A DNA stretch of 64,000 nucleotides, taken from a virus. The translations under genes and the position numbers were made by a program. The stretch lies in the IMG/VR virus record IMGVR_UViG_3300011980_000002, positions 128,001 through 192,000 of that record; one strand, given 5' to 3'. Below the pieces are notes generated by a model. The model was not told where the DNA came from, ran no database searches, and saw only the letters and a list, made by a program, of their open reading frames with translations. Within the stretch, counting starts at the first letter, position 1. Each line of letters starts with the position of its first letter. Of this stretch, positions 1 to 64,000 are shown piece after piece.

Positions 1-1718
1 TCCATTATCTATCAGATAAGGATTTAAGAACTAACCCCTCTAGGAAATATCTATCATCATGGATTAATAAATGTGAAAAACTCTATTATGAAAAAACTGG
101 TAAGAAAATAGACTTATCTAATATAGATATTATCATATTTCCTAAATATGATGGAGTATCTTGTATATTTGAATATGATGATAATGGGAATTTAGTAAAA
201 GCTTTAACAAGAGGAAATGTACTTACTAATGAAGCTCAAAATATTACCCATATATTTAAAGATACTGAGATGAATCATTGTAATTATGGATTTGCTACAG
301 GAGTTAAAACTGAGGTAGTAATTACTAATGAGAATTATCTTAATAATAATCATGGTAATTATAAAAATCCTAGGTCTATGGTATCCGGAATACTAAATTC
401 AGATGATAATGAATTTAGTGATTTATTAACTGTAGTTAAATTAAGATATATGGATAAAGAAGATACATTAGAGCATTTAGATAAAGATGTGTTTAATTAT
501 CCATATATAAGATGTAAGATTAGTGAAACTAATACCATTAGGGGTTTTGCTAATGATAATAAAACTGTTAATGGAATTAATTGTGATGGTGTAGTTATAA
601 GAATAGATGATGATGCTATTTGTAGAGTCTTAGGAAGAGATAATAACAAGAATAATTATGAAGTTGCTTATAAGTATACTGAAGAAGTTGCATTAACCAA
701 AATCAATGATATCACATTCCAATTAGGAAATAATGGATATATCACACCAATAGCTCGAATAGACCCTGTTATTTTAAAACAGACACAAATTACTAATGTA
801 AGCCTAGGAAGTATCAACAGATTTCTTGACTTAAATTTAGGAAAAGGTGATACTGTTAAGATACTATATGATATAGTACCATACTTAATATTCGATAAGG
901 ATTGTAAGCATAAAAGTAAATCTAAGAAATTTGATATGATTTATAAATGTCCTTATTGTAATACTATGTTGGATTTAAATGATGATGGTCTTCCATGCAA
1001 ATGTAATAATATACATTGTGAGTGGAAGAAGAAAGGAAGAATTCTTAATTATGTAATTAAGATGGGAATTCCTAATATTGGTGAGAAAACTATAGATAGA
1101 TTATTTAGTAATAATATAGTAACTTCCATAGAAGATTTATATTTATTATATAATAAGAAATCTGATATATTAAAACTACAAGGGTTTGGAGAAAAAGGTG
1201 TTACTAGATTAACTGAGTCTATTAATAGTATAAAAACTATAGAAGACTACAAATTACTAAGTTCCTTAGGTATTGATAGTATTGGTATAGAAAGCTTTAG
1301 GAATATATGCAAAGAATATACTATTAAAGATTTATTATCTATCATGGCTAATAGAGATTATGAGTCATTAATGAAAATAGCAGGTATTAAAGAAAAGAAA
1401 GCTATTAAAGTTATTGAAGGATTATTAGCTATAAAGAATACCTTACTATCAATATCTAAATATCTCAACATAATACATCCAACTTCATTTGATGAGAAAT
1501 TCTCTGTAGCATTTACTAAAGTAAGAGATGCTAATATAGAGAAAGAAATTATTAAATTAGGTGGAAGTATACATGATACTATTAAGAAGAATACTACATA
1601 TTTAGTAGTACCTGATAAAAATACTAATAGTAGTAAAGTAGAAAAAGCTATTGAATATGGTACAAGAATAGTACCGATAAATTTAATCATTGGTACTATA
1701 GAAAGGGATTTTAGTTAA
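1..1718 (+). CDS. ligA: NAD-dependent DNA ligase (LigA family), 5' end cut by window edge
   Basis: Frame 3 is open from nt 3. Upstream of the listed Met it reads [27 protein letters not shown] (KxDG adenylation lysine motif and TRG motif). Downstream there is a Cys4 zinc finger [24 protein letters not shown], HhH repeats ([26 protein letters not shown]) and a BRCT-like C-terminus [26 protein letters not shown]. Confidence 0.9.
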
Positions 1719-1723
1719 TAATA

Positions 1724-1749
1724 TAATTTATTTTACAGGAAAGGAAATA
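1724..1749 (+). repeat. 26-nt exact repeat copy 1 (TAATTTATTTTACAGGAAAGGAAATA); here it is the dut translation-initiation leader
   Basis: Identical 26-mer at 48534-48559. This copy ends 3 nt before the dut ATG and contains the GGAAAGGAA Shine-Dalgarno. Confidence 0.9.
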
Positions 1750-1752
1750 ATA

Positions 1753-2181
1753 ATGGAAATTAAAGTTAAATATCTAAATGAAGACTTAATTAAAATGAAT
1801 AAGATAGTAATAGGGGATTGGATAGATTTAAGAGCTGCTAAAGATATAACTCTTAAACAATTTGAATCTGCTAATATACCATTAGGAGTAGCAATGGAAA
1901 TTCCTAATGGATATGAGGCTATAGTAGCACCAAGGTCATCCACATTTAAGAACTTTGGTATTATTATGGCTAATAGTATTGGTATTATAGACAATTCATA
2001 CTGTGGTGATAATGATGAATGGAATTTCGTAGCATTAGCATTAAGAAATACTACGATTAAGTTTAATGATAGAATAGCTCAATTTAGGATAGTTAAGAAT
2101 ATGCCTAATTTAGATATTAAAGAAGTTAATCATTTAGGTAATTTTAATAGGGGTGGAATTGGTTCTACCGGAATTAATTAA
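1753..2181 (+). CDS. dut: dUTP diphosphatase (trimeric dUTPase)
   Basis: Motifs [19 protein letters not shown] (G-x-ID-x-x-Y-x-G-x) and C-terminal RGGIGSTG. Size of 142 aa is typical. Confidence 0.9.
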
Positions 2182-2199
2182 TGTAAATTTATATTTAAT

Positions 2200-2241
2200 A
2201 TATCTTGGTACTTTAGCTTAAAGCTTTTAGTGCCAAGATAT
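2200..2241 (+). terminator. stem-loop downstream of dut
   Basis: ATATCTTGGTAC ... GTGCCAAGATAT 12-bp stem (one G-U) with an inner AGCTT/AAGCT pairing. No clean T-tract follows. Confidence 0.5.
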
Positions 2242-2259
2242 ATAATATTTATTTGGTTA
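2240..2259 (+). promoter_or_regulatory. variant of phage promoter-like core (ATATAATATTTATTTGGTTA)
   Basis: Matches ATATAMTATTW..TTG.TA. Lies 50 nt upstream of the 2309 ATG, directly after the terminator. Confidence 0.3.
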
Positions 2260-2308
2260 TTAAAACTAATTAAAAAAGTATGGAAAGGATATATGGGAAA
2301 AAAGAATT

Positions 2309-2884
2309 ATGTTGAATGATCTTAAAAAGAGAATTAACGCCATAAACAGACAGTTTAAACCATCGAACGAGTCTGTAAAAAGTTATCCAAAGAAAGATGT
2401 GAAAAGAGATGTAAAGAAGAAGGTTAATAATAAACCTAATAAACCAATTCCAATTAGGGAAATTGAAGTATTAAGAAATAAGTACAAGTTAAACTGTGGG
2501 AAATTTCCACAACTATTCTATGAGATGGTAAATAGGATAGTAGCTGAATCTATAAAAGATAAACAGGAGATATCTGTAACTTTTAGAGAGGAAAGCCAAG
2601 AGAAAAAAGATAATGGTATAGTAATGATAAGTCTTACTATATTAAATCATGATAGTAGTAAAGCTGTAACTCTAAACTTCTTGTATTCAGAGGATAGAAG
2701 AGTTGTTAATAGAGAAAAGACTTTAGAGACTATCGTAGAATCAATGTGTATATCTATCATTAATCCGAACTTATGTAAAGTATTATTTAATATACATGGT
2801 TCTCAGGCTATAGATAAATCTGAGAAGTACATAACTAGGATTATTAATGATAATATAAATTTTGTATCAAATAACAAGAAATAA
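2309..2884 (+). CDS. hypothetical protein (basic N-terminus)
   Basis: 191-codon ORF in DNA where stops are frequent. No recognisable motif. Confidence 0.6.
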   Translation: MLNDLKKRINAINRQFKPSNESVKSYPKKDVKRDVKKKVNNKPNKPIPIREIEVLRNKYKLNCGKFPQLFYEMVNRIVAESIKDKQEISVTFREESQEKKDNGIVMISLTILNHDSSKAVTLNFLYSEDRRVVNREKTLETIVESMCISIINPNLCKVLFNIHGSQAIDKSEKYITRIINDNINFVSNNKK

Positions 2885-2904
2885 ATAAAGAAGGAGTTTA
2901 CACA

Positions 2905-3615
2905 ATGGCAAAGAGATATATTCAATTCGTAGAGGAAAATGTAATAGATAATATGGATGATGTTTATAACATTATAGATTTAGCTGATAAAGAACTATCA
3001 TCCAATTTCGATATTAAGATAGACAGTAAAGAAATTCCAATTATAATATTTGGAGTAACTTTCAGGACTATTGTAAATATACTGAAAGAGAAATCTATAG
3101 CAGGTTATGATAAATATAAAATCAATATCGCAAATAGATTTGAAGTTGGATATGATAATACTACTAATGATGAATATGAGAAGAATGGTGGATTTATCAT
3201 CTACATTAAACATCTATATCAGAACTTCAGTACTCTAAGAGAAAGAGAATATGATGACGACACAATAGCACTTTGTGTGGAATGGAGTGCCACTAATATA
3301 ACTAATGATGCAGATGCTATTAAGAAAATATCTACAACAGCTTTAACCAAATTGGATAGTGAGTATGATATTAAACTTGGTACAGCAGATTGTGTTATAC
3401 CAATCTTTGTTACAATTTACGATTGTCTTATAGCTTATCTTAAGATAGAAAGAGCTTCAAGAAAAGAATCAGAATTCGAAATTAATTTCATCGGATTATT
3501 TGATATAGCCGCACAAGAGTCAGATGATAATGATGATATTATAAGAATAACTCCATCTATAGACTTAAAGTTAACTATTAAGTCAGATGGTTTGGGTTCC
3601 GCAAAATATGATTAA
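2905..3615 (+). CDS. hypothetical protein
   Basis: 236-codon ORF with AAGGAG 8 nt upstream of the ATG. No recognisable motif. Confidence 0.7.
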   Translation: MAKRYIQFVEENVIDNMDDVYNIIDLADKELSSNFDIKIDSKEIPIIIFGVTFRTIVNILKEKSIAGYDKYKINIANRFEVGYDNTTNDEYEKNGGFIIYIKHLYQNFSTLREREYDDDTIALCVEWSATNITNDADAIKKISTTALTKLDSEYDIKLGTADCVIPIFVTIYDCLIAYLKIERASRKESEFEINFIGLFDIAAQESDDNDDIIRITPSIDLKLTIKSDGLGSAKYD

Positions 3616-3655
3616 TATTATACATATTATAAATTAATCGAAGTTACTTAAATAG

Positions 3656-3721
3656 AAATAAAGACTACAGAAAAGATTATTAATATATCATTAATATGAA
3701 ATTTTATAGTCTTTATTTTTT
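3656..3721 (+). terminator. putative terminator
   Basis: 12-bp stem AAATAAAGACTA / TAGTCTTTATTT followed by a T-run. The loop is long (39 nt). Confidence 0.5.
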
Positions 3722-3759
3722 AACTATAGTAAATTAGAAATGAGGAGTATATAAGAATT

Positions 3760-5160
3760 ATGCTTAAATATTTAAATATGTATAAGAATAAATACAGAGA
3801 CCAATTAAACAAGAAGCTTATGAAAAAAGAAGCTGATGAACCATTGGTTGAGTATATTAAAGATGCGTGGAAATCATTAGAGATAGCTCCTGCTATTAAG
3901 ATAGTTGATTTTAAGTATTCTGAAATAGAGAATGATATCAACATCAATAAGTATATATTCAAGAGAGAGAAGAATAAGAAAAAGAAAGAGAAATTTGATG
4001 TAAAGTTTATTAATGACAGTAGATGTGGTAGTCTTCGTACTACTATAGAAATAACTTTACCTGTTAAAGACCCAGTATCTGGAGAAATCACTATACATAA
4101 GAAAACCTTGAGTAAAGATATTCTTATTCCTATACAAGATGATAGAGGATATTATACTATAAAGGGTAAAAAGTATTATATGATTTATCAATTGGTAGAG
4201 AAATCTACTTATACAGGTAAACAGACTATTACATTGAAATCATTAATGCCTATTGCTATACAAAGAAATAGTACTGTAGTAAAAGGTTTATCTTTTAAAC
4301 ATGAAATGTTAACAGAAGAATTAGAAAAGGATAGTGGAGTAATGACCAAGAATTCCACTATAGCAGAAACTGTTAATGGTGATACTTATAAATTACCAGT
4401 TTATTACATTTACATGTTTAAGAAAGAAACTCCTATATTACCATTCTTTTTAGCAAGAGGAGCAGAATATGCTTTAGACTTTTTACAATTAAATAGAATT
4501 ATCTCATTTGAAGATGGGGAATCATTTCTTAACAGTGAGAAATCTGATAATGAGATATGGTTTGTTATAAGTAATAACAAATGTTATTTAAGAGTAAAAG
4601 ATAGAGAAATCTTTAATAAGTATCAATATTTACAAGCTATGGTAGGAAGTCTATTAGATATAATGAGTAATAGACTTACTAAAGAGCAAATATATGATAC
4701 TACATTATGGGTTAAGAAGTTAGGTGGTGGAAGTCAATCTAATTCTTATAATAAAGGATTGGATATGTTAACTTTCTTCAGTAGACTATTAGATGAGACT
4801 ACTAAGAAGATATTAAGAATAGATGATATTCATAAGAAAGACATTTATTCTTTAATAAGATGGATGATGATGAATTTCAACGAAATACGATTAAAAGACA
4901 ATATGAATTTATATAATAAGAGAATTCGTTGTAATGAGTATATATCATCATTACTTACAATAGAATTCAGTAGGAGACTTAACAGAATAATATCCATGGG
5001 TAATAAAGCTACTATGGATAATTATAAAGAGATATTTAAGTTCCCAGGAGAAATCTTATTACAAAAGTTACATGTATCGGGAGTACTAAGATTTGATGAT
5101 TGTATTAATGATATGAATTTCTTTAGTAAGTTTAAAGTAACTTTCAAAGGACGAATTGAT
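3760..5160 (+). CDS. phage multisubunit RNA polymerase beta-like subunit, N-terminal polypeptide, exon 1
   Basis: RGYYTIKGKKYYMIYQLVEKS resembles the beta motif G-x-F-I-I-N-G-x-E-R-V-I-V-S-Q-L. The C-terminal GVLRFDDCINDMNFFSKFKVTFKGRID aligns to bacterial beta [28 protein letters not shown]. The listed ORF tail 5161-5241 is read-through into the intron. Confidence 0.75.
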
Positions 5161-6131
5161 AAAATGTGGTCCCGAAATATGGTAACATATTGGAAAAACC
5201 GCTTTAACTGCGGGAAAATCTTAATAAACTTTAATTACTAAACTTATATAGTGATATGATAAGTGGCAATGGGTAACTCCAAAGGTATAGTAAAAAGATT
5301 AAAGTTTAAGACAATCCGCAACAAAGATACTTTTATAGAAAAGGATGGTGCATTTTTATAACTATGGAAAATGAAATTATATGGAAAGATATCCTATTAG
5401 ATAGTAAATATTATTACTTTGAAAAGTATGAGTGTAGTAATACAGGTTTAATAAGATATAAAAAGACTAAAAAACTTGTTAAGATATTTGACTCATACAG
5501 ACACAATCGTAAAAATCAACATTGGAAAAGATGCTTTTTATATTTTGACAAGGACCATTTTTATAAAGTGAGTGTACACAGAATAATAGCATTTACATTT
5601 ATACCAAATCAAGATCCAGATATTTATATTGAAGTTAATCATATAGATGGGAATCCTGAAAATAATAATGTTGATAATTTAGAATGGGTTACAAAATCAC
5701 AAAATATGATTCATGCATATAAAAATAACCTAATTAAATTACCAATAGGTGGTAGGCGTAAAGAGGCTATATTTGACGACGATGATGTACGAGCTGTTGT
5801 GTATCTGATGAAACAAGGTATGAAAGCAAAAGAAATATATTTCAATTTATATGAATTAGGATTATCATATAATCCGATTCTAACTAGAGAAAGGATAAAT
5901 TCTCTAATGAAACATATTCGAAAAGGTACACACTGGAAGCATATCTATAAAAAAGTATAATGTTCAACGACTAGGGAAAGACATATTATAATTAATTATA
6001 ATATGAATCGAGTAGGCTCAATAATAGGGCGAAACGTAGATGAAACAAATCGAAACGGGCGGCTCCTTATATTATTAAATATAAGGATGATGATATAGTC
6101 TAAGAAATAGTGAATTGCACATTCACAAGGG
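5161..6131 (+). mobile_element. group I-type intron carrying an HNH homing endonuclease (boundaries approximate, +/- a few nt)
   Basis: Separates two halves of one conserved beta block. A join at T5160/A6132 keeps the frame, leaves exon 1 ending in U and the intron ending in G. The segment is GC-enriched and hairpin-dense: 5176-5191 AATATG-GTAA-CATATT; 5982-6005 perfect 24-nt palindrome; 6065-6086 CCTTATAT/ATATAAGG; 6110-6126 GTGAAT/ATTCAC. Confidence 0.7.
5364..5960 (+). CDS. intron-encoded HNH homing endonuclease (NUMOD4-like N-terminus + HNH_3-type core)
   Basis: WKDI...YYFEKYECSNTGLIRY (NUMOD4-like) and HRIIAFTFIP...IEVNHIDGNPENNNVDNLEWVTKSQNMIHA (H-N-H core). Confidence 0.85.
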   Translation: MENEIIWKDILLDSKYYYFEKYECSNTGLIRYKKTKKLVKIFDSYRHNRKNQHWKRCFLYFDKDHFYKVSVHRIIAFTFIPNQDPDIYIEVNHIDGNPENNNVDNLEWVTKSQNMIHAYKNNLIKLPIGGRRKEAIFDDDDVRAVVYLMKQGMKAKEIYFNLYELGLSYNPILTRERINSLMKHIRKGTHWKHIYKKV

Positions 6132-6527
6132 AACTCTAATACGAAAAAGATAAATACTAAGTCAAGAGGATTACATCCAAGTTATCTAACTAATTTTGAT
6201 ATATTGGTATGTGGTACTTCTGACCCAGGAACTTCTGCGTTATTATCTCCATGGTGTAATATTAAAGATTTCTATTTTGACTCAAGACCAGAATATGATA
6301 ATTTCATGTATGAGTTTAAAACAGATATAGAAAATTCTTCTAATACCGAATCTATAATTAATATATCATCTGATAATAAAGAGAGGTATTTTGAGGTATT
6401 AAATAAAATGGCTGACATCTTATCATCTTCTAAAGCATATGGACATAGTAATGATGTCTCATATCATATAGAGGAAGGAATAGAGGATGTAGATAGTAAG
6501 ACATTAATAGATAAAGAAGAAGAATAA
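6132..6527 (+). CDS. RNAP beta-like subunit N-terminal polypeptide, exon 2
   Basis: The frame is open from 6114. NSNTKKINTKSRGLHPSYLTNFDILVCGTSDPGTSALLSPW aligns to beta [32 protein letters not shown]. The listed TTG start at 6204 falls inside this conserved block and has no RBS. Confidence 0.7.
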   Translation, partial: NSNTKKINTKSRGLHPSYLTNFDILVCGTSDPGTSALLSPWCNIKDFYFDSRPEYDNFMYEFKTDIENSSNTESIINISSDNKERYFEVLNKMADILSSSKAYGHSNDVSYHIEEGIEDVDSKTLIDKEEE

Positions 6528-6533
6528 ATTATT

Positions 6534-7247
6534 ATGAAAAAAGTAATTTTAGATATGGGGAAAATATCTAAAGGGATGAGGTTGAAATTTGGTCTTATAT
6601 TATCTGATAATGAAATTCCTAATCAGAAATTTAATAATAAGATAATTAATGTATTTAATTTATCCGGTAATGAATATATTAAGATTTCACCTCATCCTTT
6701 TATTACATTAGACATTAGCTCTTCTTTTGATAAGAATGAGGATTGGTCTAATAATAAATCTGTTACTCTTAATAACGCTAACAAAATGAAGTTTGAGAAT
6801 TCATTACTTAGCGTTATTAAGAGTTTTCAAGTCAAAAATATGTTTTATTATGATAATAATAAGAAACTTATGTGTGATGATAATATCTCTAAGAAGAATA
6901 TGACTAAAATTATCGTTGGGAATAAAACTTGTATATTCAGATGTTTGGCTATACCTGATGAAAATAATAAAGAAGTTAATTATGAAGGAGTTACTATGAT
7001 GGTAAACTCTGTAGATAATTTCTGTTATTTATCATTTGAAGAAGTTAATGTCTTATTATATAGCCTTAAGAATATCAATATGTATAGTATGTCTATTTCA
7101 TTAATGAATTTAGTACAGAGTAATAGTGATTTATTCCCAGAGAAAATAGAAACTTCTAATGAAATAATAAAAGAAGAAATAGAAGAATTGCCAGAACCAA
7201 ATAAAGTACCACCAATAAGTAAAAATAATAGTATACCGGATTTTTAA
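6534..7247 (+). CDS. hypothetical protein
   Basis: 237-codon ORF starting 7 nt after the upstream stop. Confidence 0.6.
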   Translation: MKKVILDMGKISKGMRLKFGLILSDNEIPNQKFNNKIINVFNLSGNEYIKISPHPFITLDISSSFDKNEDWSNNKSVTLNNANKMKFENSLLSVIKSFQVKNMFYYDNNKKLMCDDNISKKNMTKIIVGNKTCIFRCLAIPDENNKEVNYEGVTMMVNSVDNFCYLSFEEVNVLLYSLKNINMYSMSISLMNLVQSNSDLFPEKIETSNEIIKEEIEELPEPNKVPPISKNNSIPDF

Positions 7248-7263
7248 AATTATAAATTTATCC

Positions 7264-7282
7264 ATATACTATTATTTTGTAC
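7264..7282 (+). promoter_or_regulatory. phage promoter-like core ATATACTATTATTTTGTAC
   Basis: Member of the ATATAMTATTWNNTTGTAA family, 36 nt upstream of the ATG at 7318. Confidence 0.5.
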
Positions 7283-7317
7283 TTATATTAAATAAATGGA
7301 AAGGAATAAGAAATAAC

Positions 7318-7755
7318 ATGTATAAAGATCAATTGGAAACAGTGTATGAAGGAACTGGTCTTAGTAAAATAAGAACGGCTCACCCAATAATCACTAAATT
7401 GGTATATGATAATTTATACCAATTAGATGGTTACAAGGGTGAAGAATTAGTATTCTATCATATACTGAGAATATGCAACGATTTTGGATTATTAGATAAG
7501 AAACTTGCTAAAAATAGCAAGGCTTATATGATATATTCATATATAGAAGACGAAAGTAAAAAGAAGCAGGTTTATATTGATAGATATAAGCCTGATAAAG
7601 TAGATGGTAAAGATATACTAGGAATGATATCGGTCGATTATGATAAACCATTCCATGTAATGATGGATGAAAGACAGAAAGAACAAAAAATATCCATTAA
7701 GTATGCTCCTTCAATGGATAGTGCTATTATCAATATATTAAAAGAAGGGAACTAA
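7318..7755 (+). CDS. hypothetical protein
   Basis: 145-codon ORF with a GGAAAGGAA RBS upstream. Confidence 0.65.
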   Translation: MYKDQLETVYEGTGLSKIRTAHPIITKLVYDNLYQLDGYKGEELVFYHILRICNDFGLLDKKLAKNSKAYMIYSYIEDESKKKQVYIDRYKPDKVDGKDILGMISVDYDKPFHVMMDERQKEQKISIKYAPSMDSAIINILKEGN

Positions 7756-7757
7756 TT

Positions 7758-8420
7758 ATGGAAGAAAAAAATAACCCAGAATTATATCTTACTGTAAAAA
7801 GTAGGACATTCCGTATACTTGGTAATATAGATGGATTTGATAAAGAGTATGAAAATGGAAAAGGTTACTGTGATGAAAATAGAGTATATATTTATTATGC
7901 AGAAAAACCTGAGAAATTTGAATATCCGTCATTCTATAAATCTAATGATGGTTTAGTATTTGAAAGAGGTAAAGAAAGCAATTATGATTACTTTGATACT
8001 TCATTATTACAGGATTTAACCTATGATGTAATAAAGAATAATACTAATGCTGATGATGTATATTTTAATGAGCAAGAACTAAATGATATCAATTCAGCTA
8101 CCAGTGTTTATACTCCAACAATGAAAGATAATGATGACTTCTTAAAGAAGTTAATTAAAACTGCACTATTAGAAAAGTCCATCAATCTCAATAGGTTAAA
8201 GTCTAAAGGTCCGGAAGCTTATTCTGTTAGTAATATGAAGACTGCTTTGCAAAATGATACTAAGATGTCAGTAAGTAATTTTGTAAAGTGGTGTGAATTA
8301 TTAGGGATTAAGTTTGAGATAGTAGTAGAAGATAATGGGTTTGATAGAATTAATCCATTACTTAAGAAATTAAAGTATAATAGCTCATTTGATACTATAG
8401 ATATTATTGATAAGAAATAA
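7758..8420 (+). CDS. hypothetical protein
   Basis: 220-codon ORF, translationally coupled (starts 3 nt after the upstream stop). Confidence 0.65.
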   Translation: MEEKNNPELYLTVKSRTFRILGNIDGFDKEYENGKGYCDENRVYIYYAEKPEKFEYPSFYKSNDGLVFERGKESNYDYFDTSLLQDLTYDVIKNNTNADDVYFNEQELNDINSATSVYTPTMKDNDDFLKKLIKTALLEKSINLNRLKSKGPEAYSVSNMKTALQNDTKMSVSNFVKWCELLGIKFEIVVEDNGFDRINPLLKKLKYNSSFDTIDIIDKK

Positions 8421-8463
8421 ATATATAAAAAATAAATTATAATGGAAAAAGGAGAAAAGAAAT

Positions 8464-9120
8464 ATGAGTTTTATAAATAAATTTATGGAGAGTTTCAAGT
8501 TAAAAGAAAGCAAGGAAGTCGTTAAGAATAATGATGGATTGTGTGAATATATCCATGATTATCTATTAAGCACGGTTCCAGTAAGAGCTACTGTAGAAAT
8601 ATTGAAATTATCCGAGTATGCTAAACTGGAACCAGTAAGAGTTCTATTCAATAGGGTTACTGTAAAAGATATTAGTAATAATCCTAAATTAATCAATGAG
8701 CTAATTCCTAATGATAAAGATTACGGATTTACTTTAGACTACGATGTTAAAGGATTTAGAAGAACTCTTAATAGAGTTTATACTACTGATAATATATTAA
8801 CCTTTAAATGTGAAGATGGAAGAACCATCATGATAAAGATAGAAGCTCAGATGGATTTATATAATGCAAGTCCTGATACAGATGAGGCTGCTTTCTCTAT
8901 GATGTATATCTATATAGCTGATTTATTAACCAGCTTAAATATCGTAGATGCTACCGGTTATTATTTCGAATTACCTCTTAATTATATCGGGATAGACGCT
9001 CAGTATAAGAATTTCTACGAAGGATATATTGAGCATAAAGAATTAGACCTATTAGGTGACAAGATTAATAGGGATAGAATAAGAAGAGAATGGATGGCAC
9101 AGAATTACGATAATATGTAA
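8464..9120 (+). CDS. hypothetical protein
   Basis: 218-codon ORF preceded by the conserved leader AAAGGAGAAAAGAAATATG. Confidence 0.7.
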   Translation: MSFINKFMESFKLKESKEVVKNNDGLCEYIHDYLLSTVPVRATVEILKLSEYAKLEPVRVLFNRVTVKDISNNPKLINELIPNDKDYGFTLDYDVKGFRRTLNRVYTTDNILTFKCEDGRTIMIKIEAQMDLYNASPDTDEAAFSMMYIYIADLLTSLNIVDATGYYFELPLNYIGIDAQYKNFYEGYIEHKELDLLGDKINRDRIRREWMAQNYDNM

Positions 9121-9127
9121 CATATTT

Positions 9128-9172
9128 AAACCAGTGGGAATTTATTATTAACTTAATATTTCCCACTGGTTT
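9128..9172 (+). terminator. Rho-independent terminator
   Basis: AAACCAGTGGGA ... TCCCACTGGTTT 12-bp stem followed by a T-rich tail. Confidence 0.7.
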
Positions 9173-9214
9173 ATAAAATTTATTTTTTTATAATAAAGAA
9201 AGGATTAACTAATT

Positions 9215-9703
9215 ATGATTAATTTATTAAACGATATTAAAGATGTTTTATCAGATACCGATACTAAATGCATTACTATAGGATTATCATTGAATGGTTA
9301 TAGAGCTGGTAATAGTATTATCGATTGTTATGCTCTGTTATATTTAGATGAGAATCTAATATCTGTAGAAAATGAAGCTTGTAAAATGTATGAAGATAAC
9401 TATGTTCCTGAGATTGGTGATTATTGTCTTCATATATACTCTACAATCAATTTTACTAAAGCTTTACATGAATTACCCAATGGATACAGATATTATTATT
9501 CCAATGAAGAAACTAATAGAACTATTTTACTTGATAAATATTTTATTTGTAATATGAAATTATTTGGTGACCATATAGATTTTATGCCTTATGATTTAGA
9601 GATTACAAATATTACTAAAGATGAAAATAGTGGTGTGGATTTCATCTTTCATATAGATGGTAATAAGAATGTAATAGAGGATTATATTAGAATTACACAA
9701 TAA
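9215..9703 (+). CDS. hypothetical protein
   Basis: 162-codon ORF with AGAAAGGA RBS. Confidence 0.65.
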   Translation: MINLLNDIKDVLSDTDTKCITIGLSLNGYRAGNSIIDCYALLYLDENLISVENEACKMYEDNYVPEIGDYCLHIYSTINFTKALHELPNGYRYYYSNEETNRTILLDKYFICNMKLFGDHIDFMPYDLEITNITKDENSGVDFIFHIDGNKNVIEDYIRITQ

Positions 9704-9705
9704 GC

Positions 9706-9725
9706 ATATACTATTATTATGGTAA
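9706..9725 (+). promoter_or_regulatory. variant promoter-like core ATATACTATTATTATGGTAA
   Basis: Family variant (TGGTAA), 33 nt upstream of the ATG at 9758. Confidence 0.35.
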
Positions 9726-9757
9726 AATAATTTTTATATAATAAAGGAGAAAGAAAT

Positions 9758-10510
9758 ATGAAAAATTTAGAAGTGTTAAGAGTTACTGATGAAGAGATGG
9801 ATAATCTTGAGGGGTTATTTGTAAGTCAAACAAGTAAAGTTCCAGTTTTAAATACATATATAACTAAAACTGTATCTGCAATAATAGTACCCGATGTTGA
9901 TATCGTAATAAATACAACTAAGGATAGTAAGTATAATGTAAGATATTTACTAACAGAAAATAGAATTAGTAATAGTAGAATTACTGACACATTACCAAAT
10001 AACGTAACTGAATATGAGATGTGTAGTACAATAATAACCACACATGATAACACAGACTGGGAACTGGTAAATTTACCAGTCTCACAGTTATTAACATCTA
10101 GTGGTAAACTTGATATAGAAAAGTGCTCAGAACTCCATGAGATTAAAACTTATGAGTATGATGAAAATTGTAGTTTGAGCTTAGTAATGAATTTATCTAC
10201 TATAGATAGTTCATTTAGTATATTAACATCTATAAATGGTAAATTACTTCCATTAAAGGGATGTAAACCTACTAAGTTCCTTATGTATAGTTATCCTAAC
10301 AGTGAAACATTCATCACTCATCATAATAATGCTCACAAACATATTGGTAGTGGAGCTTCAATCGTTATGGAAGTAGATGTACCATTAGGAATAGTTGAAA
10401 ATAACCCTGATAAATATTTCTTATTACTTGGTAAGGAATTCAAAGTGGATGTTTTCAATATTAATGAGGAAGCAGATTTAATTAGTTGTATTGCTAATGA
10501 AATAGAATAG
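9758..10510 (+). CDS. hypothetical protein
   Basis: 250-codon ORF with leader AAAGGAGAAAGAAATATG. Confidence 0.7.
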   Translation: MKNLEVLRVTDEEMDNLEGLFVSQTSKVPVLNTYITKTVSAIIVPDVDIVINTTKDSKYNVRYLLTENRISNSRITDTLPNNVTEYEMCSTIITTHDNTDWELVNLPVSQLLTSSGKLDIEKCSELHEIKTYEYDENCSLSLVMNLSTIDSSFSILTSINGKLLPLKGCKPTKFLMYSYPNSETFITHHNNAHKHIGSGASIVMEVDVPLGIVENNPDKYFLLLGKEFKVDVFNINEEADLISCIANEIE

Positions 10511-10521
10511 GTGGTGGTATT

Positions 10522-10782
10522 ATGACCGATAGGGAATTCCAAGAATTGTGTATAGAGAAGATAATTGAATATCATAATTCTAAAATAAGTAACGATGAAC
10601 CTAAACTAAGACCATCTATGGTATATTGTACTCATGCAGTTAATCTAACGATAATGCGTAAAACATTATTTGCCACTACTCCGGTTAGCAGTAGATATTA
10701 CGAATTAACATATACTGAGTTCAATAATGAATTAAGGTTAAATGTATACGATATGACAGATGAGCTAAAATTTAAACTATAA
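10522..10782 (+). CDS. hypothetical protein
   Basis: 86-codon ORF with a GGTGGTGG RBS-like stretch upstream. Confidence 0.55.
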   Translation: MTDREFQELCIEKIIEYHNSKISNDEPKLRPSMVYCTHAVNLTIMRKTLFATTPVSSRYYELTYTEFNNELRLNVYDMTDELKFKL

Positions 10783-10808
10783 AAAATATTAAAAAGGCAG
10801 GTATTATC

Positions 10809-12791
10809 ATGAAACTAAATTTAGATTCTTATGAAATGACTCATAAAGATATTAAGTTTAATAATAAATTTATTAATAGGGAACTGTCTTGGTTAGATTT
10901 TAATTATAGGGTACTGGATTGTGTAAACAATCCAAGTATCCCTATTAATGAAAGACTTAATTTTTTAGGTATAACAACTTCTAACCTGGACGAGTTCTTA
11001 TCAGTAAGATTTTCTTATGCTTATTATAACAAAGATAAAGAACCTTATAAAGATATTCTAAAGTCTATATATAAATTCTTAAATAACCAAATCAAATCTT
11101 ATAATAATCTCCAATTAGATTTAAAGAAAGAAGATATTTCTATATCTAAAGTATCTAAGCTAGATAAGAAAGAATTAAAGAAATTAAATAATATTTTCAA
11201 TCTTTCTATCTTCCCGTTATTATCTCCGACAAATATCAAATCTAATAATGATATTCCTAATATGAATAATGGGGATTTATGTGTGGGATGTCTATCTGGA
11301 GATAATGATTTAATCATAATCCCTATACCAAAATCTATAAATTACTTAATTAAAGTAAATAAGAAATATCTACTAATAGAAGATGTAATTCTTTCATTAA
11401 TAGATGATATCTTGATTAATAAGAATATAAAACATAAGTGTGTATTTAGATTAATAAAAGATATGTCATTTACTTTAGACCATGATAATTCTAAATTCAT
11501 TATAGATAGAATGAATGATATAATTTTACAAAGACAATCATCCAAACCTATCTTTTGTGAATTTGAATCTTCTATAGATAGTAATCTTAAAGATTTAATC
11601 ATCGATACATTTGATATTAATAAATCCCATATATTTTACAGTAAACAAATCGTAGATTATAGAAGATTTATGAAAAATAAGTTGTTATCGAGTAACTACT
11701 CGTATAAACCATTTAAATCACATAATCTTAAATTTAACGACTCTAAGTATAGCATTTTCTCTATAATAGATGAAAAGGACATTTTGTTACAACATCCGTA
11801 TGATAGTTATGAATCAGTAGTAAGATTTATCAACCATGCTGCGATTGATAAAGATGTTGTAGCAATTAGACAGACTCTATATAGAGTTTCATCTATAGAT
11901 GGTCCAATAATAAATGGATTATGCAAAGCTGCGAAGAATGGTAAACAAGTTACAGTATTAGTAGAAATAAAAGCTAGATTTGATGAGAAGAATAATATAG
12001 AGATTATAGATAAATTAAAAGAATCAGGATGTAATGTATTATTAGGAAATGAGTATCTTAAAACACATTGTAAGATGTGTTTGGTTATAAGTAAAGATAA
12101 TGATACTTATAAGATATATTCTCATGTGGCTACCGGTAATTATAATGAGAAAACCAGTATGTTATATACAGATATATCATATTTTACAAGTAAACAAAAA
12201 ATAGGTAATGACTTATTGCATATCTTCAATATATTATCTGGAGTATCCAAACCTGATAGTAAATTACAAAAGATATCATATTCTCCAGTTACTTTAAGAA
12301 AAACTATAATAGGTAATATTGATAAATGTATTAAGTTAGCGAAGAAAGATAAAAAGTCTGAGATATTTATTAAAGTTAATTCTATATCTGACAAAATTAT
12401 AGTTAAGAAATTATATGAAGCTGCTGATAGTGGAGTTAATATCTATATCATATGTAGAGGAATATGTTCTATTATCCCTAGGAAAAATCTCTATATAAAA
12501 TCTATAGTAGGTAGATTCTTAGAGCATAGTAGAATATATCATTTTAACTATGATGGAAATAAAGAATATTATATTTCATCAGCAGATTTATTAACTAGAA
12601 ATTTAGATAGAAGAATTGAGATATTATTAAATATCTCTGATAATAAGTGTATTAATAAACTACAAGAGATTATTAAAGTAATGAAGAAAGATGAAGTTAA
12701 TAGTTTCATTATGGATAGTAAAGGTAACTTTAGTAGAGGTAAAGGAAATTATAATTGTCATAACGAATTCATTGGGAATAAGATTAAGTAG
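10809..12791 (+). CDS. ppk: polyphosphate kinase 1 (PPK1)
   Basis: The N-terminal signature FINRELSWLDFNYRVLDCVNNPSIPINERLNFLGITTSNLDEFLSVRF closely matches the PPK1 N-domain. Also LQHPYDSY, QTLYRVS, the histidine segment THCKMCLV and C-terminal RFLEHSRIYHF. 660 aa is PPK1-sized. Confidence 0.9.
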   Translation: MKLNLDSYEMTHKDIKFNNKFINRELSWLDFNYRVLDCVNNPSIPINERLNFLGITTSNLDEFLSVRFSYAYYNKDKEPYKDILKSIYKFLNNQIKSYNNLQLDLKKEDISISKVSKLDKKELKKLNNIFNLSIFPLLSPTNIKSNNDIPNMNNGDLCVGCLSGDNDLIIIPIPKSINYLIKVNKKYLLIEDVILSLIDDILINKNIKHKCVFRLIKDMSFTLDHDNSKFIIDRMNDIILQRQSSKPIFCEFESSIDSNLKDLIIDTFDINKSHIFYSKQIVDYRRFMKNKLLSSNYSYKPFKSHNLKFNDSKYSIFSIIDEKDILLQHPYDSYESVVRFINHAAIDKDVVAIRQTLYRVSSIDGPIINGLCKAAKNGKQVTVLVEIKARFDEKNNIEIIDKLKESGCNVLLGNEYLKTHCKMCLVISKDNDTYKIYSHVATGNYNEKTSMLYTDISYFTSKQKIGNDLLHIFNILSGVSKPDSKLQKISYSPVTLRKTIIGNIDKCIKLAKKDKKSEIFIKVNSISDKIIVKKLYEAADSGVNIYIICRGICSIIPRKNLYIKSIVGRFLEHSRIYHFNYDGNKEYYISSADLLTRNLDRRIEILLNISDNKCINKLQEIIKVMKKDEVNSFIMDSKGNFSRGKGNYNCHNEFIGNKIK

Positions 12792-12794
12792 TTT

Positions 12795-12813
12795 ATATAA
12801 TATTAAATTGTAA
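12795..12813 (+). promoter_or_regulatory. phage promoter-like core ATATAATATTAAATTGTAA
   Basis: Family member, 39 nt upstream of the ATG at 12852. Confidence 0.5.
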
Positions 12814-12851
12814 CTAATAAATATCTATAAAGGAAAGGAAGTAATAGAATT

Positions 12852-13199
12852 ATGGGAAACAAAGATAATATATTTGGTAGTAGAAAAGAGATAGCTAAGG
12901 GTGTAAGAAGAGATGCATCAGATTTATTTAGGTCTACAGATAGTAGACCTGTTGAAGAAACCGGTTCTAAATCATTAGTTTATTATCAGTCAAAGATAGA
13001 TGGCTATTTAGTAGAAAAAGAAGCTAATGAAAATAAAGCTGCTGTTTTAGTAGCAGAATGTCTTAATGACAGAAGTATGAGTGCTAAGAGTGAGAATGAA
13101 TTAGTTAGAATAATTAATGATTTACTCAAAGGATATGACTCTGAAGAGAAAGTTAGAATTCTTACTAAAGCTTTAGTAATTAAATTTAGAATGATATAG
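12852..13199 (+). CDS. hypothetical protein
   Basis: 115-codon ORF with GGAAAGGAA RBS. Confidence 0.6.
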   Translation: MGNKDNIFGSRKEIAKGVRRDASDLFRSTDSRPVEETGSKSLVYYQSKIDGYLVEKEANENKAAVLVAECLNDRSMSAKSENELVRIINDLLKGYDSEEKVRILTKALVIKFRMI

Positions 13200-13220
13200 G
13201 ACATTCTAATAATTAAATGG

Positions 13221-13270
13221 AAAGAAATGAGATGTTTGTAGATTGTAGTACACATCTCATTTCTTTTTTA
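13221..13270 (+). terminator. Rho-independent terminator
   Basis: GAAAGAAATGAGATGT ... ACATCTCATTTCTTT stem followed by a T-run. Confidence 0.8.
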
Positions 13271-13312
13271 TTTAAAATATAATTAAAATGATGAAAGTGT
13301 GGTATAATTATT

Positions 13313-14038
13313 ATGAATATAATAGAAATACAAAAACTATCTCCTGATAATATCAAAACCAGTAAATATTTTAATGCTAAAGTATTAGATTTTCCTATAG
13401 ATAGTGGTAAAGATTTTATCATTCTTACTAGAGAATTGCAACCTGAGTATTATAACAACTTAATGTCTAAAATAGTAGATATTTATAAACTCTGTAGAGA
13501 TGCAAAGGATTTGTATTTCATTACAGAATACGGAGTGCTACTAGATATTAGTACAAGTCATAAGTTTGAATTGCGCAGTAACAAATCTAAGATATATCAT
13601 TTTAGAAGTAGTAGTGAGATTATATTTAATTTTATAAGGTCATTAGGATATTTCTATAAAAAGGTATCTATGGAAATACATGATAGAAATATCGTTGATA
13701 GAGTTGTAACTCATGGACCAACTACTACTGATATAGGATTACATTGCTCATATACATCTAATTATAATAATGATGTTATAGATGGTATAAATTTAAGTTA
13801 TAAGAATTTTTCAGATGCAATATATAAGTTTGTACCAGATATAAGTATGATAAATAGTGATTTATACTATTATATTATAAAGAGTAATTACTACGGTTGT
13901 GAGATAGTAAGTCTTAGTGATATAATATCTAGCGACTGTGGTACATGTAAATACATTAAAGGTTGCCACATAAAGAATATAATAAATTACTTTGAGATGG
14001 GTTCTGATAATCCTAAGGTAATTTCCTCTTTAGAATAA
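13313..14038 (+). CDS. hypothetical protein
   Basis: 241-codon ORF. Confidence 0.6.
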   Translation: MNIIEIQKLSPDNIKTSKYFNAKVLDFPIDSGKDFIILTRELQPEYYNNLMSKIVDIYKLCRDAKDLYFITEYGVLLDISTSHKFELRSNKSKIYHFRSSSEIIFNFIRSLGYFYKKVSMEIHDRNIVDRVVTHGPTTTDIGLHCSYTSNYNNDVIDGINLSYKNFSDAIYKFVPDISMINSDLYYYIIKSNYYGCEIVSLSDIISSDCGTCKYIKGCHIKNIINYFEMGSDNPKVISSLE

Positions 14039-14079
14039 AGAATTTAATTTAAGAAAGGATAAACAAAACTACAGGTGAT

Positions 14080-15522
14080 ATGAAAAGAATAATTTCAGTA
14101 TATCATACTCATATAGAAATTTATCCATATGAATTAGGAGACTTTAGACGAATAGAAACTTTCTATTCAGAATTTGATATAGTATTTCATAAGTATAATC
14201 CAATAGCTTATTACTATGAGGATAATACTCTATATTTACCAAGAGGTACAAGTTTAACTTATTTGCAAAAGAATTTACCTGAGTCTGAAATAGTAATTAA
14301 GAAAGATACAGATGACAAAGAGTATATTAAGATAAATCCGTTAATTGGATATAAATCAGATATACAAAAAGAAGCAGTAGAATTTCTATCATCCGAGGGT
14401 AGATTTACTAAAGGATTATCATATTCTCAATTTGCATTAAACTTGGATACTGGTGATGGTAAAACTATTGCAATGATATTAGCAATAGCTCAAAGATATA
14501 AAACAAGAGCTATGATAATAATGAACCAATCGGATTTAAAGAAACAGTGGAAACGAGAATTTATTAAAGCTACGGATATAGATGAGAATAGGATATTAGA
14601 TATATCAGGTTCTGATACTATAGTTAAATTAATGGATAGTAATGAAATAGATTATGATATCTTTTTAATCAATCATCAGACTTTATCATCATTTGGTAAA
14701 AGATATGGTTGGAAAGAGTTATCCAATTTCTTTAAAAAGATTAAAATTGGAGTTAAAGTATACGATGAAGCTCATAAGTTCTTTACTAATATATCAATGA
14801 TAGATTTCTTTACTAACACAGAAAAGACTTTTTACTTAACTGCTACATTTAAGCGTAGTGGAGCAAGAGAGTCTACGATGTTTAAGAAAGCATTTAGTAA
14901 TTGCTATAGGTTTGGTGAAGAGACTCTTAATTATGAGAGTAAAAGAAAACATACAGACTATTTCTATATTCAGTTTAATAGTAATTGCCCAGTATTAACA
15001 CAATCAAGATTATATGGAAGATTTTCTGTGTCCCCATTCAATTATATTAAGTATCAATTATTTTGGGATGAAAGAAAAACCTTTTATAATGTCTTAAAGA
15101 AAGTAATTAAGCTAATAGAGAATTTAGAGGGTAAGATATTAATAATATCTCCTACGATAGAATCTACTGAAGTAATTGGTAAATTTATATCTGATAATTT
15201 TGATAAGAGAGTAGTAATTATGAATTCTAAAATTAATGAAGAAGTCGATTTTAGTAATTATGATGTAATAAGTGCTACGATGAAATTATTAGGTACTGCT
15301 ATAGATATAAAAGGATTAAGAGTATTAATTAATACCGAACCATTTAAATCTGAAGTTAACTTAAGACAATTAAAAGGTAGATTGAGGGAATATAATAGTA
15401 CTGATATGACATACATGTTTGATTTAGTAGATGTTTCTATAAGAGATGTATCTAGTATGGGACAAAGTAGACTTAATAATATGAAGAAATATGCTAATGA
15501 AATTAAGATAATTAATGTATAA
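14080..15522 (+). CDS. superfamily 2 DEAD/DEAH-box helicase
   Basis: Motif I LDTGDGKTIAM, motif II VYDEAHKF (DEAH), motif III YLTATFKR, motif VI QLKGRLRE. Confidence 0.8.
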   Translation: MKRIISVYHTHIEIYPYELGDFRRIETFYSEFDIVFHKYNPIAYYYEDNTLYLPRGTSLTYLQKNLPESEIVIKKDTDDKEYIKINPLIGYKSDIQKEAVEFLSSEGRFTKGLSYSQFALNLDTGDGKTIAMILAIAQRYKTRAMIIMNQSDLKKQWKREFIKATDIDENRILDISGSDTIVKLMDSNEIDYDIFLINHQTLSSFGKRYGWKELSNFFKKIKIGVKVYDEAHKFFTNISMIDFFTNTEKTFYLTATFKRSGARESTMFKKAFSNCYRFGEETLNYESKRKHTDYFYIQFNSNCPVLTQSRLYGRFSVSPFNYIKYQLFWDERKTFYNVLKKVIKLIENLEGKILIISPTIESTEVIGKFISDNFDKRVVIMNSKINEEVDFSNYDVISATMKLLGTAIDIKGLRVLINTEPFKSEVNLRQLKGRLREYNSTDMTYMFDLVDVSIRDVSSMGQSRLNNMKKYANEIKIINV

Positions 15523-15574
15523 CAAAATTATAAGCAATTAAAAAAATATTAAGATATATAGGAGATTACAGATA

Positions 15575-16156
15575 ATGAAGTATAATCATAAACTTTATGT
15601 AATTACTGCTCAGCCAGAAGTAGGTAACCTCGATAAACTCGCAGATAATATTATACAGCACTTCTTAGATCCGAATGCTGAATATACAAAACCGGAAACG
15701 GATTTCAGAGTTCATCAGTATAATAATGAACTCGTTCCACTATTCAATGGTGAAGGTGGTGAAAAGGTTGTTGATGCTATTAAGTATAGTCTCGATAATG
15801 GCGAAGGAAGTGTACTTTATGTTGCTAAGTCTGTAGACCAGTATAAGAAGCTTGTTGAAGTATTTGGTGAAGATAGGGTTGTTAACATAGTAGTTGAAGC
15901 ATCACTTGTTGATAGATTTAAGAGCTATGTAGATACTATTGATTACTCTGATGATGAGAGTTGTCTTAAGTGCCTTAAGCACTTCATAAACAGTAATAGC
16001 AAGTATGCTAAGCATCAGGCTTCCAGAGGATACAAGAATGCTGTTAATGAAGGAAGAGTATTCAAGTATAGATCAGATGAGAAGGCTGCTTCATCTTTAG
16101 TAGACGAGGTGTCTAACTTCATACTTAAAAAGGGTGGATTTTACGAAGCTAAGTAA
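15575..16156 (+). CDS. hypothetical protein (G/C-ending codon class)
   Basis: 193-codon ORF with AGGAGA RBS. Visibly more CTC/AAG/CAG codons than its neighbours. Confidence 0.7.
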   Translation: MKYNHKLYVITAQPEVGNLDKLADNIIQHFLDPNAEYTKPETDFRVHQYNNELVPLFNGEGGEKVVDAIKYSLDNGEGSVLYVAKSVDQYKKLVEVFGEDRVVNIVVEASLVDRFKSYVDTIDYSDDESCLKCLKHFINSNSKYAKHQASRGYKNAVNEGRVFKYRSDEKAASSLVDEVSNFILKKGGFYEAK

Positions 16157-16188
16157 ATTACTTTTATAATTGCTTTAATATTATAAAT

Positions 16189-16229
16189 AATATACCATAT
16201 GGGTTCTATTCCCATATGGTATATTATTT
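16189..16229 (+). terminator. Rho-independent terminator
   Basis: AATATACCATATGGG-TTCTATT-CCCATATGGTATATT 15-bp stem followed by a T-run. Confidence 0.85.
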
Positions 16230-16288
16230 TCCGTATTTCATATATATATATACCGATATACTATTTATGTGTAATAAAATAAATATAT
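16230..16288 (+). promoter_or_regulatory. extended (class A) phage promoter, copy 1
   Basis: TCCGTATT - (TA)n - ATATACTATTTATGTGTAA - TAAAATAAATATAT. Near-identical architecture at 18191, 40168 and 53373. Confidence 0.6.
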
Positions 16289-16305
16289 AAAGGAGATTAT
16301 TAATT

Positions 16306-16536
16306 ATGAGCATATATGAGGCATATAAATATACAATAACTAAACTAATCAATGAAGGAAGAATTGATGCAGTTAAAAATTTACTTTCAGGGTGGAAAGA
16401 GCTCAATGAAAGTAAATTAAAAAGACTCAGAGGAACACACAGTGCTCCAGAGAGTCAAGAAATGCTACAAAAGAAATCTATAGTACCATTAGAAGTCCTC
16501 GCGGTTGTTGAGGAATTCAAAGAATATATAATATAA
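16306..16536 (+). CDS. small hypothetical protein (76 aa)
   Basis: AAAGGAG RBS 9 nt upstream. First gene of the class A cassette. Confidence 0.65.
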   Translation: MSIYEAYKYTITKLINEGRIDAVKNLLSGWKELNESKLKRLRGTHSAPESQEMLQKKSIVPLEVLAVVEEFKEYII

Positions 16537-16551
16537 AAAAGGAGAAAAAAT

Positions 16552-16728
16552 ATGTTTAGGAAAGTTGCTACAATGGAAGATGTGGAAATGGAATTAGAAA
16601 AGGTTTCCGATGAAATGGATAACATCTTTAAGAAGGCTGAGGAAGACCTTCTCAATAGTCTTAATATAAAGACTAAAGAGAAGACCTTTAGTAAAGGCTT
16701 CTTCAACTTCAATAAAAATAAAGCCTGA
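16552..16728 (+). CDS. small hypothetical protein (58 aa), not in the supplied ORF track
   Basis: ATG at 16552 preceded by AAAAAGGAGAAAAAATATG. Translates to MFRKVATMEDVEMELEKVSDEMDNIFKKAEEDLLNSLNIKTKEKTFSKGFFNFNKNKA. The stop overlaps the terminator stem. The listed antisense ORF 16455-16712 is rejected. Confidence 0.6.
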   Translation: MFRKVATMEDVEMELEKVSDEMDNIFKKAEEDLLNSLNIKTKEKTFSKGFFNFNKNKA

Positions 16729-16753
16729 TAATCTCAGGCTTTATTTTTTTTTT
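16718..16753 (+). terminator. Rho-independent terminator
   Basis: ATAAAGCCTGA-TAATC-TCAGGCTTTAT followed by T10. Confidence 0.9.
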
Positions 16754-16772
16754 CTATTTATAAGCATTATCT

Positions 16773-16791
16773 ATATAATATTATTTTGTAA
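16773..16791 (+). promoter_or_regulatory. phage promoter-like core ATATAATATTATTTTGTAA
   Basis: Family member, 34 nt upstream of the ATG at 16825. Shares the ATTATCTATATAAT upstream context with the 35994 copy. Confidence 0.55.
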
Positions 16792-16824
16792 TTAAATTTA
16801 TAATGGAAAGAAGGAGAAAGAAAT

Positions 16825-17613
16825 ATGAAATTACTAAAGAAACTATTTAAACACCATAATAGAAATATTACAGATATTTCTGAGTTAAAAGACTTTTATC
16901 TTGCTAGTAATATTTCCAAATTAGTATTAGTTAAGAATAATAAAGATTACAATTTAGGTCTTTATATTCCTTTTACTAAACTTAATGAAATTCATGAAAG
17001 TTTGGAAATGGTAACCAAATTAGTATCTATTTACAATGATCCTGTATTTGATATAGAACCTTTGTATCTTTATATTGTAATAATAAAAGAACCAGGTTCT
17101 ATAGAGTCATTATTTAAAATCTTTATATCTAATAAATATGATATTGAAAATAATCATAGTGATAATGATATCATATTAAGAATAAAGATTAAGAATGATA
17201 ATAAGGATAATATTGTTAATGTATTAAGTTTAATGAGGGATGGTTATAAAAGCTGTATTAATACATTACATAATTCAGTTGTATACAATGTGGATATTAA
17301 CTCAGCTTATGTTAAATTACAATTAGCAGAGAATGAAATTACCATAAGTAAACTAACCTTATCTAATATGATGAAGAATAGTTTATATTATGACATATTG
17401 GAAATAATGAATAATGATATGTTTGTGATAGAAGGAGTAAATGAAGAAGTTCCAGGTATCTATAAGATACAGCATTGCCCATCTGAATTAGATGAAAATA
17501 GTGTGATTATAGACGGTATATTATTAAAACAAATAATACATGGCGATGCTATGAATATCTTAGATAAAGTGATATTGAAAGATGACTTAAGAGTTAAGAA
17601 AGACGGAGAATAA
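16825..17613 (+). CDS. hypothetical protein
   Basis: 262-codon ORF with conserved leader AAGGAGAAAGAAATATG. Confidence 0.7.
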   Translation: MKLLKKLFKHHNRNITDISELKDFYLASNISKLVLVKNNKDYNLGLYIPFTKLNEIHESLEMVTKLVSIYNDPVFDIEPLYLYIVIIKEPGSIESLFKIFISNKYDIENNHSDNDIILRIKIKNDNKDNIVNVLSLMRDGYKSCINTLHNSVVYNVDINSAYVKLQLAENEITISKLTLSNMMKNSLYYDILEIMNNDMFVIEGVNEEVPGIYKIQHCPSELDENSVIIDGILLKQIIHGDAMNILDKVILKDDLRVKKDGE

Positions 17614-17618
17614 GAAAT

Positions 17619-18140
17619 ATGAAAACTAATATTAGTAATATAATAACTATAGAAAGAATATCTAACCCATACATAACAAAAGAAGGTATAATACTATATC
17701 TTTATAAAACTATAGGTACTATACATGGTAATTATTCAATAATGATGAGAAGATTAAAGGATAATGAATCTAATGAAGTGCTTATTAGAAGTCTTTATTT
17801 AACTGGAAAGTTATTTGGAGTAAGTGACGAGAGATACATATTAAAGAAATTTAATATTGCTGATGATATTGATATATCTAAAATAGATGTCATTAAACAG
17901 GATTTTGATGTATGCCCAAAATACCTATTCCTACATTGTAAAGATAATTCTGATGGTAATAGGGAATTAACTGCTGTAAGAATGAGTAATGATGGATATT
18001 TAATAGATAAGGATTTATATGATCCTAAAGAGAGAATATTTAGATTATCAATGAATATTGTCAATTATCAAAAATATAAAAAGACAATAAGTGATATGTT
18101 AAATAAAGTACTTTTAGAAACTTGGCACAAAAATAATTAA
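17619..18140 (+). CDS. hypothetical protein
   Basis: 173-codon ORF with leader GGAGAATAAGAAATATG. Confidence 0.7.
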   Translation: MKTNISNIITIERISNPYITKEGIILYLYKTIGTIHGNYSIMMRRLKDNESNEVLIRSLYLTGKLFGVSDERYILKKFNIADDIDISKIDVIKQDFDVCPKYLFLHCKDNSDGNRELTAVRMSNDGYLIDKDLYDPKERIFRLSMNIVNYQKYKKTISDMLNKVLLETWHKNN

Positions 18141-18150
18141 ATGAATTATT

Positions 18151-18189
18151 AATAAGAGTATGGTTGTATCATACTCTTATTTTTTTTTT
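18151..18189 (+). terminator. Rho-independent terminator
   Basis: AATAAGAGTATG-GTTGTAT-CATACTCTTATT followed by T10. Confidence 0.9.
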
Positions 18190-18190
18190 A

Positions 18191-18252
18191 TCCGTAATAT
18201 GTATATCCATATATATATATATACTATTTATTTGTAAGATAAAAAAATATAT
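18191..18252 (+). promoter_or_regulatory. extended (class A) phage promoter, copy 2
   Basis: TCCGTAAT - (TA)n - ATATACTATTTATTTGTAA - GATAAAAAAATATAT. Confidence 0.6.
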
Positions 18253-18303
18253 TGCCTATATATAGGTAGGGTGGAGATAATATCAAGAGCCCAAGGAGTT
18301 AAA

Positions 18304-19008
18304 ATGAAATACACATCAATCAGTTCTGTAATTGCTAAGCTAACTAATGGTATAGAGATTAAGCTTTTAGATGGTCATACATTAGGCGGTACTAAAGTTG
18401 TAGCCTGTGTTGACCCATCTAATAATGAGCATAATAAAGAACTCTTAAAGAACTTGAGTAGAGCCGCTCATATCTGTGAGTCTGGCTCTACTCCAAAATA
18501 TATGTTTGTTATAACGCAGTACGATAATGGGTGCAAGCTCATAGATATTATGTTTACAGATAATCTATTGGATATAAATAATATATATGAAACAAACCCA
18601 AATTGCCATGGTTCTTTGGTTGAGACTAATAACCAAAGAACTTATAGTGGTATGATGGAAACTATCGTAAAGCTTCGTGATATGTATAGTGAAGCTTTAC
18701 AGGAATTAAATTCTACTGGAAACGAATTAAAGTCATTCAGATATAATGGCGAAATGCTAGTATTGAGAAGGAATGACGATAAGATGTTTTCAGTAGATAC
18801 GGGATCATTACTCAGACAAGGAACTTTATCAGTTCGTATGAAGTTCAAGTACTCTGAGTATAATAAGAGGAAGTTCCTCTTAATGAAAACGAGCCCACAA
18901 CGAGTTTCATTGGAAGAAGTCAACCCAAATGGAACAGTAATCAATGGTGATGGTGTCACCATTACCATGTTACAACTGGATGAACTTCTGGATGTAATAA
19001 GACCATAA
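18304..19008 (+). CDS. hypothetical protein (G/C-ending codon class)
   Basis: The ATG at 18304 has AAGGAG 6 nt upstream. The GTG at 18271 used by the ORF track lacks a properly spaced RBS. Confidence 0.7.
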   Translation: MKYTSISSVIAKLTNGIEIKLLDGHTLGGTKVVACVDPSNNEHNKELLKNLSRAAHICESGSTPKYMFVITQYDNGCKLIDIMFTDNLLDINNIYETNPNCHGSLVETNNQRTYSGMMETIVKLRDMYSEALQELNSTGNELKSFRYNGEMLVLRRNDDKMFSVDTGSLLRQGTLSVRMKFKYSEYNKRKFLLMKTSPQRVSLEEVNPNGTVINGDGVTITMLQLDELLDVIRP

Positions 19009-19056
19009 AAAATAAAACCCACTTACATAAATTACAATAAGTGGGTTTTATTTTTT
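19007..19056. terminator. bidirectional terminator between convergent genes
   Basis: AAAACCCACTTA ... TAAGTGGGTTTT stem flanked by an A-run upstream and a T-run downstream. Confidence 0.85.
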
Positions 19057-20008
19057 AGAATTTATTCATATATAATATCTCATTATATATTATATTTTTT
19101 ACCATCACATCATCAGATATTATTCCGATAAACTGTAATAGCTTTACTGATAGATTTAAACTTTCGTTTATATTCACATCTTGGAAATAAGTATAGCTAT
19201 TTGGAGCAATTAATAAATAAGCATCTATTATAAATGGTCTATTATTATCTTCCCAATGTTTGATTATTATAGACCCTAATATCTCAAGAGATTTCCTAAG
19301 CTCTTTATAGCTCATCTCATCTATAAATTTAATTTCTTTAATCCCCGAGTATTTACCCGTGCATATAATATAAATTAATCTCATTATCTCATTTACACTA
19401 ATTACACTACTTGGTCTATATTCTTTTAACTCATCACTTATCTTATTAAATATCTTATAAATCTTATTAGGGATATTCTTAGTAATAAATGATGATTTAT
19501 CATATAACCAAATATACTTTAATAAATCCATTAATTCATTATAATAACTTCCATATATACTCATATTACTATTGATATACTTGTCAATAAATCCATTTAA
19601 TGAATGATAGATATCGGTAATATTGCTATTAATAGATTTATGGTTGTCTATACAGGTAAGTATATTCTCGATATTATTTAGCATATAGCCAAGTATTAAA
19701 GAACAAAATTTTCTTTTAAAGATATCTTCATATATATTATAAATATCATTATGCTTATAGTCTAAAACCATATCTATTAACTTATCTTTATCTAATGAAT
19801 AAATATCATCAAATATATAACTATCACCATCTTTATGTAATTTACTATACTTAGATAAGTTATAATAATTATCCAATAATACCATAATCTTACAATGACA
19901 ATATAATTTGAATCTTGATATAGACTCATTATCATTTCCCATAATAGATTTCTTATGGAAAAAATCATCTATACTACTCATTATTTTTTTAATCTTCTTT
20001 CTTTTCAT
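19055..20008 (-). CDS. hypothetical protein
   Basis: On the minus strand the ATG at 20008 (MKRKKIKK...) is preceded by the conserved leader GAAGGAGAAAAAAGAAATATG. The longer start at 20044 in the ORF track has no RBS. Confidence 0.65.
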   Translation of the reverse strand: MKRKKIKKIMSSIDDFFHKKSIMGNDNESISRFKLYCHCKIMVLLDNYYNLSKYSKLHKDGDSYIFDDIYSLDKDKLIDMVLDYKHNDIYNIYEDIFKRKFCSLILGYMLNNIENILTCIDNHKSINSNITDIYHSLNGFIDKYINSNMSIYGSYYNELMDLLKYIWLYDKSSFITKNIPNKIYKIFNKISDELKEYRPSSVISVNEIMRLIYIICTGKYSGIKEIKFIDEMSYKELRKSLEILGSIIIKHWEDNNRPFIIDAYLLIAPNSYTYFQDVNINESLNLSVKLLQFIGIISDDVMVKNIIYNEILYMNKF

Positions 20009-20037
20009 ATTTCTTTTTTCTCCTTCAATAATCATTA

Positions 20038-20057
20038 CTACCATATTAATATTATAT
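20038..20057 (-). promoter_or_regulatory. variant promoter-like core on the minus strand (ATATAATATTAATATGGTAG)
   Basis: Reverse complement of 20038-20057, 30 nt upstream of the minus-strand ATG at 20008. Confidence 0.35.
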
Positions 20058-20124
20058 ATACAATGATTTTATATATTATTAATATGAATTATATTTATAA
20101 TAATGGAAAGGAACATAAAGAAAT

Positions 20125-20895
20125 ATGAGTATTATTGATATTATAAGGGTATATGATTATGTAGAAAAGAAGGACTGTATGAAAATAAAAGTTAAATCGT
20201 TAGAAACTTCAAAGATTAATATATTGGTAATAAGAATACCGGTTAATTATAAAGAAACCGGATTAGTTAATATTAATATCGTAGAAAATATATTAAATCC
20301 AATTTATACTGATTATGATACTATTGACGATATGTATAATTCATTGAAGAATACGGATAACAGTTATTTTGATTTCTTACCGAAATATTTATATTTATAT
20401 CATGATAGTGAGAAAGAAATAATCAAAGATATAAGATTATCTAATAAAGAAACCTATACATATACTGATGTTAATGATACAATATATCGTATCCATCTTC
20501 TTAAAGAAAATATAAGTGAGATATGTGAAGTTATATCTTCTATATATGATACATATCAAAATGCTATCACCTATCAATTATATAAATCCGAAGTTAAATC
20601 AGTTTATATAAGTGATATAGACGATGCTACAAGAATTACTATAGATGATGGTAATAAACCAGCCCACTTAACTCCTAATATGGTAAAAGGGATGTTTAAA
20701 AGATATGGTGTTGGTACCTTAGATAAGGATGCTCTATATATGATAAAAAGTATATATGGTAAATCTCTTCATTTAAGAAAATTGGATTATCTTCCAATTA
20801 ATACATTGAATAGAGATAAAATCGTTACATATTTTATTTTAGAGTCGATGTATGAATTAATGAATACGTTAACTAAGGACGACTTTTTATGGTAG
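20125..20895 (+). CDS. hypothetical protein
   Basis: 256-codon ORF with GGAAAGGAA RBS. Confidence 0.7.
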   Translation: MSIIDIIRVYDYVEKKDCMKIKVKSLETSKINILVIRIPVNYKETGLVNINIVENILNPIYTDYDTIDDMYNSLKNTDNSYFDFLPKYLYLYHDSEKEIIKDIRLSNKETYTYTDVNDTIYRIHLLKENISEICEVISSIYDTYQNAITYQLYKSEVKSVYISDIDDATRITIDDGNKPAHLTPNMVKGMFKRYGVGTLDKDALYMIKSIYGKSLHLRKLDYLPINTLNRDKIVTYFILESMYELMNTLTKDDFLW

Positions 20896-20965
20896 TTAAA
20901 AAACCTTGTAAAAACATTGAAGTAAACTAAATAAAATTAAATAAGAAAGGTGGTATATTGTAATT

Positions 20966-21445
20966 ATGTCTATACCAATGACTGAAAATAGAAAGCTGGT
21001 TGTTATTACTACTAATGGACCTATAATGGAACTTGGGGGTATAGCAGGACCAGTTGTTTCTCCATGCTATGTAAATGTAAGAACTCTGATTAACATGGTT
21101 CATTCAGGTGTATCTGTATATGAAGTTAACCCACTTAACTATGATGAGCAGGTTAAGCTTACAATACAGAATGTCAATGCTTCTAACTTCGAAGGTTCCG
21201 AAAAGACTGTATCAAATCCAGAGGCTACTAAGGCTGTTGATAATAAGCCTGTAGAGGAAGTATTAGAAGCAGAGCAGACCGGTTCAGCAGCATCTACTAC
21301 CAATGATGTAGAAGTTCCTAAGAATCCTCTTGATGCAGCAGTTGAAGAAGTTGCTAAGAAAGAGGAGAATGAAGAGAGTAAAGAGAAGGAAGCTAAGCCT
21401 GCTAATGAGAAGACTAATAAGTCAGATTTCTCTAAGAGGAAGTAA
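20966..21445 (+). CDS. hypothetical protein with E/K/A-rich low-complexity C-terminus (G/C-ending codon class)
   Basis: 159-codon ORF with AAGGTGG RBS. Confidence 0.65.
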   Translation: MSIPMTENRKLVVITTNGPIMELGGIAGPVVSPCYVNVRTLINMVHSGVSVYEVNPLNYDEQVKLTIQNVNASNFEGSEKTVSNPEATKAVDNKPVEEVLEAEQTGSAASTTNDVEVPKNPLDAAVEEVAKKEENEESKEKEAKPANEKTNKSDFSKRK

Positions 21446-21462
21446 TTTATTATTTACTTTAG

Positions 21463-21522
21463 ATAAGCACTTATTACCAATTATCAAAAGAATATATTGG
21501 TAATAAGTGCTTATGTTTTTTA
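21463..21522 (+). terminator. Rho-independent terminator
   Basis: 19-bp stem ATAAGCACTTATTACCAAT / ATTGGTAATAAGTGCTTAT followed by a T-run. Confidence 0.85.
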
Positions 21523-21581
21523 TGTATATCTTAAATATTTAAGACAAATACACTGATTTAATTAAAATTGAAAGGTGGTTA

Positions 21582-22007
21582 ATGAAAGTAATGATTGACC
21601 CAGCGTTTGGTGTAAATTCATTTAATGAACCTAAATACTATAGTGAGTCACAAACTACTGCCAATAACATAATGATGATATTATATGGTAAACCAGGTTT
21701 CTACCCATCAATACCATACTTAGGAATGGATGTACCTCGTCTTAATGATACTTTTTTTGATGATTTGGATACTGACCAAATTAAATCAGAATTAGCAAGA
21801 CAGTGTAATGTATTCATTGATAATATAAGAGATGGTACTTTTGATGTACAGAAATCTTTAATTAATGGTAAACCATTATTAATATTCGTTGTACCGGTTA
21901 TATCGGAACAGGTTCCACAAAGAATTGCTATAGGAATAACTACCAATGAACAAGGTGAGCTAATTTATAGAATGAAGTATGCTGATGCAGAAGAGGATGA
22001 TAATTAA
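21582..22007 (+). CDS. possible baseplate wedge protein (GPW/gp25-like)
   Basis: ANNIMMILYGKPGFYPSIPYLGMDV resembles the gp25-family segment I-x-x-I-L-x-T-x-x-G-E-R-x-x-x-P-x-F-G. Size of 141 aa fits, as does the later DVQKSLINGKPLLIFVVPV. This is a weak, motif-level call. Confidence 0.35.
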   Translation: MKVMIDPAFGVNSFNEPKYYSESQTTANNIMMILYGKPGFYPSIPYLGMDVPRLNDTFFDDLDTDQIKSELARQCNVFIDNIRDGTFDVQKSLINGKPLLIFVVPVISEQVPQRIAIGITTNEQGELIYRMKYADAEEDDN

Positions 22008-22064
22008 TCATCTTGTAAACTCAATTAATAAATAATTTATAGGAAAGGAATATATTAAATTAAC

Positions 22065-23777
22065 ATGAGTGAAGAGATTAAGAATAATGATTCTGAATTA
22101 GATGATTTGATAAAATCAAAACTTGATGAGGTTGTTGACAATAAGGAAGCTAACGAAACTCCATATGTATTAGATGATAATAAAACCCCTTTACAACAGA
22201 TGCAAGAGTATAATGAGAAGAATCAAGGTCTTATCATTAATAATGCAGACTACACATCAAGTGATGGTAGTATAGAGCTTAAGGGTAATCCGGCAGATGA
22301 TAGAAGAGATACAGAGTACGATGAGTACATGAAAGAAATGGATGATATGATTGAAACAGCTAAGACTGTTAAATTAACTAAAGCTCCGGAAAACCCAATA
22401 GAGATGGCTGCAATGATAGACCAATTGGATACTCTAACAAGACAGCGTAGAGGTGATAAAATAGAAAAGCCTCTTGATAGGGATGGTAATGTAATAGAAA
22501 GAGCTGAAACAGAATTAACTCCGTTATCTGTTAATGGTAAGCAAACTACATTCTTTGATACTTCTGTAAAACCTGATACTGATACAGATAATGAGTCTGG
22601 TGAAGGTAAAGAAGAAGAGGATGATACAACTGAAGGAATTATTACTACAGAAGAAGACCTTAAACATGAAAAGATGGTTAATATTATTATTGATAAAACC
22701 GGAATTGGTCTTGAAAATAGAATAGAGTTTTCAGAAGAGGAAAAAGAGAAGCTTTCATTAGCTAATGAAATAAGAGTTACGACAGTAGAAACTTTGGAGC
22801 TTGAGTCATGTGATATAGTTGCACCTGATAAATCATTTGTTGAGAATATAGAAGCTAACGAAGTTACTGTTGGAACTACAGTAGTACCATGTGTATCTTC
22901 TGGTTATAAAGCAACAATGAAAGGTGCTGGTTATGGACAATTAGGAGACCTTTTAATAAATCCACAAACTGCACCATTTGATAAATACTATAAGGCTTAT
23001 AGCATTATCTATAACTGTATTGTTAATACTACTATAGGTAAATTCAAGACATTTGATGAGTTCTTAAAGAAAACATCATGGTTGGATATGAATGTACTCC
23101 TTTATGGTATTATCGTATCAACATTCCCAGAGATAGATGGAATTCAACTTACTTGTGAAAGATGCAGAAAGTCATTTGAACATAAGTATGTTGTTAGAGA
23201 CTTATTTGATATAAGAGCAGCTTCTACTGCTTACTTAGAGAAGTTTGATCAGCTTCTTGAACTTCGTGGAGAAGATGTGATGAAGTTTAATGCAGAAGCT
23301 CCGATTTATCATAATAAGCTAATCAAACTTCCTAATAGTAATTGGGTAATTAAATGTGGTATATCTACTGCATATGATTATTTATATCAGAGAGTTAATA
23401 ATGTTAATAATGAGGATTGGGCTAAAACTCACCCTGATGATGTCAATCAAATCCTTTACTCAAATGCAGAATTTGTTTCTGTAGTTAGAGGAATTGGTAT
23501 ACCTCGACCAGATGGTAAGATAGTTATGTATGAAGGATTTGATGATATTATAAATGCTATATACAAGTTACCTGCTGATGATATGGCTATACTTAATAGT
23601 GTACTTACTAAGTTCTATATGGATTACATCGTAACATTCTCTATTAAGAATACTAAATGTCCAAACTGTGGTAATACTGCTGATACTAGAGACGTAGATC
23701 TTTATCAATTGGTTTTTATCAAGCTTCAACTGTTGATGAGTACGGCAATCAATACGGAACTTATGCCAAGAATCTAA
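22065..23777 (+). CDS. hypothetical protein with acidic N-terminal third and two CxxC pairs (CERCRK, CPNCGN); the reading frame probably continues (see 23717-23965)
   Basis: 570-codon ORF with GGAAAGGAA RBS. Confidence 0.7.
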   Translation: MSEEIKNNDSELDDLIKSKLDEVVDNKEANETPYVLDDNKTPLQQMQEYNEKNQGLIINNADYTSSDGSIELKGNPADDRRDTEYDEYMKEMDDMIETAKTVKLTKAPENPIEMAAMIDQLDTLTRQRRGDKIEKPLDRDGNVIERAETELTPLSVNGKQTTFFDTSVKPDTDTDNESGEGKEEEDDTTEGIITTEEDLKHEKMVNIIIDKTGIGLENRIEFSEEEKEKLSLANEIRVTTVETLELESCDIVAPDKSFVENIEANEVTVGTTVVPCVSSGYKATMKGAGYGQLGDLLINPQTAPFDKYYKAYSIIYNCIVNTTIGKFKTFDEFLKKTSWLDMNVLLYGIIVSTFPEIDGIQLTCERCRKSFEHKYVVRDLFDIRAASTAYLEKFDQLLELRGEDVMKFNAEAPIYHNKLIKLPNSNWVIKCGISTAYDYLYQRVNNVNNEDWAKTHPDDVNQILYSNAEFVSVVRGIGIPRPDGKIVMYEGFDDIINAIYKLPADDMAILNSVLTKFYMDYIVTFSIKNTKCPNCGNTADTRDVDLYQLVFIKLQLLMSTAINTELMPRI

Positions 23778-23965
23778 ATGACTTATTAGCAATATTTAAA
23801 GGTGAATTAACCGTATCCGATATTATGTATAATTTACCATATAAATTAGTTAATAAGTTAAAAGATGCTAGAATTAAGCAGTTGGAAGCTGAGAATAAAG
23901 CTCATGAACAGATGATGAGACAACAACAATCATCAGACATAAGAAAAAACATAATGAAACCTTAA
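23717..23965 (+). other. ATG-less open frame in -1 register; probable C-terminal extension of the 22065 gene
   Basis: The frame is open from 23684 to 23965 with no plausible start. It overlaps the 0-frame tail and switches at the GGTTTTTAT run (T5 at 23713-23717). It encodes YQASTVDEYGNQYGTYAKNLNDLLAIFKGELTVSDIMYNLPYKLVNKLKDARIKQLEAENKAHEQMMRQQQSSDIRKNIMKP. Confidence 0.5.
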
Positions 23966-24058
23966 GAAGTGTGAATATTTAGAAAGATATTATGAAAAAA
24001 CCATATTATTAATATTCTTTATTATATATTTTTTATAATAAGGGGATTGATAATTAAA

Positions 24059-24364
24059 ATGAAACAAAGATGTACAGATTATTTAAATAAATTATCTGGT
24101 GATAGATTTGATATATTAGAAGAACTAATAATAAATAAATATAGACATTTTAGAAAATTCTATAAATTTATTAGGTATTATAGTGAATATATATCAAATC
24201 TATTATACCAGTTTAATAATAAGGAATCATTAGATATTGTTATAGAAGTAGATAGTGATTTAGATAGTAGAGATTTTATAGATAAGATAATAAAAGAGAA
24301 TAATGATTATGATATAAGTATTGAATCTTGTCATGAAGGAATTCATATATCTATAAATGTATAA
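24059..24364 (+). CDS. hypothetical protein
   Basis: ATG at 24059 is 12 nt after AAGGGGA. The TTG at 24047 in the ORF track is too close to the RBS. Confidence 0.6.
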   Translation: MKQRCTDYLNKLSGDRFDILEELIINKYRHFRKFYKFIRYYSEYISNLLYQFNNKESLDIVIEVDSDLDSRDFIDKIIKENNDYDISIESCHEGIHISINV

Positions 24365-24372
24365 AAAAGATT

Positions 24373-24420
24373 AATTAGAGTATACTGAGAATATTTAAAC
24401 CTCAGTATACTCTAATTATT
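24373..24420 (+). terminator. Rho-independent terminator
   Basis: 17-bp stem AATTAGAGTATACTGAG / CTCAGTATACTCTAATT. Confidence 0.75.
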
Positions 24421-24675
24421 ATATGTAAAATTTTCGGGTAAAGATATAAACTAGACTAATTTTAAGTCTAGTTTATACTTACCATTTTATTTCTTTAAAG
24501 GAGTTGACCTCATTGAGATCTTTTTATGTTAAGAATAACTTTATAACATAAAAAATTGGAAGCCGTGATTTGTTGCCGGTTATGAATTTCACACATTATT
24601 TTTGAAGGAATATGAAAAACAATATTGACTTCCAATTTTTTAATTAATTGTATATATTATAAATATTTTTTATAT

Positions 24676-25449
24676 TTATGCTTTACCCGTTACCTTATCA
24701 GCTACCTTATTAAGAATTGAAGAACTTGATTTCTTAAGTCTTATGATATAAGCCTTAACTCTTCTAAGTGCTTCTCCTCTATACTTATGTCTAAGATGAG
24801 CCTTATAAGCTCTTCTTAATTGATTTATTCTCTGAAGCTTTTTATATACTGGGTCATTATGAGCTCTTGCTGAAGCATAAACTCCTATCTCAAATAACTG
24901 CTTTCTTCTATCAGCCTCATTAAGTTGTACTCTTGTCTTAGTAGCGAAAACTCTCTTCTCTTCAAATACATCATAATTATCTGTATTATATGGAGCCATT
25001 ATTTCATCTACAGACTCTTCAAGTATCATTCCTTCAGATACGGCTATATATGACTCTAAAGCAAATTCCTCTACAGTCTGCTCATCTTCTCTGAACTCAT
25101 CTTGAAGCATTGCTGGAGTAGCAGTAAGACTCATAATCTTATCAGCTTCCTCTTCTTCTGAACTATCAAGTTCAGCCTCTGATGTATCTGCTGACATAAG
25201 ATCTTCCTCGTCGATATCTTCCAATTCATCTTCTGAAATATCATCTAAATCAATATCTTCGAGTTCATCATCTATCTCTTCATCTATACTGTCTCTATCT
25301 TCATAATCATCTTCATCACTGTAAGATGTATCACCATCTTCACAAGACTCACAATCTTCTGTACTATACGCGTATGTATAATCATTGTCAGAATAGTCTT
25401 CTCTCTTAGATGGTAATTCTTGATTAAGTATATCATCAAATTTACTCAT
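24676..25449 (-). CDS. hypothetical protein: extremely acidic N-terminal half, basic helical C-terminus (G/C-ending codon class)
   Basis: 257-codon ORF. It has D/E runs (DEDDYEDRDSIDEEIDDELEDIDLDDISEDELEDIDEEDL) and then RRAYKAHLRHKYRGEALRRVKAYIIRLKK. Confidence 0.7.
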   Translation of the reverse strand: MSKFDDILNQELPSKREDYSDNDYTYAYSTEDCESCEDGDTSYSDEDDYEDRDSIDEEIDDELEDIDLDDISEDELEDIDEEDLMSADTSEAELDSSEEEEADKIMSLTATPAMLQDEFREDEQTVEEFALESYIAVSEGMILEESVDEIMAPYNTDNYDVFEEKRVFATKTRVQLNEADRRKQLFEIGVYASARAHNDPVYKKLQRINQLRRAYKAHLRHKYRGEALRRVKAYIIRLKKSSSSILNKVADKVTGKA

Positions 25450-25607
25450 GTAATTTCAACGATCTCCTTTCTTGAATAACAATTTATTTTTAATTAACTT
25501 ATTGTAGTCGATATACATATATGAATTCCATGATATATCTTATGATTACCATATTTACATTTGGTTAAAATGACTATAAAGTTAGAACTGGAAAGGAATT
25601 ATCTATT

Positions 25608-27722
25608 ATGAAAAAAATTATAGATAGTGAATTTATTAAGAAATATAAAGAAAGAATGATATCATCTATTAAATCCATAGACACGGATATAGATGAAGAG
25701 AGATTAAATAATATTATTAATAAAGAAATTACAGATAAAATACAGATACCTATGTTGTATCTTAATAATAATTATACTGGAGAAAATAAAGATGCTAGTT
25801 TATTATCTGTACTAGATTGGATAATGACATCTAATACAATTAAAGCTGGTAATGGTACTTTTTATAAACCACATTATGAAGCATTAAATCCTAATGGTGT
25901 CATGCTAGATACAATTTTATTAGATAGGAAAGCTGATAAGAAAGCATTATTTAAAGTAGAAGATAATACATCTTATGAATACATTAGATTAGATAGAAGT
26001 CAGTTAAATCATAAGATAAATGCTAATAGTTATTATGGAGCCAGTGGATTAAAAAGTAGTGCTTTTTATAGTGAATATAGTGGACCTGCTACTACATTAA
26101 CAGCACAACAGATTATTGCTACTACAGAAAATACATTTGAAGCATTTATACATGATAATTATCAATTCTTTGACTTAAATGAATTATTTGATTGGTTATA
26201 TGGGATTAATAATAATTTACCTGAAGAAATTGATGATTGGTTAACTGAGATAAATAGAGATATTCTTATAGATAGATTATATAATAAAATCCTTAATCAT
26301 AAAGATATGGATAAAACCATTATATCTAATTATGTAAATAGACTAAGTTCTAAAATGGTATCATATATCTATTATAAGAATAATTTAATAGAGTTTATTA
26401 AAGACCATGATAATATTATTAAATTATACAAGAAGGTCTTTAGAGATGTACTTAATCTCTCATATATAACTGGTATTAAAGAAATTAATGAATATAAAGA
26501 GAAATATAATGGTATTATAGATTTCTCAAATATAAGTACTGTTAAAGAGATGAATAATTATATTAATAAATTATTCTTTATGGACCCAAATGATGTCCCA
26601 TTTAATATAAAAAATACTATAGAGGAATTTAATAAGTATTTAGTTAAATATGTATATTGTAGATATTTACCATTTGATAGGATTTATAGATTAAGGAATT
26701 TTAAAAGAAAAGTCGTTATGGTAATAGATACAGACTCTAATATATTAGCATTAGATGATTGGGTTAAATTTGTTAAATCTACTATATTAGAAAATAATGA
26801 TTATGGAAGAAATAGTATGAATAATGATTTTATTATTATTAATAGTATTACTTATACTCTTACAGATATTACTAAAGATATATTAAAGACCTACTGTATT
26901 GCTTCTAATATACCTGATGATTATCATAGGTATATTAATATGAAGAATGAGTTCTTTTTCTCATTATTAGCAATCGGTACTGCTAAGAAAAGATACATTT
27001 CTAAGATAATACTAAGAGAAGGTAATTTATTATCTAAACCTAAGATAGATGTTAAAGGATTTGATTTTATTAAATCTACTACTTCTAAAGAGTCTGAAGA
27101 ATTCTTTATGGGAGTTATTAAGAGAAGAATTATAGATGGTGAAATAGATACTATGGGTATGTTAAATGATTTAAAAGAATATGGTAATAGTATAAGAGAT
27201 TCTTTATTAAGAGGAGAATTAAAATATCTTCCAATTATTAATGTAAAAGATTTATCTGCTTATAAAAATCCTAAATCAATGCAAGCTGTTAAAGCTTATT
27301 TATTATGGGATATGATAAATCCAGATAAAGAAATCGAATTACCATCTAAACCCAAACTACTTAGTCTACTTATATCAGATGAAACAGATTTAGAGAGAAT
27401 TAAAGATACTTATCCCAATGAATACTCTATAATTATGGATAAAGTATTTAATGATAATAGTGGATATTTCGTAGAGAGTAAAACTACTAATGGTAAAACT
27501 GTAATAAAGAAAAAAGGTATTAAAGTATTAGCAATACCGAGTAATTTAGAAATCCCTAAATGGTGTATGGAGTTTATTGATTATGATACCATGGTAAACA
27601 AAATACTAGCACCATTCTTACCCGTACTTAAAATATTTGGTATTCATGAGGTTAATGTTGGTAAGAGTAAAGGTAATATAGATAGAAAGAGTAAGAAGAT
27701 TACTAATATAATCAAATTCTAA
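25608..27722 (+). CDS. family B DNA polymerase, polymerase (palm/fingers/thumb) half only
   Basis: Motif A-like DASLLSV, LLDRKADKK, motif B KINANSYYGASG (K-x3-NS-x-YG), motif C VMVIDTDSNILA (DTDS), KKRYISK and VKGFDFIKSTTSK. There is no 3'-5' exonuclease domain: motif A lies about 65 aa from the N-terminus. Confidence 0.85.
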   Translation: MKKIIDSEFIKKYKERMISSIKSIDTDIDEERLNNIINKEITDKIQIPMLYLNNNYTGENKDASLLSVLDWIMTSNTIKAGNGTFYKPHYEALNPNGVMLDTILLDRKADKKALFKVEDNTSYEYIRLDRSQLNHKINANSYYGASGLKSSAFYSEYSGPATTLTAQQIIATTENTFEAFIHDNYQFFDLNELFDWLYGINNNLPEEIDDWLTEINRDILIDRLYNKILNHKDMDKTIISNYVNRLSSKMVSYIYYKNNLIEFIKDHDNIIKLYKKVFRDVLNLSYITGIKEINEYKEKYNGIIDFSNISTVKEMNNYINKLFFMDPNDVPFNIKNTIEEFNKYLVKYVYCRYLPFDRIYRLRNFKRKVVMVIDTDSNILALDDWVKFVKSTILENNDYGRNSMNNDFIIINSITYTLTDITKDILKTYCIASNIPDDYHRYINMKNEFFFSLLAIGTAKKRYISKIILREGNLLSKPKIDVKGFDFIKSTTSKESEEFFMGVIKRRIIDGEIDTMGMLNDLKEYGNSIRDSLLRGELKYLPIINVKDLSAYKNPKSMQAVKAYLLWDMINPDKEIELPSKPKLLSLLISDETDLERIKDTYPNEYSIIMDKVFNDNSGYFVESKTTNGKTVIKKKGIKVLAIPSNLEIPKWCMEFIDYDTMVNKILAPFLPVLKIFGIHEVNVGKSKGNIDRKSKKITNIIKF

Positions 27723-27740
27723 AGAAAGGAAAATAGTGAT

Positions 27741-28007
27741 ATGAGTAATAATAATGATGTTATATTAGAAGATGTAGTATTCGATGATGAATTAAGTAAT
27801 AATAATGAAAAGCCTGTGAATGCAGAAGTTATTTATAACACACAATGTCCAATATGTGGTAAAATTGGAAAAAAAGTAAGAGAGATTTATAAAGTAAGAG
27901 GATTTCTTAAAAAAAGACATTTTCTTATTGGATATAAATCAGTATGTAATAGTTGTGGTTTTATTGGGAAATATTCTGCATATCGTGAATTAGACGGTAT
28001 CTCATAA
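27741..28007 (+). CDS. small zinc-ribbon protein
   Basis: CPICGK ... CNSCGF pair of CxxC motifs; 88 aa. Confidence 0.6.
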   Translation: MSNNNDVILEDVVFDDELSNNNEKPVNAEVIYNTQCPICGKIGKKVREIYKVRGFLKKRHFLIGYKSVCNSCGFIGKYSAYRELDGIS

Positions 28008-28060
28008 AAAGACAATAATTTAAAGAATATTAAAAAATAAGAAAGGAAAACTATGTAGTT

Positions 28061-28804
28061 ATGGCATTATATGCGTATGAGTTTGATCCGATACCAAAAG
28101 ATGTAGAAATCTTTCTATCGGATGAACCTCTTAATTTGTTAAAATCACAAATACAGAACCAATTTAATTCTAATAATGATAATAAGTACGACTATGTAAG
28201 TTCATTTATTGAGAATTATAATTATTCTGTATTACAGATAGAAGATGAATATGACAGTCAAGAATTAGAAAGACTGTCTACAGATTTTATTCTCTATATG
28301 GTAAATTTATTCAGGACATTTTTAGATATAGAGATTAATAATACTGATACAATGAGTATGAGTATGATATTAGACATAATACATATGACTTATAGATATT
28401 TTATTCTTAATAAGAAGAAGAATGTCTATAATGTATGTAGGAATTATATAGATAATTATTATGATAATATAATATCTATATATAATAAGAAAAATGGAAT
28501 GACAGCTTCACTTATAGTAAATGAAATTGGTTGCAGTGAAGAAGATGCTATTATTATAACTAATCTTAATGAGATAATAAAAGATATTATATCAATGGAT
28601 GCATTAACCGTAGATGATTTCTTAAAATATTCTATATATAATAAACCTATATTAGAATCAGATTTAATGATAGAATATTTTGAAGATTTTACATTAGTAG
28701 GAAATTTTGTTAAGAGCTATATGAATTTAGTCAGTGATGATTTAATTAAAGAAGTAGAATCTAAATTAAGAATTAAGCTAATGAAGAAATTAGCTAATAA
28801 ATAA
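28061..28804 (+). CDS. hypothetical protein
   Basis: 247-codon ORF. Confidence 0.65.
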   Translation: MALYAYEFDPIPKDVEIFLSDEPLNLLKSQIQNQFNSNNDNKYDYVSSFIENYNYSVLQIEDEYDSQELERLSTDFILYMVNLFRTFLDIEINNTDTMSMSMILDIIHMTYRYFILNKKKNVYNVCRNYIDNYYDNIISIYNKKNGMTASLIVNEIGCSEEDAIIITNLNEIIKDIISMDALTVDDFLKYSIYNKPILESDLMIEYFEDFTLVGNFVKSYMNLVSDDLIKEVESKLRIKLMKKLANK

Positions 28805-28835
28805 AATTAATTATATAGGAAAGGAAATAATAATT

Positions 28836-29558
28836 ATGTTTGGAAGAACCAGTAATCAATCAAATGATGGAGTAAATGTAAATACAACTTTTAAAACCTT
28901 TTTCAGTAGTCTATCATCACTATCAATTGGTGGATGGAATACGCAGTTATCAATTAAGATAACTCCAGTAAGTGGGATAGACCAAGGTGGTCAAAGACAA
29001 TATGATACTAAGAGAAGAGCTAATACTGCATTAACTCCAGAAAAAGCATTTACATTGATAGATGGAATTAATGCTGTTATATTACCTGAAGTAAATAATA
29101 ATAGTGAGAATGAAGTATCTGTAGCAGTATCTATGGGAACTGCTGAAAAGAAGAATGTATTAGCAGTAGAATATAAGAAAGATAGTGAAACTAATAATAT
29201 GGGATTATTCTTAACTTTATATCAGATGATAAAAGAAGATAATTCTACTGACCCATCTAATATATATTCATATAAGTTTGGTACTAATACTTATGTTACT
29301 AATTATAATCCAAAAGATGGAAGTTTTGGTAAAGAAGAGAATGTTAATTCAGAATTTATGTTGTTTTATGATATGGTAAAAAATATAAGTAATATGCTAC
29401 CAATATCAGCTCATGGTAATAAGTATGCTAATACATTATCATCTAAGTATTCTAAGTTTAATGATACTACTAATACATCAAATAGTAATAATAGCTATGA
29501 AGCTCCAGTAACTAATTTTGGTACTGATAGCTTAGATGATATGATGCCATTCTCATAG
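28836..29558 (+). CDS. possible single-stranded DNA-binding protein
   Basis: The C-terminal tip SLDDMMPFS resembles the bacterial SSB acidic tail (DDDIPF) preceded by a low-complexity linker (NDTTNTSNSNNSYEAP). It is encoded next to the DNA polymerase. The OB fold cannot be verified by eye. Confidence 0.4.
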   Translation: MFGRTSNQSNDGVNVNTTFKTFFSSLSSLSIGGWNTQLSIKITPVSGIDQGGQRQYDTKRRANTALTPEKAFTLIDGINAVILPEVNNNSENEVSVAVSMGTAEKKNVLAVEYKKDSETNNMGLFLTLYQMIKEDNSTDPSNIYSYKFGTNTYVTNYNPKDGSFGKEENVNSEFMLFYDMVKNISNMLPISAHGNKYANTLSSKYSKFNDTTNTSNSNNSYEAPVTNFGTDSLDDMMPFS

Positions 29559-29595
29559 AATATAAAGAATATTAAGAAAGGTAACTTATTTTATT

Positions 29596-30423
29596 ATGAT
29601 TAATAATCCTAATATAAAATATGTACCATTTGAAAACCTAGGTCCAAATGAACGAGCAGTCATTAATTCTACAGATACAGTATTTACCGGTAGTAAATGC
29701 TTATTTGTAGAATATATGGACCTAATAAGATGTCCTTGGTATGTGTTATTAATGGTAATAACACAGAATGAAAAAATGAAGACATTTATTAAGACAGAAA
29801 AAATAGAATATATGGATAGAGACCAGTTATTCGAGTGGTACTGTAGAAGAGAAAATAAAAACTTTTTACTCGATTTGGCTAGGACTGGACCTGCATATGA
29901 GACAATAGATTTTGACAAAATACTAGATTTTATTATTAATAGTGATAAAATGTATTTTGAAGTGGATACTAAACTTAATATGTGTGGTGTTATAGCTGAA
30001 CTATTAAGAACTAAAGTATGTGATAAAATTATAGTATGGACACCAGAACCAATCGAGTATGTATATAATGATTTAGAATTATTATTTTTTAGAAAAGATG
30101 CCGTTGGATATTATTATGGAGATTTTAAAGATACTATTAAAAAACTCCCTACAGATATAACTTATTTCTTTTCAGATATAACACATGTTATAGACTTAGA
30201 AGAAATAGATAGACTTAATATGGCATCTATAGCAATTCCATATGAGTATGATTATAATTTCATTATGGATAGTGAAGGTAATAGAAAGCCTGTAATAGAT
30301 TTAGATTATTTTGCAGAAAATAATGTATTTAAGATAAATTACTTTAATGCAATTCCTACTACAGATTTACAACCAAATCCAAATAATATATCGGTAGAAG
30401 ATGCAATAGAGTTTAATAATTAA
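29596..30423 (+). CDS. hypothetical protein
   Basis: 275-codon ORF. Confidence 0.65.
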   Translation: MINNPNIKYVPFENLGPNERAVINSTDTVFTGSKCLFVEYMDLIRCPWYVLLMVITQNEKMKTFIKTEKIEYMDRDQLFEWYCRRENKNFLLDLARTGPAYETIDFDKILDFIINSDKMYFEVDTKLNMCGVIAELLRTKVCDKIIVWTPEPIEYVYNDLELLFFRKDAVGYYYGDFKDTIKKLPTDITYFFSDITHVIDLEEIDRLNMASIAIPYEYDYNFIMDSEGNRKPVIDLDYFAENNVFKINYFNAIPTTDLQPNPNNISVEDAIEFNN

Positions 30424-30450
30424 AATGGAAAGGAATATAGTAAAAGAATT

Positions 30451-32529
30451 ATGAGAATATTAGGTAATTATGAGTATGATGAAAAAGAAGGAATGCTAAT
30501 AGAAACTGATGAAGTACATCCTTCTTTAGATATATCAAAAGAACCGATGATAAATATAATGAGTGATACAGAGTTTCAAAAAAGAGTTGCTACAGTATTT
30601 CAGATGATATCTGATGTATTAGAAAAATCATATGGACCATATGGGTCATCTTCTATTATAGAAAATTATCCTTATCATTATATGACTAAAGATGGATTTT
30701 CTATAATGAAATATATCTCATTATCTAAGAAGTATAATATCATTGATGATGCAATTAGAGGATTAATCGTTGGTCCGTGTAATAAGTTAAACTTCTTAGT
30801 AGGAGATGGAACTACTACTGCTATATTAGCTACTAATAAGATATATCAATCTTATATGGATAAATATAATGATATATTAGACTTTAGAGTTCCGCCTAGA
30901 GATATAATGAAATCATATAATAAGGTAAAAGACTTAATCATTAAAGAGTTAGATAATGAAACAGAAAAAGTTAATGTGGAAAATCATGATGAGATGGTTA
31001 ATATCATTAATAAGATAGCCTATATAACTTCTAATGGTGATGAAGAAATTACTAAATTATTTACCGAGTTATATGATGAATTAGGATATCCTATTATAGA
31101 TGTAGTAAAAGCTCCTGATGGAATTACTAAGAAGAAGATTATAGATGGTTATCATTACGATCTGATACTTAAAGATGCTATTTATGTTAATAGTGATGAT
31201 AGAAGTGCTACTTATAAGAATATGGATGTTATTATGATAGACCATAAAGTAAGTGCAGATATATTCAATCATATATTAATCCCTCTTAATAGTGAGTGTG
31301 CTTTTAATAATAGACATCTTTTAGTAATAGCACCATCTTATGATGATGTAGCTATGCTAAGAATGAGACAGTTATTATTAGACGAGTATAAACAGACTCA
31401 CGATGTTAATATGGTTCTTACTGTAGCGAATATTAATTTTGCTAATAATAGAGATTGTTATGATGATTTAGCAATGCTACTTAATACTACTATATTAACA
31501 AGAACTATGGTAGCAGATATTATCAAATTTACCACAGAAAATGATGGTGTTAAAATATCTAATATAATAGATATCAATAATAGAAATATTAAAGACATAT
31601 CTATTACAGTTAAGCATATTGATGATAATGAATATATTAATGATGATATGATTACTAAGACTATTGATAATGGGGAAATATCAGATGATGTAAGAATACC
31701 ATTATTTGATGAATTTAATATTAGATGCGGATTTGTTGGTAATGTAAGAATTAGCATGGAAGAATCTGATGGTAGTGTTTTTAATGATTTGATATATGAT
31801 AAAGAAATATATAATAGAACCATTAAAAATATCGAGGTAGATTTAGAAGAATCTATTAGAAAAAATGAAAACCTTGGTACTCTGGACTTCCACTCTGATA
31901 GAATAAGAACCAGATTATTTAAACTTAAAATGAAGATTGGTAGTATAGAAGTTGGTGGAGTTTCTCAGTTATCTATCGACATGTTAAAAGACTCCGTTGA
32001 TGATACAGTTAAAGCTACTTCAAGTGCATTTTATAATGGTATTGTTAAAGGATGTAGTGTATCCACATTAAGAGCAATTAATTATGCAAGAAAGTCTGAA
32101 GGATTGAATGATTTAGAAAGATTGATTATTAATTGTATATTTAATGGGTTTAAAAATCTTTATAAGTCATTACTTAATTCAAGATATCATTATATTGGAG
32201 ATAAGGAATTAATACTTACAGAAAATACCACATACCAAGGAATCTATAAAGTTATCGTAGATGATTATAAACTTAATTTAGGCGATGAGTATAATGTACT
32301 CCCATTAATATCAAGAGTTATTGAAGAAGATGGAAACGATATTACATCTATATACGAATTATTAATTTTTATGAGTATGCATAAAAATTCTGCAATAGAT
32401 TTAACTAATGGTGAATTTAATCCAGATGTTATTAATACAGCAAGAACTGATAAAGAAGTACTAATTGCATCAACAGATTTAATTGGATTATTAATAACAG
32501 GTAATCAATTAATCGTTATGGAAAAATAA
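30451..32529 (+). CDS. Cpn60/GroEL-family chaperonin (enlarged, 692 aa)
   Basis: YGPYGSSSIIENYPYHYMTKDGFSIMKYISL matches GroEL LGPKGRNVVL..P.ITKDGVTVAKEIEL. The nucleotide-binding VGDGTTTAILAT is present. IGSIEVGGVSQLSIDMLKDSVDDTVKATSSAF matches GGVAVIKVGA.TE.E.KE...R.EDAL.AT.AA. Confidence 0.85.
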   Translation: MRILGNYEYDEKEGMLIETDEVHPSLDISKEPMINIMSDTEFQKRVATVFQMISDVLEKSYGPYGSSSIIENYPYHYMTKDGFSIMKYISLSKKYNIIDDAIRGLIVGPCNKLNFLVGDGTTTAILATNKIYQSYMDKYNDILDFRVPPRDIMKSYNKVKDLIIKELDNETEKVNVENHDEMVNIINKIAYITSNGDEEITKLFTELYDELGYPIIDVVKAPDGITKKKIIDGYHYDLILKDAIYVNSDDRSATYKNMDVIMIDHKVSADIFNHILIPLNSECAFNNRHLLVIAPSYDDVAMLRMRQLLLDEYKQTHDVNMVLTVANINFANNRDCYDDLAMLLNTTILTRTMVADIIKFTTENDGVKISNIIDINNRNIKDISITVKHIDDNEYINDDMITKTIDNGEISDDVRIPLFDEFNIRCGFVGNVRISMEESDGSVFNDLIYDKEIYNRTIKNIEVDLEESIRKNENLGTLDFHSDRIRTRLFKLKMKIGSIEVGGVSQLSIDMLKDSVDDTVKATSSAFYNGIVKGCSVSTLRAINYARKSEGLNDLERLIINCIFNGFKNLYKSLLNSRYHYIGDKELILTENTTYQGIYKVIVDDYKLNLGDEYNVLPLISRVIEEDGNDITSIYELLIFMSMHKNSAIDLTNGEFNPDVINTARTDKEVLIASTDLIGLLITGNQLIVMEK

Positions 32530-32594
32530 TACTCGATTTCTCCACATTACTATAATCAAGTTTATAATTATATGTAAAGGAAGATAATATAAAT

Positions 32595-32915
32595 ATGGAT
32601 AGTAATAGGAAACAAGGATTAATATCCGCAATAGTTACACTTGGAATTCTTGTAGGAGTTTTTTATACTGGATTTAGATTAGGATTTTATACTCAATATC
32701 ATAGAAGATTCTATGATGGTATAAGAAGAAAAATTGTTCAGTATAATGAGGATGGTACCATAATACACACATGGTACGGTGAAGATATAACTGTATTATC
32801 AGAATCTGAAAATGGTATATATTTTATAGATGATGGTAAAAGGTATATTGCCAAAGGTGGTATCATCGTTGTAGAAGAATTGGAAGTGTCAAAGAATAAT
32901 AGTTGGATGAAGTAA
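32595..32915 (+). CDS. small membrane protein
   Basis: One N-terminal hydrophobic helix, GLISAIVTLGILVGVFYTGF; 106 aa. Confidence 0.6.
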   Translation: MDSNRKQGLISAIVTLGILVGVFYTGFRLGFYTQYHRRFYDGIRRKIVQYNEDGTIIHTWYGEDITVLSESENGIYFIDDGKRYIAKGGIIVVEELEVSKNNSWMK

Positions 32916-32939
32916 TAATTTTTTATAATTTTCATTAAT

Positions 32940-33000
32940 ATAAGAATGAATAGCTTAAGTTATATTATTAATTTAATGCTATTCATTCTTATATTTTTTT
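32940..33000 (+). terminator. Rho-independent terminator
   Basis: 15-bp stem ATAAGAATGAATAGC / GCTATTCATTCTTAT followed by T8. Confidence 0.8.
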
Positions 33001-33039
33001 ACCATATTTTCTATTAATACAAAGAAAGGAATTATAATT

Positions 33040-33873
33040 ATGGCTATTAAGAAACATAATTTCCAAACTTTACAAGATTTCTTACAAAAACCATTTGGTC
33101 AAATAAAACCAGATACATCTAAATTTGATGCTGCTTATGAATCTATGATGAGTAGTAAGAGTATCAAATGTGATAAGTATTGTAAAATTAATAACTCATA
33201 TTTATTCTTAGTTCAAATACCATCTGAATCTAAACAAGGAGAATATTATGAGGTAGTAATCCAATTCTTTACTAAGAAAGATAATGCTAATGACCCAACT
33301 TTATCATTCTCATTAGAGCGTTATTATTTACAATTTTATTCTAATAGTCCTAGTTTTATTTATAAATATTCTGCTATATATAAAACTACTGGATATTTAA
33401 TAAATGTATTATATGATAGATTAGGAACCAAGTCTAATAGTATGCCAACTAAGACTAATCCAGATATGAATATGACATATGATAAATCTATCTATATTGC
33501 TTGTAAATACCTTTGGGATCATAGATTAAGGTTATTAAGTTTTAATGGAATGAGGATATTAAAGCAATTACCGGTTAAAGACTTTTTAAAAGAAGTAAGA
33601 GACTATGATACGGTAATGGATGATTTGGAATTATTTAACTTAGAAAAAGGATTACAGAAAGAATTAGAGAAAGAGAAGAGACAGTTAAATGAAGAAAAAT
33701 TATCTCGACCACATTTTAATATACTAGAGAAATTAGGGTTTATCAAACCTAAGATAAAAGCTACTAATAGTACTTTACAAAATAAAGATATGAGTGCAAT
33801 TAAAAAAGTACAAAAGAAAAGTGCTATTAAACCACTAAAGAAAAAAACCAGTAAAAAATCTACTTACAAGTAG
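33040..33873 (+). CDS. hypothetical protein with lysine-rich C-terminal tail
   Basis: 277-codon ORF with AGAAAGGAA RBS. Confidence 0.65.
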   Translation: MAIKKHNFQTLQDFLQKPFGQIKPDTSKFDAAYESMMSSKSIKCDKYCKINNSYLFLVQIPSESKQGEYYEVVIQFFTKKDNANDPTLSFSLERYYLQFYSNSPSFIYKYSAIYKTTGYLINVLYDRLGTKSNSMPTKTNPDMNMTYDKSIYIACKYLWDHRLRLLSFNGMRILKQLPVKDFLKEVRDYDTVMDDLELFNLEKGLQKELEKEKRQLNEEKLSRPHFNILEKLGFIKPKIKATNSTLQNKDMSAIKKVQKKSAIKPLKKKTSKKSTYK

Positions 33874-33940
33874 TAAATATATATTATTAATTTAGATATG
33901 TAAAATATATTATAGGAAAGGAAGTTATACTAAAAGAATT

Positions 33941-35554
33941 ATGAGTAGTAAAAAAATGAAACCACCAATAGTTTTGTGGAAACCTAAGGAAGAAGAGAAG
34001 ATAATTACATATGATGGTAAAATCTTTATATGTAATTTTGATAAGGTATTATCTCCGGAATTAGTACCTTATAGAAATTTTATGATTAATAAATCCAGTT
34101 ATGAAAAACAACTGGACCAGATAGTAGCTTATATTAATTTCTTCTTAAATTTTTATGATAAAGAACATGAATTAATATTAGGGTATCTTAAGTTAAAATT
34201 TGTTATAGATAAAGAAAGATTATTCCAAGTTGACCCTAGTATGGATAATGAAGAGAAGAATAAAACCATAAATGGATTTATATCATTAATGCATAATATA
34301 CTATTTGAAGATACTTCTGTAGCTAAGAATATTAGTAAATTAGTAGAAGATAATTACATTGATGATATAGAAGGTACTAATAGTAAAGGGGATAAGAAAG
34401 AATATTTAGAGTCATTAGAATTTACCAATGCTCATGTTATGTTAATACTTAAAGTATCGTTTGCAATGAAAATAATAGCCCCAATTATGTTCCATTATTT
34501 TTATATAAATGGAATTAAGTTGGAGAAGAATTCAGATTATATCTATAGATTTTATAAACCATTATTTGGAGATATATTTGAAACACATGGAATTAATCTA
34601 TTTAATAAATTATTTGTGTATGTGAAATCAAGAGTATTTGAATCCGGTAAGATTAATGCTGCAATATTTGATAAGAGAGAGATTATGGGTATTGATATAT
34701 ACTTAGTGCTTAGTATGTTTATTAAGAAAGTCGTAATCTCTGATAATATGGTTAAATATTCATTTCCAGAAACTTGGGATGAGAAAAATCATAAGTATAA
34801 AGAGAATATTGTAGGATTTAATAAGACTATACTTAAATTACAACTTAATTATTTCATTAAAGAAGTACATGGTAAAAATTTAACCGAAGTATCTAATACT
34901 AAGAATACTGAAGGTTTATCAGGTGCTGATAAGATGGAAATGAATATTAAGAAGATGGATGAAGGTATGGGATTATTTGCAGAATTAAATGCAGAGAAAA
35001 CCGTAGAATATATTAAGAGAGTTATAGATATTCCTGTAAGTAAATATGAAGTAGACTATATGATGGATCACTTTAAACCTAATGACATACAGATTAAATT
35101 AATCTATAGCTATTATAGTAATTACTTTGGTAATTATAGAGATACTGCATTAGTTACAGGAAGAAATTTCTATACATTAGCATTATTACTTAAGAAGAAA
35201 TTGTTATTAGATTTTGCTCATGATATAAACAAAGATAATTACAACCTGACCTTACCATATGTACTGACAGGTAATGTTGAAGGTAGGTTAAATTCAAGAA
35301 TAATAAGAAATAATAAATACTTAAGTAAATTAGAAAATGATGACTATTATCAGAAATTACTCAATAATGAATATAAATTATTATTAGAGATAAATCCTGA
35401 TGAAATTAAGAATATCATTAGTACAATGCTTAATTTACAATTCTCATATGTTACTCCAGAGAATCCAGATTTATTAGGAGAAATAATAGAGACAGATGAA
35501 AATAAATTAGGTGCAGAATTATTATACTTTTTATTTCATATGGAAAGGAACTAA
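33941..35554 (+). CDS. hypothetical protein
   Basis: 537-codon ORF with GGAAAGGAA RBS. Confidence 0.7.
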   Translation: MSSKKMKPPIVLWKPKEEEKIITYDGKIFICNFDKVLSPELVPYRNFMINKSSYEKQLDQIVAYINFFLNFYDKEHELILGYLKLKFVIDKERLFQVDPSMDNEEKNKTINGFISLMHNILFEDTSVAKNISKLVEDNYIDDIEGTNSKGDKKEYLESLEFTNAHVMLILKVSFAMKIIAPIMFHYFYINGIKLEKNSDYIYRFYKPLFGDIFETHGINLFNKLFVYVKSRVFESGKINAAIFDKREIMGIDIYLVLSMFIKKVVISDNMVKYSFPETWDEKNHKYKENIVGFNKTILKLQLNYFIKEVHGKNLTEVSNTKNTEGLSGADKMEMNIKKMDEGMGLFAELNAEKTVEYIKRVIDIPVSKYEVDYMMDHFKPNDIQIKLIYSYYSNYFGNYRDTALVTGRNFYTLALLLKKKLLLDFAHDINKDNYNLTLPYVLTGNVEGRLNSRIIRNNKYLSKLENDDYYQKLLNNEYKLLLEINPDEIKNIISTMLNLQFSYVTPENPDLLGEIIETDENKLGAELLYFLFHMERN

Positions 35555-35556
35555 TT

Positions 35557-35919
35557 ATGTTAGGTAAGAAAAGAATTCTGAGTAGTGATACAATAATTTT
35601 TATAAATCTATGCACAATTAATGTACTATCAAGTCGTGATACAGAACGAATAGTAAAACTGAGAAAAGAAATAGAAGAATTTATTGAATATAATACCAAT
35701 TATTATCATGAGTTGGAAAATTCACAAATATCTAATAAAGAAGAATTATCCAAAGAGCTTTCTATTAACATTGATAAATTGAAGTGTGTACTACATATGA
35801 TAGAAAGTTCAAGTGGGAAAGTTAAATGTGAGTATATCAATCCTGATTTGAAAGGTTTTAAAAGTGATATATTCACAATTGACCAATTCCTGACGGATAA
35901 TAGTACTATTATAAAATAA
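35557..35919 (+). CDS. hypothetical protein
   Basis: 120-codon ORF coupled to the upstream stop; GGAAAGGAA lies inside the upstream gene's end. Confidence 0.6.
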   Translation: MLGKKRILSSDTIIFINLCTINVLSSRDTERIVKLRKEIEEFIEYNTNYYHELENSQISNKEELSKELSINIDKLKCVLHMIESSSGKVKCEYINPDLKGFKSDIFTIDQFLTDNSTIIK

Positions 35920-35935
35920 ATAAAATCTCATTAAT

Positions 35936-35977
35936 ATAACCTATATACGGATTATCGTATATAGGTTATATTTTTTA
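35936..35977 (+). terminator. Rho-independent terminator
   Basis: ATAACCTATATACG-GATTAT-CGTATATAGGTTAT followed by T6. Confidence 0.85.
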
Positions 35978-35993
35978 TAATATCGAATTATCT

Positions 35994-36012
35994 ATATAAT
36001 ATTAATTTGTAA
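35994..36012 (+). promoter_or_regulatory. phage promoter-like core ATATAATATTAATTTGTAA
   Basis: Family member, 34 nt upstream of the ATG at 36046. Confidence 0.55.
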
Positions 36013-36045
36013 TAAAATAATATTATTTAAAGGAGAAAAAGAAAT

Positions 36046-36666
36046 ATGAAAAAATTTAATTATGGTTTTGAAGATTTTTCATTCAGTGAGGACAAAGCCA
36101 ATCATCAATCAGAAATAGAATTATTGATTAAAAAGCTTCGTGGGTTTAAATATGTTACAGCATATTTAAACGTTGGTATTAATATGTTATATAGAATAAC
36201 GATACTTGAGGGATATTTGCTAAGATTTCTAATTTTTACAGATAAAGGTGATTTTTACGATAGTATACAATATGCAATAAAAATGTGTAGAGATATAGCT
36301 GAATTACTCGTTAATAATTCAAACGTGTATACCTATCATGGTTTTTATAATAAGAATAAGAGAATAAGCGATATTCTCTTTGAGAAAGTAGAACTTATTG
36401 ATAGAAAAACCATTACAGAAGCACAATCAATATTAGATATAGATGATAGGGATATGAGAGATTTTATCAATAGATTTCAATCGAGAGCTTTCATCTATAT
36501 AGAGAGAATTGATGAGGGTAAACATATTATAGTACTATTGGATTCATTTTATTCATATATGTATTTAATTGAAAATATGGATAAGAAAGAAATTAACAAT
36601 AGTTCATTTTCATTAGAAACAGCCAATTCAATATCAGTAGAAAATGAGGATGAGAATGACGATTAA
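36046..36666 (+). CDS. tandem paralog family member 1 (about 210 aa, acidic SIS..ED.NDD tail)
   Basis: Clear similarity to the next gene: YHGFYNKNKRISDILFEKV vs YYEFYKTHKKISDLLIENC, and C-termini ANSISVENEDENDD vs PNSISIQDEEGNDD. Confidence 0.7.
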   Translation: MKKFNYGFEDFSFSEDKANHQSEIELLIKKLRGFKYVTAYLNVGINMLYRITILEGYLLRFLIFTDKGDFYDSIQYAIKMCRDIAELLVNNSNVYTYHGFYNKNKRISDILFEKVELIDRKTITEAQSILDIDDRDMRDFINRFQSRAFIYIERIDEGKHIIVLLDSFYSYMYLIENMDKKEINNSSFSLETANSISVENEDENDD

Positions 36667-36703
36667 AGTTGAATTATTTTTTAATAAAAATAATATTATT
36701 TAA
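36656..36703 (+). pseudogene. vestigial duplicated 5' end of paralog 3 (15 codons: MTIKVELFFNKNNII)
   Basis: ATGACGATTAAAGTTGAATTATTT parallels ATGATGATTAAAGTTGATTTATTT at 37356, in the same overlap position relative to the upstream stop codon. Confidence 0.4.
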
Positions 36704-36718
36704 AGGAGAATAAGAAAT

Positions 36719-37366
36719 ATGAAATTTACAAAAGAGACAGTTGATAGCTTTTTAAACGAAATTAATGGTAATTTAAAGAATATGATACCAATAGCTAATA
36801 CTATGTACGATAAGTTAGAATCATACCACTATCTATGGTTACATGGTGGTTATAGAAACTATGATGATTTACCATTTATTGTGGATTTTGCTGAGAAAAT
36901 TGGTAGTATGTATGAAGCAGAATGTATGAATCCCAAAAGCAATATATACATATATGGAAGTCTGGAAAATGACATACTAGCTATTATGAGTATAGCTTGT
37001 GAAATTGCGGATACGATTATTGATAGTGTTAAATTTGATAGTTATTATGAGTTTTATAAAACTCATAAAAAAATATCGGATTTATTAATAGAAAATTGTA
37101 ATATTTTCTCACACCTAATAGATACTGATATTAATTTTGTAGCCAGTAAGTTTCATATGGAAACTGACGAATTATTAGAATTATTAGCAGATTTTAAGGA
37201 ATTGTGTATAGTCAATATACAACCACATGGTAAAAAAAGTAAAATCTATTTTAAGTTAGGTACTAATTTTTACAAGTACGCATATTACATAGGTTATAGA
37301 AATGGTGAATTGTTAGAAACCCCTAATTCTATTAGTATTCAAGATGAGGAAGGTAATGATGATTAA
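36719..37366 (+). CDS. tandem paralog family member 2
   Basis: See member 1. Leader AAAGGAGAATAAGAAATATG. Confidence 0.7.
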   Translation: MKFTKETVDSFLNEINGNLKNMIPIANTMYDKLESYHYLWLHGGYRNYDDLPFIVDFAEKIGSMYEAECMNPKSNIYIYGSLENDILAIMSIACEIADTIIDSVKFDSYYEFYKTHKKISDLLIENCNIFSHLIDTDINFVASKFHMETDELLELLADFKELCIVNIQPHGKKSKIYFKLGTNFYKYAYYIGYRNGELLETPNSISIQDEEGNDD

Positions 37367-38009
37367 AGTTGATTTATTTAATTATAAAACCCCATTTGAT
37401 TATATGGGTAAGAACTGGGCTGAAGAGTTAACAAAAGAATTTGTAATTAGTCATTTAGGCACTATACTCGATTTTATAAATAATCTTAATTCTGATTATA
37501 TCAATATTGTAGAGACAGTTGAGAAATTAATTGCTTCTAATAATAAATCGGTTATATTTGACTGGTGTGAAAAGAACACTAGACCAGTTTATATTATAAA
37601 AAGAATCTATATTTTATTCAATGAATATCATAATAGTACTAAAGGGTATAGTATAGATTTGGATACTGTGAATATGTTTAAGAGACTGGAGTTATTAGTT
37701 GCACCTTATGATATAATTGATGCTTCATATCGATTACAAATAGAAGTTTCTAAAGCATACAATATGTATTCCACAGATATGTGTGTCAAAGATATCATGG
37801 ATAAAATGTATAAGAATGGTGAAATGGATAAAGATATCTTATATAGTAAATTAAAAGATAAGTGGTACGTATCCAATATAGATAAGGCTTTAGACAAATT
37901 ATTAAGAGAGAGTAAATTTATTTCCAATATAGATAATAAATTATGGGTAACATATATTGGAAATATTATTTACGAGGCTGTTTTATTAAAGAATAAGTCT
38001 GTAATTTAA
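37356..38009 (+). CDS. tandem family member 3 (more divergent)
   Basis: Start chosen at ATGATG 37356 (GAGGAAGG RBS 6 nt upstream, conserved in the vestigial copy) rather than 37344. Similar length to the others, with a C-terminal winged-helix-like segment. Confidence 0.6.
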   Translation: MMIKVDLFNYKTPFDYMGKNWAEELTKEFVISHLGTILDFINNLNSDYINIVETVEKLIASNNKSVIFDWCEKNTRPVYIIKRIYILFNEYHNSTKGYSIDLDTVNMFKRLELLVAPYDIIDASYRLQIEVSKAYNMYSTDMCVKDIMDKMYKNGEMDKDILYSKLKDKWYVSNIDKALDKLLRESKFISNIDNKLWVTYIGNIIYEAVLLKNKSVI

Positions 38010-38023
38010 AGGAGAAAAGAAAT

Positions 38024-38686
38024 ATGAGCAAAGATATTCATTTTCCAACAGTTCCAGTATTTAAAGGTGGAATTAAAACCGAAGAAGATTTTAAAGTATT
38101 TAAAGATTTCACTCGTAAATTAAGAATTAACAAATCTAAGTATATTGATACTATGATAGATAAATTTATGTCTATTGTGGATAAGAAGTCATATTATGAT
38201 TTTATAAACTATTTCAGAAAAGATATTATTAAAATTATGGATATTATAGAACATATAAACTTCCCTATATCCGGAATTCAATATAATATGAAGTATGTTG
38301 AATGTGATTTACCAATATTAAACATGTTTGTTAGAAAGTATGTAACATTACAAGATTCATCCAATAGAGTATTAGCTGGAGTCATATATGATAAAGAGAA
38401 AGATAATATATTGAAAATATATACTCTTTTAGAAAAATACTATTCTATGGATTTATTCCCAACAGTATCATCTTTATCAAAACATAAAAAAATCAAAGAT
38501 GTGGTTATTACTAAAGATGAGTTCAATTCATTAAATAAATTGCTATTTGATTATGGGGTATTGGAATTAGAATTTGATAGTATCAAGTATTCTATGAGTG
38601 CTATTGGATTAGCTTTTTATGATTACATAATACCTATTATATTTAGAAAAGATAACTATTCAACTTTAATGTCTAAATATCTATAA
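38024..38686 (+). CDS. tandem family member 4 (more divergent)
   Basis: 220 aa, leader AAAGGAGAAAAGAAATATG. Comparable length and C-terminal pattern (DEFNSLNKLLFDYGVLELEFDSIKYSMSAIGLAFYDYI). Confidence 0.6.
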   Translation: MSKDIHFPTVPVFKGGIKTEEDFKVFKDFTRKLRINKSKYIDTMIDKFMSIVDKKSYYDFINYFRKDIIKIMDIIEHINFPISGIQYNMKYVECDLPILNMFVRKYVTLQDSSNRVLAGVIYDKEKDNILKIYTLLEKYYSMDLFPTVSSLSKHKKIKDVVITKDEFNSLNKLLFDYGVLELEFDSIKYSMSAIGLAFYDYIIPIIFRKDNYSTLMSKYL

Positions 38687-38700
38687 ACTAATCTTTAATT

Positions 38701-39753
38701 ATGATAGAGAATGTACAAAACTTCAAAGAAAGATTTATAGAATTATTTATGTTAAGAGATGTCTGGAAACAGAAAGTATCTGATTCACAATATCGGACTA
38801 GATGTGTATATTGTGGAGATAGTAAGAAAGATTTCAATACCGGACATCTCTATATTAAGTGTAATAAAGACGATAGGTCACCTATTGTCTATAATTGTTT
38901 TAAATGCACAGCATCTGGTCTAGCAGATGCTGATTTTTTTAAATTGTTAGATTTAGATGATTTAATCTCAGATAATTCCTTTGATAAATTAAAGAATAAT
39001 TTTAGTAAAGTAAATAATTCTCATAGAGTACAAGATTTTATTTATGAAAATTATTCATGTTTTAACAGTAATAAATATCTTTATAAATTAGACTATATAG
39101 AAAAAAGAATAGGAGTTAAATTTAATAATGAAATGGTTAATAAATGTAAAGTAATCACATCTATTAAGGAATTTCTTAAATATAATAAAATTAAAGATAT
39201 TACTGTGGATAAATATATATTGGATATATTAGACAGAGATTATATTGGATTTTTATCATATGGGAATACACATATATTCTTAAGAGATATAACTAATACT
39301 CATAAATTATCGTGGGTTAAATATAAGATATATAATAGTAATACTTTAGTAGTTTATAATATCAGTAATAGTATTAATGTATTAACCACAGAAGATATTA
39401 CTATAAATATAAGTGAAGGTATAATAGATATTTTATCAATTGCTTATAATCTTAATAATAATAGAGATAATGTAATTAATTTTGCTAATGGTAGTAAATC
39501 TTATTTTAACTTAATCAATCATATAATTAAATTAGGTTTAGTAGGAAATAATGTAACTTTAAATATCTATAGTGATAATGATAAGAAATTCAATAATGAT
39601 AGTAATTATTATGATACTACCATTAATTACTATAAAAAGGTATTTAGGTATTACAAAATACTATTTAAAGAAATTAATGTATATTATAACATACTGAGAA
39701 AAGATTGTGGTGAACGTATAGAAAATATATCTTTAAGTAAGCATAAAATATAA
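38701..39753 (+). CDS. DNA primase (zinc ribbon + Toprim)
   Basis: CVYCGDSKKDFNTGHLYIKCNKDDRSPIVYNCFKCTASG (CxxC...CxxC, T7 gp4/DnaG-type). Toprim glutamate INISEGIIDILS and DxD IYSDNDK. Confidence 0.75.
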   Translation: MIENVQNFKERFIELFMLRDVWKQKVSDSQYRTRCVYCGDSKKDFNTGHLYIKCNKDDRSPIVYNCFKCTASGLADADFFKLLDLDDLISDNSFDKLKNNFSKVNNSHRVQDFIYENYSCFNSNKYLYKLDYIEKRIGVKFNNEMVNKCKVITSIKEFLKYNKIKDITVDKYILDILDRDYIGFLSYGNTHIFLRDITNTHKLSWVKYKIYNSNTLVVYNISNSINVLTTEDITINISEGIIDILSIAYNLNNNRDNVINFANGSKSYFNLINHIIKLGLVGNNVTLNIYSDNDKKFNNDSNYYDTTINYYKKVFRYYKILFKEINVYYNILRKDCGERIENISLSKHKI

Positions 39754-39771
39754 CTCTGAAAGGATTAATTT

Positions 39772-40116
39772 ATGAAAAGAATTAATAGTAAAAATTATGA
39801 CATTATGACCAATGTATTCTTTATACATAAGGGTGTCCCATATAACGGTCGTATTGTGAACAACAAAGTAGATTCGTATTATATCGTGCATAAAATTACC
39901 ATGTTAGATAAAGCGGTGGATACCGGTAAGGAAACATATATGGTAGATAGAAATTTAGTAGATGACAAGTGCCCGTTCAATTTACCAAAATACCCAACTA
40001 TGGAAGATTTAGAATATATTAAATCAGTATATGATCAATGTCTAACTGATAAATATGATATGGATAGTCTGGATTTTGAAAAGTTCTATAAAATGGTTGG
40101 AAATCATTTTGATTAA
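39772..40116 (+). CDS. hypothetical protein
   Basis: 114-codon ORF with GAAAGGA RBS. Confidence 0.6.
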   Translation: MKRINSKNYDIMTNVFFIHKGVPYNGRIVNNKVDSYYIVHKITMLDKAVDTGKETYMVDRNLVDDKCPFNLPKYPTMEDLEYIKSVYDQCLTDKYDMDSLDFEKFYKMVGNHFD

Positions 40117-40120
40117 ATAA

Positions 40121-40162
40121 GATAATAGAGTATATAGAAATCAATCTATATACTCTATTATC
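40121..40162 (+). terminator. stem-loop terminator
   Basis: 17-bp stem GATAATAGAGTATATAG / CTATATACTCTATTATC. Weak T-tract. Confidence 0.65.
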
Positions 40163-40167
40163 TATGG

Positions 40168-40226
40168 TCCGTATTTCATATATATATATAGTAATATACT
40201 ATTTATATGTAATAAAATAAATATAT
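40168..40226 (+). promoter_or_regulatory. extended (class A) phage promoter, copy 3
   Basis: TCCGTATT - (TA)n - ATATACTATTTATATGTAA - TAAAATAAATATAT. Almost identical to copy 1. Confidence 0.6.
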
Positions 40227-40242
40227 TAAAGGAGATATCATC

Positions 40243-40488
40243 ATGATGTCATTAGCAGAGTTAAATAGAATAACCAGTAAGTTTGATTTAGAGGCTTGTA
40301 TGGCTATAGCCTCTGGAAGAAAAGAAACTATTGATTCTATCAAGGAAGAAATCAATACTCAACTTATATCATTTAATAACATGAAATCTGAAGCTGTTGA
40401 AGCTACAGATATTCACAACTTAGAATCTGCAATTTATAAATTGCAGATTACATTAAAGGATATAGAAGGCTTTGGAATGTTATTCTAA
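40243..40488 (+). CDS. small hypothetical protein (81 aa)
   Basis: AAAGGAG RBS 8 nt upstream. Single gene of a class A cassette. Confidence 0.65.
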   Translation: MMSLAELNRITSKFDLEACMAIASGRKETIDSIKEEINTQLISFNNMKSEAVEATDIHNLESAIYKLQITLKDIEGFGMLF

Positions 40489-40515
40489 GCCTTCTATATA
40501 TATATTAATAAAAAT

Positions 40516-40548
40516 AAATCTTAATTAATTTTAGGATTTATTTTTTTT
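40516..40548. terminator. weak AT-rich bidirectional stem-loop between convergent genes
   Basis: AAATAAATC ... GATTTATTT stem followed by T8. Confidence 0.4.
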
Positions 40549-43351
40549 ATATTAATAAATTATCTAAATCCAGTTTTATTGTTACTACTGTATTATCATG
40601 GAATTTCTTCATGTTAAGGTTTGTTAGAGTAGTTGCAATTTTAGATGATGATAATCCAACATTCTCTATTCCTAACTTATAGAATAATTGTCCCATACAT
40701 CTACTACATAATTTTTTTCCAATACACATCATTGGAGATCTCATTTTAACAGTTTTACCCATATAAGAATCCATATTTTTTTCATCTAATAGTATATGCT
40801 TACCATTACTACCAATGATATATCTATACATTACAGATTTAGCTGTTCCTTTATTAATCTCATATGGTATATATCCTTTAGTACCACAATCACTTTCTGG
40901 GTCAGGATTTAACATCTCTGTTTGCATTGCTGCAAGTAACTCTTTTGATAGATATCCTGTATCAGCAGTAGATACCGATTTAGAATATGCACCAATAACA
41001 TTAGAGTTAGCTGAAGCAGGTATATCTTTCTTAGCCATTCCATCCATTAGCGAATTAGTAATTATATCATAATTACCGGTTGCTGGATTCTTAACGACTC
41101 CTCTATACATAGCAATATTCTTTAAGTTATTCTTAACAGAACCTCTTGCTCCTGAGTCATATAAGTCCATACCAACATCACCTTTAAAGATTTCTTTAGT
41201 TTTATTTATCAATGCTTTCTCTATCTCTTCAGATATTTCAACATCACCTTTCTCTAATCTATCTTTATATTTCTCTACTAATTCATTTTTTAACTTAGAT
41301 ACTTCAGGTGGAGTTTTAATTGTTGGTAATGTATAAGAAGATGTTACAGTAGCATGCATCTTTAATCCAAACCAATCTCTATAGTCTATCCATCTATACA
41401 TATCAGTTACGGTAATTCTATCATCCATTAAAGCTTTAGCTATAGTATCTTCTATTTTACCTTGTTTACCCTCAGTTACAGGTTCATTAATATATCCAAT
41501 TATATCAGCGTAGTTATTTAACCATCTCTTATATAAACCGGTATTAAGTACATATCTACCTACAGTAGTTTCTATAGCTGTTTTAGTAGGGGATTTAGCT
41601 GCCGGTAATGTAAATTTATCGGTAGGTTTAAACTTAGGAATACCATTAAGTTTTCTTGTGTTATCATCTTTAAGATTTGCAAACATCATATTCATAATAT
41701 CGGCATTAAAATAATCTGGTGATTTTTCTAATAACCAATCTATATCTGTTTTAGAAGCTGTTTTATCATCAGATGAAGGATTCTTAGTTAATGAATAGAA
41801 AGTCTGTACTGGTTCACTACCAACAACTTTCATATTCTTCCCATCCATATTAAGAATATACTTCTTACTATTAACATACTTTTCCAATTCAGCATTTGCT
41901 TCTTGTGTCCATAATAACTTAATTGTCATTTGATCACCATCATAGTCTCCACCGAGTCCTAATAGATAAGATGGTGAGAACTGTTGTGAGTCTATAAACA
42001 TAGTACCAATATGGTCCATATCCGCATCAAAGTCTACAACAGGATACCATTTGTAAATAGTATTATTAGTTCTCATTATCTGTGTTTTAGTAGTAGATAT
42101 AACTCTTACTTTACACATGAAAGAACCATATTGGTCGTTAAGAGGATATCTTGTACACATGGCATACTTATCTCTTACTGAATCCTCACAAGCCATATAT
42201 AATAAATCCGTTACAGTCATATATCTGTTTGATATTGTAGAATCTTCTTGATTTACATTGTTAAGAGTACTTCCAACAAATGTCATATACATCTTATTAG
42301 GACCTTCTACTGGTATTTCTATCTTATTAAATCTCGACTCTGGATTCTTAATATAATTATTAATCATTCCATCTATATACTTATCATCAAAATATGCTTC
42401 CGGAGATATTAACTTTACAGGTTCAAATTCACCTTTACTATTAATAAAAGATTTACTGTCTTTATTCTCAAATACCTCTTTCTTAAAGAAATTTTTTACC
42501 CAGTTAAGAACAAATGGATATGCTAATACACATATCTGTGATATAGGTAATCCACAATAACCTAGACTTATCATTTCGTCATCCGGATTATTACTATGGT
42601 AATTTTTAGATGTGATGACAGTTCTTGTAGAGTTACATACGGATTTACCCATTAGGTATTTTCTTATCATACCATTTTTCTTTTCTATCTTAGTCTTAAA
42701 ATATTCATATATTTCCATAATAGAGTTTTGAATTATTTTATTACTAGCATGGAATTGGAAATTAAATCCATCTTCTTCTTTTACAGTGGATACATGTCTT
42801 ATAATTCCGCTATATAAAGTATTTAACTCATTAGTAGTTCCACCACCTTTACCATCAGAGATAACATCTCTATATGATACCGGTATTACTACTAATTTAT
42901 TCATGAATAGTATTTTCTTAGGTATTTTTAAGAAGTCTAATCTTTCCTGTCTTATTCCAATCGTAACATCATTATCTTCGTCAGTATCCCATTTAATCTT
43001 TTCCCAATTATTATATAAAAACTCTATACCAGTATCGGCATCCATATCTTCACTTGGGACTAATTTACCACTTTTATCTATCTTATAATAAGCTGAACCA
43101 TCTATAATCTTATCTACATTTCTGAATATAGATTTAACTGCTTTATATGCATTTGGGTGAAAAAAGTGATTATGTAAATCTATATAAGCCATTCTATTTT
43201 TTCTATCATATAATGATATACCAAATATCTCATTAGATAATAATCCATCACTGTGAGGAATTCCACCTCTTTGGAAAATTACCGGATTAGATACTTCTTG
43301 TAATCTATTAATTTTAACAAACTCATCTATATCTAATAAATCTAGTTTCAT
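40547..43351 (-). CDS. phage multisubunit RNAP beta-prime-like subunit (regions A through G, contains the catalytic DxDGD)
   Basis: N-terminus GLLSNEIFG...RMAYIDL..FHP. LMGKSVCNSTRTVITS (beta-prime LLGKRVDYSGRSVI). TRYPLNDQYGSF (NRAPTLH). Catalytic GGDYDGDQMTIKL (NADFDGDQM). DSGARGSVKN, TADTGYLSKELL and CSRCMG...KKFH. Confidence 0.9.
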   Translation of the reverse strand: MKLDLLDIDEFVKINRLQEVSNPVIFQRGGIPHSDGLLSNEIFGISLYDRKNRMAYIDLHNHFFHPNAYKAVKSIFRNVDKIIDGSAYYKIDKSGKLVPSEDMDADTGIEFLYNNWEKIKWDTDEDNDVTIGIRQERLDFLKIPKKILFMNKLVVIPVSYRDVISDGKGGGTTNELNTLYSGIIRHVSTVKEEDGFNFQFHASNKIIQNSIMEIYEYFKTKIEKKNGMIRKYLMGKSVCNSTRTVITSKNYHSNNPDDEMISLGYCGLPISQICVLAYPFVLNWVKNFFKKEVFENKDSKSFINSKGEFEPVKLISPEAYFDDKYIDGMINNYIKNPESRFNKIEIPVEGPNKMYMTFVGSTLNNVNQEDSTISNRYMTVTDLLYMACEDSVRDKYAMCTRYPLNDQYGSFMCKVRVISTTKTQIMRTNNTIYKWYPVVDFDADMDHIGTMFIDSQQFSPSYLLGLGGDYDGDQMTIKLLWTQEANAELEKYVNSKKYILNMDGKNMKVVGSEPVQTFYSLTKNPSSDDKTASKTDIDWLLEKSPDYFNADIMNMMFANLKDDNTRKLNGIPKFKPTDKFTLPAAKSPTKTAIETTVGRYVLNTGLYKRWLNNYADIIGYINEPVTEGKQGKIEDTIAKALMDDRITVTDMYRWIDYRDWFGLKMHATVTSSYTLPTIKTPPEVSKLKNELVEKYKDRLEKGDVEISEEIEKALINKTKEIFKGDVGMDLYDSGARGSVKNNLKNIAMYRGVVKNPATGNYDIITNSLMDGMAKKDIPASANSNVIGAYSKSVSTADTGYLSKELLAAMQTEMLNPDPESDCGTKGYIPYEINKGTAKSVMYRYIIGSNGKHILLDEKNMDSYMGKTVKMRSPMMCIGKKLCSRCMGQLFYKLGIENVGLSSSKIATTLTNLNMKKFHDNTVVTIKLDLDNLLI

Positions 43352-43409
43352 TTAATTTAGCCTGATTACTCCTTTCTAATTTTCTATTAAAAATCTATCT
43401 AAAGGTTAA

Positions 43410-43451
43410 GTCAATGTTTTTAGCCCTAAAAACCCTATGAAAAACATTGAC
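43410..43451. promoter_or_regulatory. 12-bp perfect inverted repeat carrying back-to-back TTGAC boxes in a divergent intergenic region
   Basis: GTCAATGTTTTT-N18-AAAAACATTGAC. The minus strand reads TTGACT-N17-TTTAAT ahead of the beta-prime gene. The plus strand reads TTGACC-N17-AAAAAT ahead of 43497. Confidence 0.4.
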
Positions 43452-43496
43452 CTAAATTAAAACTAAGATAAAAATATTATACAGAAAGGATTTATT

Positions 43497-44741
43497 ATGG
43501 ATATACAAGTTCCTGTATTTAGTAAATATGATGATAATGATATGAGTGATTTACTATTTACTGAAGCCTCCGGTGCAACAACAATAGTAAAGACATATCT
43601 CGAACCATTCGTAACGAATACATTAAATGACCCAATTAAAGATAAAAAATTTAAAAAATTAATATCAGATTTTATTAATAGAAATATGACTGAGTTAAAT
43701 AAATCTGGACCAATTAATCTTATTGCTGTTACTGATATAGATAAGGATAATTTCTTTAATTTATTCGGTATTAATAAAAAAGAACTAATTTCTACCATAG
43801 CATCTGCTACAAGTAAAATTAATGATAAAGCTAATTGGAAACTTATACAACAAAATCCATTATTCTCATTATTATATATGGCTATAAGACATTATATAAT
43901 TAAGAAAGATGAAAGTGGAATTAAAGCTGGAATTACTATGTATGCATTAGCATCTTATCCATCAGTATTTTCTTTATTCTTTAAGCATGGAGCTAAGGAA
44001 GATGTTATGGCTTATACGATAGATAATTTAACAGAGAAATTTACAATTAAGAAAGAAGGTACTATCTTTAAGACTTTAATATCTTCTATAACCGGTTCAT
44101 TTGCTTTCTTAAAGAAAGAATTTATCGGAGCAGATGATGTGGAAATTGTAAGATGGGTTACGAGAATAAGAAATGACCAGAAATCATTAATTAAGAAAAT
44201 TGCTAATCTTTATTATGAAAATGATAAAAAGGGATTAAGGATATTAACACAGACAGAAAACTTTGGTGATGGTAATATGATACAAGATACATTGAATAAT
44301 AGTGGTATTGTTGAAAATATTACTAGAAAAGTAGCACAGGCTATGATTATCAATGGTGTTGATATGGTAAGGGCTAGTGCAGCCGCTAAATTTGCACAAA
44401 TATCTATGTCAGATTTAAGAATATATCTTACCAATATGGTAATAGATAAGAAGGTTGGAGAAATATCTAAATTTATAGAATCTGTGTTATTCACATTTCT
44501 ATATATAGACAACTATCAAGCTCATCAGATTAATGACAGAGTATTTTTATCATTTGCCCTGAATTTATTCAGGAGAACTAATAGTAAAGATAACAATATT
44601 GTTACAATAAGGACTTTATTAGATAAGTGGTCTGATGATTTAGGAATACATGATAGATTTAAAAGAATAGCTTCCCAGATTAATTATAAGAAGGGATTAT
44701 TTATGTATATCATATTATGTATACAATATCACAATAATTAA
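43497..44741 (+). CDS. hypothetical protein, divergent from the beta-prime-like gene
   Basis: 414-codon ORF with AGAAAGGA RBS. Confidence 0.7.
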   Translation: MDIQVPVFSKYDDNDMSDLLFTEASGATTIVKTYLEPFVTNTLNDPIKDKKFKKLISDFINRNMTELNKSGPINLIAVTDIDKDNFFNLFGINKKELISTIASATSKINDKANWKLIQQNPLFSLLYMAIRHYIIKKDESGIKAGITMYALASYPSVFSLFFKHGAKEDVMAYTIDNLTEKFTIKKEGTIFKTLISSITGSFAFLKKEFIGADDVEIVRWVTRIRNDQKSLIKKIANLYYENDKKGLRILTQTENFGDGNMIQDTLNNSGIVENITRKVAQAMIINGVDMVRASAAAKFAQISMSDLRIYLTNMVIDKKVGEISKFIESVLFTFLYIDNYQAHQINDRVFLSFALNLFRRTNSKDNNIVTIRTLLDKWSDDLGIHDRFKRIASQINYKKGLFMYIILCIQYHNN

Positions 44742-45244
44742 ATATAATTTATAAACTATTTATTAATCATATTTAGAATATTTGATTATGGGTTTTTCGA
44801 TTATATAAACATTTTGCCAAATTGAAAAATCATGAAAGAAATATTCTCCGTTAAAAAATGATTTTCTTATTATATAAAAATCTAAAAGTAAGTATTATAT
44901 AAGGTCTTTGTTAATTTATGTATATTTTTGCTTAACATTGGTTCGTGGTTTTATGGTCGTAATTTATTACACATTTAAAAGATTCCCGCCTGTCTCAAAA
45001 ATTTAAATGAAATATAATTGCGTCATATTTTGTTTTTAATAGAGACCATGATAATACACTATCAACACACTTTAAGATTATGATGAAAGAATTTCATTTT
45101 TTATTAAGTATTGTATACAGATACTTTAGACATTATAGCCTGTTGTGTAAGCTCATGGGTTGAAACCTTCAAAAAATAGATAAGAAATAAATATAAATAA
45201 ACGCTTGAGGCTACGCAAGTTAAAAGACTCTTACGAAGAGATGA

Positions 45245-45268
45245 GATTATGTATTTAAATACATAATC
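45245..45268. repeat. 24-nt perfect palindrome GATTATGTATTTAAATACATAATC
   Basis: Exact self-complement read directly from the sequence, inside the 668-bp ORF-free region. Confidence 0.9.
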
Positions 45269-45359
45269 AGTAGCAGATAAGAAACACGGTTCTTCTTTAT
45301 TATTATTTTACGAAATTCCCAAGTCTATTAAATAAATTCTAAATATGTTAAAATTAAGA

Positions 45360-45394
45360 AATACCAGAATATAGATAATCTATATTCTGGTATT
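45360..45394 (-). terminator. terminator of the minus-strand gene 45410-46681
   Basis: 15-bp stem AATACCAGAATATAG / CTATATTCTGGTATT, 16 nt downstream of the minus-strand stop. Confidence 0.75.
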
Positions 45395-45409
45395 CTTTGT
45401 AGGCGATTT

Positions 45410-46681
45410 TTATCCTTTGATATCAAATAAGGTTTTTACTAAAGTCTGTATATAGTTAAAATTAATACAGATATACATGGTATATGTATATAATCCATAT
45501 TTATCATTATTAAACTTAATATTATAATTATCCCAATCTATTTTATAATCTTTATTTTCAAATAATAATACACCTTGTCTTCTTACTTTAATATCTATTA
45601 AATCAAATAATGGTAATCCATTCTTTAAGTGGTAATTAACCGCTTCTCTTATAGATGTATTAATAACTTCTCCAAAATCTACATCATCGTTTTTCTTCTC
45701 TAATCTAAATGATACATTTGTAAATAAATTCCAACCATTCTGAAGATTTAAATCTTCTTTTAACATTACATCTGTATATGTCGGTATAATAATATCTCTA
45801 CTATCAAATTCTTTATTAATAGGAATATCTGGTATTTTCTTATTAGAGAATAGATAATATAATCCTGTAGTAAAGAATTCCATTCTTACAGAAAATGTAA
45901 TCTGATAATCTGTAGTTGTATAACCTGATTTTTCCCCATCATTACTACTTAATGAACTTAATAAAGTATCTATTTTAACCGGATAATATCTATAGAATTC
46001 TTTTAATCTACTTCCACCTTGTAATTTATAAGTAATTGGGAATATGGAATGGGAATTCAAATAAGTTAAAAATCTTGCAGTAGTTCCATCTTCATCTACA
46101 ATAGGAATACCTGTTATCTTACTAATTGTATCCATCATAGACGGAGAAAGATAAGACTCTAAAAATGTATTTACATCTTGTGGGTGATTAAATACAGTCT
46201 TATTTAGTAAATAATCCATAAAGTTCATTTGTTCCATTTTCGTAGATAGTATTATTATTACATCAGCATACATAATACTTCTGTTTAATTGGAATCTTAT
46301 ATCAAAACCATTACTATCATCTCTAAAGAATGGCATTAATGCTCCCATATCATGAGTAAAATGTAATCCTAATCTTGGTTCCAATAATGCTGTTCCCTCT
46401 AAAAATCTTGAGTCATCAAAATCTACTCTAGGAGAAATTGCAAATATAGGTCTTTCTTTTACTTTAAATGATTTAGGTGTGCTTATAATTTGTCTATGAG
46501 CAATTTTACTATTAACATGTATAGTCTTAAAGAAATTCTCCGGAAATAAATTAATTAACCAATTCTGTATAAAGGCTATTGCGTTACCATATGTGTGGGA
46601 AGATGAACACATAAATTCAGCCTGTTGGAATGGTTTTACCATATGATTTTCTATTATAAGATGGTCATCATGTTCTATCAT
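45410..46681 (-). CDS. hypothetical protein
   Basis: 423-codon ORF with GGAAAGGA RBS on the minus strand. Confidence 0.7.
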   Translation of the reverse strand: MIEHDDHLIIENHMVKPFQQAEFMCSSSHTYGNAIAFIQNWLINLFPENFFKTIHVNSKIAHRQIISTPKSFKVKERPIFAISPRVDFDDSRFLEGTALLEPRLGLHFTHDMGALMPFFRDDSNGFDIRFQLNRSIMYADVIIILSTKMEQMNFMDYLLNKTVFNHPQDVNTFLESYLSPSMMDTISKITGIPIVDEDGTTARFLTYLNSHSIFPITYKLQGGSRLKEFYRYYPVKIDTLLSSLSSNDGEKSGYTTTDYQITFSVRMEFFTTGLYYLFSNKKIPDIPINKEFDSRDIIIPTYTDVMLKEDLNLQNGWNLFTNVSFRLEKKNDDVDFGEVINTSIREAVNYHLKNGLPLFDLIDIKVRRQGVLLFENKDYKIDWDNYNIKFNNDKYGLYTYTMYICINFNYIQTLVKTLFDIKG

Positions 46682-46819
46682 CAGTTTTGTTTATGTCCTT
46701 TCCATTTATATTTTTTCTAATATATGAGATTTATATATTTGTGTTCTGATATAACTAATAGTAATTAATTGATATTAGCACAAAATAATAAAATCTATAT
46801 ATAGAAAGGAACTAAGATA

Positions 46820-47131
46820 ATGAAAATTTTTATTAGTCAACCAATGAAAGGTTTGAGTAGACAAGAGATAGAGGATACTAGAAATAGTATTATCGCAGGA
46901 TTGAAGAATGAGTATGGTGATGATGTTGAGATACTTGATACATTCTTTGTTAATCCTGAAGAATTTGGGCTTAGTAAATTATCTAAGCCAATAGAATTCT
47001 TTGCTAAGAGTATAGAATATTTAGCAAAAGCTGATAAGGCTTATTTTGCTGAAGGTTGGGCAAATACTAGAGGTTGTGCATTAGAATATCTCATATGTGA
47101 AAAGTACGATGTAGAAATAATTCATGATTAA
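46820..47131 (+). CDS. DUF4406-like / nucleoside 2-deoxyribosyltransferase-fold protein
   Basis: MKIFISQPMKG (I-x-G-P-M-x-G-type start) and YFAEGWANTRGCALE (GW-x-x-S-x-G-x-x-x-E); about 100 aa. Motif-level call only. Confidence 0.45.
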   Translation: MKIFISQPMKGLSRQEIEDTRNSIIAGLKNEYGDDVEILDTFFVNPEEFGLSKLSKPIEFFAKSIEYLAKADKAYFAEGWANTRGCALEYLICEKYDVEIIHD

Positions 47132-47162
47132 TTAGATTATAATTAAGAAAGGTTGTCAATAA

Positions 47163-48383
47163 ATGAGTACATTAGTCGCAAAGACTGGATTATTTACAAT
47201 TAGAGCTAATTTTACTAATAACTTAGTAAAGATATTGGAATATGCTTCAAGGACTTGTTATAATTCTTATGATAAGATAGATATTGATACTTGGAAAACT
47301 CATATTACATCAAGAATTAAAAGTAAGCATGAGTCTGTTATTGAGCATGGTAGATTTGCTGTTATAATAGATTATTCTGTGTTTGATATATTTCATTTCG
47401 ATGTAGAAGATGTCTATAAAGAAGTTGAAGTTATCAATAGGATAATGGCTGAAAGCAATTCTTTAATAAGATATGCTAAAGAAGATTATTACTTAATTAA
47501 ATATCCTAAAGTACCTATAATATCTTTATCGGGTAATATGAAAATGTGGAGAGATTTAATTAAGTTTATATTTACTAATAAATCAGAATATCTATCCAGT
47601 ACAATGAGATTTATCATAAAGATATTTGCTATATATGATAAAAAGTATAGTGATGTATTTGGATTAGATATACCTGAATTAATTAAATATAAACCAGTAT
47701 CTCTTGAAGGTAATTTATTTAATATCCCTAATGATAATATTATAGAAAATATTACTACAAGAGATAGATTAAATGATATAGAGAAGGATAAATTACCTAA
47801 GATATATGACAATAATGGAATTACTTCAAGACTAATTAATTTAGACCATTTTGGTAGAGGATTGTTAATAGAACCAGATATTCCATCACATATATTAGAG
47901 TATTTAAGAGACCATGTGTTAGATATAAACTCTGTAACTTATGTAATAGACTTACCAAGAGCTATATCATTACAAGAAGCAAGACATAGAATAAATTCTA
48001 TATCTCAAAGGTCTCAAAGATATGTTAATGAGTCAATAGAAGATTCTACATATTATATACCAGATTATATAGATAAGGATAAGAAGTATAAATTGGACAA
48101 TGGTATAGAAATATCGTATGATGAATATTTTAAATTATCTTTATCTTTATATAATGAATTAATTAAAGATAAAATAAAGAAAGAAGATAGTAGGTTTGTA
48201 TTACCTAGTGGAATGAATACTACTATGATAATAACTAAACCACTACATACATTACCTCATTATTTCTTTGAAAGATGTGCTAAAGGAGCACAGAAAGAGA
48301 TAAGAGAACCTGCTATAGCATTAAGAGATTTATTAAATACATCATATAACTATGTAACTGGTGAAGATAATAAATTATTTTAA
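47163..48383 (+). CDS. thyX: flavin-dependent thymidylate synthase ThyX (unusually long, 406 aa)
   Basis: HESVIEHG (HxSxxEH), the ThyX signature RHRINSISQRSQRY (RHRxxSxxxxSxRY) and C-terminal AQKEIREPA. Confidence 0.85.
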   Translation: MSTLVAKTGLFTIRANFTNNLVKILEYASRTCYNSYDKIDIDTWKTHITSRIKSKHESVIEHGRFAVIIDYSVFDIFHFDVEDVYKEVEVINRIMAESNSLIRYAKEDYYLIKYPKVPIISLSGNMKMWRDLIKFIFTNKSEYLSSTMRFIIKIFAIYDKKYSDVFGLDIPELIKYKPVSLEGNLFNIPNDNIIENITTRDRLNDIEKDKLPKIYDNNGITSRLINLDHFGRGLLIEPDIPSHILEYLRDHVLDINSVTYVIDLPRAISLQEARHRINSISQRSQRYVNESIEDSTYYIPDYIDKDKKYKLDNGIEISYDEYFKLSLSLYNELIKDKIKKEDSRFVLPSGMNTTMIITKPLHTLPHYFFERCAKGAQKEIREPAIALRDLLNTSYNYVTGEDNKLF

Positions 48384-48390
48384 TTAAAGT

Positions 48391-48438
48391 GAAGAAGATA
48401 ACCTTAGAAATTAATCTAGGTTATCTTCTTCTATTTTT
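48391..48438 (+). terminator. Rho-independent terminator
   Basis: GAAGAAGATAACCTAG-like 16-17-bp stem (GAAGAAGATAACCTTAG / CTAGGTTATCTTCTTC) followed by a T-run. Confidence 0.8.
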
Positions 48439-48533
48439 ATGTATTATGGTACAAAAATAAAAATTATAAGAATATAAATCATAAAGAGTAGTACGCACTT
48501 ATTGTGCACAGAACTTAAAATAAATATCCAAAC

Positions 48534-48559
48534 TAATTTATTTTACAGGAAAGGAAATA
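48534..48559 (+). repeat. 26-nt exact repeat copy 2 (orphan copy of the dut leader, no ATG follows)
   Basis: Identical to 1724-1749. It is followed by ATATTAATTC... with no start codon within normal spacing. Confidence 0.9.
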
Positions 48560-48627
48560 TATTAATTCTTTTTAAATCTTTATACCATTACCAAAATGTT
48601 TGTTTATGGCTCATGGGTGGAAAGTTT

Positions 48628-48646
48628 ATATACTATTAACTTGTAA
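48628..48646 (+). promoter_or_regulatory. phage promoter-like core ATATACTATTAACTTGTAA
   Basis: Family member, 40 nt upstream of the ATG at 48686. Confidence 0.5.
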
Positions 48647-48685
48647 CTGAAATATTATTACTTATGGAAAAGGAGAAAAAGAAAT

Positions 48686-49003
48686 ATGAGTAAGGATTTT
48701 AATTTATCCTATGTATCACCAATAAAGGAAGAAGTTGATAATGATAAATCTAAAGTAAAAATTAAGAAAAAAGATTCTTATTATAGTTATGATAAGATGG
48801 AGAAAGATGCAGATTGTATAGAGGAGTATCTTAATATCTTAGAGAGATTTGCTATTATAACAAATCTTACTCCAGAGAAATATAAAAAGGCTATGAAAAA
48901 ATCTAGGAAACTTGTTAAGTTGCTTAGAGAAGGGAAAGGAGAAAAAGTCTATGATAAAGATAGATATGATGAATATATGGCTAGGGTAGAAAATCATGAG
49001 TAA
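48686..49003 (+). CDS. hypothetical protein
   Basis: 105-codon ORF with leader AAAGGAGAAAAAGAAATATG. Confidence 0.7.
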   Translation: MSKDFNLSYVSPIKEEVDNDKSKVKIKKKDSYYSYDKMEKDADCIEEYLNILERFAIITNLTPEKYKKAMKKSRKLVKLLREGKGEKVYDKDRYDEYMARVENHE

Positions 49004-49475
49004 AAAGACCACTGTCTATATGTATTATCATAAAGATAGATTGTATGGATGGTCTACTAATAAAAAATTAAGTACTAATTTTGAATTACAGCGTAATATG
49101 GAAATTGTTAAGAGATTAGAGAAGAAGATGTCTATAGAAGAGTTAAATGCTATTAAGATTGCTTATAAAGATAATGAATTAATAGAAATTCCTTTAGACA
49201 CTTCTTCTAATAGCTATACTATGATAATTGGTACTTATTTAGAAGACCAGAAATTAAATCATGAGTATGAAAAATTCCTTATAGAGATAAGCAATATAAG
49301 TAAGATGTTAGATAGGTTATATATATCTGACGATAATGATACTTTTATAAAATACTGTAGGGAATTAATTACATGTAATTACTTAGAAAAAGATACTACT
49401 TCTAACAAGTTACATAACCAATTTACTGGGGATATGGTAAAAATGTTCTTTAATCTCTTTAAAGATACATTTTAA
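48996..49475 (+). CDS. hypothetical protein
   Basis: 159-codon ORF overlapping the upstream stop by 8 nt (ATGAGTAA coupling). Confidence 0.65.
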   Translation: MSKKTTVYMYYHKDRLYGWSTNKKLSTNFELQRNMEIVKRLEKKMSIEELNAIKIAYKDNELIEIPLDTSSNSYTMIIGTYLEDQKLNHEYEKFLIEISNISKMLDRLYISDDNDTFIKYCRELITCNYLEKDTTSNKLHNQFTGDMVKMFFNLFKDTF

Positions 49476-49522
49476 GATATTAACATAATAAAATTTATAC
49501 ACAGGAAAGGAAGATAAGAATT

Positions 49523-50080
49523 ATGTTAAAGACAAATATATTACACGAGGAAATTGTTACTGATGAGAATAAGCAAGAAATTCTCAATTTGGAATTGATA
49601 GGATTATCTGATGCACCATCAGATGTTCACGATGAGTACGATAATGGTGATATTATTGTAATATCAAAAGAAGATGATGCTTTACATATTAAAGCATTTG
49701 TAAACTATATTGGTATTGATAAGGTAACCGATTCTACTATGGCTTTAATTGCTAATAAAGTATCTAAAGCAGTTAAAGCTTCTAATAAAGGTAAAGCTAC
49801 TAAGATAAATAAAATAGTAGTTAGATGTAGTAATAAGAATATATGTAGTAGTAAAGTTATCTGTATTAATTCATTCTCAAGATGGATAGAGTTATATACG
49901 GATATTAAATTAATGATACCAAATTATTTATATGAAAAGATGTCAGCACCACAAACTACTGAAATAGAAATGGATCATCACTGTGGATGTGGTTGTCATC
50001 ATGATAAAGATAAAAAGAAAGATAAGAAAAAGGATAAGAAGAAGAAAGATAAGAAAAAAGCAAAGAAGAGTAAGAAGTAA
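49523..50080 (+). CDS. hypothetical protein with HHCGCGCHH cluster and poly-Lys/Asp tail
   Basis: 185-codon ORF. C-terminus MDHHCGCGCHHDKDKKKDKKKDKKKKDKKKAKKSKK. Confidence 0.65.
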   Translation: MLKTNILHEEIVTDENKQEILNLELIGLSDAPSDVHDEYDNGDIIVISKEDDALHIKAFVNYIGIDKVTDSTMALIANKVSKAVKASNKGKATKINKIVVRCSNKNICSSKVICINSFSRWIELYTDIKLMIPNYLYEKMSAPQTTEIEMDHHCGCGCHHDKDKKKDKKKDKKKKDKKKAKKSKK

Positions 50081-50112
50081 ATATTAAATTTATGAAAGGA
50101 TAGTTAGTTATA

Positions 50113-52173
50113 ATGGAACCTATCATAAAGCATATTTCCACAGAAGAAGAAATGAAGAAGCATATAAAACCATTATATGTAATTCATGATTATATGGATA
50201 ATGATGAATCATACATAGATTTTCAAGAGTCTATGTATGATTTGATTAAAGGATGTTTCGAATATCATAAACTGAGGACTTATCCGATTAATTTTAAATT
50301 CTATGAAAGTGATACAAAAGTTCATACATTAGAACTTAGATTTTTCGTAGTAAATTTATTTTATTGGTATCCTCTTATTAATTTAAACAAGTTTAAAGAT
50401 GTTATAGATGAGAGTTTTATCATTACTAAATCTACCGATGTAATTCATATTAATAAGTGGATTGATAATTTAATGATAACCTTATCTGATTATCATGTTA
50501 AACCTGTTGTAATAAACAGATACATTTCTACAGCCTTATATAATATAAGAAGAGTCAATGCAGACTTTTCTGAAATTATGGGACTAAACTTTGATTTAGT
50601 AACTATATTTGAAATGTATTGTAATAATAAGACGATACATGATTTGATGGAACTAAATATAGATGAGGAAATGCAACCTAATGAAATAGAGGAAATCTTA
50701 TTAGACGCAGAAGAGAAATTAATTAATGAATTAATGTCTATTAAGAATAATCCTATCGGGACAATATTAAGAAGTGGAACTGGTATTAAACATAAGCAAG
50801 CTGTAGAGTTCTTTATATCTAAAGGACTAATGCCTACAATAGATGGAACTACTATACCATTACCAATAAAGAATTCTACTTTAATTGGTGGTATTAGTAA
50901 AGCTTCTGATTTATATATAGATGGTACAGGTTCACGAAAGTCATTAATAATGTCTCATACGGTAATGGGTAATGCCGGTCATTTTGGTAAGATGTTAGCC
51001 GAATTAGCCAGAACTTTATCATTATCTAAAAGAGTTGCAGATTGTGGTACTAAGCATAGAGTTAAATACTTTGTAGAAAGTAAGAAATTCTTAAAGAAAT
51101 TAGATAATAGATATTTCTCATTAACTAAGAACGGGGAATTGGAATTACTTAAGGCTAATAAGATGGAATATCTTATTAATAAAGAAATTTATGTAAGATC
51201 CCCAGCTACTTGTTGTTTAGAGAATGAAGTATGTCCAAGATGTATGGGCAAAATAGCTACATTTAATTTCGATATTGCGGCAGGATTTTGTGCTTTCTTA
51301 ATTAAAGAAGTTACTAAAGTATTAGAGCAGAATATATTATCTACTAAGCATCTACTTACTACAACTTCAGAGAAGATTGAGTTTAATGAAACTTTCCATA
51401 AGTATTTCACATTATCATCTAATGAGGTTAATATTAATCTTAATGATAATGAAGAAATTGAATCTATTGAAGATTGGGTAATGATATTAAATAAAGATAC
51501 TATAGAGAAAGAAGATGATATGGATATGGAAGAAGGTCTTAATACATATATATCTGATGGTAAATTTACTGTTAAGAATATAAAGACTAATCAGACATTT
51601 GAAATATCAGAACTTGGAAAGAAGAATCTTTATTTATCAGATGAATTAATAGAATTATTTAAATCTAGTAGTACAATTAAATTCTCAGACTTGGATGAAA
51701 GTGCTCCACTATTTATTATTCAGATTTCTAATAATGAATTAACAAGACCATTGTATGAAATTATGGATATAATCAATACTAAGAAGAAAACTGACTTTGA
51801 AAGAACTATAGATAATATGGCACAAAGATTCGTTCAGTTATTAATAGAGTCTAAGATTGCTGCTCCTGCGGTATCTGCTGAAGTTATTATTAACAGATTA
51901 CTTAGACTTCCTGATGATATGTTTAATAGACCAGATTTCAATTCTGTCAAAATGCCAGATTATACTATTTCAACAAGTATGGCTTCTTTAGAGAGGAATA
52001 ACTCAGCTAGTGTTGGTTTAGCTTTTCAGTTCTTAAATAGGCAGTTAACTAACTTAGAGTCTTTCACTAAAAAGAGTTCACCATCATACCTCGACCCGTT
52101 ATTCAGAGAAGAGGTCTCAACTAAAAAGGTGAAGAAATTTATGAAATATATCAATAAAAAAGATAGGAAATAA
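50113..52173 (+). CDS. phage multisubunit RNAP beta-prime-like subunit, C-terminal polypeptide (regions E/F to H)
   Basis: RSGTGIKHKQAVEFFISKGLM (SGARGS..Q..QL.GMRGLM). DGTGSRKSLIMSHTVMGNAGHFGKMLAELA ([27 protein letters not shown]). CPRCMGKIA...STKHLLTT (C..CYG...TFH). Confidence 0.85.
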   Translation: MEPIIKHISTEEEMKKHIKPLYVIHDYMDNDESYIDFQESMYDLIKGCFEYHKLRTYPINFKFYESDTKVHTLELRFFVVNLFYWYPLINLNKFKDVIDESFIITKSTDVIHINKWIDNLMITLSDYHVKPVVINRYISTALYNIRRVNADFSEIMGLNFDLVTIFEMYCNNKTIHDLMELNIDEEMQPNEIEEILLDAEEKLINELMSIKNNPIGTILRSGTGIKHKQAVEFFISKGLMPTIDGTTIPLPIKNSTLIGGISKASDLYIDGTGSRKSLIMSHTVMGNAGHFGKMLAELARTLSLSKRVADCGTKHRVKYFVESKKFLKKLDNRYFSLTKNGELELLKANKMEYLINKEIYVRSPATCCLENEVCPRCMGKIATFNFDIAAGFCAFLIKEVTKVLEQNILSTKHLLTTTSEKIEFNETFHKYFTLSSNEVNINLNDNEEIESIEDWVMILNKDTIEKEDDMDMEEGLNTYISDGKFTVKNIKTNQTFEISELGKKNLYLSDELIELFKSSSTIKFSDLDESAPLFIIQISNNELTRPLYEIMDIINTKKKTDFERTIDNMAQRFVQLLIESKIAAPAVSAEVIINRLLRLPDDMFNRPDFNSVKMPDYTISTSMASLERNNSASVGLAFQFLNRQLTNLESFTKKSSPSYLDPLFREEVSTKKVKKFMKYINKKDRK

Positions 52174-52175
52174 CT

Positions 52176-52700
52176 ATGTTACTTAAAGCGTTATACTCGA
52201 ACGGACTAACACTATCTATTCAAAATAGTAATAAATTTGAATTAGATAGTACCATGTATTTATACATGAATACAATGAGAGATATAATATCTGATATTAG
52301 TATCAAAACCAATGGTTTAATATCATTGGTTAAATTTACAATAAGTGAGGAAATTGGTATTAGTATCAGATATTCTCCAACTAAAAGATTTACTATAGTA
52401 ATAGGAATAGATAATCTTAAAGAAATAAGTTCTATGGTTAAAATAGATATTGATTTAATCAATAAGTACTTTACCAATATAATAGATACTCTATTCTCTA
52501 TAGTATCTCAGAATAAATGTAACGATATTATACCAGATGATATGGAAGATGATGAATATACTCTTAAAATAGAAAATGCTATTAAAGAGATGGATAATAC
52601 CAGTTTCATTATGGCAATGACATTGTTTGGTATGATAGTTAATTTTAATAAAGCTATTATTAGTAGTAATGAATTATTAAATCAAAAACTTAAGAAATAA
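52176..52700 (+). CDS. hypothetical protein
   Basis: 174-codon ORF starting 3 nt after the upstream stop. Confidence 0.6.
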   Translation: MLLKALYSNGLTLSIQNSNKFELDSTMYLYMNTMRDIISDISIKTNGLISLVKFTISEEIGISIRYSPTKRFTIVIGIDNLKEISSMVKIDIDLINKYFTNIIDTLFSIVSQNKCNDIIPDDMEDDEYTLKIENAIKEMDNTSFIMAMTLFGMIVNFNKAIISSNELLNQKLKK

Positions 52701-52728
52701 AGATATTACAAGAAAGGAAATAAGAACT

Positions 52729-53307
52729 ATGAAGAATATAATGACAATGCAGGAAGTACTAGAAGCAATAAGAGCTAAAGCTAAACCTAATAAGGATGGT
52801 AGCGAAGGATTTACTTATAATAGATTTAACAAGAAAAGCTTTGAGAATCTATTAAGGGCAATGCTTAATGATACAGATGTAAAGATAGGTACCATTAAGG
52901 TTAAGAATAATGAAGTATCATCTAAAGAAGATATTATGGTTACACAAGAATTTCGTAAGTTCTTACAAAAGATTCTTAGAACTGCCGGAATAGATGCTGA
53001 AGACAGTAAAGCTATATTATCTAAAGATTTTATAATAGATAATGTGGATGGATTATATGAATTCTTTACCACTGCTATGTATATATACATGGACAATGGT
53101 AATAAGTTTGATATGATACCAACTGAAAACTTCAAAGGAAGTCTGTACATAAATAATGTAGCAGAAACTAAGAAGACTCAGGATGCAAAAAATCCTAAGG
53201 ACGGAAGTTCATTGGGTACATTTGAAACAACTAAGAAGACTCATAAGAAGTTATGTGTTAAGAGTAGTTGTCCAAGTTACTTGGTGAATAGAAAGAAGAT
53301 AAAGTAG
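52729..53307 (+). CDS. hypothetical protein (G/C-ending codon class)
   Basis: 192-codon ORF with AGAAAGGAA RBS. Confidence 0.65.
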   Translation: MKNIMTMQEVLEAIRAKAKPNKDGSEGFTYNRFNKKSFENLLRAMLNDTDVKIGTIKVKNNEVSSKEDIMVTQEFRKFLQKILRTAGIDAEDSKAILSKDFIIDNVDGLYEFFTTAMYIYMDNGNKFDMIPTENFKGSLYINNVAETKKTQDAKNPKDGSSLGTFETTKKTHKKLCVKSSCPSYLVNRKKIK

Positions 53308-53329
53308 TTTTAGCTTTTACAAAATTAAG

Positions 53330-53371
53330 AATAATAGATACTAGATTAATTTCTAGTATCTATTATTTTTT
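53330..53371 (+). terminator. Rho-independent terminator
   Basis: 15-bp stem AATAATAGATACTAG / CTAGTATCTATTATT followed by a T-run. Confidence 0.85.
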
Positions 53372-53372
53372 A

Positions 53373-53424
53373 TCCGTAATTTCTCTTAATATATATATAC
53401 TATTTACTTGTAAAATAAATATAT
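53373..53424 (+). promoter_or_regulatory. extended (class A) phage promoter, copy 4
   Basis: TCCGTAAT - N - (TA)n - ATATACTATTTACTTGTAA - AATAAATATAT. Confidence 0.6.
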
Positions 53425-53446
53425 TCAATAAAGGAGAAAAAGAAAT

Positions 53447-53635
53447 ATGTCAGATATAGTAACTGTTATGAGAAAAAGAGAATTAGCAAAGGCTAGTGAG
53501 ATTTTAAGAAGTTTGGATGAAAGAATTAGTAAGGACCTCGATGGTGGACATACACCTGAAAGGTATCATGAATGGCTCGATATTGTGGATTTGAAATATA
53601 TCATAGAGAGTTTAGTAAAACTCGAAGAGTCATAA
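53447..53635 (+). CDS. small hypothetical protein (62 aa)
   Basis: Leader AAAGGAGAAAAAGAAATATG. Single gene of a class A cassette. Confidence 0.65.
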   Translation: MSDIVTVMRKRELAKASEILRSLDERISKDLDGGHTPERYHEWLDIVDLKYIIESLVKLEES

Positions 53636-53684
53636 AAAATAAAACCCTTATAGATATAATTTCTATAAGGGTTTTATTTTTTTA
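53634..53684. terminator. bidirectional terminator shared with the convergent endolysin gene
   Basis: AAAACCCTTATAG ... CTATAAGGGTTTT stem flanked by A-run and T-run. Confidence 0.85.
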
Positions 53685-54548
53685 TTTAACTATAGAAAAT
53701 ATTGATAGGTCTGGGGTTTTTGTATTATATTCTTTTTTCCATTTACCATTACAATCTACAAAATAATATAAGTTATTATCTATTACAGACTGTATGTAAG
53801 CATTAGTAGCCATCTTTCCATCTTCTTTAAGATAATATGTACCACTTGATAATTCTAACCATTGGGAAGATAACATATGGCAATTCTTATTATCCATATA
53901 ATACCAATCATCACCACTCTTAAACCATCCGGTTATTGTGCATCCATCAGCATCAAATACATACCATAATCCATTTATTTTTTTCCAATTATCTTTAACG
54001 ATATTTCCATCTTCATCATAGTATATCCACTTATCACCAACTTTAGACCATTCTTGATTATGGTTTTCTATACTTGGTGGAGTTTGTAATATTTTATCAT
54101 ATTTTCTCAATTCATATTGGTTTATTATATCTAAATTCAGTTTAATATATTTACTATCTGTAGCATATCCAGCTTCTTTTAATATTTGTAAATATTCTTC
54201 TGGTGTAAATACATTTTTTAGTTTCCTATATCTTGGTAAGGATATAAAATCAAAATATCCTTTAATACCATCTTCTAAAGTTCTATAAACTCTAAAATTA
54301 TCTTTAATCGTAGTTTTAACTCCTGGTGTATACTCTTCTTTAGTCTTAAGATTAACAGAAGCTCCTGTCCATTTAGAACCAGTCTTCATACCGAAGTAAT
54401 TATGATAAGAAGCAGCTAATTTGGTATTACCCCACCCACTCTCTAATATAGCTTGAGAAATAATAACACTTGCTACTTTAATACCATATTTCGGAGCATA
54501 TATAATTACATATTTAGATATATTATCAATAAATTCTTGTTTCGTCAT
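53682..54548 (-). CDS. endolysin: N-terminal GH73 N-acetylglucosaminidase + C-terminal cell-wall-binding (CW_binding_1 / choline-binding-type) repeats
   Basis: SQAILESGWGNTKLAASYHNYFGMK (GH73 catalytic-Glu segment). C-terminal repeats of the G-W-x-K-x-x-G-x-W-Y-Y-F-D-x-D-G type (WKKINGLWYVFDADGCTITGWFKSGDDWYYMD, GTYYLKEDGKMATN). Confidence 0.85.
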   Translation of the reverse strand: MTKQEFIDNISKYVIIYAPKYGIKVASVIISQAILESGWGNTKLAASYHNYFGMKTGSKWTGASVNLKTKEEYTPGVKTTIKDNFRVYRTLEDGIKGYFDFISLPRYRKLKNVFTPEEYLQILKEAGYATDSKYIKLNLDIINQYELRKYDKILQTPPSIENHNQEWSKVGDKWIYYDEDGNIVKDNWKKINGLWYVFDADGCTITGWFKSGDDWYYMDNKNCHMLSSQWLELSSGTYYLKEDGKMATNAYIQSVIDNNLYYFVDCNGKWKKEYNTKTPDLSIFSIVK

Positions 54549-54694
54549 TACAATATAAATTTCCTTTCATTTTGTTTGATAATTTTTCTATTACTTATGT
54601 AAGTGTGATGAATCCCTTAAGAAAATTGACCCAAAAAACATATACCTAAGCTTATGCTATATAAAATAAAGAAAGGGGGATATAAGAATATTTT

Positions 54695-57600
54695 ATGGCG
54701 AGAAATCGAAATGGATCTATATTAAAATCTTTTTCAAATAATATTCGTAGTAAGTCTAAACAGATATCTACACCATGGTTAAAAAATGCCATGAAAGGTA
54801 TCGGAGCTGCTGCGAAGGATACGCTAAAAGATATTGCTCCTGTTTTATATGATGCATCTACTACTGCTGGTAAAGCTAGTAAAGATGCAATTACTTTATT
54901 GCGTGGTAATACAAATGCTACTGCAATGAATAAGTTAATATCTAAAAATATATATGTAAGAACTGCCAGAGACATGATCAAATGGACAATGGAAGATTTA
55001 CGTTCAGGTAAATTATTTAATGAAGATCGTGTTACCGACATATTAATGGGTGGTGATGGAAGTGGTTCTGCAATGAGTGACCCAGACTCAATGTTTTCAG
55101 ACTGGGACATGGACGATGATGGAAGTTCCGGTAATGTCATTATTAATAATAATTCTGATAGTAGTAATGCCGGATTTGCATTAGCAGTTAATGAAGGATT
55201 AAGAGAATCTACAATGGCACAACTCAAAGGTCAACAAGCAATGGTTGATACTATGGTTGCTATTAGTGGAAGTCAAATTCTTCAAAATCAAGAGATAGGT
55301 AATCAGATTATTACCCAATTAACTAATGTAAATAATAATCTTATTGCTATAAATGAATTTAACAAAACTACTATGACAAGTTTTGTTACAACTGTTACCG
55401 CTTATATGGAAAAAATGGGTAAGAAAGCAGATGAATATGATTCATCTGAAGAGAAATTTGACCCAGCATCTATATTTAGTGGTGGATTTAATTTAGGTAA
55501 CTATGGTAAGCATATTAAAAAGAATGTAAAAACAGCATTTGAGAATTCTGATATTGGATTTGTTCATAGTTTAGTTAGTGACCCAGAGACGCTTAAACTA
55601 ATTACAGCTAATCCATTAGGTGCATTAACAACTTTAACAATGAAAGCAATGACTCCTAAGTTAATGAAAAAGACTATGAGTCAGATAGATGAAGCTGTTG
55701 CGGGATTTATGCCATCGTTATTAATGAGAATAGGTGAGTTATCTGAATCCAGAGAACTTGGATGGAAAGGTAAACTTAAACGATGGATAGGTGATGTATT
55801 TGGATTACAAAATGTATCTAATACTGATAGAAATAAATTAAATCCTACTAAAAATATCACTAAAGATGCAGCAGTATTTGATGGTATTACAAGACATACT
55901 ATTGTAGAAATAATTCCTAAATACTTAAGTGAATCTGTATCATATCTTAAAGAATTGGTTCATGTTAATGGTGGTAATGTTGGTAGGGCTATGGGAAGTC
56001 GAGAAATCTTCGACTTTAATAAAGGTAGATTTAGTACCGTAGCTAAATCAAGAAGAGACTTATATGAACAGATAAGAAGTTCAGGTACTGATGTAATTGC
56101 TAGTGGTAAATTAGGTAGACATATCGAATCTAACAGTGGTGCTGCTTATACTGACAAAGATGGTAAATACGATAATAAAGCATTAGAGCAATGGAATGAT
56201 ATGGTAACCAAATTCTACGATCAATTAGAGCGTATGAATAAAATGATAGACATGACTAATTTCTCCGAAGATGGAGATATTATGAAAGCTATCAAGGGAA
56301 CCGGATATGGTGGTAAGATGGCTGAGTTCTTAAAACAACTCATGATAGAAGCATCTAAAGATACATCTATTACAACTACCGCTAACTCAGATTTCCAAAG
56401 AGCAAGATACTCAAGAAAAGCTACCATTAAAGATATGAATGAAAATCCGGATTATTATAATCTTAGTGCTGTAGCAAATCTTAGTGAAGATATTGATCAA
56501 ACAATGGACAGAGTATTTGGTGGTGTATTTGGTAATCCAAATGAAATCAAACAATCCGGTTCAATGGTTAAAACTTTATCTGATATAAGATATATTCTTA
56601 ATAGAGGAATTAATGTAAGAATTACTGGGCATGGACCATATCAAACATTTACCGGTCAAGAAACTAATATTTCTAGTATCACTAGAGAAAACGCTCCTCA
56701 AAGAAATACATCTCCACAATCATCTCAAAATGATGAAGACAAAGCTGGTCCAACTAAATTGGAAGAAATGTCTACTGAAGAGATGATAAATCATGTTGCT
56801 GAAAATGGTACTTTGTATAACGATGATACTAAGACTACTAAGAAAGTTAAAGATATAATGCACGCATTACTATTTGGAAATGCTTCAATGGCATTTAGTG
56901 GTGTTGCAGATATATTTATTAGTAAGATTAATGGTGTTATCGATGTAATAGATAAAGACTTTTTCCAACCAATGAAAGCAAGTTTATTCGGTACTAAAGA
57001 TGAACAAGGTTATTCTCGTAATGGTGTATTCTCTGGAATGCAGCAACAGTTTACAGATTACTATAGAAGTATTGTAAGACAGTTTAATGGTAAAGGATAT
57101 ACTGACTCTAAAGGTCAAAAACATGAGGATATTACTGACCCAAGTAAATCTGTTGTAGGACAAATTAAAGCTACAGTATCGGATATAAAAGAAACTGTAG
57201 TAGATTATGTTTTAGGTCCTAAAGATAGCGAGACTGGTAAAAGAGAAAAAGGTATGGGTCTTGTTAATATCTTTAGAGATGGAATTGAAGGATGGGGAAA
57301 AGCTATCTTTGGAGAAACTGAAGATGGTAAACCTAAATTCGATGCAGAGAAATTTAAAAAAGAAGTAAGTGAAAGAATGCCTAGTGCTGTTACTGGAGCT
57401 TTAGGTGGTGCTGTTCTTGGTAGTATGACAAGTGGAAGTTTACTTGGTTGGTTAGTTGGTGGTCCTGTTACTGGTTCTATATTAGGATTAGCTACTGGAT
57501 TTGCTTCTAAGAGTAAAAAGTTCCAACAATTCCTATTTGGTGAAAAAGACGAAGAAGGTAATATTGTCAGAGACAGTGGTATCATCAATAAGAAAATGCA

Positions 57601-60600
57601 AGACTGGTTCAAGAAGAATAAAGTTCCAATCATAGGTGGAGCAGCAGTTGGAGCTGCGAAATCTGTATTACTTGGTAATGGATTTTTAACAGGAATGGTT
57701 GGAAACATCATAGGCGGACCATTAGCTGGAGCATTACTTGGTTCTATTGGTGGAATAGCTTTAAGATCTGAAGCTTTTAAAACTTTCTTATTTGGTGATA
57801 TGGATAAAGTGGATGCACACGGAAATCGTGGATGGCATAAGGGAATAATCCCAATGTTTAAAGGTATCTTTAAGAAAAATGATGGTACGACAGATGAAGG
57901 TAAATCAATGCTTGGAATGGCTGGTATTGGTGCTGGAGTTGGTTATTTATCTGCGGCTGTTATTGGTAAGATGGGATTTTTAGGTGCCATGGCAACCCCA
58001 TTTGGTCCGATTGGTGGTGCTATTGCAGGTTTAGCATTATCTATTAAAGCATCTCAAGGTGGATTTAGAGAATGGTTATTTGGTAAGGAAAATGAAGATG
58101 GAACAAAATCTGCTGGTATATTAGGAAGATTTGCTAATATGTTAAATGCAGAATTACTTACACCATTTAAACAAGGTGCAATGGAATTTGCATTAGATAC
58201 TAGAGACTTCTTAATAGATAAGATTATGGCTCCTATTGAATTTGCTATAGAACCATTTGCAAATGCAATGAAAGACTTAGGTGATAAAATTAAGAAAACC
58301 TTTGAGAAAGTTGGTAATTTTATCGTTGATTCTATAAAAGAACACATGATAAAACCTATAACTGAAACTATTGGTAAGTACATATTATCACCTATAAGAA
58401 AAACATTCGGTATATTATTTAAATTAACTACAGGAATAATTAAATCTATCGTAGCTGCTCCATTTTCTGCTATAGGAATGATGGCTAATTACGGTGAATA
58501 TAAAGAGCGTAAGCGTAGTAGAAGAATGGCTATTGATGATGTCTATGAAGAACAAGGTTTACTTGGTGGATTAATTCATCAAGGTAAGGTTATGCTTAAC
58601 TATGGTGGAGCTAGAGAAGCTGCTAACTATAAACATCATAGATATTCTGACTGGGGTGAGCGTAAGAAACGTTATGAAGCTGATAGATTAAGAAGAGCTG
58701 AAGAAAGAAAAACCCAAAAAGAAGAGGGTAGAAGAAATGTCCGTAATAGGATATTAATGGCTCGTTATTCTGGTGGAGAATTATTAGAAGATAGTGAAGA
58801 AAATCGTGCTAGATTAGAGGAGATGCTAAAAAATAGTCCTCGTAAGCGTAAACTATTTGGATTATTAGCTGATAAACCTAATTTCAAAGGTGCTGCTACT
58901 GAAGAAAATAGATCTACCAAATTAGATAATAGCAATATTATCAAAAATGCAGATAGTCCAGGTTCTCCAGTAGATGAAAGACAGTTGGGTACTCAGTTAA
59001 GTATCTTAGATTTACTTAGAAAGATATTTGGTCTAAATAAGGATAATAAGAAACTTAAAGGGTCAAGAAAATTTACTGGTGGAAGAAGAACTACAACAGA
59101 AGATGGTGAAAATCCAGAGTCTCAAACAGACGAAGAGGTTATTAACGATGAAGATGAAAATAGACCAGCTCATAAATCTTTATTCCAAAGATTAAGAGAA
59201 TATAATTATGGTAATTTAAATCCATTCAAGAGATTCTTCGGAGATAAAGCAGATAAAGGTGACAGACCTCGTATAAGATATTATGCCGAAGGTGGAGACC
59301 ATAAAGAAGATGGAATGGCTGTAGTAGGAGAAGAAGGACCGGAGTTAGTAAGATTAGCTAGAGGTTCTAGGATATTTGGTGGTAGAAAACCATTGCCTGT
59401 TACAGTTGTTGATATGAATAGTAAAGCTGTTAGTAAGTTTAAAGTAGCCACTGCTCCTAAAATATCTGAAGAAGCTGGAGTTACAGTAACCAGAAGAAGT
59501 CTCATTGATAAACAGAGAGAAGAGGATAAATCAGATTACCAGAAACAAAAAGATGCTGGTAAACTTGAGAATATTGAGAAGAGAAAACTCGAAGAAGAAA
59601 AGCTTAATATGGAACGAGAAAATCATGACAATATTAAAGCTACAAGAGAAACTCAAGAGAAATTCTCATTAGGATGGGGTAAGATATTCTCTAAAAAAGG
59701 AATAATTACTGCTGGATTTATGATACTATTACCACTATTAATCAAATGGTTAATGGGAAAAGGTGGTGATGGTGGTGGAATCAGTGGTCCAGATATCGGT
59801 AAACAAGTTTTAAACGATTTATCATTCGGACAAGACCATTTACAAGATGGAAAAAGTACTCCTGAAATGATAAAAGAAACCATGGATGATACTAAGCATC
59901 TTTTTAAAGGTGATATATGGAAATGGGTAACATCTGATGGTGGATGGGATCATGAAAGCGGTGCTAAACTAAATGCATTAGGGCATATTCCAGTTGCTCT
60001 TGGTGGATTATTAAGACCTTTCCTAAAAACTGGTACTAAACAAAATAAAGCTGTGATGAATTTCATCAATGGTTTTAAGAATAGTAAATTCTTAGGATTT
60101 GGTAAAAGACAACTTGGAAGAGCTGGTAGTGCTATAGGTTCAGGTGCAGGTCGTTTTGGTACAAGAGCATTAGAATACATGGATGAAGCTGGAGCTGGTA
60201 TTAATCTTGCAGTTAATATGAGAGCTGCTAATCCAGGTTCAAGAATGAAAGATGTACTTAAAGATATGAAACTCATTAAACAAGGTGAGGGTTCATATAG
60301 AGAAGCATTAGAAACCATGAAAACATTCCAGAATTCAGGATACGGAAGTATGGATGAAGCTCTTGGAATGATGGGATATGGTGGAGAAGGATATAAAGTA
60401 CTTGGAAAAGGTAGTGGTGTCGGAGATGACATAGTTAGAAATACAAGAAGAGTAATAGGTCCAAATGCTGCTAAAACCGGTGGTCTCCGTGAAACAATGA
60501 TGCGTCAGAAAGAAATGGCTAGATTAGCTAAAAACGAAACTAGTGTTGGTAATAAATACTTGGCTAGTTTAGCTGATGATGGCGATGAACTTGCTAAATT

Positions 60601-63600
60601 ATTAGGTGATACATCTGGAGCAACTAACTCTGAAATACTTAGAACCTTTAAGGGTGATAAAAACTTTGCAAGAACTATTGGACAAAAACAGTTAGCAAAT
60701 GCTGGAGAAGAAACCGCAAATTCTTTCTGGAGAAAGAGCGTAGGTTTAGGAGACGATTTAGGTGAAGCTGGTGCTAAACTTGGACAAACATTCGGAGATG
60801 ATGGTTTAGAGCTAGCCGCTAAAGCTGGTTCATTCTCAGATGATGCTGCAAGAGCTGCCGGAAAAGCTGGTAAAGGATTTACTGATGATGCTTTAAGAGT
60901 TGCATCTAAATCTATAGGAAGTTTGATGGATGAATTCTGGAAAGTTGCAGCTAAAGTTGGTGGAAAGATTGGTAGTAAAATGCCATCTTTTGTAGATGAC
61001 ATACTTAGAGCAATTGGAAAGAAATTCGCATACTTTACAGCTAAACTTGCTGCAATTATGGGTAAGACTGCTGCATTAGCAGCTACAGTTGTAGGTTATT
61101 TAGCAGACCAAACATTATGGATTACTGTTGGTGCAGTCGATGGTTTAACAGGTGCTGCTAGACTATTCCAGATAGATAGACCTGACTGGATAATGGTTGC
61201 ATTATCTGGTGCTATAGGTGCATTTAAAGGAAGTACAGTTGGTTCTATACTTGACTTAATAAATGAAATAGTTCATAGTGTATTAGGGCTAGATATGTTC
61301 CATGAACTTGCTTCTTGGGTTTATGGATTTTTAGCAGGTAATGAGAAATACCAGAATTTACTAAGACAAAAAGAAGAGTTTAAAAATCAATTCTTAGAGG
61401 ATGATGAGGCTTCTTTAAGAAAGCAATATGAAGCATATCTTGGAATTACTGGTACTAATGAAAATCAAGTATCATTTGAGAAATTCATGGAGCATGTTAA
61501 TAAAGGTGATATCAAAGTTAAGACTGAATCTTTTGCAGATTACAATGAAAGAAAACATGCTTCAGTTTTAGGTCATTTAGGAAGAGGTACTGTTAATGCA
61601 ATCAATGCTACGGGAAACTTCTTAGTAGGAACAGATAGCCAATCATGGAGAGACCAAATGGGTAATACATGGGTGGTTAAAGATGATCGAAAAGGAATAG
61701 CTCAAGTTTACAGTAAAGATGGACAGATGCTCGGTGAGATGAGTGCTGAGAATATTGATAAAGAAAACTGGAAGTATAACGGTAAACAAGAAGGTAGAGG
61801 TGCTGTCGATGTTATTGGAGATGGTATTACTACTGCTACGAACGCTATAGGAGATGCGTACAACACTGTAAGAGCTAATCCATTTGGACGAGCTTCTGTT
61901 GCTGCACTAACTATGGGCACAAGTGAACTCTGGGATTTTGCAAGTAACCCTGCTCAATATATGTCAGGTATGGGAAAAACCATGGGACAAGGAGCTGGTG
62001 CATTATGGGGCGGTATGAAAGCTGCTGGTAAAGGTATTTCTGATTTTGCAGGAGCGGCATGGAATGGTATAGGTGCCGCTGGTGATAAATTAGGTGAATT
62101 CTTTGCTCCTATAGGAAAGGGATTTAATAATGTACTTAAAAACTTATTCGCACCATTGATTGGAGAAGTAAAGCTATTTAGTAGTGATTTCTTAATGAGA
62201 AATGCTAAAGTTCCTGAAGCATATGCTAAAGCTGGTGACATTAGTGGTTTATGGTCAAGCTTAGATGCAGGTATGGAAGGTGGCTACAATCAAGATAGTG
62301 ATGATGCATCTCTAATAAGAGGTGTTGGTGGAGCTGTTAGTAGAATTGCAGGATTTTTCTCAAGAATATATTACACATTTCCAGCAGCGTTTAGTGCTCT
62401 AGGAAATTGGTGGGATGATACTGTAACTAAACCATTTAGAGAATTTTCAAGTAACGCTCAACCTAGAATAGATAGTATAAAAAGTCAGATAGACGCTGCT
62501 GCTGCTGCCGGTGATATTGCTAGTATAGCTAGTGGCGTTGGTGTTGGTCGTGGACCAACATTAGGTGGTTCAGGTATGCTTGAAGATTTGTATGTGAATG
62601 TTATGACATTTTTACCATATATTGGCGGTACATTTAAAGCAGGATTTAATGCTGTTGGAAAATGGTGGAACGATAATGTTGCACAACCATTTATAAATTT
62701 TGGATTAGAATTACAACCACATTATGTTTCTATCGCTGAGAAAATAACTGAAGCAGCTTCTAATGGTGATATAGGTGCAGTTTGGAGTGCTGAAGATACA
62801 GCCGAAGGTGAACTTAGTTCATTTCAATCAACTGTACTCGGTGCAATGTCTATTGGACCAAAAATTGGTGGTACATTTGTAGCAGGATTTAATGCTGTTG
62901 GAAAATGGTGGAATAACGCTATAGTTAAACCATTCAAAGAATTTGCTGATAATGCTCAACCTACTATAGATGAAGTTAATGATAAAATGTGGGCTGCCGC
63001 TGCTGCCGGTGATACAGAGGCTGTTGGCGAAGCTCAAAGAATTAATACTGGTAGCCCTTTAATGAATTTGTATGTCAGTGCAATGACAATGTTTCCATGG
63101 ATGGGTGCAAGTATGAAAGCCGGAGTTGTTAAGATTGGTAATATATTCTCAGAGTTCTTTAACAATGAAGGTGAGTCTATTAAGAATATGGGTAACAGTA
63201 TGGCTTCATACTGGAAGACCTTGAATGGGAAATTTGACGGGGAAGGATATCAGAAAATATCTGTCGGTGAGTTATTTACATTTGGAAAGAATTCATCTAT
63301 TTCAAATACTATAGTAGGAGCCTTAACCGGTATATTTGGAACTGTTTGGTATGTTATTAGAGCTGCTGTTGAAGAAGTTGGTGGTTTTTTCAAAAATGCT
63401 TGGGATGTGATAACTGCACCATTTAAATGGATTGGTGATAAAGTAAAAGAACTATCAAAAGATACAGAGACTACTAAGCAATCATGGAATGATATAGTTA
63501 ATAACCAAAATGTATCATCATCAACTACAACATCCAATTATAGTAAGCGTGAATCAGCATATCTTAATAGTAATATGTGGGCTAATATGACAGATGAACA

Positions 63601-64000
63601 AATACGAGCAAAGGTTAAAGAACTAAATAAGACTATAGGATATGATTCATATAACGCAGATGAAATAATTGCTAGCCGAAATAAAAAGAAAGAGAATAAC
63701 TACTCATCTTATAGTAATACAACTATCGGTGTAGATTCTAGTGGAAATATTACTACTAAACAATCTAACGGTGGTAAAGGTGGTGGAAAGGGTGGTAAAG
63801 ATATTAGTTTACCATACTTCTCACAAAAAGACCCAAGATGGGGTAATAAGAAATACGGTAATGAAAAAATGTCAGACGCTGGTTGTGGACCTAATGTTAT
63901 GGCTTCTGTAGCATCTGGTTTAGGTGGTGCAAGAGGTGGTTCAGTATCACCGATGGAAATGGCAGATTACGCTAAGGAAAAAGGATATAGAGATAGTACT
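54695..64000 (+). CDS. giant tape-measure-like virion protein with C-terminal cysteine-peptidase-like domain (3' end beyond window)
   Basis: The frame is opened by TAA at 54683 and the first ATG is at 54695, after GAAAGGGGGA. I checked the frame at about 54.7, 58.5-59.8, 62.3-63.2 and 63.8 kb; it is always the same (position mod 3 = 2) and I saw no stops. The gene contains Gly-zipper hydrophobic segments, the TMP hallmark VVGEEGPELVRLARGS (59321-59350) and internal repeats. It was omitted from the ORF track, presumably because no stop lies in the window. Confidence 0.85.
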   Translation, partial: MARNRNGSILKSFSNNIRSKSKQISTPWLKNAMKGIGAAAKDTLKDIAPVLYDASTTAGKASKDAITLLRGNTNATAMNKLISKNIYVRTARDMIKWTMEDLRSGKLFNEDRVTDILMGGDGSGSAMSDPDSMFSDWDMDDDGSSGNVIINNNSDSSNAGFALAVNEGLRESTMAQLKGQQAMVDTMVAISGSQILQNQEIGNQIITQLTNVNNNLIAINEFNKTTMTSFVTTVTAYMEKMGKKADEYDSSEEKFDPASIFSGGFNLGNYGKHIKKNVKTAFENSDIGFVHSLVSDPETLKLITANPLGALTTLTMKAMTPKLMKKTMSQIDEAVAGFMPSLLMRIGELSESRELGWKGKLKRWIGDVFGLQNVSNTDRNKLNPTKNITKDAAVFDGITRHTIVEIIPKYLSESVSYLKELVHVNGGNVGRAMGSREIFDFNKGRFSTVAKSRRDLYEQIRSSGTDVIASGKLGRHIESNSGAAYTDKDGKYDNKALEQWNDMVTKFYDQLERMNKMIDMTNFSEDGDIMKAIKGTGYGGKMAEFLKQLMIEASKDTSITTTANSDFQRARYSRKATIKDMNENPDYYNLSAVANLSEDIDQTMDRVFGGVFGNPNEIKQSGSMVKTLSDIRYILNRGINVRITGHGPYQTFTGQETNISSITRENAPQRNTSPQSSQNDEDKAGPTKLEEMSTEEMINHVAENGTLYNDDTKTTKKVKDIMHALLFGNASMAFSGVADIFISKINGVIDVIDKDFFQPMKASLFGTKDEQGYSRNGVFSGMQQQFTDYYRSIVRQFNGKGYTDSKGQKHEDITDPSKSVVGQIKATVSDIKETVVDYVLGPKDSETGKREKGMGLVNIFRDGIEGWGKAIFGETEDGKPKFDAEKFKKEVSERMPSAVTGALGGAVLGSMTSGSLLGWLVGGPVTGSILGLATGFASKSKKFQQFLFGEKDEEGNIVRDSGIINKKMQDWFKKNKVPIIGGAAVGAAKSVLLGNGFLTGMVGNIIGGPLAGALLGSIGGIALRSEAFKTFLFGDMDKVDAHGNRGWHKGIIPMFKGIFKKNDGTTDEGKSMLGMAGIGAGVGYLSAAVIGKMGFLGAMATPFGPIGGAIAGLALSIKASQGGFREWLFGKENEDGTKSAGILGRFANMLNAELLTPFKQGAMEFALDTRDFLIDKIMAPIEFAIEPFANAMKDLGDKIKKTFEKVGNFIVDSIKEHMIKPITETIGKYILSPIRKTFGILFKLTTGIIKSIVAAPFSAIGMMANYGEYKERKRSRRMAIDDVYEEQGLLGGLIHQGKVMLNYGGAREAANYKHHRYSDWGERKKRYEADRLRRAEERKTQKEEGRRNVRNRILMARYSGGELLEDSEENRARLEEMLKNSPRKRKLFGLLADKPNFKGAATEENRSTKLDNSNIIKNADSPGSPVDERQLGTQLSILDLLRKIFGLNKDNKKLKGSRKFTGGRRTTTEDGENPESQTDEEVINDEDENRPAHKSLFQRLREYNYGNLNPFKRFFGDKADKGDRPRIRYYAEGGDHKEDGMAVVGEEGPELVRLARGSRIFGGRKPLPVTVVDMNSKAVSKFKVATAPKISEEAGVTVTRRSLIDKQREEDKSDYQKQKDAGKLENIEKRKLEEEKLNMERENHDNIKATRETQEKFSLGWGKIFSKKGIITAGFMILLPLLIKWLMGKGGDGGGISGPDIGKQVLNDLSFGQDHLQDGKSTPEMIKETMDDTKHLFKGDIWKWVTSDGGWDHESGAKLNALGHIPVALGGLLRPFLKTGTKQNKAVMNFINGFKNSKFLGFGKRQLGRAGSAIGSGAGRFGTRALEYMDEAGAGINLAVNMRAANPGSRMKDVLKDMKLIKQGEGSYREALETMKTFQNSGYGSMDEALGMMGYGGEGYKVLGKGSGVGDDIVRNTRRVIGPNAAKTGGLRETMMRQKEMARLAKNETSVGNKYLASLADDGDELAKLLGDTSGATNSEILRTFKGDKNFARTIGQKQLANAGEETANSFWRKSVGLGDDLGEAGAKLGQTFGDDGLELAAKAGSFSDDAARAAGKAGKGFTDDALRVASKSIGSLMDEFWKVAAKVGGKIGSKMPSFVDDILRAIGKKFAYFTAKLAAIMGKTAALAATVVGYLADQTLWITVGAVDGLTGAARLFQIDRPDWIMVALSGAIGAFKGSTVGSILDLINEIVHSVLGLDMFHELASWVYGFLAGNEKYQNLLRQKEEFKNQFLEDDEASLRKQYEAYLGITGTNENQVSFEKFMEHVNKGDIKVKTESFADYNERKHASVLGHLGRGTVNAINATGNFLVGTDSQSWRDQMGNTWVVKDDRKGIAQVYSKDGQMLGEMSAENIDKENWKYNGKQEGRGAVDVIGDGITTATNAIGDAYNTVRANPFGRASVAALTMGTSELWDFASNPAQYMSGMGKTMGQGAGALWGGMKAAGKGISDFAGAAWNGIGAAGDKLGEFFAPIGKGFNNVLKNLFAPLIGEVKLFSSDFLMRNAKVPEAYAKAGDISGLWSSLDAGMEGGYNQDSDDASLIRGVGGAVSRIAGFFSRIYYTFPAAFSALGNWWDDTVTKPFREFSSNAQPRIDSIKSQIDAAAAAGDIASIASGVGVGRGPTLGGSGMLEDLYVNVMTFLPYIGGTFKAGFNAVGKWWNDNVAQPFINFGLELQPHYVSIAEKITEAASNGDIGAVWSAEDTAEGELSSFQSTVLGAMSIGPKIGGTFVAGFNAVGKWWNNAIVKPFKEFADNAQPTIDEVNDKMWAAAAAGDTEAVGEAQRINTGSPLMNLYVSAMTMFPWMGASMKAGVVKIGNIFSEFFNNEGESIKNMGNSMASYWKTLNGKFDGEGYQKISVGELFTFGKNSSISNTIVGALTGIFGTVWYVIRAAVEEVGGFFKNAWDVITAPFKWIGDKVKELSKDTETTKQSWNDIVNNQNVSSSTTTSNYSKRESAYLNSNMWANMTDEQIRAKVKELNKTIGYDSYNADEIIASRNKKKENNYSSYSNTTIGVDSSGNITTKQSNGGKGGGKGGKDISLPYFSQKDPRWGNKKYGNEKMSDAGCGPNVMASVASGLGGARGGSVSPMEMADYAKEKGYRDST
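57380..58100 (+). repeat. three protein-level modules: glycine-zipper hydrophobic segment followed by F-x-x-(F/W)-LFG-x-x-D-x-x-G
   Basis: ...GALGGAVLGSMTSGSLLGWLVGGPVTGSILGLATGFASKSKKFQQFLFGEKDEEG; ...IIGGAAVGAAKSVLLGNGFLTGMVGNIIGGPLAGALLGSIGGIALRSEAFKTFLFGDMDKVDAHG; ...GMAGIGAGVGYLSAAVIGKMGFLGAMATPFGPIGGAIAGLALSIKASQGGFREWLFGKENEDG. Confidence 0.75.
62330..63170 (+). repeat. 3-4 tandem in-frame repeats of about 81-85 codons inside the giant ORF
   Basis: The anchor TGGTGG (WW) occurs at 62408, 62663 and 62906. Unit: F-x-A-G-F-N-A-V-G-K-W-W-N-x-x-V-x-x-P-F-x-x-F-...-Q-P-...-A-A-A-x-G-D. The 62641-62668 and 62884-62911 segments are identical at nt level (AGGATTTAATGCTGTTGGAAAATGGTGG). Confidence 0.85.

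Follow-up and report, generated by a model that had tools for sequence, protein, structure and literature searches.

The locus examined here raises the question of whether three neighbouring open reading frames of a viral DNA stand for three genes, or for a single RNA polymerase gene interrupted by a mobile intron. The frames lie on the plus strand at 3760-5241, 5364-5960 and 6204-6527, the last with a TTG start, within a window of 64,000 nt (the whole stretch of DNA that was analysed), and all three are found as a preliminary description of the sequence had listed them. That description had read the locus as a group I intron with an HNH ORF, placed where a phage RNA polymerase beta-like gene is most conserved. 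This reading is borne out by colinear matches to a single PHROG, by alignment to PDB entry 7S00, by matches to the Rfam model RF00028 in relatives and by covariation. The intron borders are not those first proposed: based on the junction in an intronless homologue, Rfam matches in relatives and covariation, nucleotides 5153-6117 of the plus strand are very probably a mobile group I intron (type IA) that works, or did so until recently, and that carries an HNH ORF.

The interrupted gene and its exon junction

The first ORF (3760-5241) and the frame-3 reading from 6114, which is open from that position as had been described, give colinear matches to one PHROG, phrog_2943 ('polymerase'). In the PHROGs profile search, exon 1 (3760-5152) covers profile positions 16-393 and exon 2 (6118-6527) positions 463-532 of 535, while the product of joining them in frame gives a single match over positions 16-532, for which any in-frame join suffices. 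Consistent with this, AR9 g105, which carries an annotation as the N-terminal portion of non-virion RNA polymerase beta, aligns to the joined product in one tblastn alignment (residues 7-521), and chain c of PDB 7S00 (AR9 non-virion polymerase beta) aligns across the splice junction of the spliced protein (E=3.9e-55). Full-length homology to gp105, including the GP.S...RGLHPSY...SDPG block, is seen by tblastn, PDB and PHROGs. Pfam gave no match for the polymerase protein, spliced or unspliced, which we attribute to the divergence of the family. By its homologies, the interrupted gene is a jumbo phage's homologue of AR9 gp105 and encodes the N-terminal half of the beta subunit in the non-virion RNA polymerase. 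An interruption was also suspected in the DNA ligase gene at the start of the window, but its frame is open from base 3.

To place the junction we relied on an intronless allele. A search of a large protein collection returned an uninterrupted homologue of 599 aa (P0001), 97% identical, which reads ...FKVTFKGPHSQGNSNTKKINTKSRGLHP... and fixes the exon junction. Its locus (L004) is syntenic, holds an uninterrupted gene and shares 91% DNA identity with the window. In a blastn comparison of the two, homology ends at 5150 and starts again at 6120, 4 nt lying in between on each side; the two bases past 5150 are still colinear with L004, which brings the end of the exon to 5152. Joining C5152 to C6118 gives AAA GGA C|CA CAU UCA CAA GGG, that is KGPHSQG, within a product that reads ...KGPHSQGNSNT.... 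Hence exon 1 stops one base into the Pro codon of the KGP motif, and exon 2 starts CA CAU UCA CAA GGG, completing Pro and continuing with HSQG. The predicted ligated RNA is ...UUCAAAGGAC|CACAUUCACAAGGG (AAAGGAC|CACAUU at the junction itself), the peptide spanning it is FKGPHSQGNSNTK, and the corresponding intronless target sequence in L004 is ACTTTCAAAGGTCCCCATTCGCAAGGGAAC. The spliced product has 600 aa, 587 of them identical to the homologue, with no internal gap.

We assign the junction to C5152|C6118 because this is the sole join at which the intron ends in G and the conserved Pro is restored; the GPHSxG motif is kept in all close homologues. The intron is thereby confidently predicted to span 5153-6117 (965 nt), to begin with G5153 and to end with G6117, the terminal omega-G, and its predicted insertion point cuts the invariant Pro codon of the ...KG|PHS... 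motif after its first base. Downstream of the junction, 29 codons (6118-6203) are conserved and align to homologues (HSQGNSNTKKINTKSRGLHPSYLTNFDI); as they lie upstream of the TTG at 6204, they can be translated only after splicing.

Ribozyme core and cleavage-site pair

At the gathering score, the Rfam scan of the whole window returned no hits; below it, two partial RF00028 matches (17.3 and 12.5 bits) flank the ORF, a weak result that we ascribe to the 600-nt ORF sitting inside P6a. A relative (L005) has the same intron at 94-95% identity, with a 20-nt loop in place of window positions 5332-5952, and this ORF-less form aligns to the whole of RF00028 with 45.4 bits (E=1.4e-10), slightly short of the gathering score (50). 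The introns of L007, at the same site (69.9 bits), and of L008, in the same gene 7 nt upstream (70.2 bits), pass that score.

As for the core, P3-P4-P6 and P7-P8 with the P3/P7 pseudoknot can all be placed, and P1, the guide sequence and P7, which the preliminary description had missed, are all present. We laid this structure on an alignment of five sequences, namely the window with its ORF removed, L005, L006, L007 and L008. Across the alignment 90.1% of cells pair, and 23 pairs are changed on both sides, compared with 3-5 in slid controls; none of 500 shuffles reached the observed value. Compensatory changes were found in P1, P2, P3, P4, P5, P6, P6a, P7.1 and P8.

Reading from the 5′ splice site on the plus strand, the internal guide sequence AAUGUG|GUCC occupies 5163-5172, as read from the sequence. 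Its GUCC (5169-5172) pairs with GGAC (5149-5152) of exon 1 to form P1, with a compensatory change from GGAC/GUCC to GGGC/GCCC in L006 and L007, and its AAUGUG (5163-5168) pairs with CACAUU (6118-6123) of exon 2 to form P10, which has 6 perfect bp in the window and is 80% paired across the aligned sequences. P2 (5176-5191) is a 6-bp hairpin with a GUAA tetraloop, three of its six pairs being changed on both sides across relatives. The 5′ strand of P3, CCGCUU (5199-5204), pairs with GGGCGG (6057-6062) in 100% of cells, and position 5201/6060 is seen as G-C, G-U, A-U and U-A. It is followed by J3/4, UAA (5205-5207), and by the 5′ strand of P4, UGCGGG (5209-5214, the 'P' element), which pairs with UCCGCA (5315-5320, the 'Q' element); the Rfam alignment puts AAUUGCGGGAA and AAUCCGCAGC on the P4 of the model. 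P5 and its long extension fill 5220-5310, with five pairs changed on both sides in the main helix (5225-5236/5297-5308) and a distal part in which a hairpin with a GNRA cap (about 5243-5263) is followed by a second one (5270-5281) that covaries with L009. P6 (5321-5323 with 5961-5963) and P6a (5327-5330 with 5955-5958) both show compensatory changes, and the P6a loop holds the endonuclease ORF.

The 5′ strand of P7, ACGACUA (5967-5973, the 'R' element), pairs with UAGUCU (6096-6101), which belongs to the 'S' element GAUAUAGUCU ending at 6101; J8/7 (6087-6095) precedes this 3′ strand. In P7, A5967 and G5969-A5973 pair with 6096-6101 around a bulged C5968, an arrangement that is invariant and 100% paired in the five sequences. 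The guanosine is expected to bind at G5969-C6100, which together with the bulged base appears to be arranged as in the guanosine site of Tetrahymena. Exact copies of the R...S pattern are present in 82 viral contigs, including AR9. On the minus strand, R-like and S-like matches at 15888-15898 and 14678-14690 (one mismatch each) were set aside as chance, since they lie inside plus-strand ORFs and would break P7.

Between P7 and the 3′ strand of P3 stand P7.1 (5982-6005), a 24-nt palindrome with four pairs changed on both sides, and P7.2 (6016-6030, GCUC/GGGC), which covaries with L009 (GUCC/GGAC) and is absent from L007. The presence of both hairpins at this place assigns the intron to subgroup IA. 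A further helix, UCGA/UCGA (6008-6011 with 6050-6053), was dropped because it is broken in L006. P8 (6065-6086) is aligned by Rfam to the P8 of the model. The 16 nt between the 3′ strand of P7 and the terminal G gave no convincing P9 hairpin, and a hairpin at 6110-6126 (GUGAAU/AUUCAC) straddles the 3′ splice site, where G6117 directly precedes exon 2. The hairpins at 5176-5191, 5982-6005, 6065-6086 and 6110-6126 had all been noticed beforehand and are all real, the GUAA loop and the perfect palindrome included; the first three correspond to P2, P7.1 and P8. The enrichment in G+C that had been noted together with them is marginal, at 30.0% and 33.3% in the intron flanks of the ORF and 26.6% in the ORF itself, against 27.9% in the window.

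The pair at the 5′ cleavage site of this ribozyme is unusual. Exon 1 ends in C, and C5152 forms a Watson-Crick pair with G5169; a U.G wobble was not found at the P1 cleavage site of the window intron. The same C-G pair is present in all seven introns at this site (the window, L005, L006, L007, L009, L010 and L095), and the neighbouring P1 pair covaries between A-U and G-C. We attribute the C to the Pro codon, which forces it at the end of exon 1. The intron of L008, at ACU|AGUAAG, has a normal U.G pair and a 7-bp P10. In the Tetrahymena ribozyme, the equivalent change from U.G to C-G slows the first step. The base at the 5′ splice site is 'virtually always' a U, 'or exceptionally a C', and the U has been called critical (PMC2504315, PMC4227781, PMC2241849). 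The C found here is therefore a rare but already known variant, and as such it is compatible with membership in group I (PMC4227781). This naturally conserved C-G pair lends itself to testing how strictly the U.G wobble is needed.

The intron-borne endonuclease and related introns

The middle ORF (5364-5960, plus strand) encodes a predicted HNH homing endonuclease of 198 aa, of the NUMOD4/HNH_3, I-HmuI-like type according to its Pfam, PHROGs and PDB matches. Its designation as HNH in the preliminary description is confirmed by Pfam HNH_3 (PF13392; E=1.4e-10, 41 bits against a cut-off of 24.8). NUMOD4 (PF07463) is weak in the protein itself, at 13.5 bits against a cut-off of 23.4, and is carried by most of its homologues. 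The protein matches phrog_59 (E=4.8e-33), and its sole PDB match is 1U3E, I-HmuI (E=2.6e-5), with the aligned His/Asn motif VNHIDGNPENNNVDNLEWVTKSQN; I-HmuI is the nicking endonuclease of the SPO1 intron. A homologue with 49% identity (P0127) lies in the same P6a loop of a same-site intron, in a more GC-rich relative (L095), and another with 61% identity lies in an intron of a different gene (L094). The stop codon of the ORF overlaps the 3′ strand of P6a, and no clear ribosome-binding site was seen ahead of the ORF.

The core of the intron is 69-78% identical in nucleotides to introns of phage K-like, Brochothrix and PBS1-like phages. In architecture, including P7.1 and P7.2, it is the same as the introns of SPO1, phage K and Twort-like phages with HNH endonucleases of the I-HmuI type, of which the SPO1 DNA polymerase intron carries I-HmuI and the phage K polA intron I-KsaIII. 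Those introns, which apparently follow a U, interrupt DNA polymerase or ribonucleotide reductase genes, whereas the host gene here encodes RNA polymerase. The T4 td intron (I-TevI) presumably shares further features, namely an ORF also looped from P6a, very similar R and S elements (ACGACUA ... GAUAUAGUCU) and the GAGUAG...GAAACG motif around P7.2. Its GIY-YIG endonuclease, its P9, P9.1 and P9.2, its U.G splice site and its host gene, thymidylate synthase, are different.

A close counterpart in gene and lineage is found in AR9. Its g189, the N-terminal subunit of virion polymerase beta, is annotated as a CDS of six joined pieces with the HNH endonuclease g190 inside, and shows four RF00028 hits within 2.4 kb. 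The locus studied here resembles g189/g190 in its AR9-like lineage, in interrupting a multisubunit polymerase beta homologue and in its identical R...S core. One AR9 intron follows ...STPDSD|, which by eye, from the motif, we liken to the VCGNSD|PG site of relatives. Introns have also been reported in the virion polymerase beta′ gene of AR9 and PBS1 (PMC12350094). In contrast to AR9, the invaded gene here is the non-virion paralogue (the gp105 homologue), which is intronless in AR9; the site is KG|P, with a 5′ exon that ends in C; and the endonuclease is probably of the NUMOD4/HNH_3 type, while the annotation of AR9 g190 gives it an AP2 domain. A polymerase beta gene of AR9 (g189/g190) already carries annotated group I introns with HNH endonucleases, and what is new is the invaded paralogue, non-virion beta, together with the KG|P site and the C-G splice site.

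A second parallel is PhiPA3. According to PMC12908238, which cites Birkholz et al. (2024, Science), an endonuclease in a group I intron of the PhiPA3 virion RNA polymerase gene targets the intronless allele of a related co-infecting phage. The two systems have in common an intron-encoded endonuclease in a jumbo-phage polymerase gene, and they differ in that PhiPA3 is a nucleus-forming, PhiKZ-like Pseudomonas phage and that another subunit is affected. A competitive 'weapon' role is reported as shown for the PhiPA3 enzyme.

Proposed splicing and homing, and alternative readings

From these features we infer that splicing and homing take place. In the proposed course of events, the guide sequence (5163-5172) would pair with the end of exon 1 (P1, GGAC/GUCC), and free guanosine bound at the P7 site (G5969-C6100) would attack the bond between C5152 and G5153. 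The guide sequence would then pair with the start of exon 2 (P10, AAUGUG/CACAUU) and G6117 would take the guanosine site, so that the exons could be joined into an mRNA for the 600-aa subunit. The endonuclease presumably nicks or cuts intronless alleles such as that of L004, and repair would copy the intron in. Close relatives, 91-95% identical, hold three allelic states (intronless, intron without ORF, intron with ORF), which are the stages expected of a homing cycle. With even chances of being right, we suggest further that this lineage, inserted after the first base of an invariant Pro codon, has settled permanently on C-G and may still splice enough for an essential subunit; it would then be a natural ribozyme family without the U.G, spread over at least seven diverged phage lineages, whose endonuclease might act in competition between co-infecting jumbo phages.

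These proposals depend on the borders and on an active ribozyme, and both can be read otherwise. In the preliminary description the insert ran from 5161 to 6131: U5160 (or U5157) closed exon 1, G6131 closed the insert, and the product would read ...KGRIDNSNT.... Joining T5160 to A6132 keeps the frame, obeys the usual U...G rule and, as any in-frame join does, still matches phrog_2943 and AR9 gp105. It nevertheless loses PHSQG, whose in-frame codons stand directly before 6132; every close homologue conserves this stretch as GPHSxG. In its place, this join leaves RID, with a 2-residue gap and 3 mismatches against the 97%-identical intronless homologue, and its alternative at T5157 is rejected with it. 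The break in DNA colinearity with L004 falls at 5150/6120 instead of 5160/6132, and no P1 helix of at least 4 bp was found for U5157 or U5160. Other candidates for P1, of 7 bp at U5138/G5201 and of 5 bp at U5133/G5153, were rejected because they delete the conserved VTFKG, the first also clashing with P3. The gapless fit to bacterial beta that had spoken for the earlier join is a coincidence, as the phage clade has a few extra residues there (GPHSQG...). We consider these borders highly improbable: measured against 5153-6117, they are off by 8 nt at the 5′ side and by 14 nt at the 3′ side. Contrary to the statement that group I chemistry requires exon 1 to end in U, the final base of the 5′ exon is a C that pairs with G5169; the insert does end in G, as had been said, although the base is G6117.

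With the borders at 5153 and 6117, the ribozyme could still be dead, and the gene in practice two polypeptides, one ending at 5241 and one starting at the TTG at 6204. For this speak the C-G in place of the canonical U.G at the cleavage site, a P9 that is missing or minimal, and the tolerance of multisubunit polymerases of AR9-like phages for a split beta and beta′ (PMC7598289). Two separate polypeptides would, however, leave the conserved 29 codons at 6118-6203 upstream of the start, and no Shine-Dalgarno-like sequence can be read before 6204. Moreover, P1, P10 and all core helices are kept through compensatory changes in seven lineages, and the C-G pair is itself conserved, beside a covarying neighbour, so that we regard a dead ribozyme as distinctly unlikely. 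A view without any intron, in which a free-standing HNH gene stands between two separate genes and the hairpins are terminators or chance, draws on how common such HNH genes are in phages and on the lack of an Rfam report for the window at the gathering score. L004 is, against this, one continuous gene; the ORF-less L005 keeps 350 nt of structured flanks; and the flanks in the window match RF00028 core elements. By the L004, L005 and Rfam results this view is already refuted, and we give it practically no weight.

The preferred reading, a mobile IA intron at 5153-6117, leaves knowledge of the intron class unchanged and alters the annotation: three ORFs become one spliced polymerase subunit of 600 aa and one intron-encoded endonuclease. 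Gene callers split this polymerase gene in many jumbo-phage contigs from metagenomes. Of the 120 homologues listed, many reach over just about 75-85% of the query; the sequences of 16 such partial homologues were read, and 15 of them end at intron insertion sites. The fork-loop region of polymerase beta is an intron hot spot in AR9-like phages, with at least four insertion sites in about 40 codons.

Allelic states and the endonuclease

At a single site in the gene for the N-terminal half of the non-virion RNA polymerase beta subunit, we found three alleles: no intron in the related locus L004, an intron lacking an open reading frame (ORF) in L005, and an intron with ORF in the window (5153-6117). 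The genomes carrying these alleles share 91-95% DNA identity. Such a pattern is what would be expected if homing, loss of the endonuclease and loss of the intron still followed one another in a cycle at this site.

Setting aside P0121, which is 94% identical, the closest homolog of the HNH endonuclease encoded in the window (5364-5960) is P0122 (61%). The latter is encoded within a group I intron that interrupts another gene (L094, 2200-3195), whose 485-aa product ends in ...SYLPGLGGDLK at the intron; therefore, this endonuclease lineage moves between introns or sites. Inspection of window 5355-5363 revealed no clear Shine-Dalgarno sequence near the endonuclease ATG, the nearest AAGGA being approximately 18 nt upstream.

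Insertion sites and the last exon base

An ORF-less intron homologous to that of the window occupies L008 3826-4266, its insertion point, YT/SKGPHS (slash marking the junction), being 7 nt upstream of that in the window. Its cleavage-site pair is a normal U.G (exon CACU, guide GGUG) and its P10 comprises 7 bp (CUUUAUU/AGUAAGG). Since the last exon base in the window is C, whereas that in L008 is U, both bases serve in this position among close relatives of one ribozyme.

Additional introns at other sites of the same polymerase gene were observed in P0012, P0013, P0016, P0077 and P0080, as well as in L008 from about 4330 and in L095 from about 3640. The sites include ...ILVCGNSD (followed by PG) in relatives, ...GIRMRS in L008, where the intron carries a NUMOD4/HNH ORF, and ...DILVC in L095. 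In all, there are at least four insertion sites within approximately 40 codons of the gene's conserved block. In AR9 g189, which encodes a virion polymerase beta subunit (L093, 146068-155063), our reading of the six-frame translation places the end of one exon at ...STPDSD. As judged by eye from the motif, this site corresponds to VCGNSD/PG in the non-virion paralog of other phages, and the paralogous polymerase genes therefore appear to have been invaded at matching positions.

The 3′ splice site and other window features

The hairpin at 6110-6126 (GUGAAU/AUUCAC) holds the true 3′ splice site, between G6117 and C6118, within its loop, and 6121-6123 are contested between this hairpin and P10. 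L005 has an identical copy, whereas L006 and L007 lack the hairpin. It may be a chance feature or a lineage-specific stand-in for the missing P9.

On the minus strand, matches resembling the P7-forming elements S (14678-14690) and R (15888-15898) lie about 1.2 kb apart, each with one mismatch. Each lies within a plus-strand ORF, and in each the mismatch would disrupt P7. We judged them to be chance occurrences. Elsewhere, a 660-aa ORF (10809-12791) is a candidate polyphosphate kinase, solely by resemblance to the eye.

Follow-up and report, generated by a model that had tools for sequence, protein, structure and literature searches.

The window examined here, a 64-kb (64,000-nt) stretch of the ~223 kb genome of an uncultured jumbo phage with a GC content of 26%, carries four short gene cassettes on the + strand. 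The genes of cassettes 1–4 are as follows:

16306..16536, + strand: c1a, 76 aa
16552..16728, + strand: c1b, 58 aa
18304..19008, + strand: c2, 234 aa
40243..40488, + strand: c3, 81 aa, acidic
53447..53635, + strand: c4, 62 aa, acidic

An earlier note on this DNA gave the same coordinates and lengths (76 + 58, 81, and 62 aa), apart from a figure of 235 aa for c2, which is 234 aa plus the stop. It also placed a promoter element ahead of each cassette, and by pattern matching and alignment we find all four elements where it put them. We call this form of the element class A:

16230..16274, + strand: class A promoter of cassette 1, with box TCCGTATT at 16230-16237, a TA run, and core ATATACTATTTATGTGTAA at 16256-16274
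18191..18237, + strand: class A promoter of cassette 2, box at 18191-18198, core at 18219-18237
40168..40212, + strand: class A promoter of cassette 3, box at 40168-40175, core at 40194-40212
53373..53413, + strand: class A promoter of cassette 4, box at 53373-53380, core at 53395-53413

In each copy a TCCGTAWT box is followed by a (TA)n run, the 19-nt pattern ATATACTATTTAYNTGTAA, an A/T-rich leader, and a strong RBS, and long hairpins lie on both sides. The pattern ATATACTATTTAYNTGTAA has exact matches at 16256, 18219, 40194, and 53395, 4/4 of them on the + strand, and with up to 3 mismatches allowed it has 11 matches in the window versus 2.8 ± 1.6 in shuffled sequence, where 0/100 shuffles reach 11. 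The box lies 24–30 nt upstream of ATACTATT in all four window copies. When nine loci from at least two phage lineages are considered, the box is present at 21/21 class A cores, 22–30 nt upstream and always at an even distance, and both the orientation and the distance to the RBS and ATG are fixed in every copy, while the cargo genes behind these cores have a synonymous divergence of 0.3–1.2. Downstream of the core, the common architecture described by the earlier note holds for cassettes 1, 3, and 4 but not for cassette 2, which has a 67-nt structured leader and the RBS CCAAGGAG.

The hairpins that flank the cassettes are the following:

16185..16229, + strand: cassette 1 upstream hairpin, 19-bp perfect stem; the preceding operon's terminator, outside the cassette
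16711..16757, + strand: cassette 1 own terminator, hairpin plus T10
18151..18190, + strand: cassette 2 upstream terminator, hairpin plus T-run
19006..19057, + strand: cassette 2 downstream terminator, 20-bp perfect stem, common to the convergent gene 19055-20044 on the - strand
40120..40163, + strand: cassette 3 upstream hairpin, 19-bp stem, no U-tract
40507..40550, + strand: cassette 3 downstream terminator, with an AT-rich stem and T8, directly adjacent to where the virion-polymerase beta' gene ends
53324..53372, + strand: cassette 4 upstream terminator, hairpin plus T-run
53634..53689, + strand: cassette 4 downstream terminator, 24-nt arms, common to the convergent endolysin gene

All eight are real, with stems of 14–21 bp and energies of -13 to -25 kcal/mol. 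There are ~12 hairpins of such quality in the 64 kb, and 8 of these flank the four cassettes. In relatives, the upstream stem of cassette 2 shows compensatory changes. Strong terminators had been claimed all around the cassettes, and for 7/8 hairpins a G+C-containing stem-loop is indeed followed by a U-tract, so that these are predicted intrinsic terminators; the exception is the hairpin upstream of cassette 3, where ATGG comes next. The description of the cassettes as insulated units stands, as each promoter-like element is at the head of one or two genes that are closed off by a terminator of their own.

The element is not the stand-alone novelty that it first appeared to be. Its core, ATATA[AC]TATT[AT]NNT[TG]GTAA, has nine copies in the window, all of them intergenic, on the + strand, and ahead of + strand genes, 30–66 nt before the start codons (n=9). 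Core 9-mers are the most recurrent non-RBS words in the upstream regions of the window, and the core motif is conserved in relatives. Thus, the phage has a general early-type promoter, of which the four elements are an extended subclass (class A) and of which five further, shorter copies had been missed:

7264..7282, + strand: class B-type core without a box
12795..12813, + strand: class B core
16773..16791, + strand: class B core ATATAATATTATTTTGTAA of the next operon, directly 3' of cassette 1
35994..36012, + strand: class B core, preceded by a hairpin at 35933-35972, both conserved in relatives
48628..48646, + strand: core heading the operon with the non-virion polymerase beta' gene

Class A copies precede small accessory genes, and class B copies precede operons of replication and polymerase genes; the copy at 48628, for example, heads the tightly packed genes of 48686-53307, the non-virion beta' gene among them. 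The cores themselves also differ systematically, with C at core position 6 and TATTTAY in class A. The two-class scheme is incomplete, since the DNA polymerase operon (25608 onward) has no recognizable copy of the motif. Genes expected to be late bear an AR9-type late motif, AACA-N6-TA, and not the early-type core. This motif lies 53–67 nt upstream of five genes, including the virion beta' gene and a giant ORF whose part inside the window codes for at least 3,101 aa, and it is conserved in relatives. The AACA-N6-TA core of AAAAYATTGACY fits the AR9 late consensus; a reading of AAAAYATTGACY as a -35-like host promoter was rejected, as it is not enriched and its spacing to any -10 is wrong. When viral contigs were scanned with the class B pattern, mostly chance matches were returned, and two loci (L002 and L003) were discarded as chance matches in phages of 36% GC.

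The leader of cassette 2 has a fold of its own:

18254..18298, + strand: structured 5' leader of cassette 2, with hairpin 1 at 18254-18267, hairpin 2 at 18269-18292, and RBS AAGGAG at 18293-18298

Hairpin 2 reads GGGU-GGA-GAU-AAU-AUC-AAGA-GCCC, and the structured RNA motif of this leader, with 26 copies collected, is widespread in uncultured large phages. A kink-turn reading of its GGA/AAGA internal loop was considered and could not be established. Searches of Rfam returned no family, with only chance-level matches for 18225-18320, and a scan of bacterial genomes gave chance matches in unrelated, mostly GC-rich genomes; blastn against GenBank phages gave chance partial matches only. The motif may represent a new RNA family.

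The cargo genes are under purifying selection, with an overall dN/dS of 0.08–0.19. In relatives, c1b is 77–84% identical with a dN/dS of 0.08–0.13; c2, which is restricted to this phage group, has a dN/dS of 0.16–0.19, c3 of 0.18, and c4 of 0.14–0.17. None of the cassette proteins has a significant Pfam or PHROG match, in agreement with the earlier statement that the products have no recognizable motif, and tblastn of c1a, c3, and c4 against GenBank phages found no match. The AlphaFold model of c2 has a pLDDT of 59, and Foldseek gave no match with E <= 0.001; among 1.84 billion representatives, none outside the group resembles c2 except for a repeat in one 6,824-aa protein. For c3, a three-helix bundle is predicted (pLDDT 92.6), and the structure search returned only generic bundle matches. 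Small size and an acidic character go together in roughly half of the cargo proteins; as acidity is not uniform among them, DNA mimicry finds no support as a general rule. Nothing specific was found in the cargo proteins, and the proposed role in host takeover or anti-defence remains a guess.

A raised share of G/C-ending codons is present as a trend, with a pooled GC3 of ~0.30 for the cassette genes versus 0.20 ± 0.05 for other genes, though c1a is not distinct (the individual values are 0.23, 0.42, 0.32, 0.26, and 0.27). The GC content of the cassette genes is 0.30–0.35 versus 0.26 for the window, and several non-cassette genes are equally GC-rich. The modestly raised GC3, a weak proxy for expression, was also the sole basis for calling the cassettes very strongly expressed, a claim that we do not retain.

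Related genomes of 210–223 kb number roughly 14, among them ENA ERZ28634329, ERZ27279310, ERZ21659590, and ODJA01000004. To follow the cassettes between phages, we compared the window with a 210 kb relative whose proteins are roughly 50–97% identical (mostly 70–95%). Three of the four cassettes (C1, C3, and C4) are missing at the matching sites. No match to c1a, c1b, c3, or c4 is found in the syntenic DNA, where the upstream hairpin alone is left; that of cassette 1 is retained despite the missing cassette. The c2 orthologue is present in this relative without the terminator-promoter module. It also has a C1-like module at a non-syntenic place (L011), made up of a class A promoter, a c1b-like gene, a terminator nearly identical to that of cassette 1, and a class B promoter. 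The c1a gene is missing from four close relatives that retain c1b. Further class A copies were found in other metagenome contigs, where 13/16 precede a complete ORF of 50–132 aa and a strong hairpin follows 11 of these 13 ORFs; at the remaining three copies, two ORFs run off the contig and one copy has no ORF. Two class A copies stand in tandem at one locus (L120). At the cassette 4 insertion the box is exactly at the left edge (junction TTTTTT|ATCCGTAA ... TTTTTT|TATTTAAC), and in 4/5 other assemblies the contig breaks inside the repeat, 46 nt before c1a. The cassettes are thus accessory modules whose presence varies, with gains and losses from one relative to another. A search for related loci with a 262-aa protein found no relative, a nucleotide search of GenBank phages with 14000-20000 found no match, and tRNA and Rfam scans of the whole window (Rfam at gathering level) returned nothing.

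The window encodes multisubunit RNA polymerases of the AR9/phiKZ type:

40547..43351, - strand: virion RNA polymerase beta' homologue, 934 aa, best AR9 match annotated "virion RNAP subunit"
50113-52173: second beta' gene, best matches annotated as non-virion ("non-viral RNA polymerase beta-prime")
3760-5241 and 33941-35554: two more polymerase-like genes

The virion beta' is a single 934-aa protein and not split, an arrangement common to the Fusobacterium JD-Fnp phages. A divergent family B DNA polymerase, of a type typical of AR9/phiKZ-like phages, is also present. Choline-binding repeats in the endolysin, which point to choline in the host cell wall, and the strength of the RBSs make a low-GC Gram-positive bacterium the probable host.

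In AR9, the early promoter that is read by the virion polymerase is AAATATATATTAT-N6-G(+1), with one annotated copy reading TATATTATAATTGTA. The early promoters of phiKZ and 201phi2-1 lie ahead of hypothetical genes and show conservation around three positions, -10, -20, and -30 (PMC11512511). Our element resembles the early promoters of AR9, phiKZ, 201phi2-1, and phiR1-37 in being an AT-rich, highly conserved, extended motif that is over-represented upstream of operons, and as in AR9/phiKZ-type phages the genes behind it are mostly small and hypothetical but include one for a non-virion polymerase, in a genome that encodes both virion and non-virion beta/beta' homologues. The second, late motif before virion-type genes is a further likeness to AR9. 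Unlike these promoters, it has the sequence ATATA[AC]TATT..TGTAA, known here from the DNA sequence alone, and it comes in two subclasses, one of which has an upstream box and a (TA)n run of variable length.

Thus, our preferred explanation, which we regard as probable, is that the elements are AR9/phiKZ-like extended early-type promoters of a jumbo phage, most likely read by the virion polymerase, and that they head moron- or PeSL-like accessory modules. The core ATATA[C/A]TATT would serve as an AT-rich -10-like element and the conserved TAYNTGTAA would span the start region; from the alignment to AAATATATATTAT-N6-G, we infer a start at or near the last A of TGTAA, which for cassette 1 is predicted near 16274; the corresponding A residues of cassettes 2–4 are at 18237, 40212, and 53413. 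Class A would add the TCCGTAWT box ~40–46 nt ahead of this start, and the box and the core are linked by the (TA)n run, whose length drifts in two-base steps. A multisubunit virion RNA polymerase, for which we propose the 934-aa virion beta' enzyme, would enter the cell with the DNA and read the promoter, presumably early. The transcript would begin with an A/T-rich leader of 31–34 nt, or in cassette 2 with the structured one of 67 nt, followed by a strong RBS; it would encode one or two small proteins, and a hairpin terminator of its own would end it. The module, which runs from the box to this terminator, sits just 3' of a conserved operon's terminator and is gained, lost, and moved between related phages, with the repeated promoter and terminator sequences probably providing the homology for exchanges.

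Dependence on a phage polymerase, which entered the earlier note only as a suggested test, is thus our best reading. It is suggested by the presence of both a virion and a non-virion beta' in the window, with the latter in the operon headed by the 48628 copy. This last argument is weakened by 201phi2-1, where some non-virion polymerase genes lack early promoters (PMC11512511). Counting against the preferred explanation, the polymerases are only ~30–37% identical to those of the phages used as the analogy, the distance between box and core differs by as much as 8 bp among copies, unexpectedly for a site that a polymerase would touch directly, and the motif is missing before the DNA polymerase operon.

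Alternatively, the host sigma-A RNA polymerase could use these elements as strong early promoters, in the manner of the PeSLs of T4-type phages, with the (TA)n run acting as an A/T-rich UP-like element and TATACT or TATAAT as the -10 hexamer. The core does contain a perfect sigma-A -10 hexamer (TATAAT in class B, TATACT in class A), which makes host-polymerase use possible, the host is probably a low-GC Gram-positive bacterium, and T4-type PeSLs are exactly such composite units (PMC2839356). We nevertheless think this unlikely, as there is no TTGACA-like -35 at 16–18 nt upstream and no TG extension, the box lies 15–21 nt from the hexamer, unlike a -35, and conservation is strongest downstream of the hexamer (TATT..TGTAA), where sigma-A does not read. 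Moreover, the phage has a virion polymerase, which needs promoters of its own. A simple sigma-70 scan showed no excess (172 found versus 166 expected), and such a scan is uninformative in AT-rich DNA. It is also rather improbable that class A has a time of expression of its own, such as middle or delayed-early, with the class B core as the true immediate-early promoter and TCCGTAWT as a site for a phage activator, repressor, or specificity factor, like the T4 MotA box. The restriction of the box to class A (it is missing from the class B cores examined), the systematic core differences, and the split between small accessory genes and replication/polymerase operons would all fit such a scheme. 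Against it, a spacing that varies from 22 to 30 nt fits poorly with a rigid geometry between activator and polymerase, no candidate for the factor was found, and the orthologous copy at locus L110 keeps the box with a class B-like core.

The position of the box at the left edge of the cassette 4 insertion, the variation of the cassettes between relatives, and the assemblies that break inside the repeat could also mean that the repeat is mainly a recombination or mobility element marking cassette borders, with little or no promoter activity. This we consider very unlikely, given the fixed orientation and RBS/ATG distance, the same core at the head of conserved, non-mobile operons, and the lack of an associated recombinase; assemblies would be expected to break wherever they meet a repeat or (TA)n run. 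A combined version, in which the element is both a promoter and a gene-cassette exchange site in AR9-like jumbo phages and the box marks the left cassette border, is speculative, and we doubt it. If it were true, PeSL-like mini-circles or a dedicated enzyme would recombine the repeated promoter/terminator units, phages would trade uncharacterized early host-directed genes pre-wired to the injected polymerase, and the box would be the first described upstream specificity element for a virion multisubunit polymerase.

The cassettes themselves can be placed among known modules. Like the promoter-early stem-loops (PeSLs) of T4-type phages (Arbiol et al. 2010, PMC2839356; Comeau et al. 2014, PMC4122927), they are composite terminator/promoter repeats around small genes of unknown function, where the repeats delimit the insertions and deletions that distinguish close relatives, units can follow one another in tandem, and they lie beside conserved core genes. 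Unlike in PeSLs, the promoter is not sigma-70-like (no -35-like hexamer at 16–18 nt), the stem-loop precedes the promoter and does not overlap it, and the cassettes are scattered among core operons and not concentrated in hyperplastic regions. Because it lacks the sigma-70 consensus and has its conserved part 3' of the -10-like hexamer, the element is PeSL-like in its working but is not a PeSL. The other comparison is with the morons of lambdoid phages and prophages, reportedly described in 2000 by Juhala and colleagues and by Hendrix and colleagues. Like morons, the cassettes have their own promoter and terminator, lie between two genes that are adjacent in a relative, and may differ somewhat in base composition; unlike morons, they belong to a lytic-type jumbo phage, where prophage expression does not apply, and all share one phage-specific promoter. 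They are therefore accessory early-gene cassettes that resemble morons or PeSLs and have a promoter not of the sigma-70 type, a known arrangement in a new setting.

To our knowledge, no more than a handful of cultured jumbo phages have had the promoters of their virion multisubunit polymerases mapped. In the present case, comparative data by themselves suffice to define a promoter with two parts, box and core, for a gut-type lineage that is uncultured. The analysis also yields a catalogue of small early cassettes, more than 20 in number, and clearly separates early from late motifs. The catalogue would serve as a candidate list for host-takeover or anti-defence genes, and the defined promoter fragments would permit in vitro study of how a sigma-less virion polymerase finds its promoters. 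The cassettes are also evidence that PeSL-like modular shuffling extends beyond T4-type phages with sigma-70 promoters.

The four promoter elements of the cassettes lie where the earlier note had placed them and can be aligned from the upstream hairpin through the start codon. Their 19-nt pattern occurs in four exact copies, and when up to three mismatches are allowed there are 11 matches versus 2.8 expected. All eight cassette hairpins fold strongly, and they make up 8 of the ~12 hairpins of such quality in the window. Cassette 3 is preceded by a hairpin that lacks a U-tract, and the leader of cassette 2 is longer than the other three and unlike them. The proposal that these are insulated promoter cassettes is right in outline. 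Greater use of G/C-ending codons by the cassette genes holds for the mean (GC3 ~0.30 pooled vs 0.20 ± 0.05) but not for c1a, one of the two genes of cassette 1 (c1a and c1b).

A looser search with ATATA[AC]TATT[AT]NNT[TG]GTAA finds nine copies in the window, all intergenic and on the + strand and each 30–66 nt 5′ of a start codon, and 9-mers of this core are the most recurrent non-RBS words among upstream regions. The four reported elements are one subclass of a general promoter. In this subclass (class A, four copies) the TATTTAY variant occurs together with the TCCGTAWT box, a run of TA, and AAAATAAATATAT as leader. The other five copies (class B), mostly TATAATATTAWWTTGTAA, stand at the head of multigene operons, one of which includes the beta′ gene of the non-virion polymerase. 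In relatives, the box (or TTCGTA / TCTGTA) is found 22–30 nt 5′ of the core in 21 of 21 class A cores from nine loci and at least two phage lineages, and the box-to-core distance is even in all of them, as expected from slippage of the TA repeat. The class B cores examined are without the box. More distant relatives (27–32% GC, ~45–65% polymerase identity) keep the core TATAATATTTNTTTGTAA, and a box-like GTATTTC with a long TA run is present in one or more of these. Four independent assemblies (L129, L130, L132, and L133) stop 46 nt 5′ of c1a, within the class A promoter/TA run, which is consistent with a repeat that breaks assemblies.

The source of the window is an uncultured phage of ~223 kb, the length of the longest contig carrying identical proteins. 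The window has a G+C content of 26% and is coding nearly throughout, predominantly on the + strand. Its close relatives are metagenome contigs of 210–221 kb, and no relative was found among GenBank phages at the nucleotide level. Genes recognized in the window, with coordinates for those we discuss individually, are as follows.

10809–12791: full-length polyphosphate kinase PPK1, with all four Pfam domains
40547–43351, − strand: beta′ homologue of 934 aa
50113–52173, + strand: beta′ gene whose best matches are annotated as non-virion beta′ of Staphylococcus and Bacillus jumbo phages
54697–64000, + strand: giant ORF, at least 3,101 aa within the window and continuing past its end
In the window: homologues of multisubunit RNA polymerase large subunits
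In the window: divergent family B DNA polymerase (PF20286)
In the window: NAD-dependent DNA ligase
In the window: helicase
In the window: primase
In the window: ThyX-type thymidylate synthase
In the window: chaperonin-like protein
In the window: endolysin

The 934-aa beta′ matches Fusobacterium JD-Fnp phages over its full length at 28% identity, and the best match of its C-terminal half is an AR9 protein that carries the annotation of a virion RNA polymerase subunit. The endolysin of relatives carries glucosaminidase and choline-binding domains. PPK1 is 97% identical in the 210-kb relative IMG/VR 3300008575_000010 and is among the region's two most conserved proteins. The giant ORF, which has a GC3 of 0.41 (twice the genome average) and contains glycine-rich, membrane-like repeats, reaches 3,957–3,966 aa in relatives, in one of which it gives a VgrG3-like C-terminal Pfam match; its product probably belongs to the virion or acts in ejection.

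The 210-kb relative and ODJA01000004 are one genome; it is syntenic with the window from 2309 to ~60000 at protein identities of ~50–97%, mostly 70–95%, and c1a, c1b, c3, and c4 have no match in it. At the site of cassette 4 the upstream hairpin alone is left; the junctions lie within the two T-runs, and cassette-specific sequence starts with the box. The cassette 3 site has the hairpin followed by degenerate remnants of the box and the second terminator, and where cassette 1 would lie, the hairpin plus a box-like ACCGTATTTT are joined to a class B-like promoter with the next gene directly 3′. The c2 orthologue (62% identity) lies directly 3′ of the upstream gene, which has ~100 additional C-terminal residues, with neither terminator nor promoter between them. 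Elsewhere, in a non-syntenic position, this genome carries a module like cassette 1, in which a 47-aa c1b-like gene is combined with a class A promoter and a terminator, both near-identical to those of cassette 1, and with a class B promoter. It also has several further class A cassettes of unrelated cargo. Closer relatives (c2 82–87% identical) keep all four cassettes; c1a is absent from them, so that cassette 1 is monocistronic there, and in five other assemblies c1a occurs each time alongside c1b.

Sixteen more class A copies came from a scan of JGI metagenomes. A complete ORF of 50–132 aa lies behind 13 of these, followed in 11 by a strong hairpin; two further ORFs leave the contig, and one copy has no convincing ORF. 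These metagenomes also contain a tandem pair of class A cassettes with a common repeated terminator. The cassettes are variable modules, present, absent, or relocated among relatives, in which a conserved bipartite DNA element lies in fixed orientation 5′ of the RBS with a hairpin 3′ of the cargo, and the insertion point is directly 3′ of a conserved operon's terminator. Homologous recombination between the repeated units could account for their exchange. In this behavior they resemble morons, inserted genes with their own promoter and terminator, and they are closer still to the promoter-early stem-loop (PeSL) cassettes of T4-type phages (PMC2839356, PMC4122927), from which they differ in that their promoter is not sigma-70-like.

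Other genes in the window are also absent from the syntenic DNA of relatives. The gene at 36046–36666, absent in all relatives examined, sits between a conserved class B promoter and that promoter's usual first gene, of which it is a weak paralogue (24% identity). Those at 13313–14038 and 5364–5960 lack a match in the 210-kb relative only, and a 241–244-aa gene occupies the 13313–14038 position in closer relatives. Genes may be gained preferentially at positions close to promoters, c1a being a second example. In the relative ERZ28634329, an IS605 OrfB/TnpB (Cas12f-like) gene (L107 12003–13244) is inserted at the equivalent of window 20044–20125 and takes the place of the orthologue of 20125–20895.

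Cargo dN/dS is 0.08–0.19 at synonymous divergence of 0.3–1.2, and this purifying range at such divergence indicates genuine cargo genes; the core and box of the promoter are essentially unchanged over the same divergence. None of the cargo could be assigned a function, and searches of Pfam and PHROG gave no significant match for any cassette protein. No match to c1a, c3, or c4 was found among GenBank phages, and a profile search of 1.84 billion representatives confines c2 to this phage group. The structure model of c2 is poor and gave no structural match, while c3 is confidently predicted to be a three-helix bundle, a model with no specific structural relative. Outside the phage group, residues 85–145 of c2 match a ~25-fold repeated unit of a 6,824-aa protein among the representatives (E = 2.6e-9). 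Of the 19 class A cargo proteins examined, roughly half are small acidic proteins (pI 4.3–5.1); there are also basic ones and a membrane peptide.

The cassette 2 leader (18254–18298) contains a variable, covarying hairpin and then, just 5′ of the RBS, N-GGU-GGA-GAU-NNN-AUC-AAGA-GCC-N′. In the 210-kb relative this motif stands before five or more different genes, and it also occurs in ~30 more AT-rich large phage contigs (34–282 kb, mostly >88 kb), always directly 5′ of an RBS and ATG (L004 3860–3920 and 5870–5925; L006 11290–11346; L119, L123, L128, and L254–L300). The 26 distinct copies, which precede many different genes, share 15 invariant positions and show covariation of the closing pair (GC 10, CG 7, AU 2, UA 2). 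It matches no Rfam family and was not found in GenBank phages, and we regard it as a candidate new cis-regulatory RNA, e.g., a translational operator or nuclease site. At L001 1015–1245 of the 210-kb relative (the same as L118 ~6120), ~130 nt behind a class A promoter fold very stably (MFE −60.6 kcal/mol, z = −10) into a long hairpin, near-perfect in pairing, and a terminator. The stretch has no convincing ORF, only one of 22 codons, and the unit is possibly a small RNA cassette.

Which polymerase reads the class A and class B elements? As a published rule, a conserved extended AT-rich motif precedes the early operons of every jumbo phage with virion and non-virion multisubunit polymerases, and its reader is the injected virion polymerase. 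The AR9 early motif is AAATATATATTAT-N6-G(+1) (PMC5312081, PMC7598289), and early promoters of phiKZ and 201phi2-1 are conserved out to −20 and −30 with hypothetical genes downstream (PMC11512511). The present elements resemble the AR9 early promoter, of which TATATTATAATTGTA is one annotated example, in the ATATTA(T) part and in how far this lies from a conserved start region. A second motif, AACA-N6-T[AG], extended AAAAACATTGAnnTAA, lies 53–67 nt 5′ of five genes, among them the giant ORF and the gene for the virion beta′, and relatives keep it.

20913–20924, + strand: AACA-N6-T[AG] motif
43407–43418, − strand: AACA-N6-T[AG] motif
43443–43454, + strand: AACA-N6-T[AG] motif
46734–46745, − strand: AACA-N6-T[AG] motif
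54637–54648, + strand: AACA-N6-T[AG] motif

Its form is identical to the AR9 late consensus, which is used by the non-virion polymerase, and with these five genes behind it the two motif classes partition genes as the AR9 model predicts. The AR9 late motif is read on uracil-containing DNA, and a ThyX-like gene is present in the window phage.

Reading of the elements by host sigma-A polymerase, for which the -10-like hexamer would serve, is the less likely alternative, weakened because a −35 element and TG extension are absent, box spacing varies, and the strongest conservation is 3′ of that hexamer. The best reading is that the element is a new bipartite variant of the AR9/phiKZ-like virion-polymerase early promoter, serving PeSL-/moron-like accessory cassettes. 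By analogy with AR9, the virion polymerase would initiate near the last A of TGTAA, the box would act as an upstream promoter element or factor site, and the cassettes would be expressed early and at a high level. This kind of arrangement is already known; the lineage, the architecture of box plus core, the catalogue of cassettes, and the RNA motif in the leader are new and testable.

Follow-up and report, generated by a model that had tools for sequence, protein, structure and literature searches.

A repeated intergenic box in an AR9/PBS1-related jumbo phage is probably an early-gene promoter read by the virion RNA polymerase

A 19-nt box recurs between the genes of an uncultivated jumbo phage related to AR9/PBS1, and our analysis indicates that it is most probably an early-gene promoter read by the virion RNA polymerase (vRNAP) of this phage. 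Because the box matches the experimentally mapped early promoter of AR9 nearly base for base, it adds one more member to a known class of signals. The analysis covered a 64-kb stretch of DNA, hereafter the window, from a genome of about 210 kb.

The phage carries genes of two RNA polymerases

The named phages that matched best were Fusobacterium, Bacillus and Staphylococcus jumbo phages, and the G+C content of the lineage is 26%. No close match at the DNA level was found among 50,697 phage records. Run SRR1781914 holds an identical 9.2-kb contig. IMGVR_UViG_3300008575_000010 is a relative with 210 kb of sequence. The best beta' matches suggest low-GC anaerobes such as Fusobacterium as candidate hosts. 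No tRNAs were found in the window, and a supposedly gene-poor, higher-GC region at 55–64 kb proved to be an artefact of the ORF list; it consists of one giant ORF that runs past the window end.

Both polymerase sets of AR9 are represented in the window, by homologs of three non-virion RNA polymerase (nvRNAP) proteins, g105, g154 and gp226, and by a fused vRNAP beta' gene:

3760..5241, + strand: homolog of AR9 g105 (nvRNAP beta, N-terminal part)
33941..35554, + strand: homolog of AR9 gp226 (nvRNAP promoter-specificity subunit); tblastn against AR9 194765-195748, E = 1e-16
40547..43351, − strand: fused virion-RNAP beta' homolog (AR9 g145 N-half plus g264 C-half); no early box upstream; preceded by AACA-TTGACT-TA
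50113..52173, + strand: homolog of AR9 g154 (nvRNAP beta', C-terminal part)

An insertion carrying an HNH endonuclease follows the beta-N homolog at its 3' end. No vRNAP beta subunit was seen within the 64-kb window. The fused virion-RNAP beta' (40547..43351), 934 aa long, is the presumed reader of the box.

The box is a genuine motif confined to intergenic sites

The repeated box is a genuine motif in the window. Its architecture is ATATA-N-TATT-(5N)-G(TAA), and the window holds 12 strong and two weaker copies, all of them intergenic. An earlier sequence-only reading had listed nine sites, every one of which was present with exactly the coordinates and sequence given; its looser variants at 2240 and 9706 were also real, as was the minus-strand variant, which runs from 20057 to 20039 and was misplaced at 20038. 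The copies are listed below with scores from a position-weight (PWM) scan and with orthologs in REL1, a close relative at ~81% nucleotide identity:

2240..2258, + strand: strong box ATATAATATTTATTTGGTT; PWM 18.4; predicted start G2255, 54 nt before ATG 2309; heads the operon leading to the nvRNAP beta-N homolog (3760), with a terminator-like hairpin between the box and that homolog; a −24 kcal/mol hairpin abuts the box; REL1 ortholog at 8501
7264..7282, + strand: strong box ATATACTATTATTTTGTAC; predicted start G7279, 39 nt before ATG 7318; REL1 ortholog 12578
9706..9724, + strand: strong box ATATACTATTATTATGGTA; predicted start G9721, 37 nt before ATG 9758; REL1 ortholog 15012, ATATAATATTTATTTGTAA
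12795..12813, + strand: strong box ATATAATATTAAATTGTAA; predicted start G12810, 42 nt before ATG 12852; REL1 ortholog 18105, with T at position 6
16256..16274, + strand: strong box ATATACTATTTATGTGTAA; predicted start G16271, 35 nt before ATG 16306; heads a cassette of two small genes that is missing from the relative; terminator hairpin and CCGTATT upstream
16773..16791, + strand: strong box ATATAATATTATTTTGTAA; predicted start G16788, 37 nt before ATG 16825; terminator at 16714-16748; REL1 ortholog 20886
18219..18237, + strand: strong box ATATACTATTTATTTGTAA; predicted start G18234, 70-nt leader, ATG 18304; terminator at 18151-18181; paralogous promoter-plus-leader in REL1 at 3788(−)
20039..20057, − strand: strong box ATATAATATTAATATGGTA; PWM 20.0; predicted start G20042, 34 nt before ATG 20008, which is likely the true ATG of its gene (Shine-Dalgarno ggagaaaaaagaaatATG); REL1 ortholog 24359(−)
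20071..20089, + strand: weaker box ATATATTATTAATATGAAT; PWM 11.7; T at position 6; 39 nt before ATG 20125; diverges from box 20039(−); REL1 ortholog 24373, ATATACTATTATTATG
33879..33897, + strand: weaker box ATATATTATTAATTTAGAT; T at position 6 and A, not G, at position 16; lies within AAATATATATTAT, the exact AR9 13-mer; directly upstream of the gp226 homolog, between homologs of AR9 g227 and g226; orthologous place in REL1, ATATATTATTAAGTTG
35994..36012, + strand: strong box ATATAATATTAATTTGTAA, at the coordinates originally reported; predicted start G36009, 37 nt before ATG 36046; terminator hairpin upstream; REL1 ortholog 40252
40194..40212, + strand: strong box ATATACTATTTATATGTAA; predicted start G40209, 34 nt before ATG 40243; the box and its 81-aa gene are missing from the relative
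48628..48646, + strand: strong box ATATACTATTAACTTGTAA; predicted start G48643, 43 nt before ATG 48686; heads an operon with the nvRNAP beta'-C homolog (50113-52173); REL1 ortholog 51907
53395..53413, + strand: strong box ATATACTATTTACTTGTAA; predicted start G53410, 37 nt before ATG 53447; terminator hairpin and CCGTAAT upstream

When up to two mismatches were allowed, the pattern gave 11 matches in the window, all on the + strand, against 2.31 expected, and none of 100 shuffles reached 11. The PWM scan of the window separated two clear groups: 12 sites scored at least 17.8, and the next best scored 11.7. The minus-strand box 20039..20057 was not part of the PWM training set. As the sequence-only reading had claimed, the strong sites lie between genes, and all 12 share the orientation of the gene that follows. 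Measured from the 3' end of the box, the ATG lies 30–39 nt away at ten of the 12, in line with the spacing first described; it lies 50 nt away at 2240 and 66 nt away, rather than the 67 nt given before, at 18219. That most boxes directly follow a terminator was roughly right, since a long stable hairpin (−21 to −27 kcal/mol) stands upstream of 7/12 strong boxes and most of these seven have a T-run.

Dinucleotide shuffles, with intergenic and coding sequence shuffled separately, showed 6–40-fold over-representation of the motif between genes relative to composition-matched shuffles:

ATATAMTATT: intergenic, 12 observed vs shuffle mean 1.9; coding, 4 observed vs 8.0
ATAMTATTNNNNTG: intergenic, 11 observed vs shuffle mean 0.26; coding, 1 observed vs 2.4
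TATANTAT-6N-G: intergenic, 13 observed vs shuffle mean 2.3; coding, 5 observed vs 16.2

Equal frequency inside coding regions had been set beforehand as the refuting outcome, and the shuffles placed the enrichment between genes and not within them. Coding depletion was clear only for the loosest pattern, TATANTAT-6N-G; the counts of the other patterns were low but within ~1.5 sd. Upstream flanks of the 12 strong sites share 36% pairwise identity, compared with 34% expected from composition. The sole exception is the pair 16256/40194, near-duplicates that form a duplicated module. Since the flanks are otherwise unrelated, at least 11 copies are independent.

The core of the box is conserved in relatives

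Ten orthologous intergenic regions were compared with REL1. Positions 1–5 and 7–10 were identical in all ten pairs, and T15 and G16 in nine; position 6 was identical in two, i.e., it varies freely, and the flanks were 49–62% identical. The footprint was anchored on motif matches in both genomes, so the core conservation is somewhat inflated. In loci from 19 more distant relatives, TATA[ATC]TAT-6N-G occurred 45 times between genes against 6.3 expected (~7-fold) and 28 times within genes against 30.5 expected. De novo 9-mer counts in these distant relatives were noisy, yet they pointed to ATATATTAT; the targeted pattern test was cleaner.

A box that recurs in this way could also be something other than a promoter, such as a site for a DNA-binding regulator or for recombination, or the edge of a mobile cassette that happens to lie between genes. 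Three gene-content differences from the close relative (16294-16747, 36051-36673 and 40161-40543) are indeed bounded by copies of the promoter/leader module, and one module pair is a recent duplicate. However, most sites occupy conserved orthologous places away from indel borders. A promoter also fits the way in which the boxes strictly face the gene downstream, keep a fixed distance from its start codon and stand just past terminators, as well as their match to the experimentally mapped AR9 promoter. No hairpin formed by the box as DNA was found when nine sites were folded (MFE −2.1 kcal/mol or weaker; z-scores −1.35 to +0.85), which excludes most structure-specific recombination sites as well as N4-type hairpin promoters; an N4-type virion RNAP promoter was accordingly rejected. 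A site that serves as a recombination substrate can still be a promoter, and the former role would not replace the latter. We therefore consider a non-promoter role extremely improbable.

The box matches the mapped early promoter of AR9

Early promoters of AR9 were mapped experimentally as AAATATATATTAT-(6N)-G+1; their activity does not need protein synthesis, and they were assigned to vRNAP (Lavysh et al. 2017, PMC5312081). Across 40 early-promoter sites in the AR9 genome the consensus is AAATATATATTAT-nAnnnT-G, and that of the window is nnnnATATAnTAT-TwwyTT-G. Alignment of ATATAnTAT with the AR9 core ATATATTAT at the 3' end gave identity at eight of nine positions. In all 12 strong sites a G, preceded by T, lies exactly 6 nt past ATATAnTAT. 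Both phages have a 6-nt spacer ending in T(−1) and followed by G(+1), a start that is mapped in AR9 and predicted here, and by homology to AR9 we infer that the invariant G is the start of transcription. They also share an AT-rich conserved block centred near −10 and a similar placement: the sites are intergenic, often past terminators, and precede small genes of unknown function and nvRNAP subunit genes. The annotated AR9 early promoter between g227 and g226 even has a positional counterpart here, box 33879.

The two phages differ in several details. The base at −10 is T in AR9, whereas it is A or C in the window (T in two weak sites and in some relatives). The upstream AAAT of AR9 is not conserved in the window sites, and the T at −6, invariant in the window, differs from AR9. 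The predicted transcripts here usually begin GTAA, compared with G then A in AR9. The DNA polymerase gene has an early promoter in AR9, but that of the window (25608) has no box, which counts against the early-promoter reading. The proteins are only ~25–37% identical to those of AR9, and vRNAP beta' is encoded by one fused gene here and by two genes in AR9. Promoter function itself was mapped in AR9 and is deduced here by homology; in the literature consulted, we found no demonstration of purified AR9 vRNAP directly recognising the early promoter.

According to a review of RNAP-encoding jumbo phages, early operons are preceded by a conserved AT-rich element that is ~10 nt long and centred near −10 (PMC7598289). 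The box, which is AT-rich over ~10 nt, over-represented and co-oriented upstream of operons, fits this rule. In the Staphylococcus jumbo phage MarsHill, which belongs to the AR9-like phage group, an early promoter TATATTAT was predicted upstream of 29 genes (bioRxiv 10.1101/2020.12.14.422802); its AT-rich core is of the same kind and was likewise found through over-representation upstream of genes, although its base at −10 is T and it too is a prediction only. Phages phiKZ and phiR1-37 follow the same logic, in that a virion-packaged multisubunit RNAP goes together with an AT-rich element near −10, and transcription starts 6 nt past that element. The sequences vary from phage to phage, and these two are more distant.

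A host-type promoter accounts poorly for the box

The core of the box also invites a host-type explanation, in which a sigma-70/sigma-A holoenzyme would use TATAMT as a −10 element, without a −35, for phage early genes. Positions 2–7 read TATAAT or TATACT, so the sequence-only statement that the motif does not resemble a −35/−10 promoter stands for the missing −35 and TG extension but not for the core, which contains a −10-like hexamer. The −8 position of the sigma-70 −10 hexamer is weakly conserved, and the freely variable position 6 of the box coincides with it. Site 12795 further pairs, by chance, with a TTGGGA-18-TATAAT match.

However, the sites have no conserved −35 or TG extension (information at most 0.73 bit at each position from −34 to −5), and sigma-70-type matches in the window stood at chance level (172 vs 165.7 expected). 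The sigma-70 reading was rejected on these grounds. The box moreover has invariant bases outside the hexamer (A1, A8, T9, T10, T15 and G16), with a G 8 nt past it; a sigma-70 promoter would not be expected to have extra invariant bases at A1, A8–T10 and T15–G16. In AR9, the same motif directs transcription that does not require new protein synthesis and that its authors assigned to the virion RNAP (PMC5312081). RNAP-encoding jumbo phages are insensitive to rifampicin (PMC13282480), which also speaks against the host enzyme, and this phage encodes two polymerases of its own. Recognition by the host polymerase is thus very improbable in our estimate. A further candidate, CCGTAWT, lies 21–27 nt upstream of 4/12 boxes and recurs in the relative, with an overall count of 11 vs 5.7; because this count exceeds chance only mildly and the spacing is variable, the motif was set aside as a −35-like element.

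The genes behind the boxes point to the virion polymerase

Boxes precede nvRNAP subunit homologs at three places: upstream of beta-N (2240, with the intervening hairpin as a caveat), directly before the gp226 homolog (33879) and upstream of beta'-C (48628). The first genes behind ten boxes (nine strong, one weak) had no Pfam match, which is typical of early genes. By analogy with AR9, the genes headed by boxes are probably expressed early. In the window, no box was found before the vRNAP beta' gene, the endolysin, the virion protein or the giant ORF.

In the AR9 late promoter, which nvRNAP reads, the coding strand carries AACA 6N upstream of TA/G (PMC5312081, PMC7598289). AACA-(6N)-TA occurs 41–55 nt ahead of the starts of the vRNAP beta' gene and the giant ORF, and likewise ahead of those of 43497, 20966 and 45410-46681(−); four of the late-signal sites are kept in the relative. 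The relative lacks a conserved counterpart of another AACA site, at 15521, which probably matches by chance.

These signals bear on whether nvRNAP itself could read the box, as a middle or late promoter or as a promoter of continuously expressed genes. The window does encode nvRNAP subunits and the gp226 homolog, and the box contains TTGT, while AR9 nvRNAP recognises UUGU read 3'->5' on the template strand, which corresponds to AACA on the coding strand. Because the TTGT of the box is a coding-strand sequence that overlaps the predicted start, however, both its orientation and its position are wrong for nvRNAP. The early box contains no AACA, the coding-strand element of AR9 nvRNAP promoters, and matches the AR9 early consensus and not the late one; a separate AACA-(6N)-TA signal, kept in the relative, stands before late-type genes. 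Finally, with nvRNAP subunit genes behind the box, something other than nvRNAP must read the box first. Recognition by nvRNAP is consequently very improbable as well. The original proposal, that the box is an element for one of the sigma-less RNAPs of the phage, is supported and can be narrowed to the virion RNAP, given that both polymerases are encoded, that the box matches AR9 and that a host-type signal is missing. Homology to AR9 identifies the virion enzyme as the probable reading polymerase.

A model for early transcription

In the model that we propose, a multisubunit virion RNAP injected with the DNA would recognise the AT-rich block ATATA-N-TATT, which spans −15 to −6 if the invariant G is +1. 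The enzyme would initiate at this G, after a 6-nt spacer ending in T, and its transcripts would usually start GUAA. The resulting mRNA leaders would be ~35–43 nt long and carry a strong Shine-Dalgarno sequence. Early transcripts would span small genes without a known function as well as genes for subunits of the non-virion RNAP, the second polymerase, which would then read the AACA-(6N)-TA late promoters before virion, lysis and virion-RNAP genes.

The 70-nt leader behind box 18219 contains a K-turn-like 5'UTR hairpin with G.A pairs at 18269-18292, a less expected feature than a promoter. At gathering scores Rfam gave no match anywhere in the window, and at permissive E-values it gave none around 18180-18340 or 54500-64000. 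No L7Ae-type protein that might bind such a leader was found among ten small window proteins, and a literature search for natural phage K-turn operators returned synthetic-biology papers only.

Promoter modules and polymerase specificity

A broader joint reading is possible, and we put it forward tentatively: the promoter, the upstream terminator hairpin and the conserved ~35-nt leader would form a portable module that recombines small early genes, and the vRNAP specificity of the lineage would have shifted. In the first part of this proposal, recombination between such modules would add or remove small early genes and move them around among these jumbo phages, in a PeSL-like manner but based on a virion-RNAP promoter. 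PeSL cassettes of T4-type phages are reportedly promoter-early stem-loop modules in which the host sigma-70 polymerase reads the promoter. Here, as in PeSLs, a terminator hairpin, an early promoter and a small ORF would act as a module that marks gene gain and loss between close relatives. The two differ in that host sigma-70 reads the PeSL promoters, and the evidence here consists of three indels against one relative, a non-systematic comparison. In the second part, the unconstrained −10 position (A, C or T), together with the strongly kept T(−6) and the GTAA start, would mark a shift in specificity of the fused-beta' vRNAP. Such a shift, if true, could be used to find the part of the enzyme that reads the promoter.

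Implications

Knowledge of jumbo-phage transcription is unchanged by the finding. If the box is the early promoter, it provides an operon and timing map for an uncultivated AR9-like lineage, in which early and late genes would be separable by sequence alone. It also offers natural variation for the question of how a sigma-less vRNAP recognises its promoter, in the form of the variable core base, the invariant T(−6), the T(−1)G(+1) pair and the fused beta'. Such variation can guide mutagenesis and the analysis of co-variation between promoter and enzyme.

RNA polymerase genes of the phage

The G+C content was 25–30% over most of the window, and no close relative was found among 50,697 phage records. 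By protein comparison, the phage falls among the AR9/PBS1-like jumbo phages. The best matches of the DNA polymerase and the RNA polymerase (RNAP) β′ were in Fusobacterium phages JD-Fnp, Bacillus phages AR9/PBS1, and Staphylococcus jumbo phages, at ~25–37% identity. Genes were assigned from a tblastn run locally on the complete AR9 genome and from the AR9 annotation, as listed here for the non-virion RNAP (nvRNAP), the virion RNAP (vRNAP), and other genes.

270–1718, homolog of AR9 g095, ligase
3760–5241, homolog of AR9 g105, nvRNAP β-N
25608–27722, homolog of AR9 g152, DNA polymerase
30451–32529, homolog of AR9 g228, GroEL
33941–35554, homolog of AR9 g226, nvRNAP promoter-specificity subunit
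38701–39753, homolog of AR9 g225, primase
40547–43351 (−), 934-aa fused homolog of AR9 g145 and g264, the two vRNAP β′ halves
50113–52173, homolog of AR9 g154, nvRNAP β′-C

The sequence-only reading had assumed that the phage encodes its own sigma-less RNAPs. The tblastn homologs of both AR9 enzymes, together with the syntenic block g228-g227-g226-g225, show that this premise was correct. The vRNAP β′ is a single gene in the window, whereas g145 and g264 lie far apart in AR9 and are intron-interrupted; full-length fused homologs were also present in Fusobacterium phages JD-Fnp and many IMG/VR contigs. Separately, a full-length PPK1 polyphosphate kinase with all four Pfam domains was found at 10809–12791 (+), an unusual auxiliary gene for a phage.

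The box is concentrated between genes

All nine 19-nt box sequences quoted in the sequence-only reading were present at their coordinates. A PWM scan of the window separated two groups, with 12 sites at 17.8–26.5 and all else at ≤11.7. The strong group comprised the nine quoted sites, those at 2240 and 9706, which had been described as looser variants, and the minus-strand site 20057→20039, which was left out of PWM training; two weaker copies occurred at 20071 and 33879. With ≤2 mismatches allowed, the degenerate 19-mer matched 11 times, always on the + strand, against 2.3 expected from dinucleotide shuffles, and 0 of 100 shuffles reached this number. These counts cover 64 kb of a ~210 kb genome.

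All 12 strong sites were intergenic, as had been claimed, and oriented toward a start codon. The gap of 30–40 nt to the ATG held in 10 of them (30–39 nt), but not at 2240 (50 nt) or 18219 (66 nt). An upstream terminator, proposed for most boxes, was seen as a long stable hairpin before 7 of the 12, with a T-run in most of these.

Shuffles were made separately for intergenic and coding DNA to obtain the expected counts.

Observed and expected counts of three forms of the box
ATATAMTATT: intergenic 12 observed, 1.9 expected; coding 4 observed, 8.0 expected
ATAMTATTNNNNTG: intergenic 11 observed, 0.26 expected; coding 1 observed, 2.4 expected
TATANTAT-6N-G: intergenic 13 observed, 2.3 expected; coding 5 observed, 16.2 expected

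Equal frequency in genes, with composition corrected for, had been named as an outcome that would speak against the motif; this was not the case, and the box was strongly enriched between genes, without enrichment inside them. Clear depletion in coding DNA was confined to the loosest pattern, TATANTAT-6N-G, and is what would be expected if stray copies were harmful. Apart from the duplicated module 16256/40194, the flanks of the 12 sites were alike only at the level of composition, and the copies are thus essentially independent.

The box matches the early promoter of AR9

In AR9, dRNA-seq and primer extension located the early promoters and gave the consensus AAATATATATTAT-(6N)-G+1; these promoters are active without new protein synthesis and have been attributed to the injected virion enzyme (PMC5312081). 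We re-derived the AR9 consensus from 40 genomic sites as AAATATATATTAT-nAnnnT-G-A, and the window motif, aligned at the 3′ end, reads nnnnATATAnTAT-TwwyTT-G-TAA. Eight of nine core bases are identical between the two, and a spacer of equal length leads to the same terminal T and then the same G. The sequence in a Staphylococcus jumbo phage belonging to the same group is TATATTAT. If the invariant G is +1, the ATATAnTATT block would occupy −15 to −6, which fits how vRNAP promoters are generally described: a highly conserved, AT-rich stretch of ~10 nt with its centre near −10 (PMC7598289).

These comparisons support the box as a probable AR9-type early promoter of the virion RNAP, which narrows the original proposal of a recognition element for one of the phage's own polymerases; we infer from homology where transcription starts, that it is early, and which enzyme reads the box. 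A -10-like hexamer within the core could instead point to a host sigma-70 promoter. However, no -35 or TG element was found upstream of the box, sigma-70-type matches were not in excess in the window, and the invariant bases extend outside the hexamer, so that this origin is very unlikely. As the box forms no hairpin, an N4-type hairpin promoter was excluded.

Conservation of the box in relatives

REL1, a 56.6 kb stretch of a close relative merged from three loci of IMG/VR contig IMGVR_UViG_3300008575_000010, is syntenic with the window at ~81% nucleotide identity. Ten orthologous intergenic regions with a box in both genomes were compared, anchored on the motif matches in both. Positions 1–5 and 7–10 were identical in 10/10 pairs and T15 and G16 in 9/10; position 6 was identical in 2/10, switching among A, C, and T. 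The TAA after G16 was ~60% identical and the box flanks 49–62%. Position 6 is therefore unconstrained, and the remaining core is strongly constrained.

At a greater distance, in loci of 19 relatives with a β′ ~45–48% identical, there were 45 intergenic occurrences of TATA[A/T/C]TAT-6N-G (6.3 expected) and 28 in genes (30.5 expected). In many of these relatives the core takes the AR9 form TATATTAT, and C at the variable core position was seen mainly in the window's own lineage.

The promoter core also occurs in REL1 as a tandem duplicate with a 15-nt offset, ATATAATATTTATCT-ATATAATATTTAAATG, at 20871–20901 (~1002–1032 of the fetched locus L001). Another short element, CCGTAWT, was seen in the window at 16231, 18192, 40169, and 53374 (+), 21–27 nt upstream of 4/12 boxes with unfixed spacing and just past the terminator T-run, and at two promoters in REL1.

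Genes with and without the box

A virion-RNAP early promoter would require that the nvRNAP genes be transcribed from the box and that late genes not be. The β′-C homolog lies inside the operon headed by box 48628, and the gp226 homolog directly behind the weak box 33879, which is embedded in a perfect AR9 13-mer, AAATATATATTAT. AR9 has an annotated early promoter between g227 and g226, and the weak box lies between their homologs; REL1 has kept ATATATTATTAAGTTG at this place. Box 2240 heads the operon of the β-N homolog, but with a hairpin in between. The first genes behind 10 boxes (nine strong, one weak) had no Pfam match, and early genes usually have none. Of the AR9 early genes, 76% have no known function (PMC5312081).

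The box was absent before the vRNAP β′ gene in the PWM scan of the window, and likewise before the endolysin gene at 53682–54548 (−), the virion structural protein gene at 24676–25449 (−), and a giant ORF (54695 to the window end). No recognisable box precedes the DNA polymerase gene, whereas its AR9 counterpart has an early promoter. The giant ORF, 54695–64000 (+), exceeds 3,100 codons and runs off the window end, and so was missing from the ORF list and left the region seemingly gene-poor; its region has a G+C content of 34–37% against ~26% elsewhere, and its likely product is a giant virion or tail protein.

Five box-less genes carry the AR9 late (nvRNAP) consensus, AACA-(6N)-TA, 41–55 nt before the start codon: vRNAP β′, its divergent neighbour 43497, 20966, 45410–46681 (−), and the giant ORF.

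20913–20924 (+), AACA-(6N)-TA site
43407–43418 (−), AACA-(6N)-TA site
43443–43454 (+), AACA-(6N)-TA site
46734–46745 (−), AACA-(6N)-TA site
54637–54648 (+), AACA-(6N)-TA site

Sites 43407 and 43443, between divergent genes, are part of an inverted repeat. REL1 conserves four of the five sites, one of them amid otherwise diverged sequence. As the motif is low in information, we treat this pattern as supporting evidence, not as a finding. Recognition of the box by the nvRNAP is unlikely, because the box stands in front of the nvRNAP genes themselves and there is a late-type signal distinct from it.

Ribosome-binding sites (RBSs) at start codons in the window (e.g., 36030–36048 and 33922–33943) were of two kinds: AAAGGAGA(A)AAAGAAAT-ATG, seen mainly where a gene is the first after an early box, and GGAAAGGAA, seen at many other genes.

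Insertions and gene-content differences

Three gene-content differences from REL1 (16294–16747, 36051–36673, and 40161–40543) are bounded by promoter/leader copies, and the small early genes within them are absent from the 81%-identical REL1. For example, the leader AATAAAATAATATTATTTAAAGGAGAAwAAGAAAT occurs at both 36013 and 36684. That the box is no promoter, and marks instead a regulator-binding site or operator, a recombination site, or the boundary of a mobile cassette, is extremely improbable, as a pure recombination site or operator leaves the orientation, the spacing, and the match to mapped promoters unexplained. With the box as a putative early promoter, the three differences suggest that early genes are gained or lost via recombination between promoter/leader modules.

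A 970-nt insertion at 5150–6120, at the end of the nvRNAP β-N homolog, is also absent from REL1. Its ORF 5364–5960 encodes an HNH homing endonuclease resembling g271 of AR9. The insertion looks intron-like; it matched neither group I nor group II introns in Rfam, and its pieces 5195–5326 and 5962–6103 have many repeats in two relatives' loci (L004 and L005).

A hairpin in the leader behind box 18219

The long leader between box 18219 and the ATG at 18304 contains a 22-nt core, GGTGGAGATA-NN-ATCAAGAGCC, at 18270–18291 (+). The exact pattern has 28 copies in IMG/VR, in large phage contigs only and 1–3 per contig, always 9–18 nt from an ATG with an SD directly behind; the downstream proteins, compared in four lineages, are mutually unrelated. 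Of 23 distinct copies, 21 have paired closing bases, in six pair types, indicating covariation, and the next bases outward are unpaired. This pairing defines a 24-nt stem, internal loop, and stem, N-GGTGGAGATA-NN-ATCAAGAGCC-N′, at 18269–18292 (+), which is also present in the fetched loci L038–L065. By our reading, the strands GGU-GGA-GA... and ...GA-GCC resemble the kink-turn consensus, with its C-stem, 3-nt bulge, and tandem G.A pairs. The hairpin is absent from the AR9 genome and has no Rfam match. Adjoining the ribosome-binding site, it would most likely act as a translational operator.

Implications

As an AR9-type early promoter, the box would not surprise specialists. It is useful for annotation, and it provides natural variation for studying how the vRNAP reads its promoter.

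Follow-up and report, generated by a model that had tools for sequence, protein, structure and literature searches.

An AT-rich phage genome fragment probably encoding parts of two multisubunit RNA polymerases, with the virion-type β′ in a fused form

The two-polymerase strategy of phages phiKZ and AR9 is textbook knowledge. A split β′ is the rule in jumbo phages that encode RNA polymerases (RNAPs) (PMC7598289), and the split has been described, as a general feature, at one common site in both the virion enzyme (vRNAP) and the non-virion enzyme (nvRNAP) (PMC7598289, PMC7824862). In phiKZ-like phages, the break in β′ follows the double-psi barrel in each of the two enzymes (PMC7598289). For the vRNAP of AR9, PBS1, Staphylococcus and phiKZ-like phages, separate genes that lie far apart encode the N and middle pieces of β′.

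We analysed a stretch of 64 kb (the window). It very probably derives from a phage with two self-made, σ-less multisubunit RNAPs, a fused vRNAP β′ and an early/late transcription cascade. The same degree of confidence extends to the source as a ~220-kb AT-rich phage of the AR9/PBS1-related group of RNAP-encoding jumbo phages. The G+C content is 27.9%, as expected from the AT-rich genome of the original prediction, and the lysin repeats noted there are indeed choline-binding/cell-wall repeats. Lysin type and the source names of neighbouring matches suggest hosts among Firmicutes.

Two genes encode β′-like proteins, with the coordinates, strands and lengths originally predicted:

40547..43351, minus strand: putative vRNAP β′, 934 aa (PHROG, tblastn, junction alignment, AF2/Foldseek)
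50113..52173, plus strand: putative nvRNAP β′ C-terminal piece, 686 aa (PDB 7s00_D, phrog_3015, tblastn)

The translations contain all motifs cited for the two proteins: GGDYDGDQMTIKL, DSGARGSVKN, TADTGYLSKELL and CSRCMG...KKFH in the 934-aa protein, and RSGTGIKHKQ, GSRKSLIMSHTVMGNAGHFGKML and CPRCMG...STKH in the 686-aa protein. Residues 738-889 of the former align with residues 209-381 of the latter in BLASTP (26% identity, E 2e-9), and separate alignments place both on one and the same part of bacterial β′ (934-aa residues 462-837 with B. subtilis β′ 442-834; 686-aa residues 183-384 with S. aureus β′ 696-913). Since they cover the same β′ region, the two are paralogs and not complementary halves of one subunit, as had been argued from the motifs. 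A single polymerase, with the two proteins as consecutive halves of one split β′, would agree with split β′ being the rule in such phages (PMC7598289) and with the 686-aa protein lacking the catalytic double-psi-barrel (DPBB) domain. It is nevertheless refuted by the overlap; moreover, each protein has its own AR9 ortholog, one in the virion and one in the non-virion set, and a separate nvRNAP β′N is encoded in an 89-90%-identical genome. We give this explanation virtually no credence.

The predicted two polymerase sets of the AR9/phiKZ kind are borne out by the 686-aa protein matching PDB chain 7s00_D, and the 934-aa protein matching phrog_2986, phrog_2962 and an AR9 gene annotated 'virion RNAP subunit', the last through its C-terminal half. 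The two PHROG matches (E 3e-85 and 1e-70) cover the 934-aa protein end to end, phrog_2986 over residues 1-520 and phrog_2962 over residues 540-931, and both are families that hold virion-RNAP β′ pieces. Pfam gives Rpb1 matches, all of them sub-threshold. The DYDGD catalytic loop occupies residues 469-473, and its catalytic triad is invariant across 68 homologs, in an alignment with a mean column identity of 57% and many other invariant β′ positions. The AlphaFold model (pLDDT 83.9) superimposes with full-length bacterial β′ chains in Foldseek at E 2e-29 over ~1090 alignment columns, which places the β′ identity well past chance. Neither sequence nor fold searches with this protein returned a phage vRNAP chain from the Protein Data Bank. 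Further matches of the 934-aa protein are phiR1-37 g178, which carries the annotation 'phage structural protein', and gp275 of 201phi2-1, whose record notes 'identified using mass spectrometry'. Taken together, sequence comparison identifies the 934-aa protein as the β′ of a virion-type polymerase, and its orthologs annotated as virion or structural proteins suggest that it would be packaged in the virion.

The 934-aa chain joins β′-N and β′-middle, which are two proteins in AR9/phiKZ-type phages. In the junction alignment, the AR9-type N-piece ends at residue ~524 and the middle piece starts at ~531, flanking a short, variable linker (residues ~524-531). The vRNAP β′ is not split after the double-psi barrel: a single continuous ORF covers both parts. 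The unusual split point that was predicted thus corresponds to the N-terminal piece being fused with the middle one. By tblastn, the counterpart is split over two places in AR9, Staphylococcus and phiKZ-like phages, and among a 50,697-record phage collection a full-length single-ORF counterpart was found only in the Fusobacterium JD-Fnp phages. At the DNA level, a near-identity search with 13 kb gave no match in the phage collection.

As the sequence is metagenomic, and two genes are present in every described cultured relative except the Fusobacterium phages, we considered that the ORF might be an artefact, with mis-assembly or a sequencing error joining two genes. However, ENA ERZ27279295 and Logan SRR1781914, which are independent assemblies, contain the identical ORF, one IMG/VR genome has a continuous copy with 89% identity, and more than 100 full-length homologs share 43-55% identity. 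Four isolated Fusobacterium phages share this architecture, and across the junction (residues 480-560) the AF2 model has high confidence (pLDDT 85-93). An artefact is vanishingly improbable.

Fused vRNAP β′ is widespread and common in metagenomes. The IMG/VR tally comprises 26 continuous fused ORFs, three fully fused forms (~1165 aa) and 22 N-only loci, 21 of which lack an adjoining middle gene. The nvRNAP β′ N-terminal piece, by comparison, is a separate, unfused protein in all 103 homologs recovered.

The 934-aa protein ends at region G because vRNAP β′ normally consists of three pieces, not two. No match to the third piece (SPN3US gp244 type) was found within the 64-kb window; the 89-90%-identical IMG/VR genome encodes it as a standalone 239-aa protein (phrog_2926). 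Its homologs include an AR9 virion protein and genes of Staphylococcus phages that bear the annotation 'viral RNA polymerase beta-prime subunit'. A profile search against the PDB gave no link to cellular β′, and Foldseek with a pLDDT-78 model gave no significant match, so neither ties this piece to cellular β′. In the ~1165-aa forms, the small third piece is fused on as well, which provides Rosetta-stone support for the SPN3US gp244 / AR9-type small virion protein as a part of β′.

For the nvRNAP, we used the AR9-type pieces gp105/gp089/gp270/gp154/gp226 as reference. The 686-aa protein matches PDB 7s00_D (AR9 nvRNAP) with E 3e-45 (residues 134-663 to 119-630) and phrog_3015 with E 7e-54, and in tblastn it finds the nvRNAP β′ genes of AR9, PBS1 and Staphylococcus phages. 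These matches identify it as the ortholog of AR9 nvRNAP β′C (gp154; PDB 7S00 chain). It contains the bridge helix and trigger loop region, followed by a phage-specific C-terminal domain. The original prediction had it run to the β′ C-terminus; this holds for the AR9 nvRNAP β′C chain, the only match of the remainder, but not for cellular β′, where the match ends at about residue 913 of the 1207 in S. aureus β′.

A further gene most likely encodes the subunit for promoter specificity:

33941..35554, plus strand: putative gp226 homolog, nvRNAP fifth (promoter-specificity) subunit, 537 aa (phrog_25005, tblastn)

The 537-aa protein matches the AR9 'non-virion RNAP subunit' gene in tblastn (E 9e-13); no PDB match was found by sequence. 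The locus is ordered as in AR9, with GroEL, a hypothetical gene, the gp226-like gene and primase, although the primase lies farther downstream here and is adjacent in AR9. This fifth subunit, the three-piece vRNAP β′ and the β-N intron described below are absent from the original prediction.

That prediction had also identified a β-like protein at 3760-6527. By homology, it is the nvRNAP β-N (7s00_c), but encoded by two exons around a 965-nt intron and not by one ORF:

3760..5152, plus strand: exon 1, nvRNAP β N-terminal piece (PDB 7s00_c; boundary from the L018 ortholog)
5153..6117, plus strand: intervening sequence, 965 nt, probable group I intron (HNH ORF, core element, intron-less ortholog)
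5364-5960: HNH homing-endonuclease ORF, free-standing inside the intron (Pfam HNH_3, E 1e-10)
6093-6104, plus strand: group I core element (P7/J8-7) GAUAUAGUCUAA (Rfam Intron_gpI alignment)
6118..6527, plus strand: exon 2, nvRNAP β-N, RGLHPSYL... motif (alignment to AR9 gp105 and L018)

Exon 1 matches PDB 7s00_c (AR9 nvRNAP β-N) with E 2e-42. Joining 5152 to 6118 gives ...TFKGPHSQGNSN..., which is identical to intron-less L018 across the junction motif, and the spliced product is collinear with the uninterrupted 600-aa ortholog of L018. Group I introns follow a splice rule of U before the 5′ splice site and G as the final intron base. Here the intron does end in G (6117), whereas the exon before it ends in C (5152) and not U. 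Boundaries set by this rule alone, which we rejected, gave 42 in-frame options; the true site was not among them because the 5′ exon ends in C, and the L018 ortholog resolved the boundary. At the gathering threshold, Rfam has no match anywhere in the 64-kb window; below it, Intron_gpI scores 17.3 bits (gathering 50, E 0.13), with the core GAUAUAGUCUAA alone matched. The intervening sequence is probably a group I intron.

Alignments establish the orthology of four gene products at the level of sequence. A separate nvRNAP β′N with the catalytic double-psi barrel is absent from the 64-kb window. The 89-90%-identical IMG/VR genome has both a fused vRNAP β′ and a separate 496-aa nvRNAP β′N (phrog_2987). 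The nvRNAP β C-terminal piece (second double-psi barrel) is likewise not in the window, and the pattern scan for the β piece missed it in the 89-90%-identical genome; in more distant relatives, it was found near the nvRNAP β′N gene. No β partner of either enzyme was located in the window or, by pattern scan, in the 89-90%-identical genome. In a more distant relative, a β double-psi-barrel piece adjoins the vRNAP β′ gene, and the β partners are presumably present in this phage's genome. The expectation that the missing partners lie outside the window is thus supported by proxy for the nvRNAP β′N and the third piece, and not for the β partners, which were not located.

Among the other ORFs, a 660-aa ORF considered as an RNAP piece proved to be polyphosphate kinase, and a giant ORF of at least 3104 codons is not RNAP-related. 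A 570-aa ORF matches no solved structure, chimallin included. About 19 small ORFs gave no RNAP-related match against PHROG, and most gave no match at all. A ligase ORF runs past the window start.

Early and late motifs in the window agree with the consensus sequences determined by experiment in AR9 (PMC5312081). The early motif, scanned as ATATAMTAT-N6-G (9-mer plus G), has 14 matches against 4.0±2.0 expected, a number reached in none of 100 shuffles. A 17-nt form of the motif with three mismatches showed no enrichment. The candidate promoters are as follows:

48628..48643, plus strand: candidate early (vRNAP) promoter ATATACTATTAACTTG, 58 nt before a start codon
33875..33894, plus strand: AAATATATATTAT, exact match to the AR9 consensus for early promoters, 62 nt ahead of the gp226-like gene
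starts 2240, 7264, 9706, 12795, 16256, 16773, 18219, 35994, 40194 and 53395, plus strand: candidate early promoters
start 20071, plus strand: candidate early promoter, T-variant
43407..43420, minus strand: candidate late (nvRNAP) promoter AAAAACATTGACTTAA, AACA-N6-TA, ~55 nt upstream of the vRNAP β′ start
43442..43454, plus strand: candidate late promoter AAACATTGACCTA, mirror image, for the divergent gene at 43497-44741
43497-44741, plus strand: divergent neighbour gene, 414 aa, phrog_2921, function unknown (PHROG)

ATATACTATTAACTTG heads a gene string (48686-53307) that includes the nvRNAP β′C gene. In AAATATATATTAT, the expected start-site base is A, not G. The ten further early candidates and the T-variant span 2240..53410 on the plus strand, and nine of these 11 lie 49-57 nt ahead of a plus-strand start codon. 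The candidate at 2240 is 69 nt ahead of its start codon, and the one at 18219 is 85 nt before the nearest ATG and 52 nt before a GTG start at 18271. No consensus early motif was found directly upstream of the nvRNAP β-N gene. AAAAACATTGACTTAA is one arm of an inverted repeat.

The two motifs are reciprocally distributed in relatives. The late motif is present at 34 of 55 vRNAP β′ loci (7.5±2.6 in shuffles), where it clusters 30-59 nt upstream, and at 24 of 47 third-piece genes (5.3 expected), but at only two of 64 nvRNAP β′N genes. The early motif is present at 34 of 64 nvRNAP β′N loci (3.4 expected); the β piece adjoining nvRNAP β′N has it in seven of 17 cases and the late motif in none of 17. 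On the strength of this predicted motif, an nvRNAP promoter may drive late expression of the vRNAP β′ gene. We assign each motif to a polymerase by analogy with AR9, where the injected enzyme alone reads the early motif (PMC5312081).

The 934-aa protein might instead be a relic or a re-purposed virion protein, leaving the nvRNAP-type enzyme as the only active polymerase. No vRNAP β partner was found and the Pfam scores are weak, both of which would fit. Nevertheless, DxDGD and many β′ positions are invariant in the 68 homologs at the column identity given above, and the more distant relative has its β double-psi-barrel piece beside the vRNAP β′ gene. Also, the AR9-like early motif, which only the injected enzyme reads in AR9, is present and well positioned. 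We consider a relic highly improbable.

With an active vRNAP, the transcription programme would be as follows. The vRNAP, with a β′ made of the 934-aa chain and a small third piece encoded elsewhere, would be packaged and then injected, and would start transcription at the AT-rich early promoters (ATATA[A/C]TAT-N6-G). From these, the replication genes would be transcribed, as would those of the nvRNAP, an enzyme composed of the intron-containing β-N, the 686-aa β′-C, the gp226-like subunit and, from outside the window, β′-N and β-C. The nvRNAP would then read AACA-N6-TA late promoters, one of them ahead of the vRNAP β′ gene, so that new vRNAP would be made late for packaging.

The reviews base origin hypotheses on the common β′ split site, and the fused vRNAP β′ departs from it, which shows the split to be evolutionarily labile and not a fixed ancestral mark. 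The fused form could be a recent, derived fusion of ancestrally separate genes, uninformative on the origin of the split; we put this at slightly below an even chance. On a neighbour-joining tree of 101 representatives, fusion only needs 13 events and fission only 24, and the Gram-negative outgroups are split; with at least 12 changes required, parsimony on this tree did not settle fusion versus fission. Against a recent fusion, the two genes are not adjacent in AR9, in P0125/L013 or at the 21 of 22 N-only IMG/VR loci, so that every seamless fusion would have to involve a rearrangement. In the middle-region tree, fused lineages are basal in the Firmicutes/Fusobacteria group. The true N-only P0125 groups with the fused window clade in 51 of 60 bootstraps; support for its exact position inside that clade is weak (19 of 60). 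In addition, the RNAP genes are crowded by homing endonucleases and introns, which offer a route to fission.

More tentatively, and in our judgement rather unlikely, an unsplit vRNAP β′ may be ancestral, with the split arising repeatedly through intron/homing-endonuclease fission followed by gene dispersal. An ancestral unsplit form would undercut the shared split site as a mark of cyanobacterial origin (PMC7598289) and the fragments as pre-LUCA relics later fused into cellular β′ (PMC7824862), and of all extant forms those of ~1165 aa would most resemble the ancestral gene.

AR9 and PBS1 (Takahashivirus) share with the window phage two σ-less, β/β′-only polymerases. AR9 also shares orthologs of nvRNAP β-N, β′-C and gp226, the gene order of the gp226 region, the form of the early and late promoter motifs, and introns with homing endonucleases that interrupt RNAP genes. 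However, protein identity is only 27-37%, and the AR9 vRNAP β′ consists of three proteins at distant loci, the first two of which are one chain here. Also, AR9 DNA contains uracil and encodes a uracil-DNA-glycosylase inhibitor, whereas the window phage encodes ThyX and dUTPase. The AR9 nvRNAP requires deoxyuridine in its promoter. ThyX and dUTPase argue for thymine DNA, so that promoter recognition cannot be identical to that of AR9; how the gp226 homolog reads an AR9-like late motif in an apparently thymine-DNA phage is a testable question.

The phiKZ-like phages (Chimalliviridae) share the two-polymerase logic and have homologous β′ pieces (22-26% identity). Their late promoter is TATG, compared with AACA-N6-TA here (PMC5312081), and neither chimallin nor PhuZ was seen within the 64-kb window. 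Fusobacterium phages JD-Fnp1/4/6/7 (genomes of 175-180 kb) have a single-ORF counterpart (930 aa, 28% identity, 100% coverage) and a separately encoded match to residues 94-243 of the third piece (E 3e-4), yet their proteins are more distant from the 934-aa protein than the split AR9/Staphylococcus proteins are. The JD-Fnp gene carries the annotation 'RNA polymerase subunit alpha' or none, and we found no paper on its architecture.

The novelty lies in the β′ architecture: vRNAP β′ is a single chain in a large clade of AT-rich phages, most of them uncultivated, and this form may ease expression for structural work. In cyanobacteria and plastids, the rpoC1/rpoC2 split falls at the phage β′ split site, after the double-psi barrel (PMC7598289), and this is the linker position of the 934-aa protein. 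At that site, the vRNAP β′ of the window phage is unsplit, whereas its nvRNAP β′ is still split.

The window encodes two β′-like proteins:

40547-43351, minus strand: 934-aa protein
50113-52173, plus strand: 686-aa protein

Both ORFs lie where the original prediction placed them, and all motifs quoted for them are found in the translations. Against Pfam, the 934-aa protein gives a below-threshold match to Rpb1 domain 2 (23.5 bits) and the 686-aa protein no relevant match. The 934-aa protein aligns with Bacillus subtilis and Staphylococcus aureus β′ from the catalytic loop to region G (residues 462-837 versus β′ 442-834, E 3e-9), and the 686-aa protein with S. aureus β′ 696-913. A much stronger match for the latter is chain D of 7S00, the non-virion RNA polymerase (nvRNAP) structure of Bacillus jumbo phage AR9 (residues 134-663 versus 119-630, E 3e-45). 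Residues 738-889 of the 934-aa protein align with residues 209-381 of the 686-aa protein (E 2e-9), which bears out the predicted overlap of homologous regions and rules out contiguous halves of one β′. Together with the alignments to cellular β′, this shows the two to be paralogs over the same part of β′ rather than complementary halves. The AlphaFold model of the 934-aa protein (68 homologs; pLDDT 83.9, pTM 0.70) matches single-chain bacterial β′ subunits in a structure search (E 2e-29, ~1090 columns). An assembly artefact was rejected, as the ORF on the 223,074-bp contig of the ENA assembly recurs unchanged in a Logan assembly made independently; an IMG/VR genome holds an 89%-identical copy. 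The original finding is real, and its interpretation as two phage multisubunit polymerases essentially right.

In AR9-type phages, β′ of the virion-type polymerase (vRNAP) consists of three separate proteins: an N, a middle and a third, C-most piece. PHROGs divides the 934-aa protein between phrog_2986 (residues 1-520, profile 8-535 of 539) and phrog_2962 (residues 540-931, profile 37-430 of 433). In tblastn against 50,697 phage records, 313 records were matched, at two separate places in all but four, the Fusobacterium phages JD-Fnp1/4/6/7. Staphylococcus, Listeria and Bacillus jumbo phages match the N half (residues 1-523), and an AR9 and PBS1 gene at 220.8 kb, labelled 'virion RNAP subunit' in the AR9 record, matches the C half. 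The phiR1-37 ortholog is annotated as a phage structural protein and that of 201phi2-1 as identified by mass spectrometry. From the two-family split, the separate matches and these annotations, the 934-aa protein is identified as vRNAP β′ with the N and middle pieces joined, which accounts for the unusual split point noted originally, a long β′ kept from region A to G. In a multiple alignment, the AR9 and Staphylococcus N piece ends at window residue ~524, after QTFYSLTK, and the AR9 middle piece starts at ~531, before DIDWLLEK; the linker between them is short and poorly conserved. That the protein ends at region G is explained by a review (PMC7598289), in which the C-terminal end of vRNAP β′ is supplied by a small virion protein, the third piece, like SPN3US gp244.

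In longer homologs, the extra ~245 residues correspond end to end to phrog_2926 'virion structural protein' (E 2e-24), and are homologous to a standalone AR9 virion protein, to phiR1-37 structural protein g148 and to Staphylococcus-phage genes annotated 'viral RNA polymerase beta-prime subunit'. Judged by these matches, some phages encode the whole of vRNAP β′ as a single chain, and such fusions lend Rosetta-stone support to the assignment of the small virion protein to β′. Homology of the third piece to cellular β′ was not confirmed by profile search or by fold comparison. One relative, a 227,013-bp contig, encodes a fully fused vRNAP β′ of 1170 aa, an adjacent divergent 757-aa β piece (phrog_3295) and a separate nvRNAP β′N. 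A closer one, IMGVR_UViG_3300008575_000010 (210,162 bp; 89-90% identical to the window phage in the proteins compared), encodes the same 934-aa fused β′, an nvRNAP β-N without intron, a separate 496-aa nvRNAP β′N (phrog_2987, E 4e-58) and, between virion-protein genes, a standalone 239-aa third piece (phrog_2926, E 5e-30). Apart from the nvRNAP β-N piece, β partners were not located in the window or, by pattern scan, in this relative.

A word-indexed search with the 934-aa protein found 649 homologs; among the best 120, 95 are 900-950 aa and 15 are 1150-1170 aa long, and all those with full coverage are fused. An exhaustive HMMER search over 1.84 billion cluster representatives yielded 2715 matches, and vRNAP β′ was also classified at 78 IMG/VR loci.

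Architecture of vRNAP β′ in the best 150 of 2715 HMMER matches (representatives)
N only: 61
Middle only: 33
N + middle: 28
N + middle + C: 4
Middle + C: 2
β double-psi-barrel module (Pfam Rpb2_6) fused upstream of β′-N: 2, P0204 (1170 aa) and P0234 (2211 aa)
Fragments: 20

Architecture of vRNAP β′ at 78 IMG/VR loci
Continuous fused ORF: 26
Fully fused, ~1165 aa: 3
Genuinely N-only: 22 (21 without a middle piece within 1.5 kb; L233 has a downstream middle-region match)
ORF broken at residue ~466-485 or ~802-823, homology continuing: 27 (L192-L195, L215-L228, L234-L235, L250-L256)

P0204 and P0234 join β to β′ and in this recall the rpoBC fusions that some bacteria have. Exons make up part of the fragments; P0136, for example, starts at residue 494 and has a GIY-YIG endonuclease ORF ahead of it. 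The break at residues ~466-485 falls in the catalytic DxDGD loop, and both break positions look like recurrent intron insertion sites, the 27 broken ORFs showing the pattern expected from introns at the most conserved motifs. One downstream exon at such a break follows a GIY-YIG endonuclease ORF, and relative L014 belongs with the loci showing these frame breaks. In phiR1-37 (g178-g179, L010), the annotated vRNAP β′-N protein stops inside the catalytic motif GGDFDGKF and an HNH endonuclease gene follows; this gene probably continues beyond an intron instead of stopping at that point. All 103 nvRNAP β′N homologs are 293-558 aa long and none is fused to β′C.

Neighbour-joining trees of the N (101 taxa) and middle (75 taxa) regions place the fused forms in three settings: a clade of fused forms alone, the Fusobacterium phages among them; the clade of the window itself (51/60 bootstraps), which also holds one true N-only form, P0125, whose gene has an unrelated 780-aa gene after it; and five sister pairs of a fused and a split form, all well supported (49-60 of 60 bootstraps). 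Parsimony on these trees, which use simple distances and are uncertainly rooted, requires at least 12 changes, with 13 for fusions only and 24 for fissions only. Fission may have been frequent, and three observations speak for this: the split genes are not adjacent; homing endonucleases flank these genes or lie within them in AR9, phiR1-37, 201phi2-1 and numerous relatives from metagenomes; and fused lineages are basal in the middle-region tree.

Three nvRNAP parts lie in the window: the 686-aa β′-C, a β-N piece (E 2e-42 to 7s00_c) and a 537-aa homolog of gp226, the fifth AR9 subunit, which confers promoter recognition (PMC5449584). The β-like polypeptide predicted at 3760-6527 is not one ORF, as its gene is interrupted:

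5153-6117: intervening sequence in the nvRNAP β-N gene, 965 nt
5364-5960: HNH endonuclease ORF (Pfam HNH_3, E 1e-10)

A 90%-identical IMG/VR ortholog (L018) is an uninterrupted 600-aa ORF reading ...TFKGPHSQGNSN..., and joining window base 5152 to 6118 gives exactly this peptide, which therefore sets the boundaries. In Rfam, 6009-6110 scores below threshold as a group I intron (17.3 bits, E 0.13), with the conserved core GAUAUAGUCUAA inside the match. The intervening sequence has G as its last base, as in group I introns, but the preceding exon closes with C where U is usual.

In AR9, the injected vRNAP reads early promoters with the consensus AAATATATATTAT-N6-G, and nvRNAP reads late promoters with AACA-N6-TA/G (PMC5312081). 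ATATA[A/C]TAT-N6-G occurs 14 times in the window (expected 4.0±2.0; 0/100 shuffles reach 14). Ten of the 14 sites lie between genes on the plus strand, with a start codon 49-69 nt downstream; for one more, at 18219, the nearest ATG is 85 nt away, and a GTG start at 18271 is 52 nt away. One heads the gene string with the nvRNAP β′C gene, and the exact AR9 early 13-mer sits 62 nt upstream of the gp226-like gene. The vRNAP β′ gene is among the few minus-strand genes, and ~55 nt upstream of it lies the candidate late motif AAAAACATTGACTTAA. This is one arm of an inverted repeat, gtcaatgttttt...aaaaacattgac, in the divergent intergenic region 43352-43496; AACA-N6-TA on each arm points outward, towards the vRNAP β′ gene and gene 43497-44741 (phrog_2921). 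The repeat is kept in the 89%-identical relative L177.

Motifs upstream of polymerase genes in relatives (expected in brackets)
vRNAP β′: late 34/55 (7.5±2.6), early 5/55 (2.6±1.6)
Third piece: late 24/47 (5.3±2.1), early 3/47 (1.8±1.2)
nvRNAP β′N: late 2/64 (7.0±2.6), early 34/64 (3.4±1.8)
β piece neighbouring nvRNAP β′N: late 0/17 (1.6±1.1), early 7/17 (0.9±0.9)

At vRNAP β′ genes, 31/36 late-motif sites fall 30-59 nt upstream. The predicted early and late motifs are thus distributed reciprocally between nvRNAP and vRNAP genes, a pattern that fits a cascade in which vRNAP would transcribe the nvRNAP genes and nvRNAP in turn the vRNAP genes; we infer which enzyme reads which motif from AR9. 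Minus-strand genes also stand amid plus-strand early genes at 19055-20044, 24676-25449 and 45410-46681, and the few minus-strand genes may be late (virion) genes. That at 24676-25449 weakly matches a virion structural PHROG; that at 45410-46681 has AACA-N6-TA ~65 nt upstream, and in relatives its homolog remains close to the vRNAP β′ gene.

Other genes of the window include the following:

1753-2181, plus strand: dUTPase
10809-12791, plus strand: full-length polyphosphate kinase 1, 660 aa (all four Pfam PPK domains; PDB 1xdo, E 1e-83)
47163-48383, plus strand: ThyX, 406 aa, with a long insert
53682-54548, minus strand: lysin with glucosaminidase domain and choline-binding/cell-wall repeats
54695-64000, plus strand: Gly/Ala-rich ORF of at least 3,100 codons, running past the window end

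Among phage auxiliary genes, polyphosphate kinase 1 is unusual. The large ORF matches nothing in Pfam or PHROGs and does not resemble the polymerase pieces; small minus-strand ORFs within it are probably its shadows. The lysin is consistent with a Gram-positive host of clostridial or streptococcal type, and NCBI gives a Lachnospiraceae bin as the source of one nvRNAP β′N homolog.

The region 30451-39753 shares with AR9 the order GroEL-like chaperonin, hypothetical gene, gp226-like subunit and DNA primase, although protein identity is only ~27%; the primase is directly adjacent in AR9 and further downstream here. AR9 nvRNAP recognises its late promoter only with uracil, whereas the window phage combines an AR9-type late motif with ThyX and dUTPase, which argue for thymine-containing DNA. 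The two-polymerase system itself is already known. No description of an unsplit vRNAP β′ or of a Fusobacterium phage polymerase was found in the full-text literature, whose coverage is incomplete, so that an earlier description may exist elsewhere. According to the reviews covered, all jumbo phages that encode RNAPs have a split β′, and the common position of the split enters into hypotheses on origin (PMC7598289, PMC7824862, PMC13282480); a vRNAP β′ that is fused here and fully unsplit in relatives is a new form, and carries some evolutionary weight.
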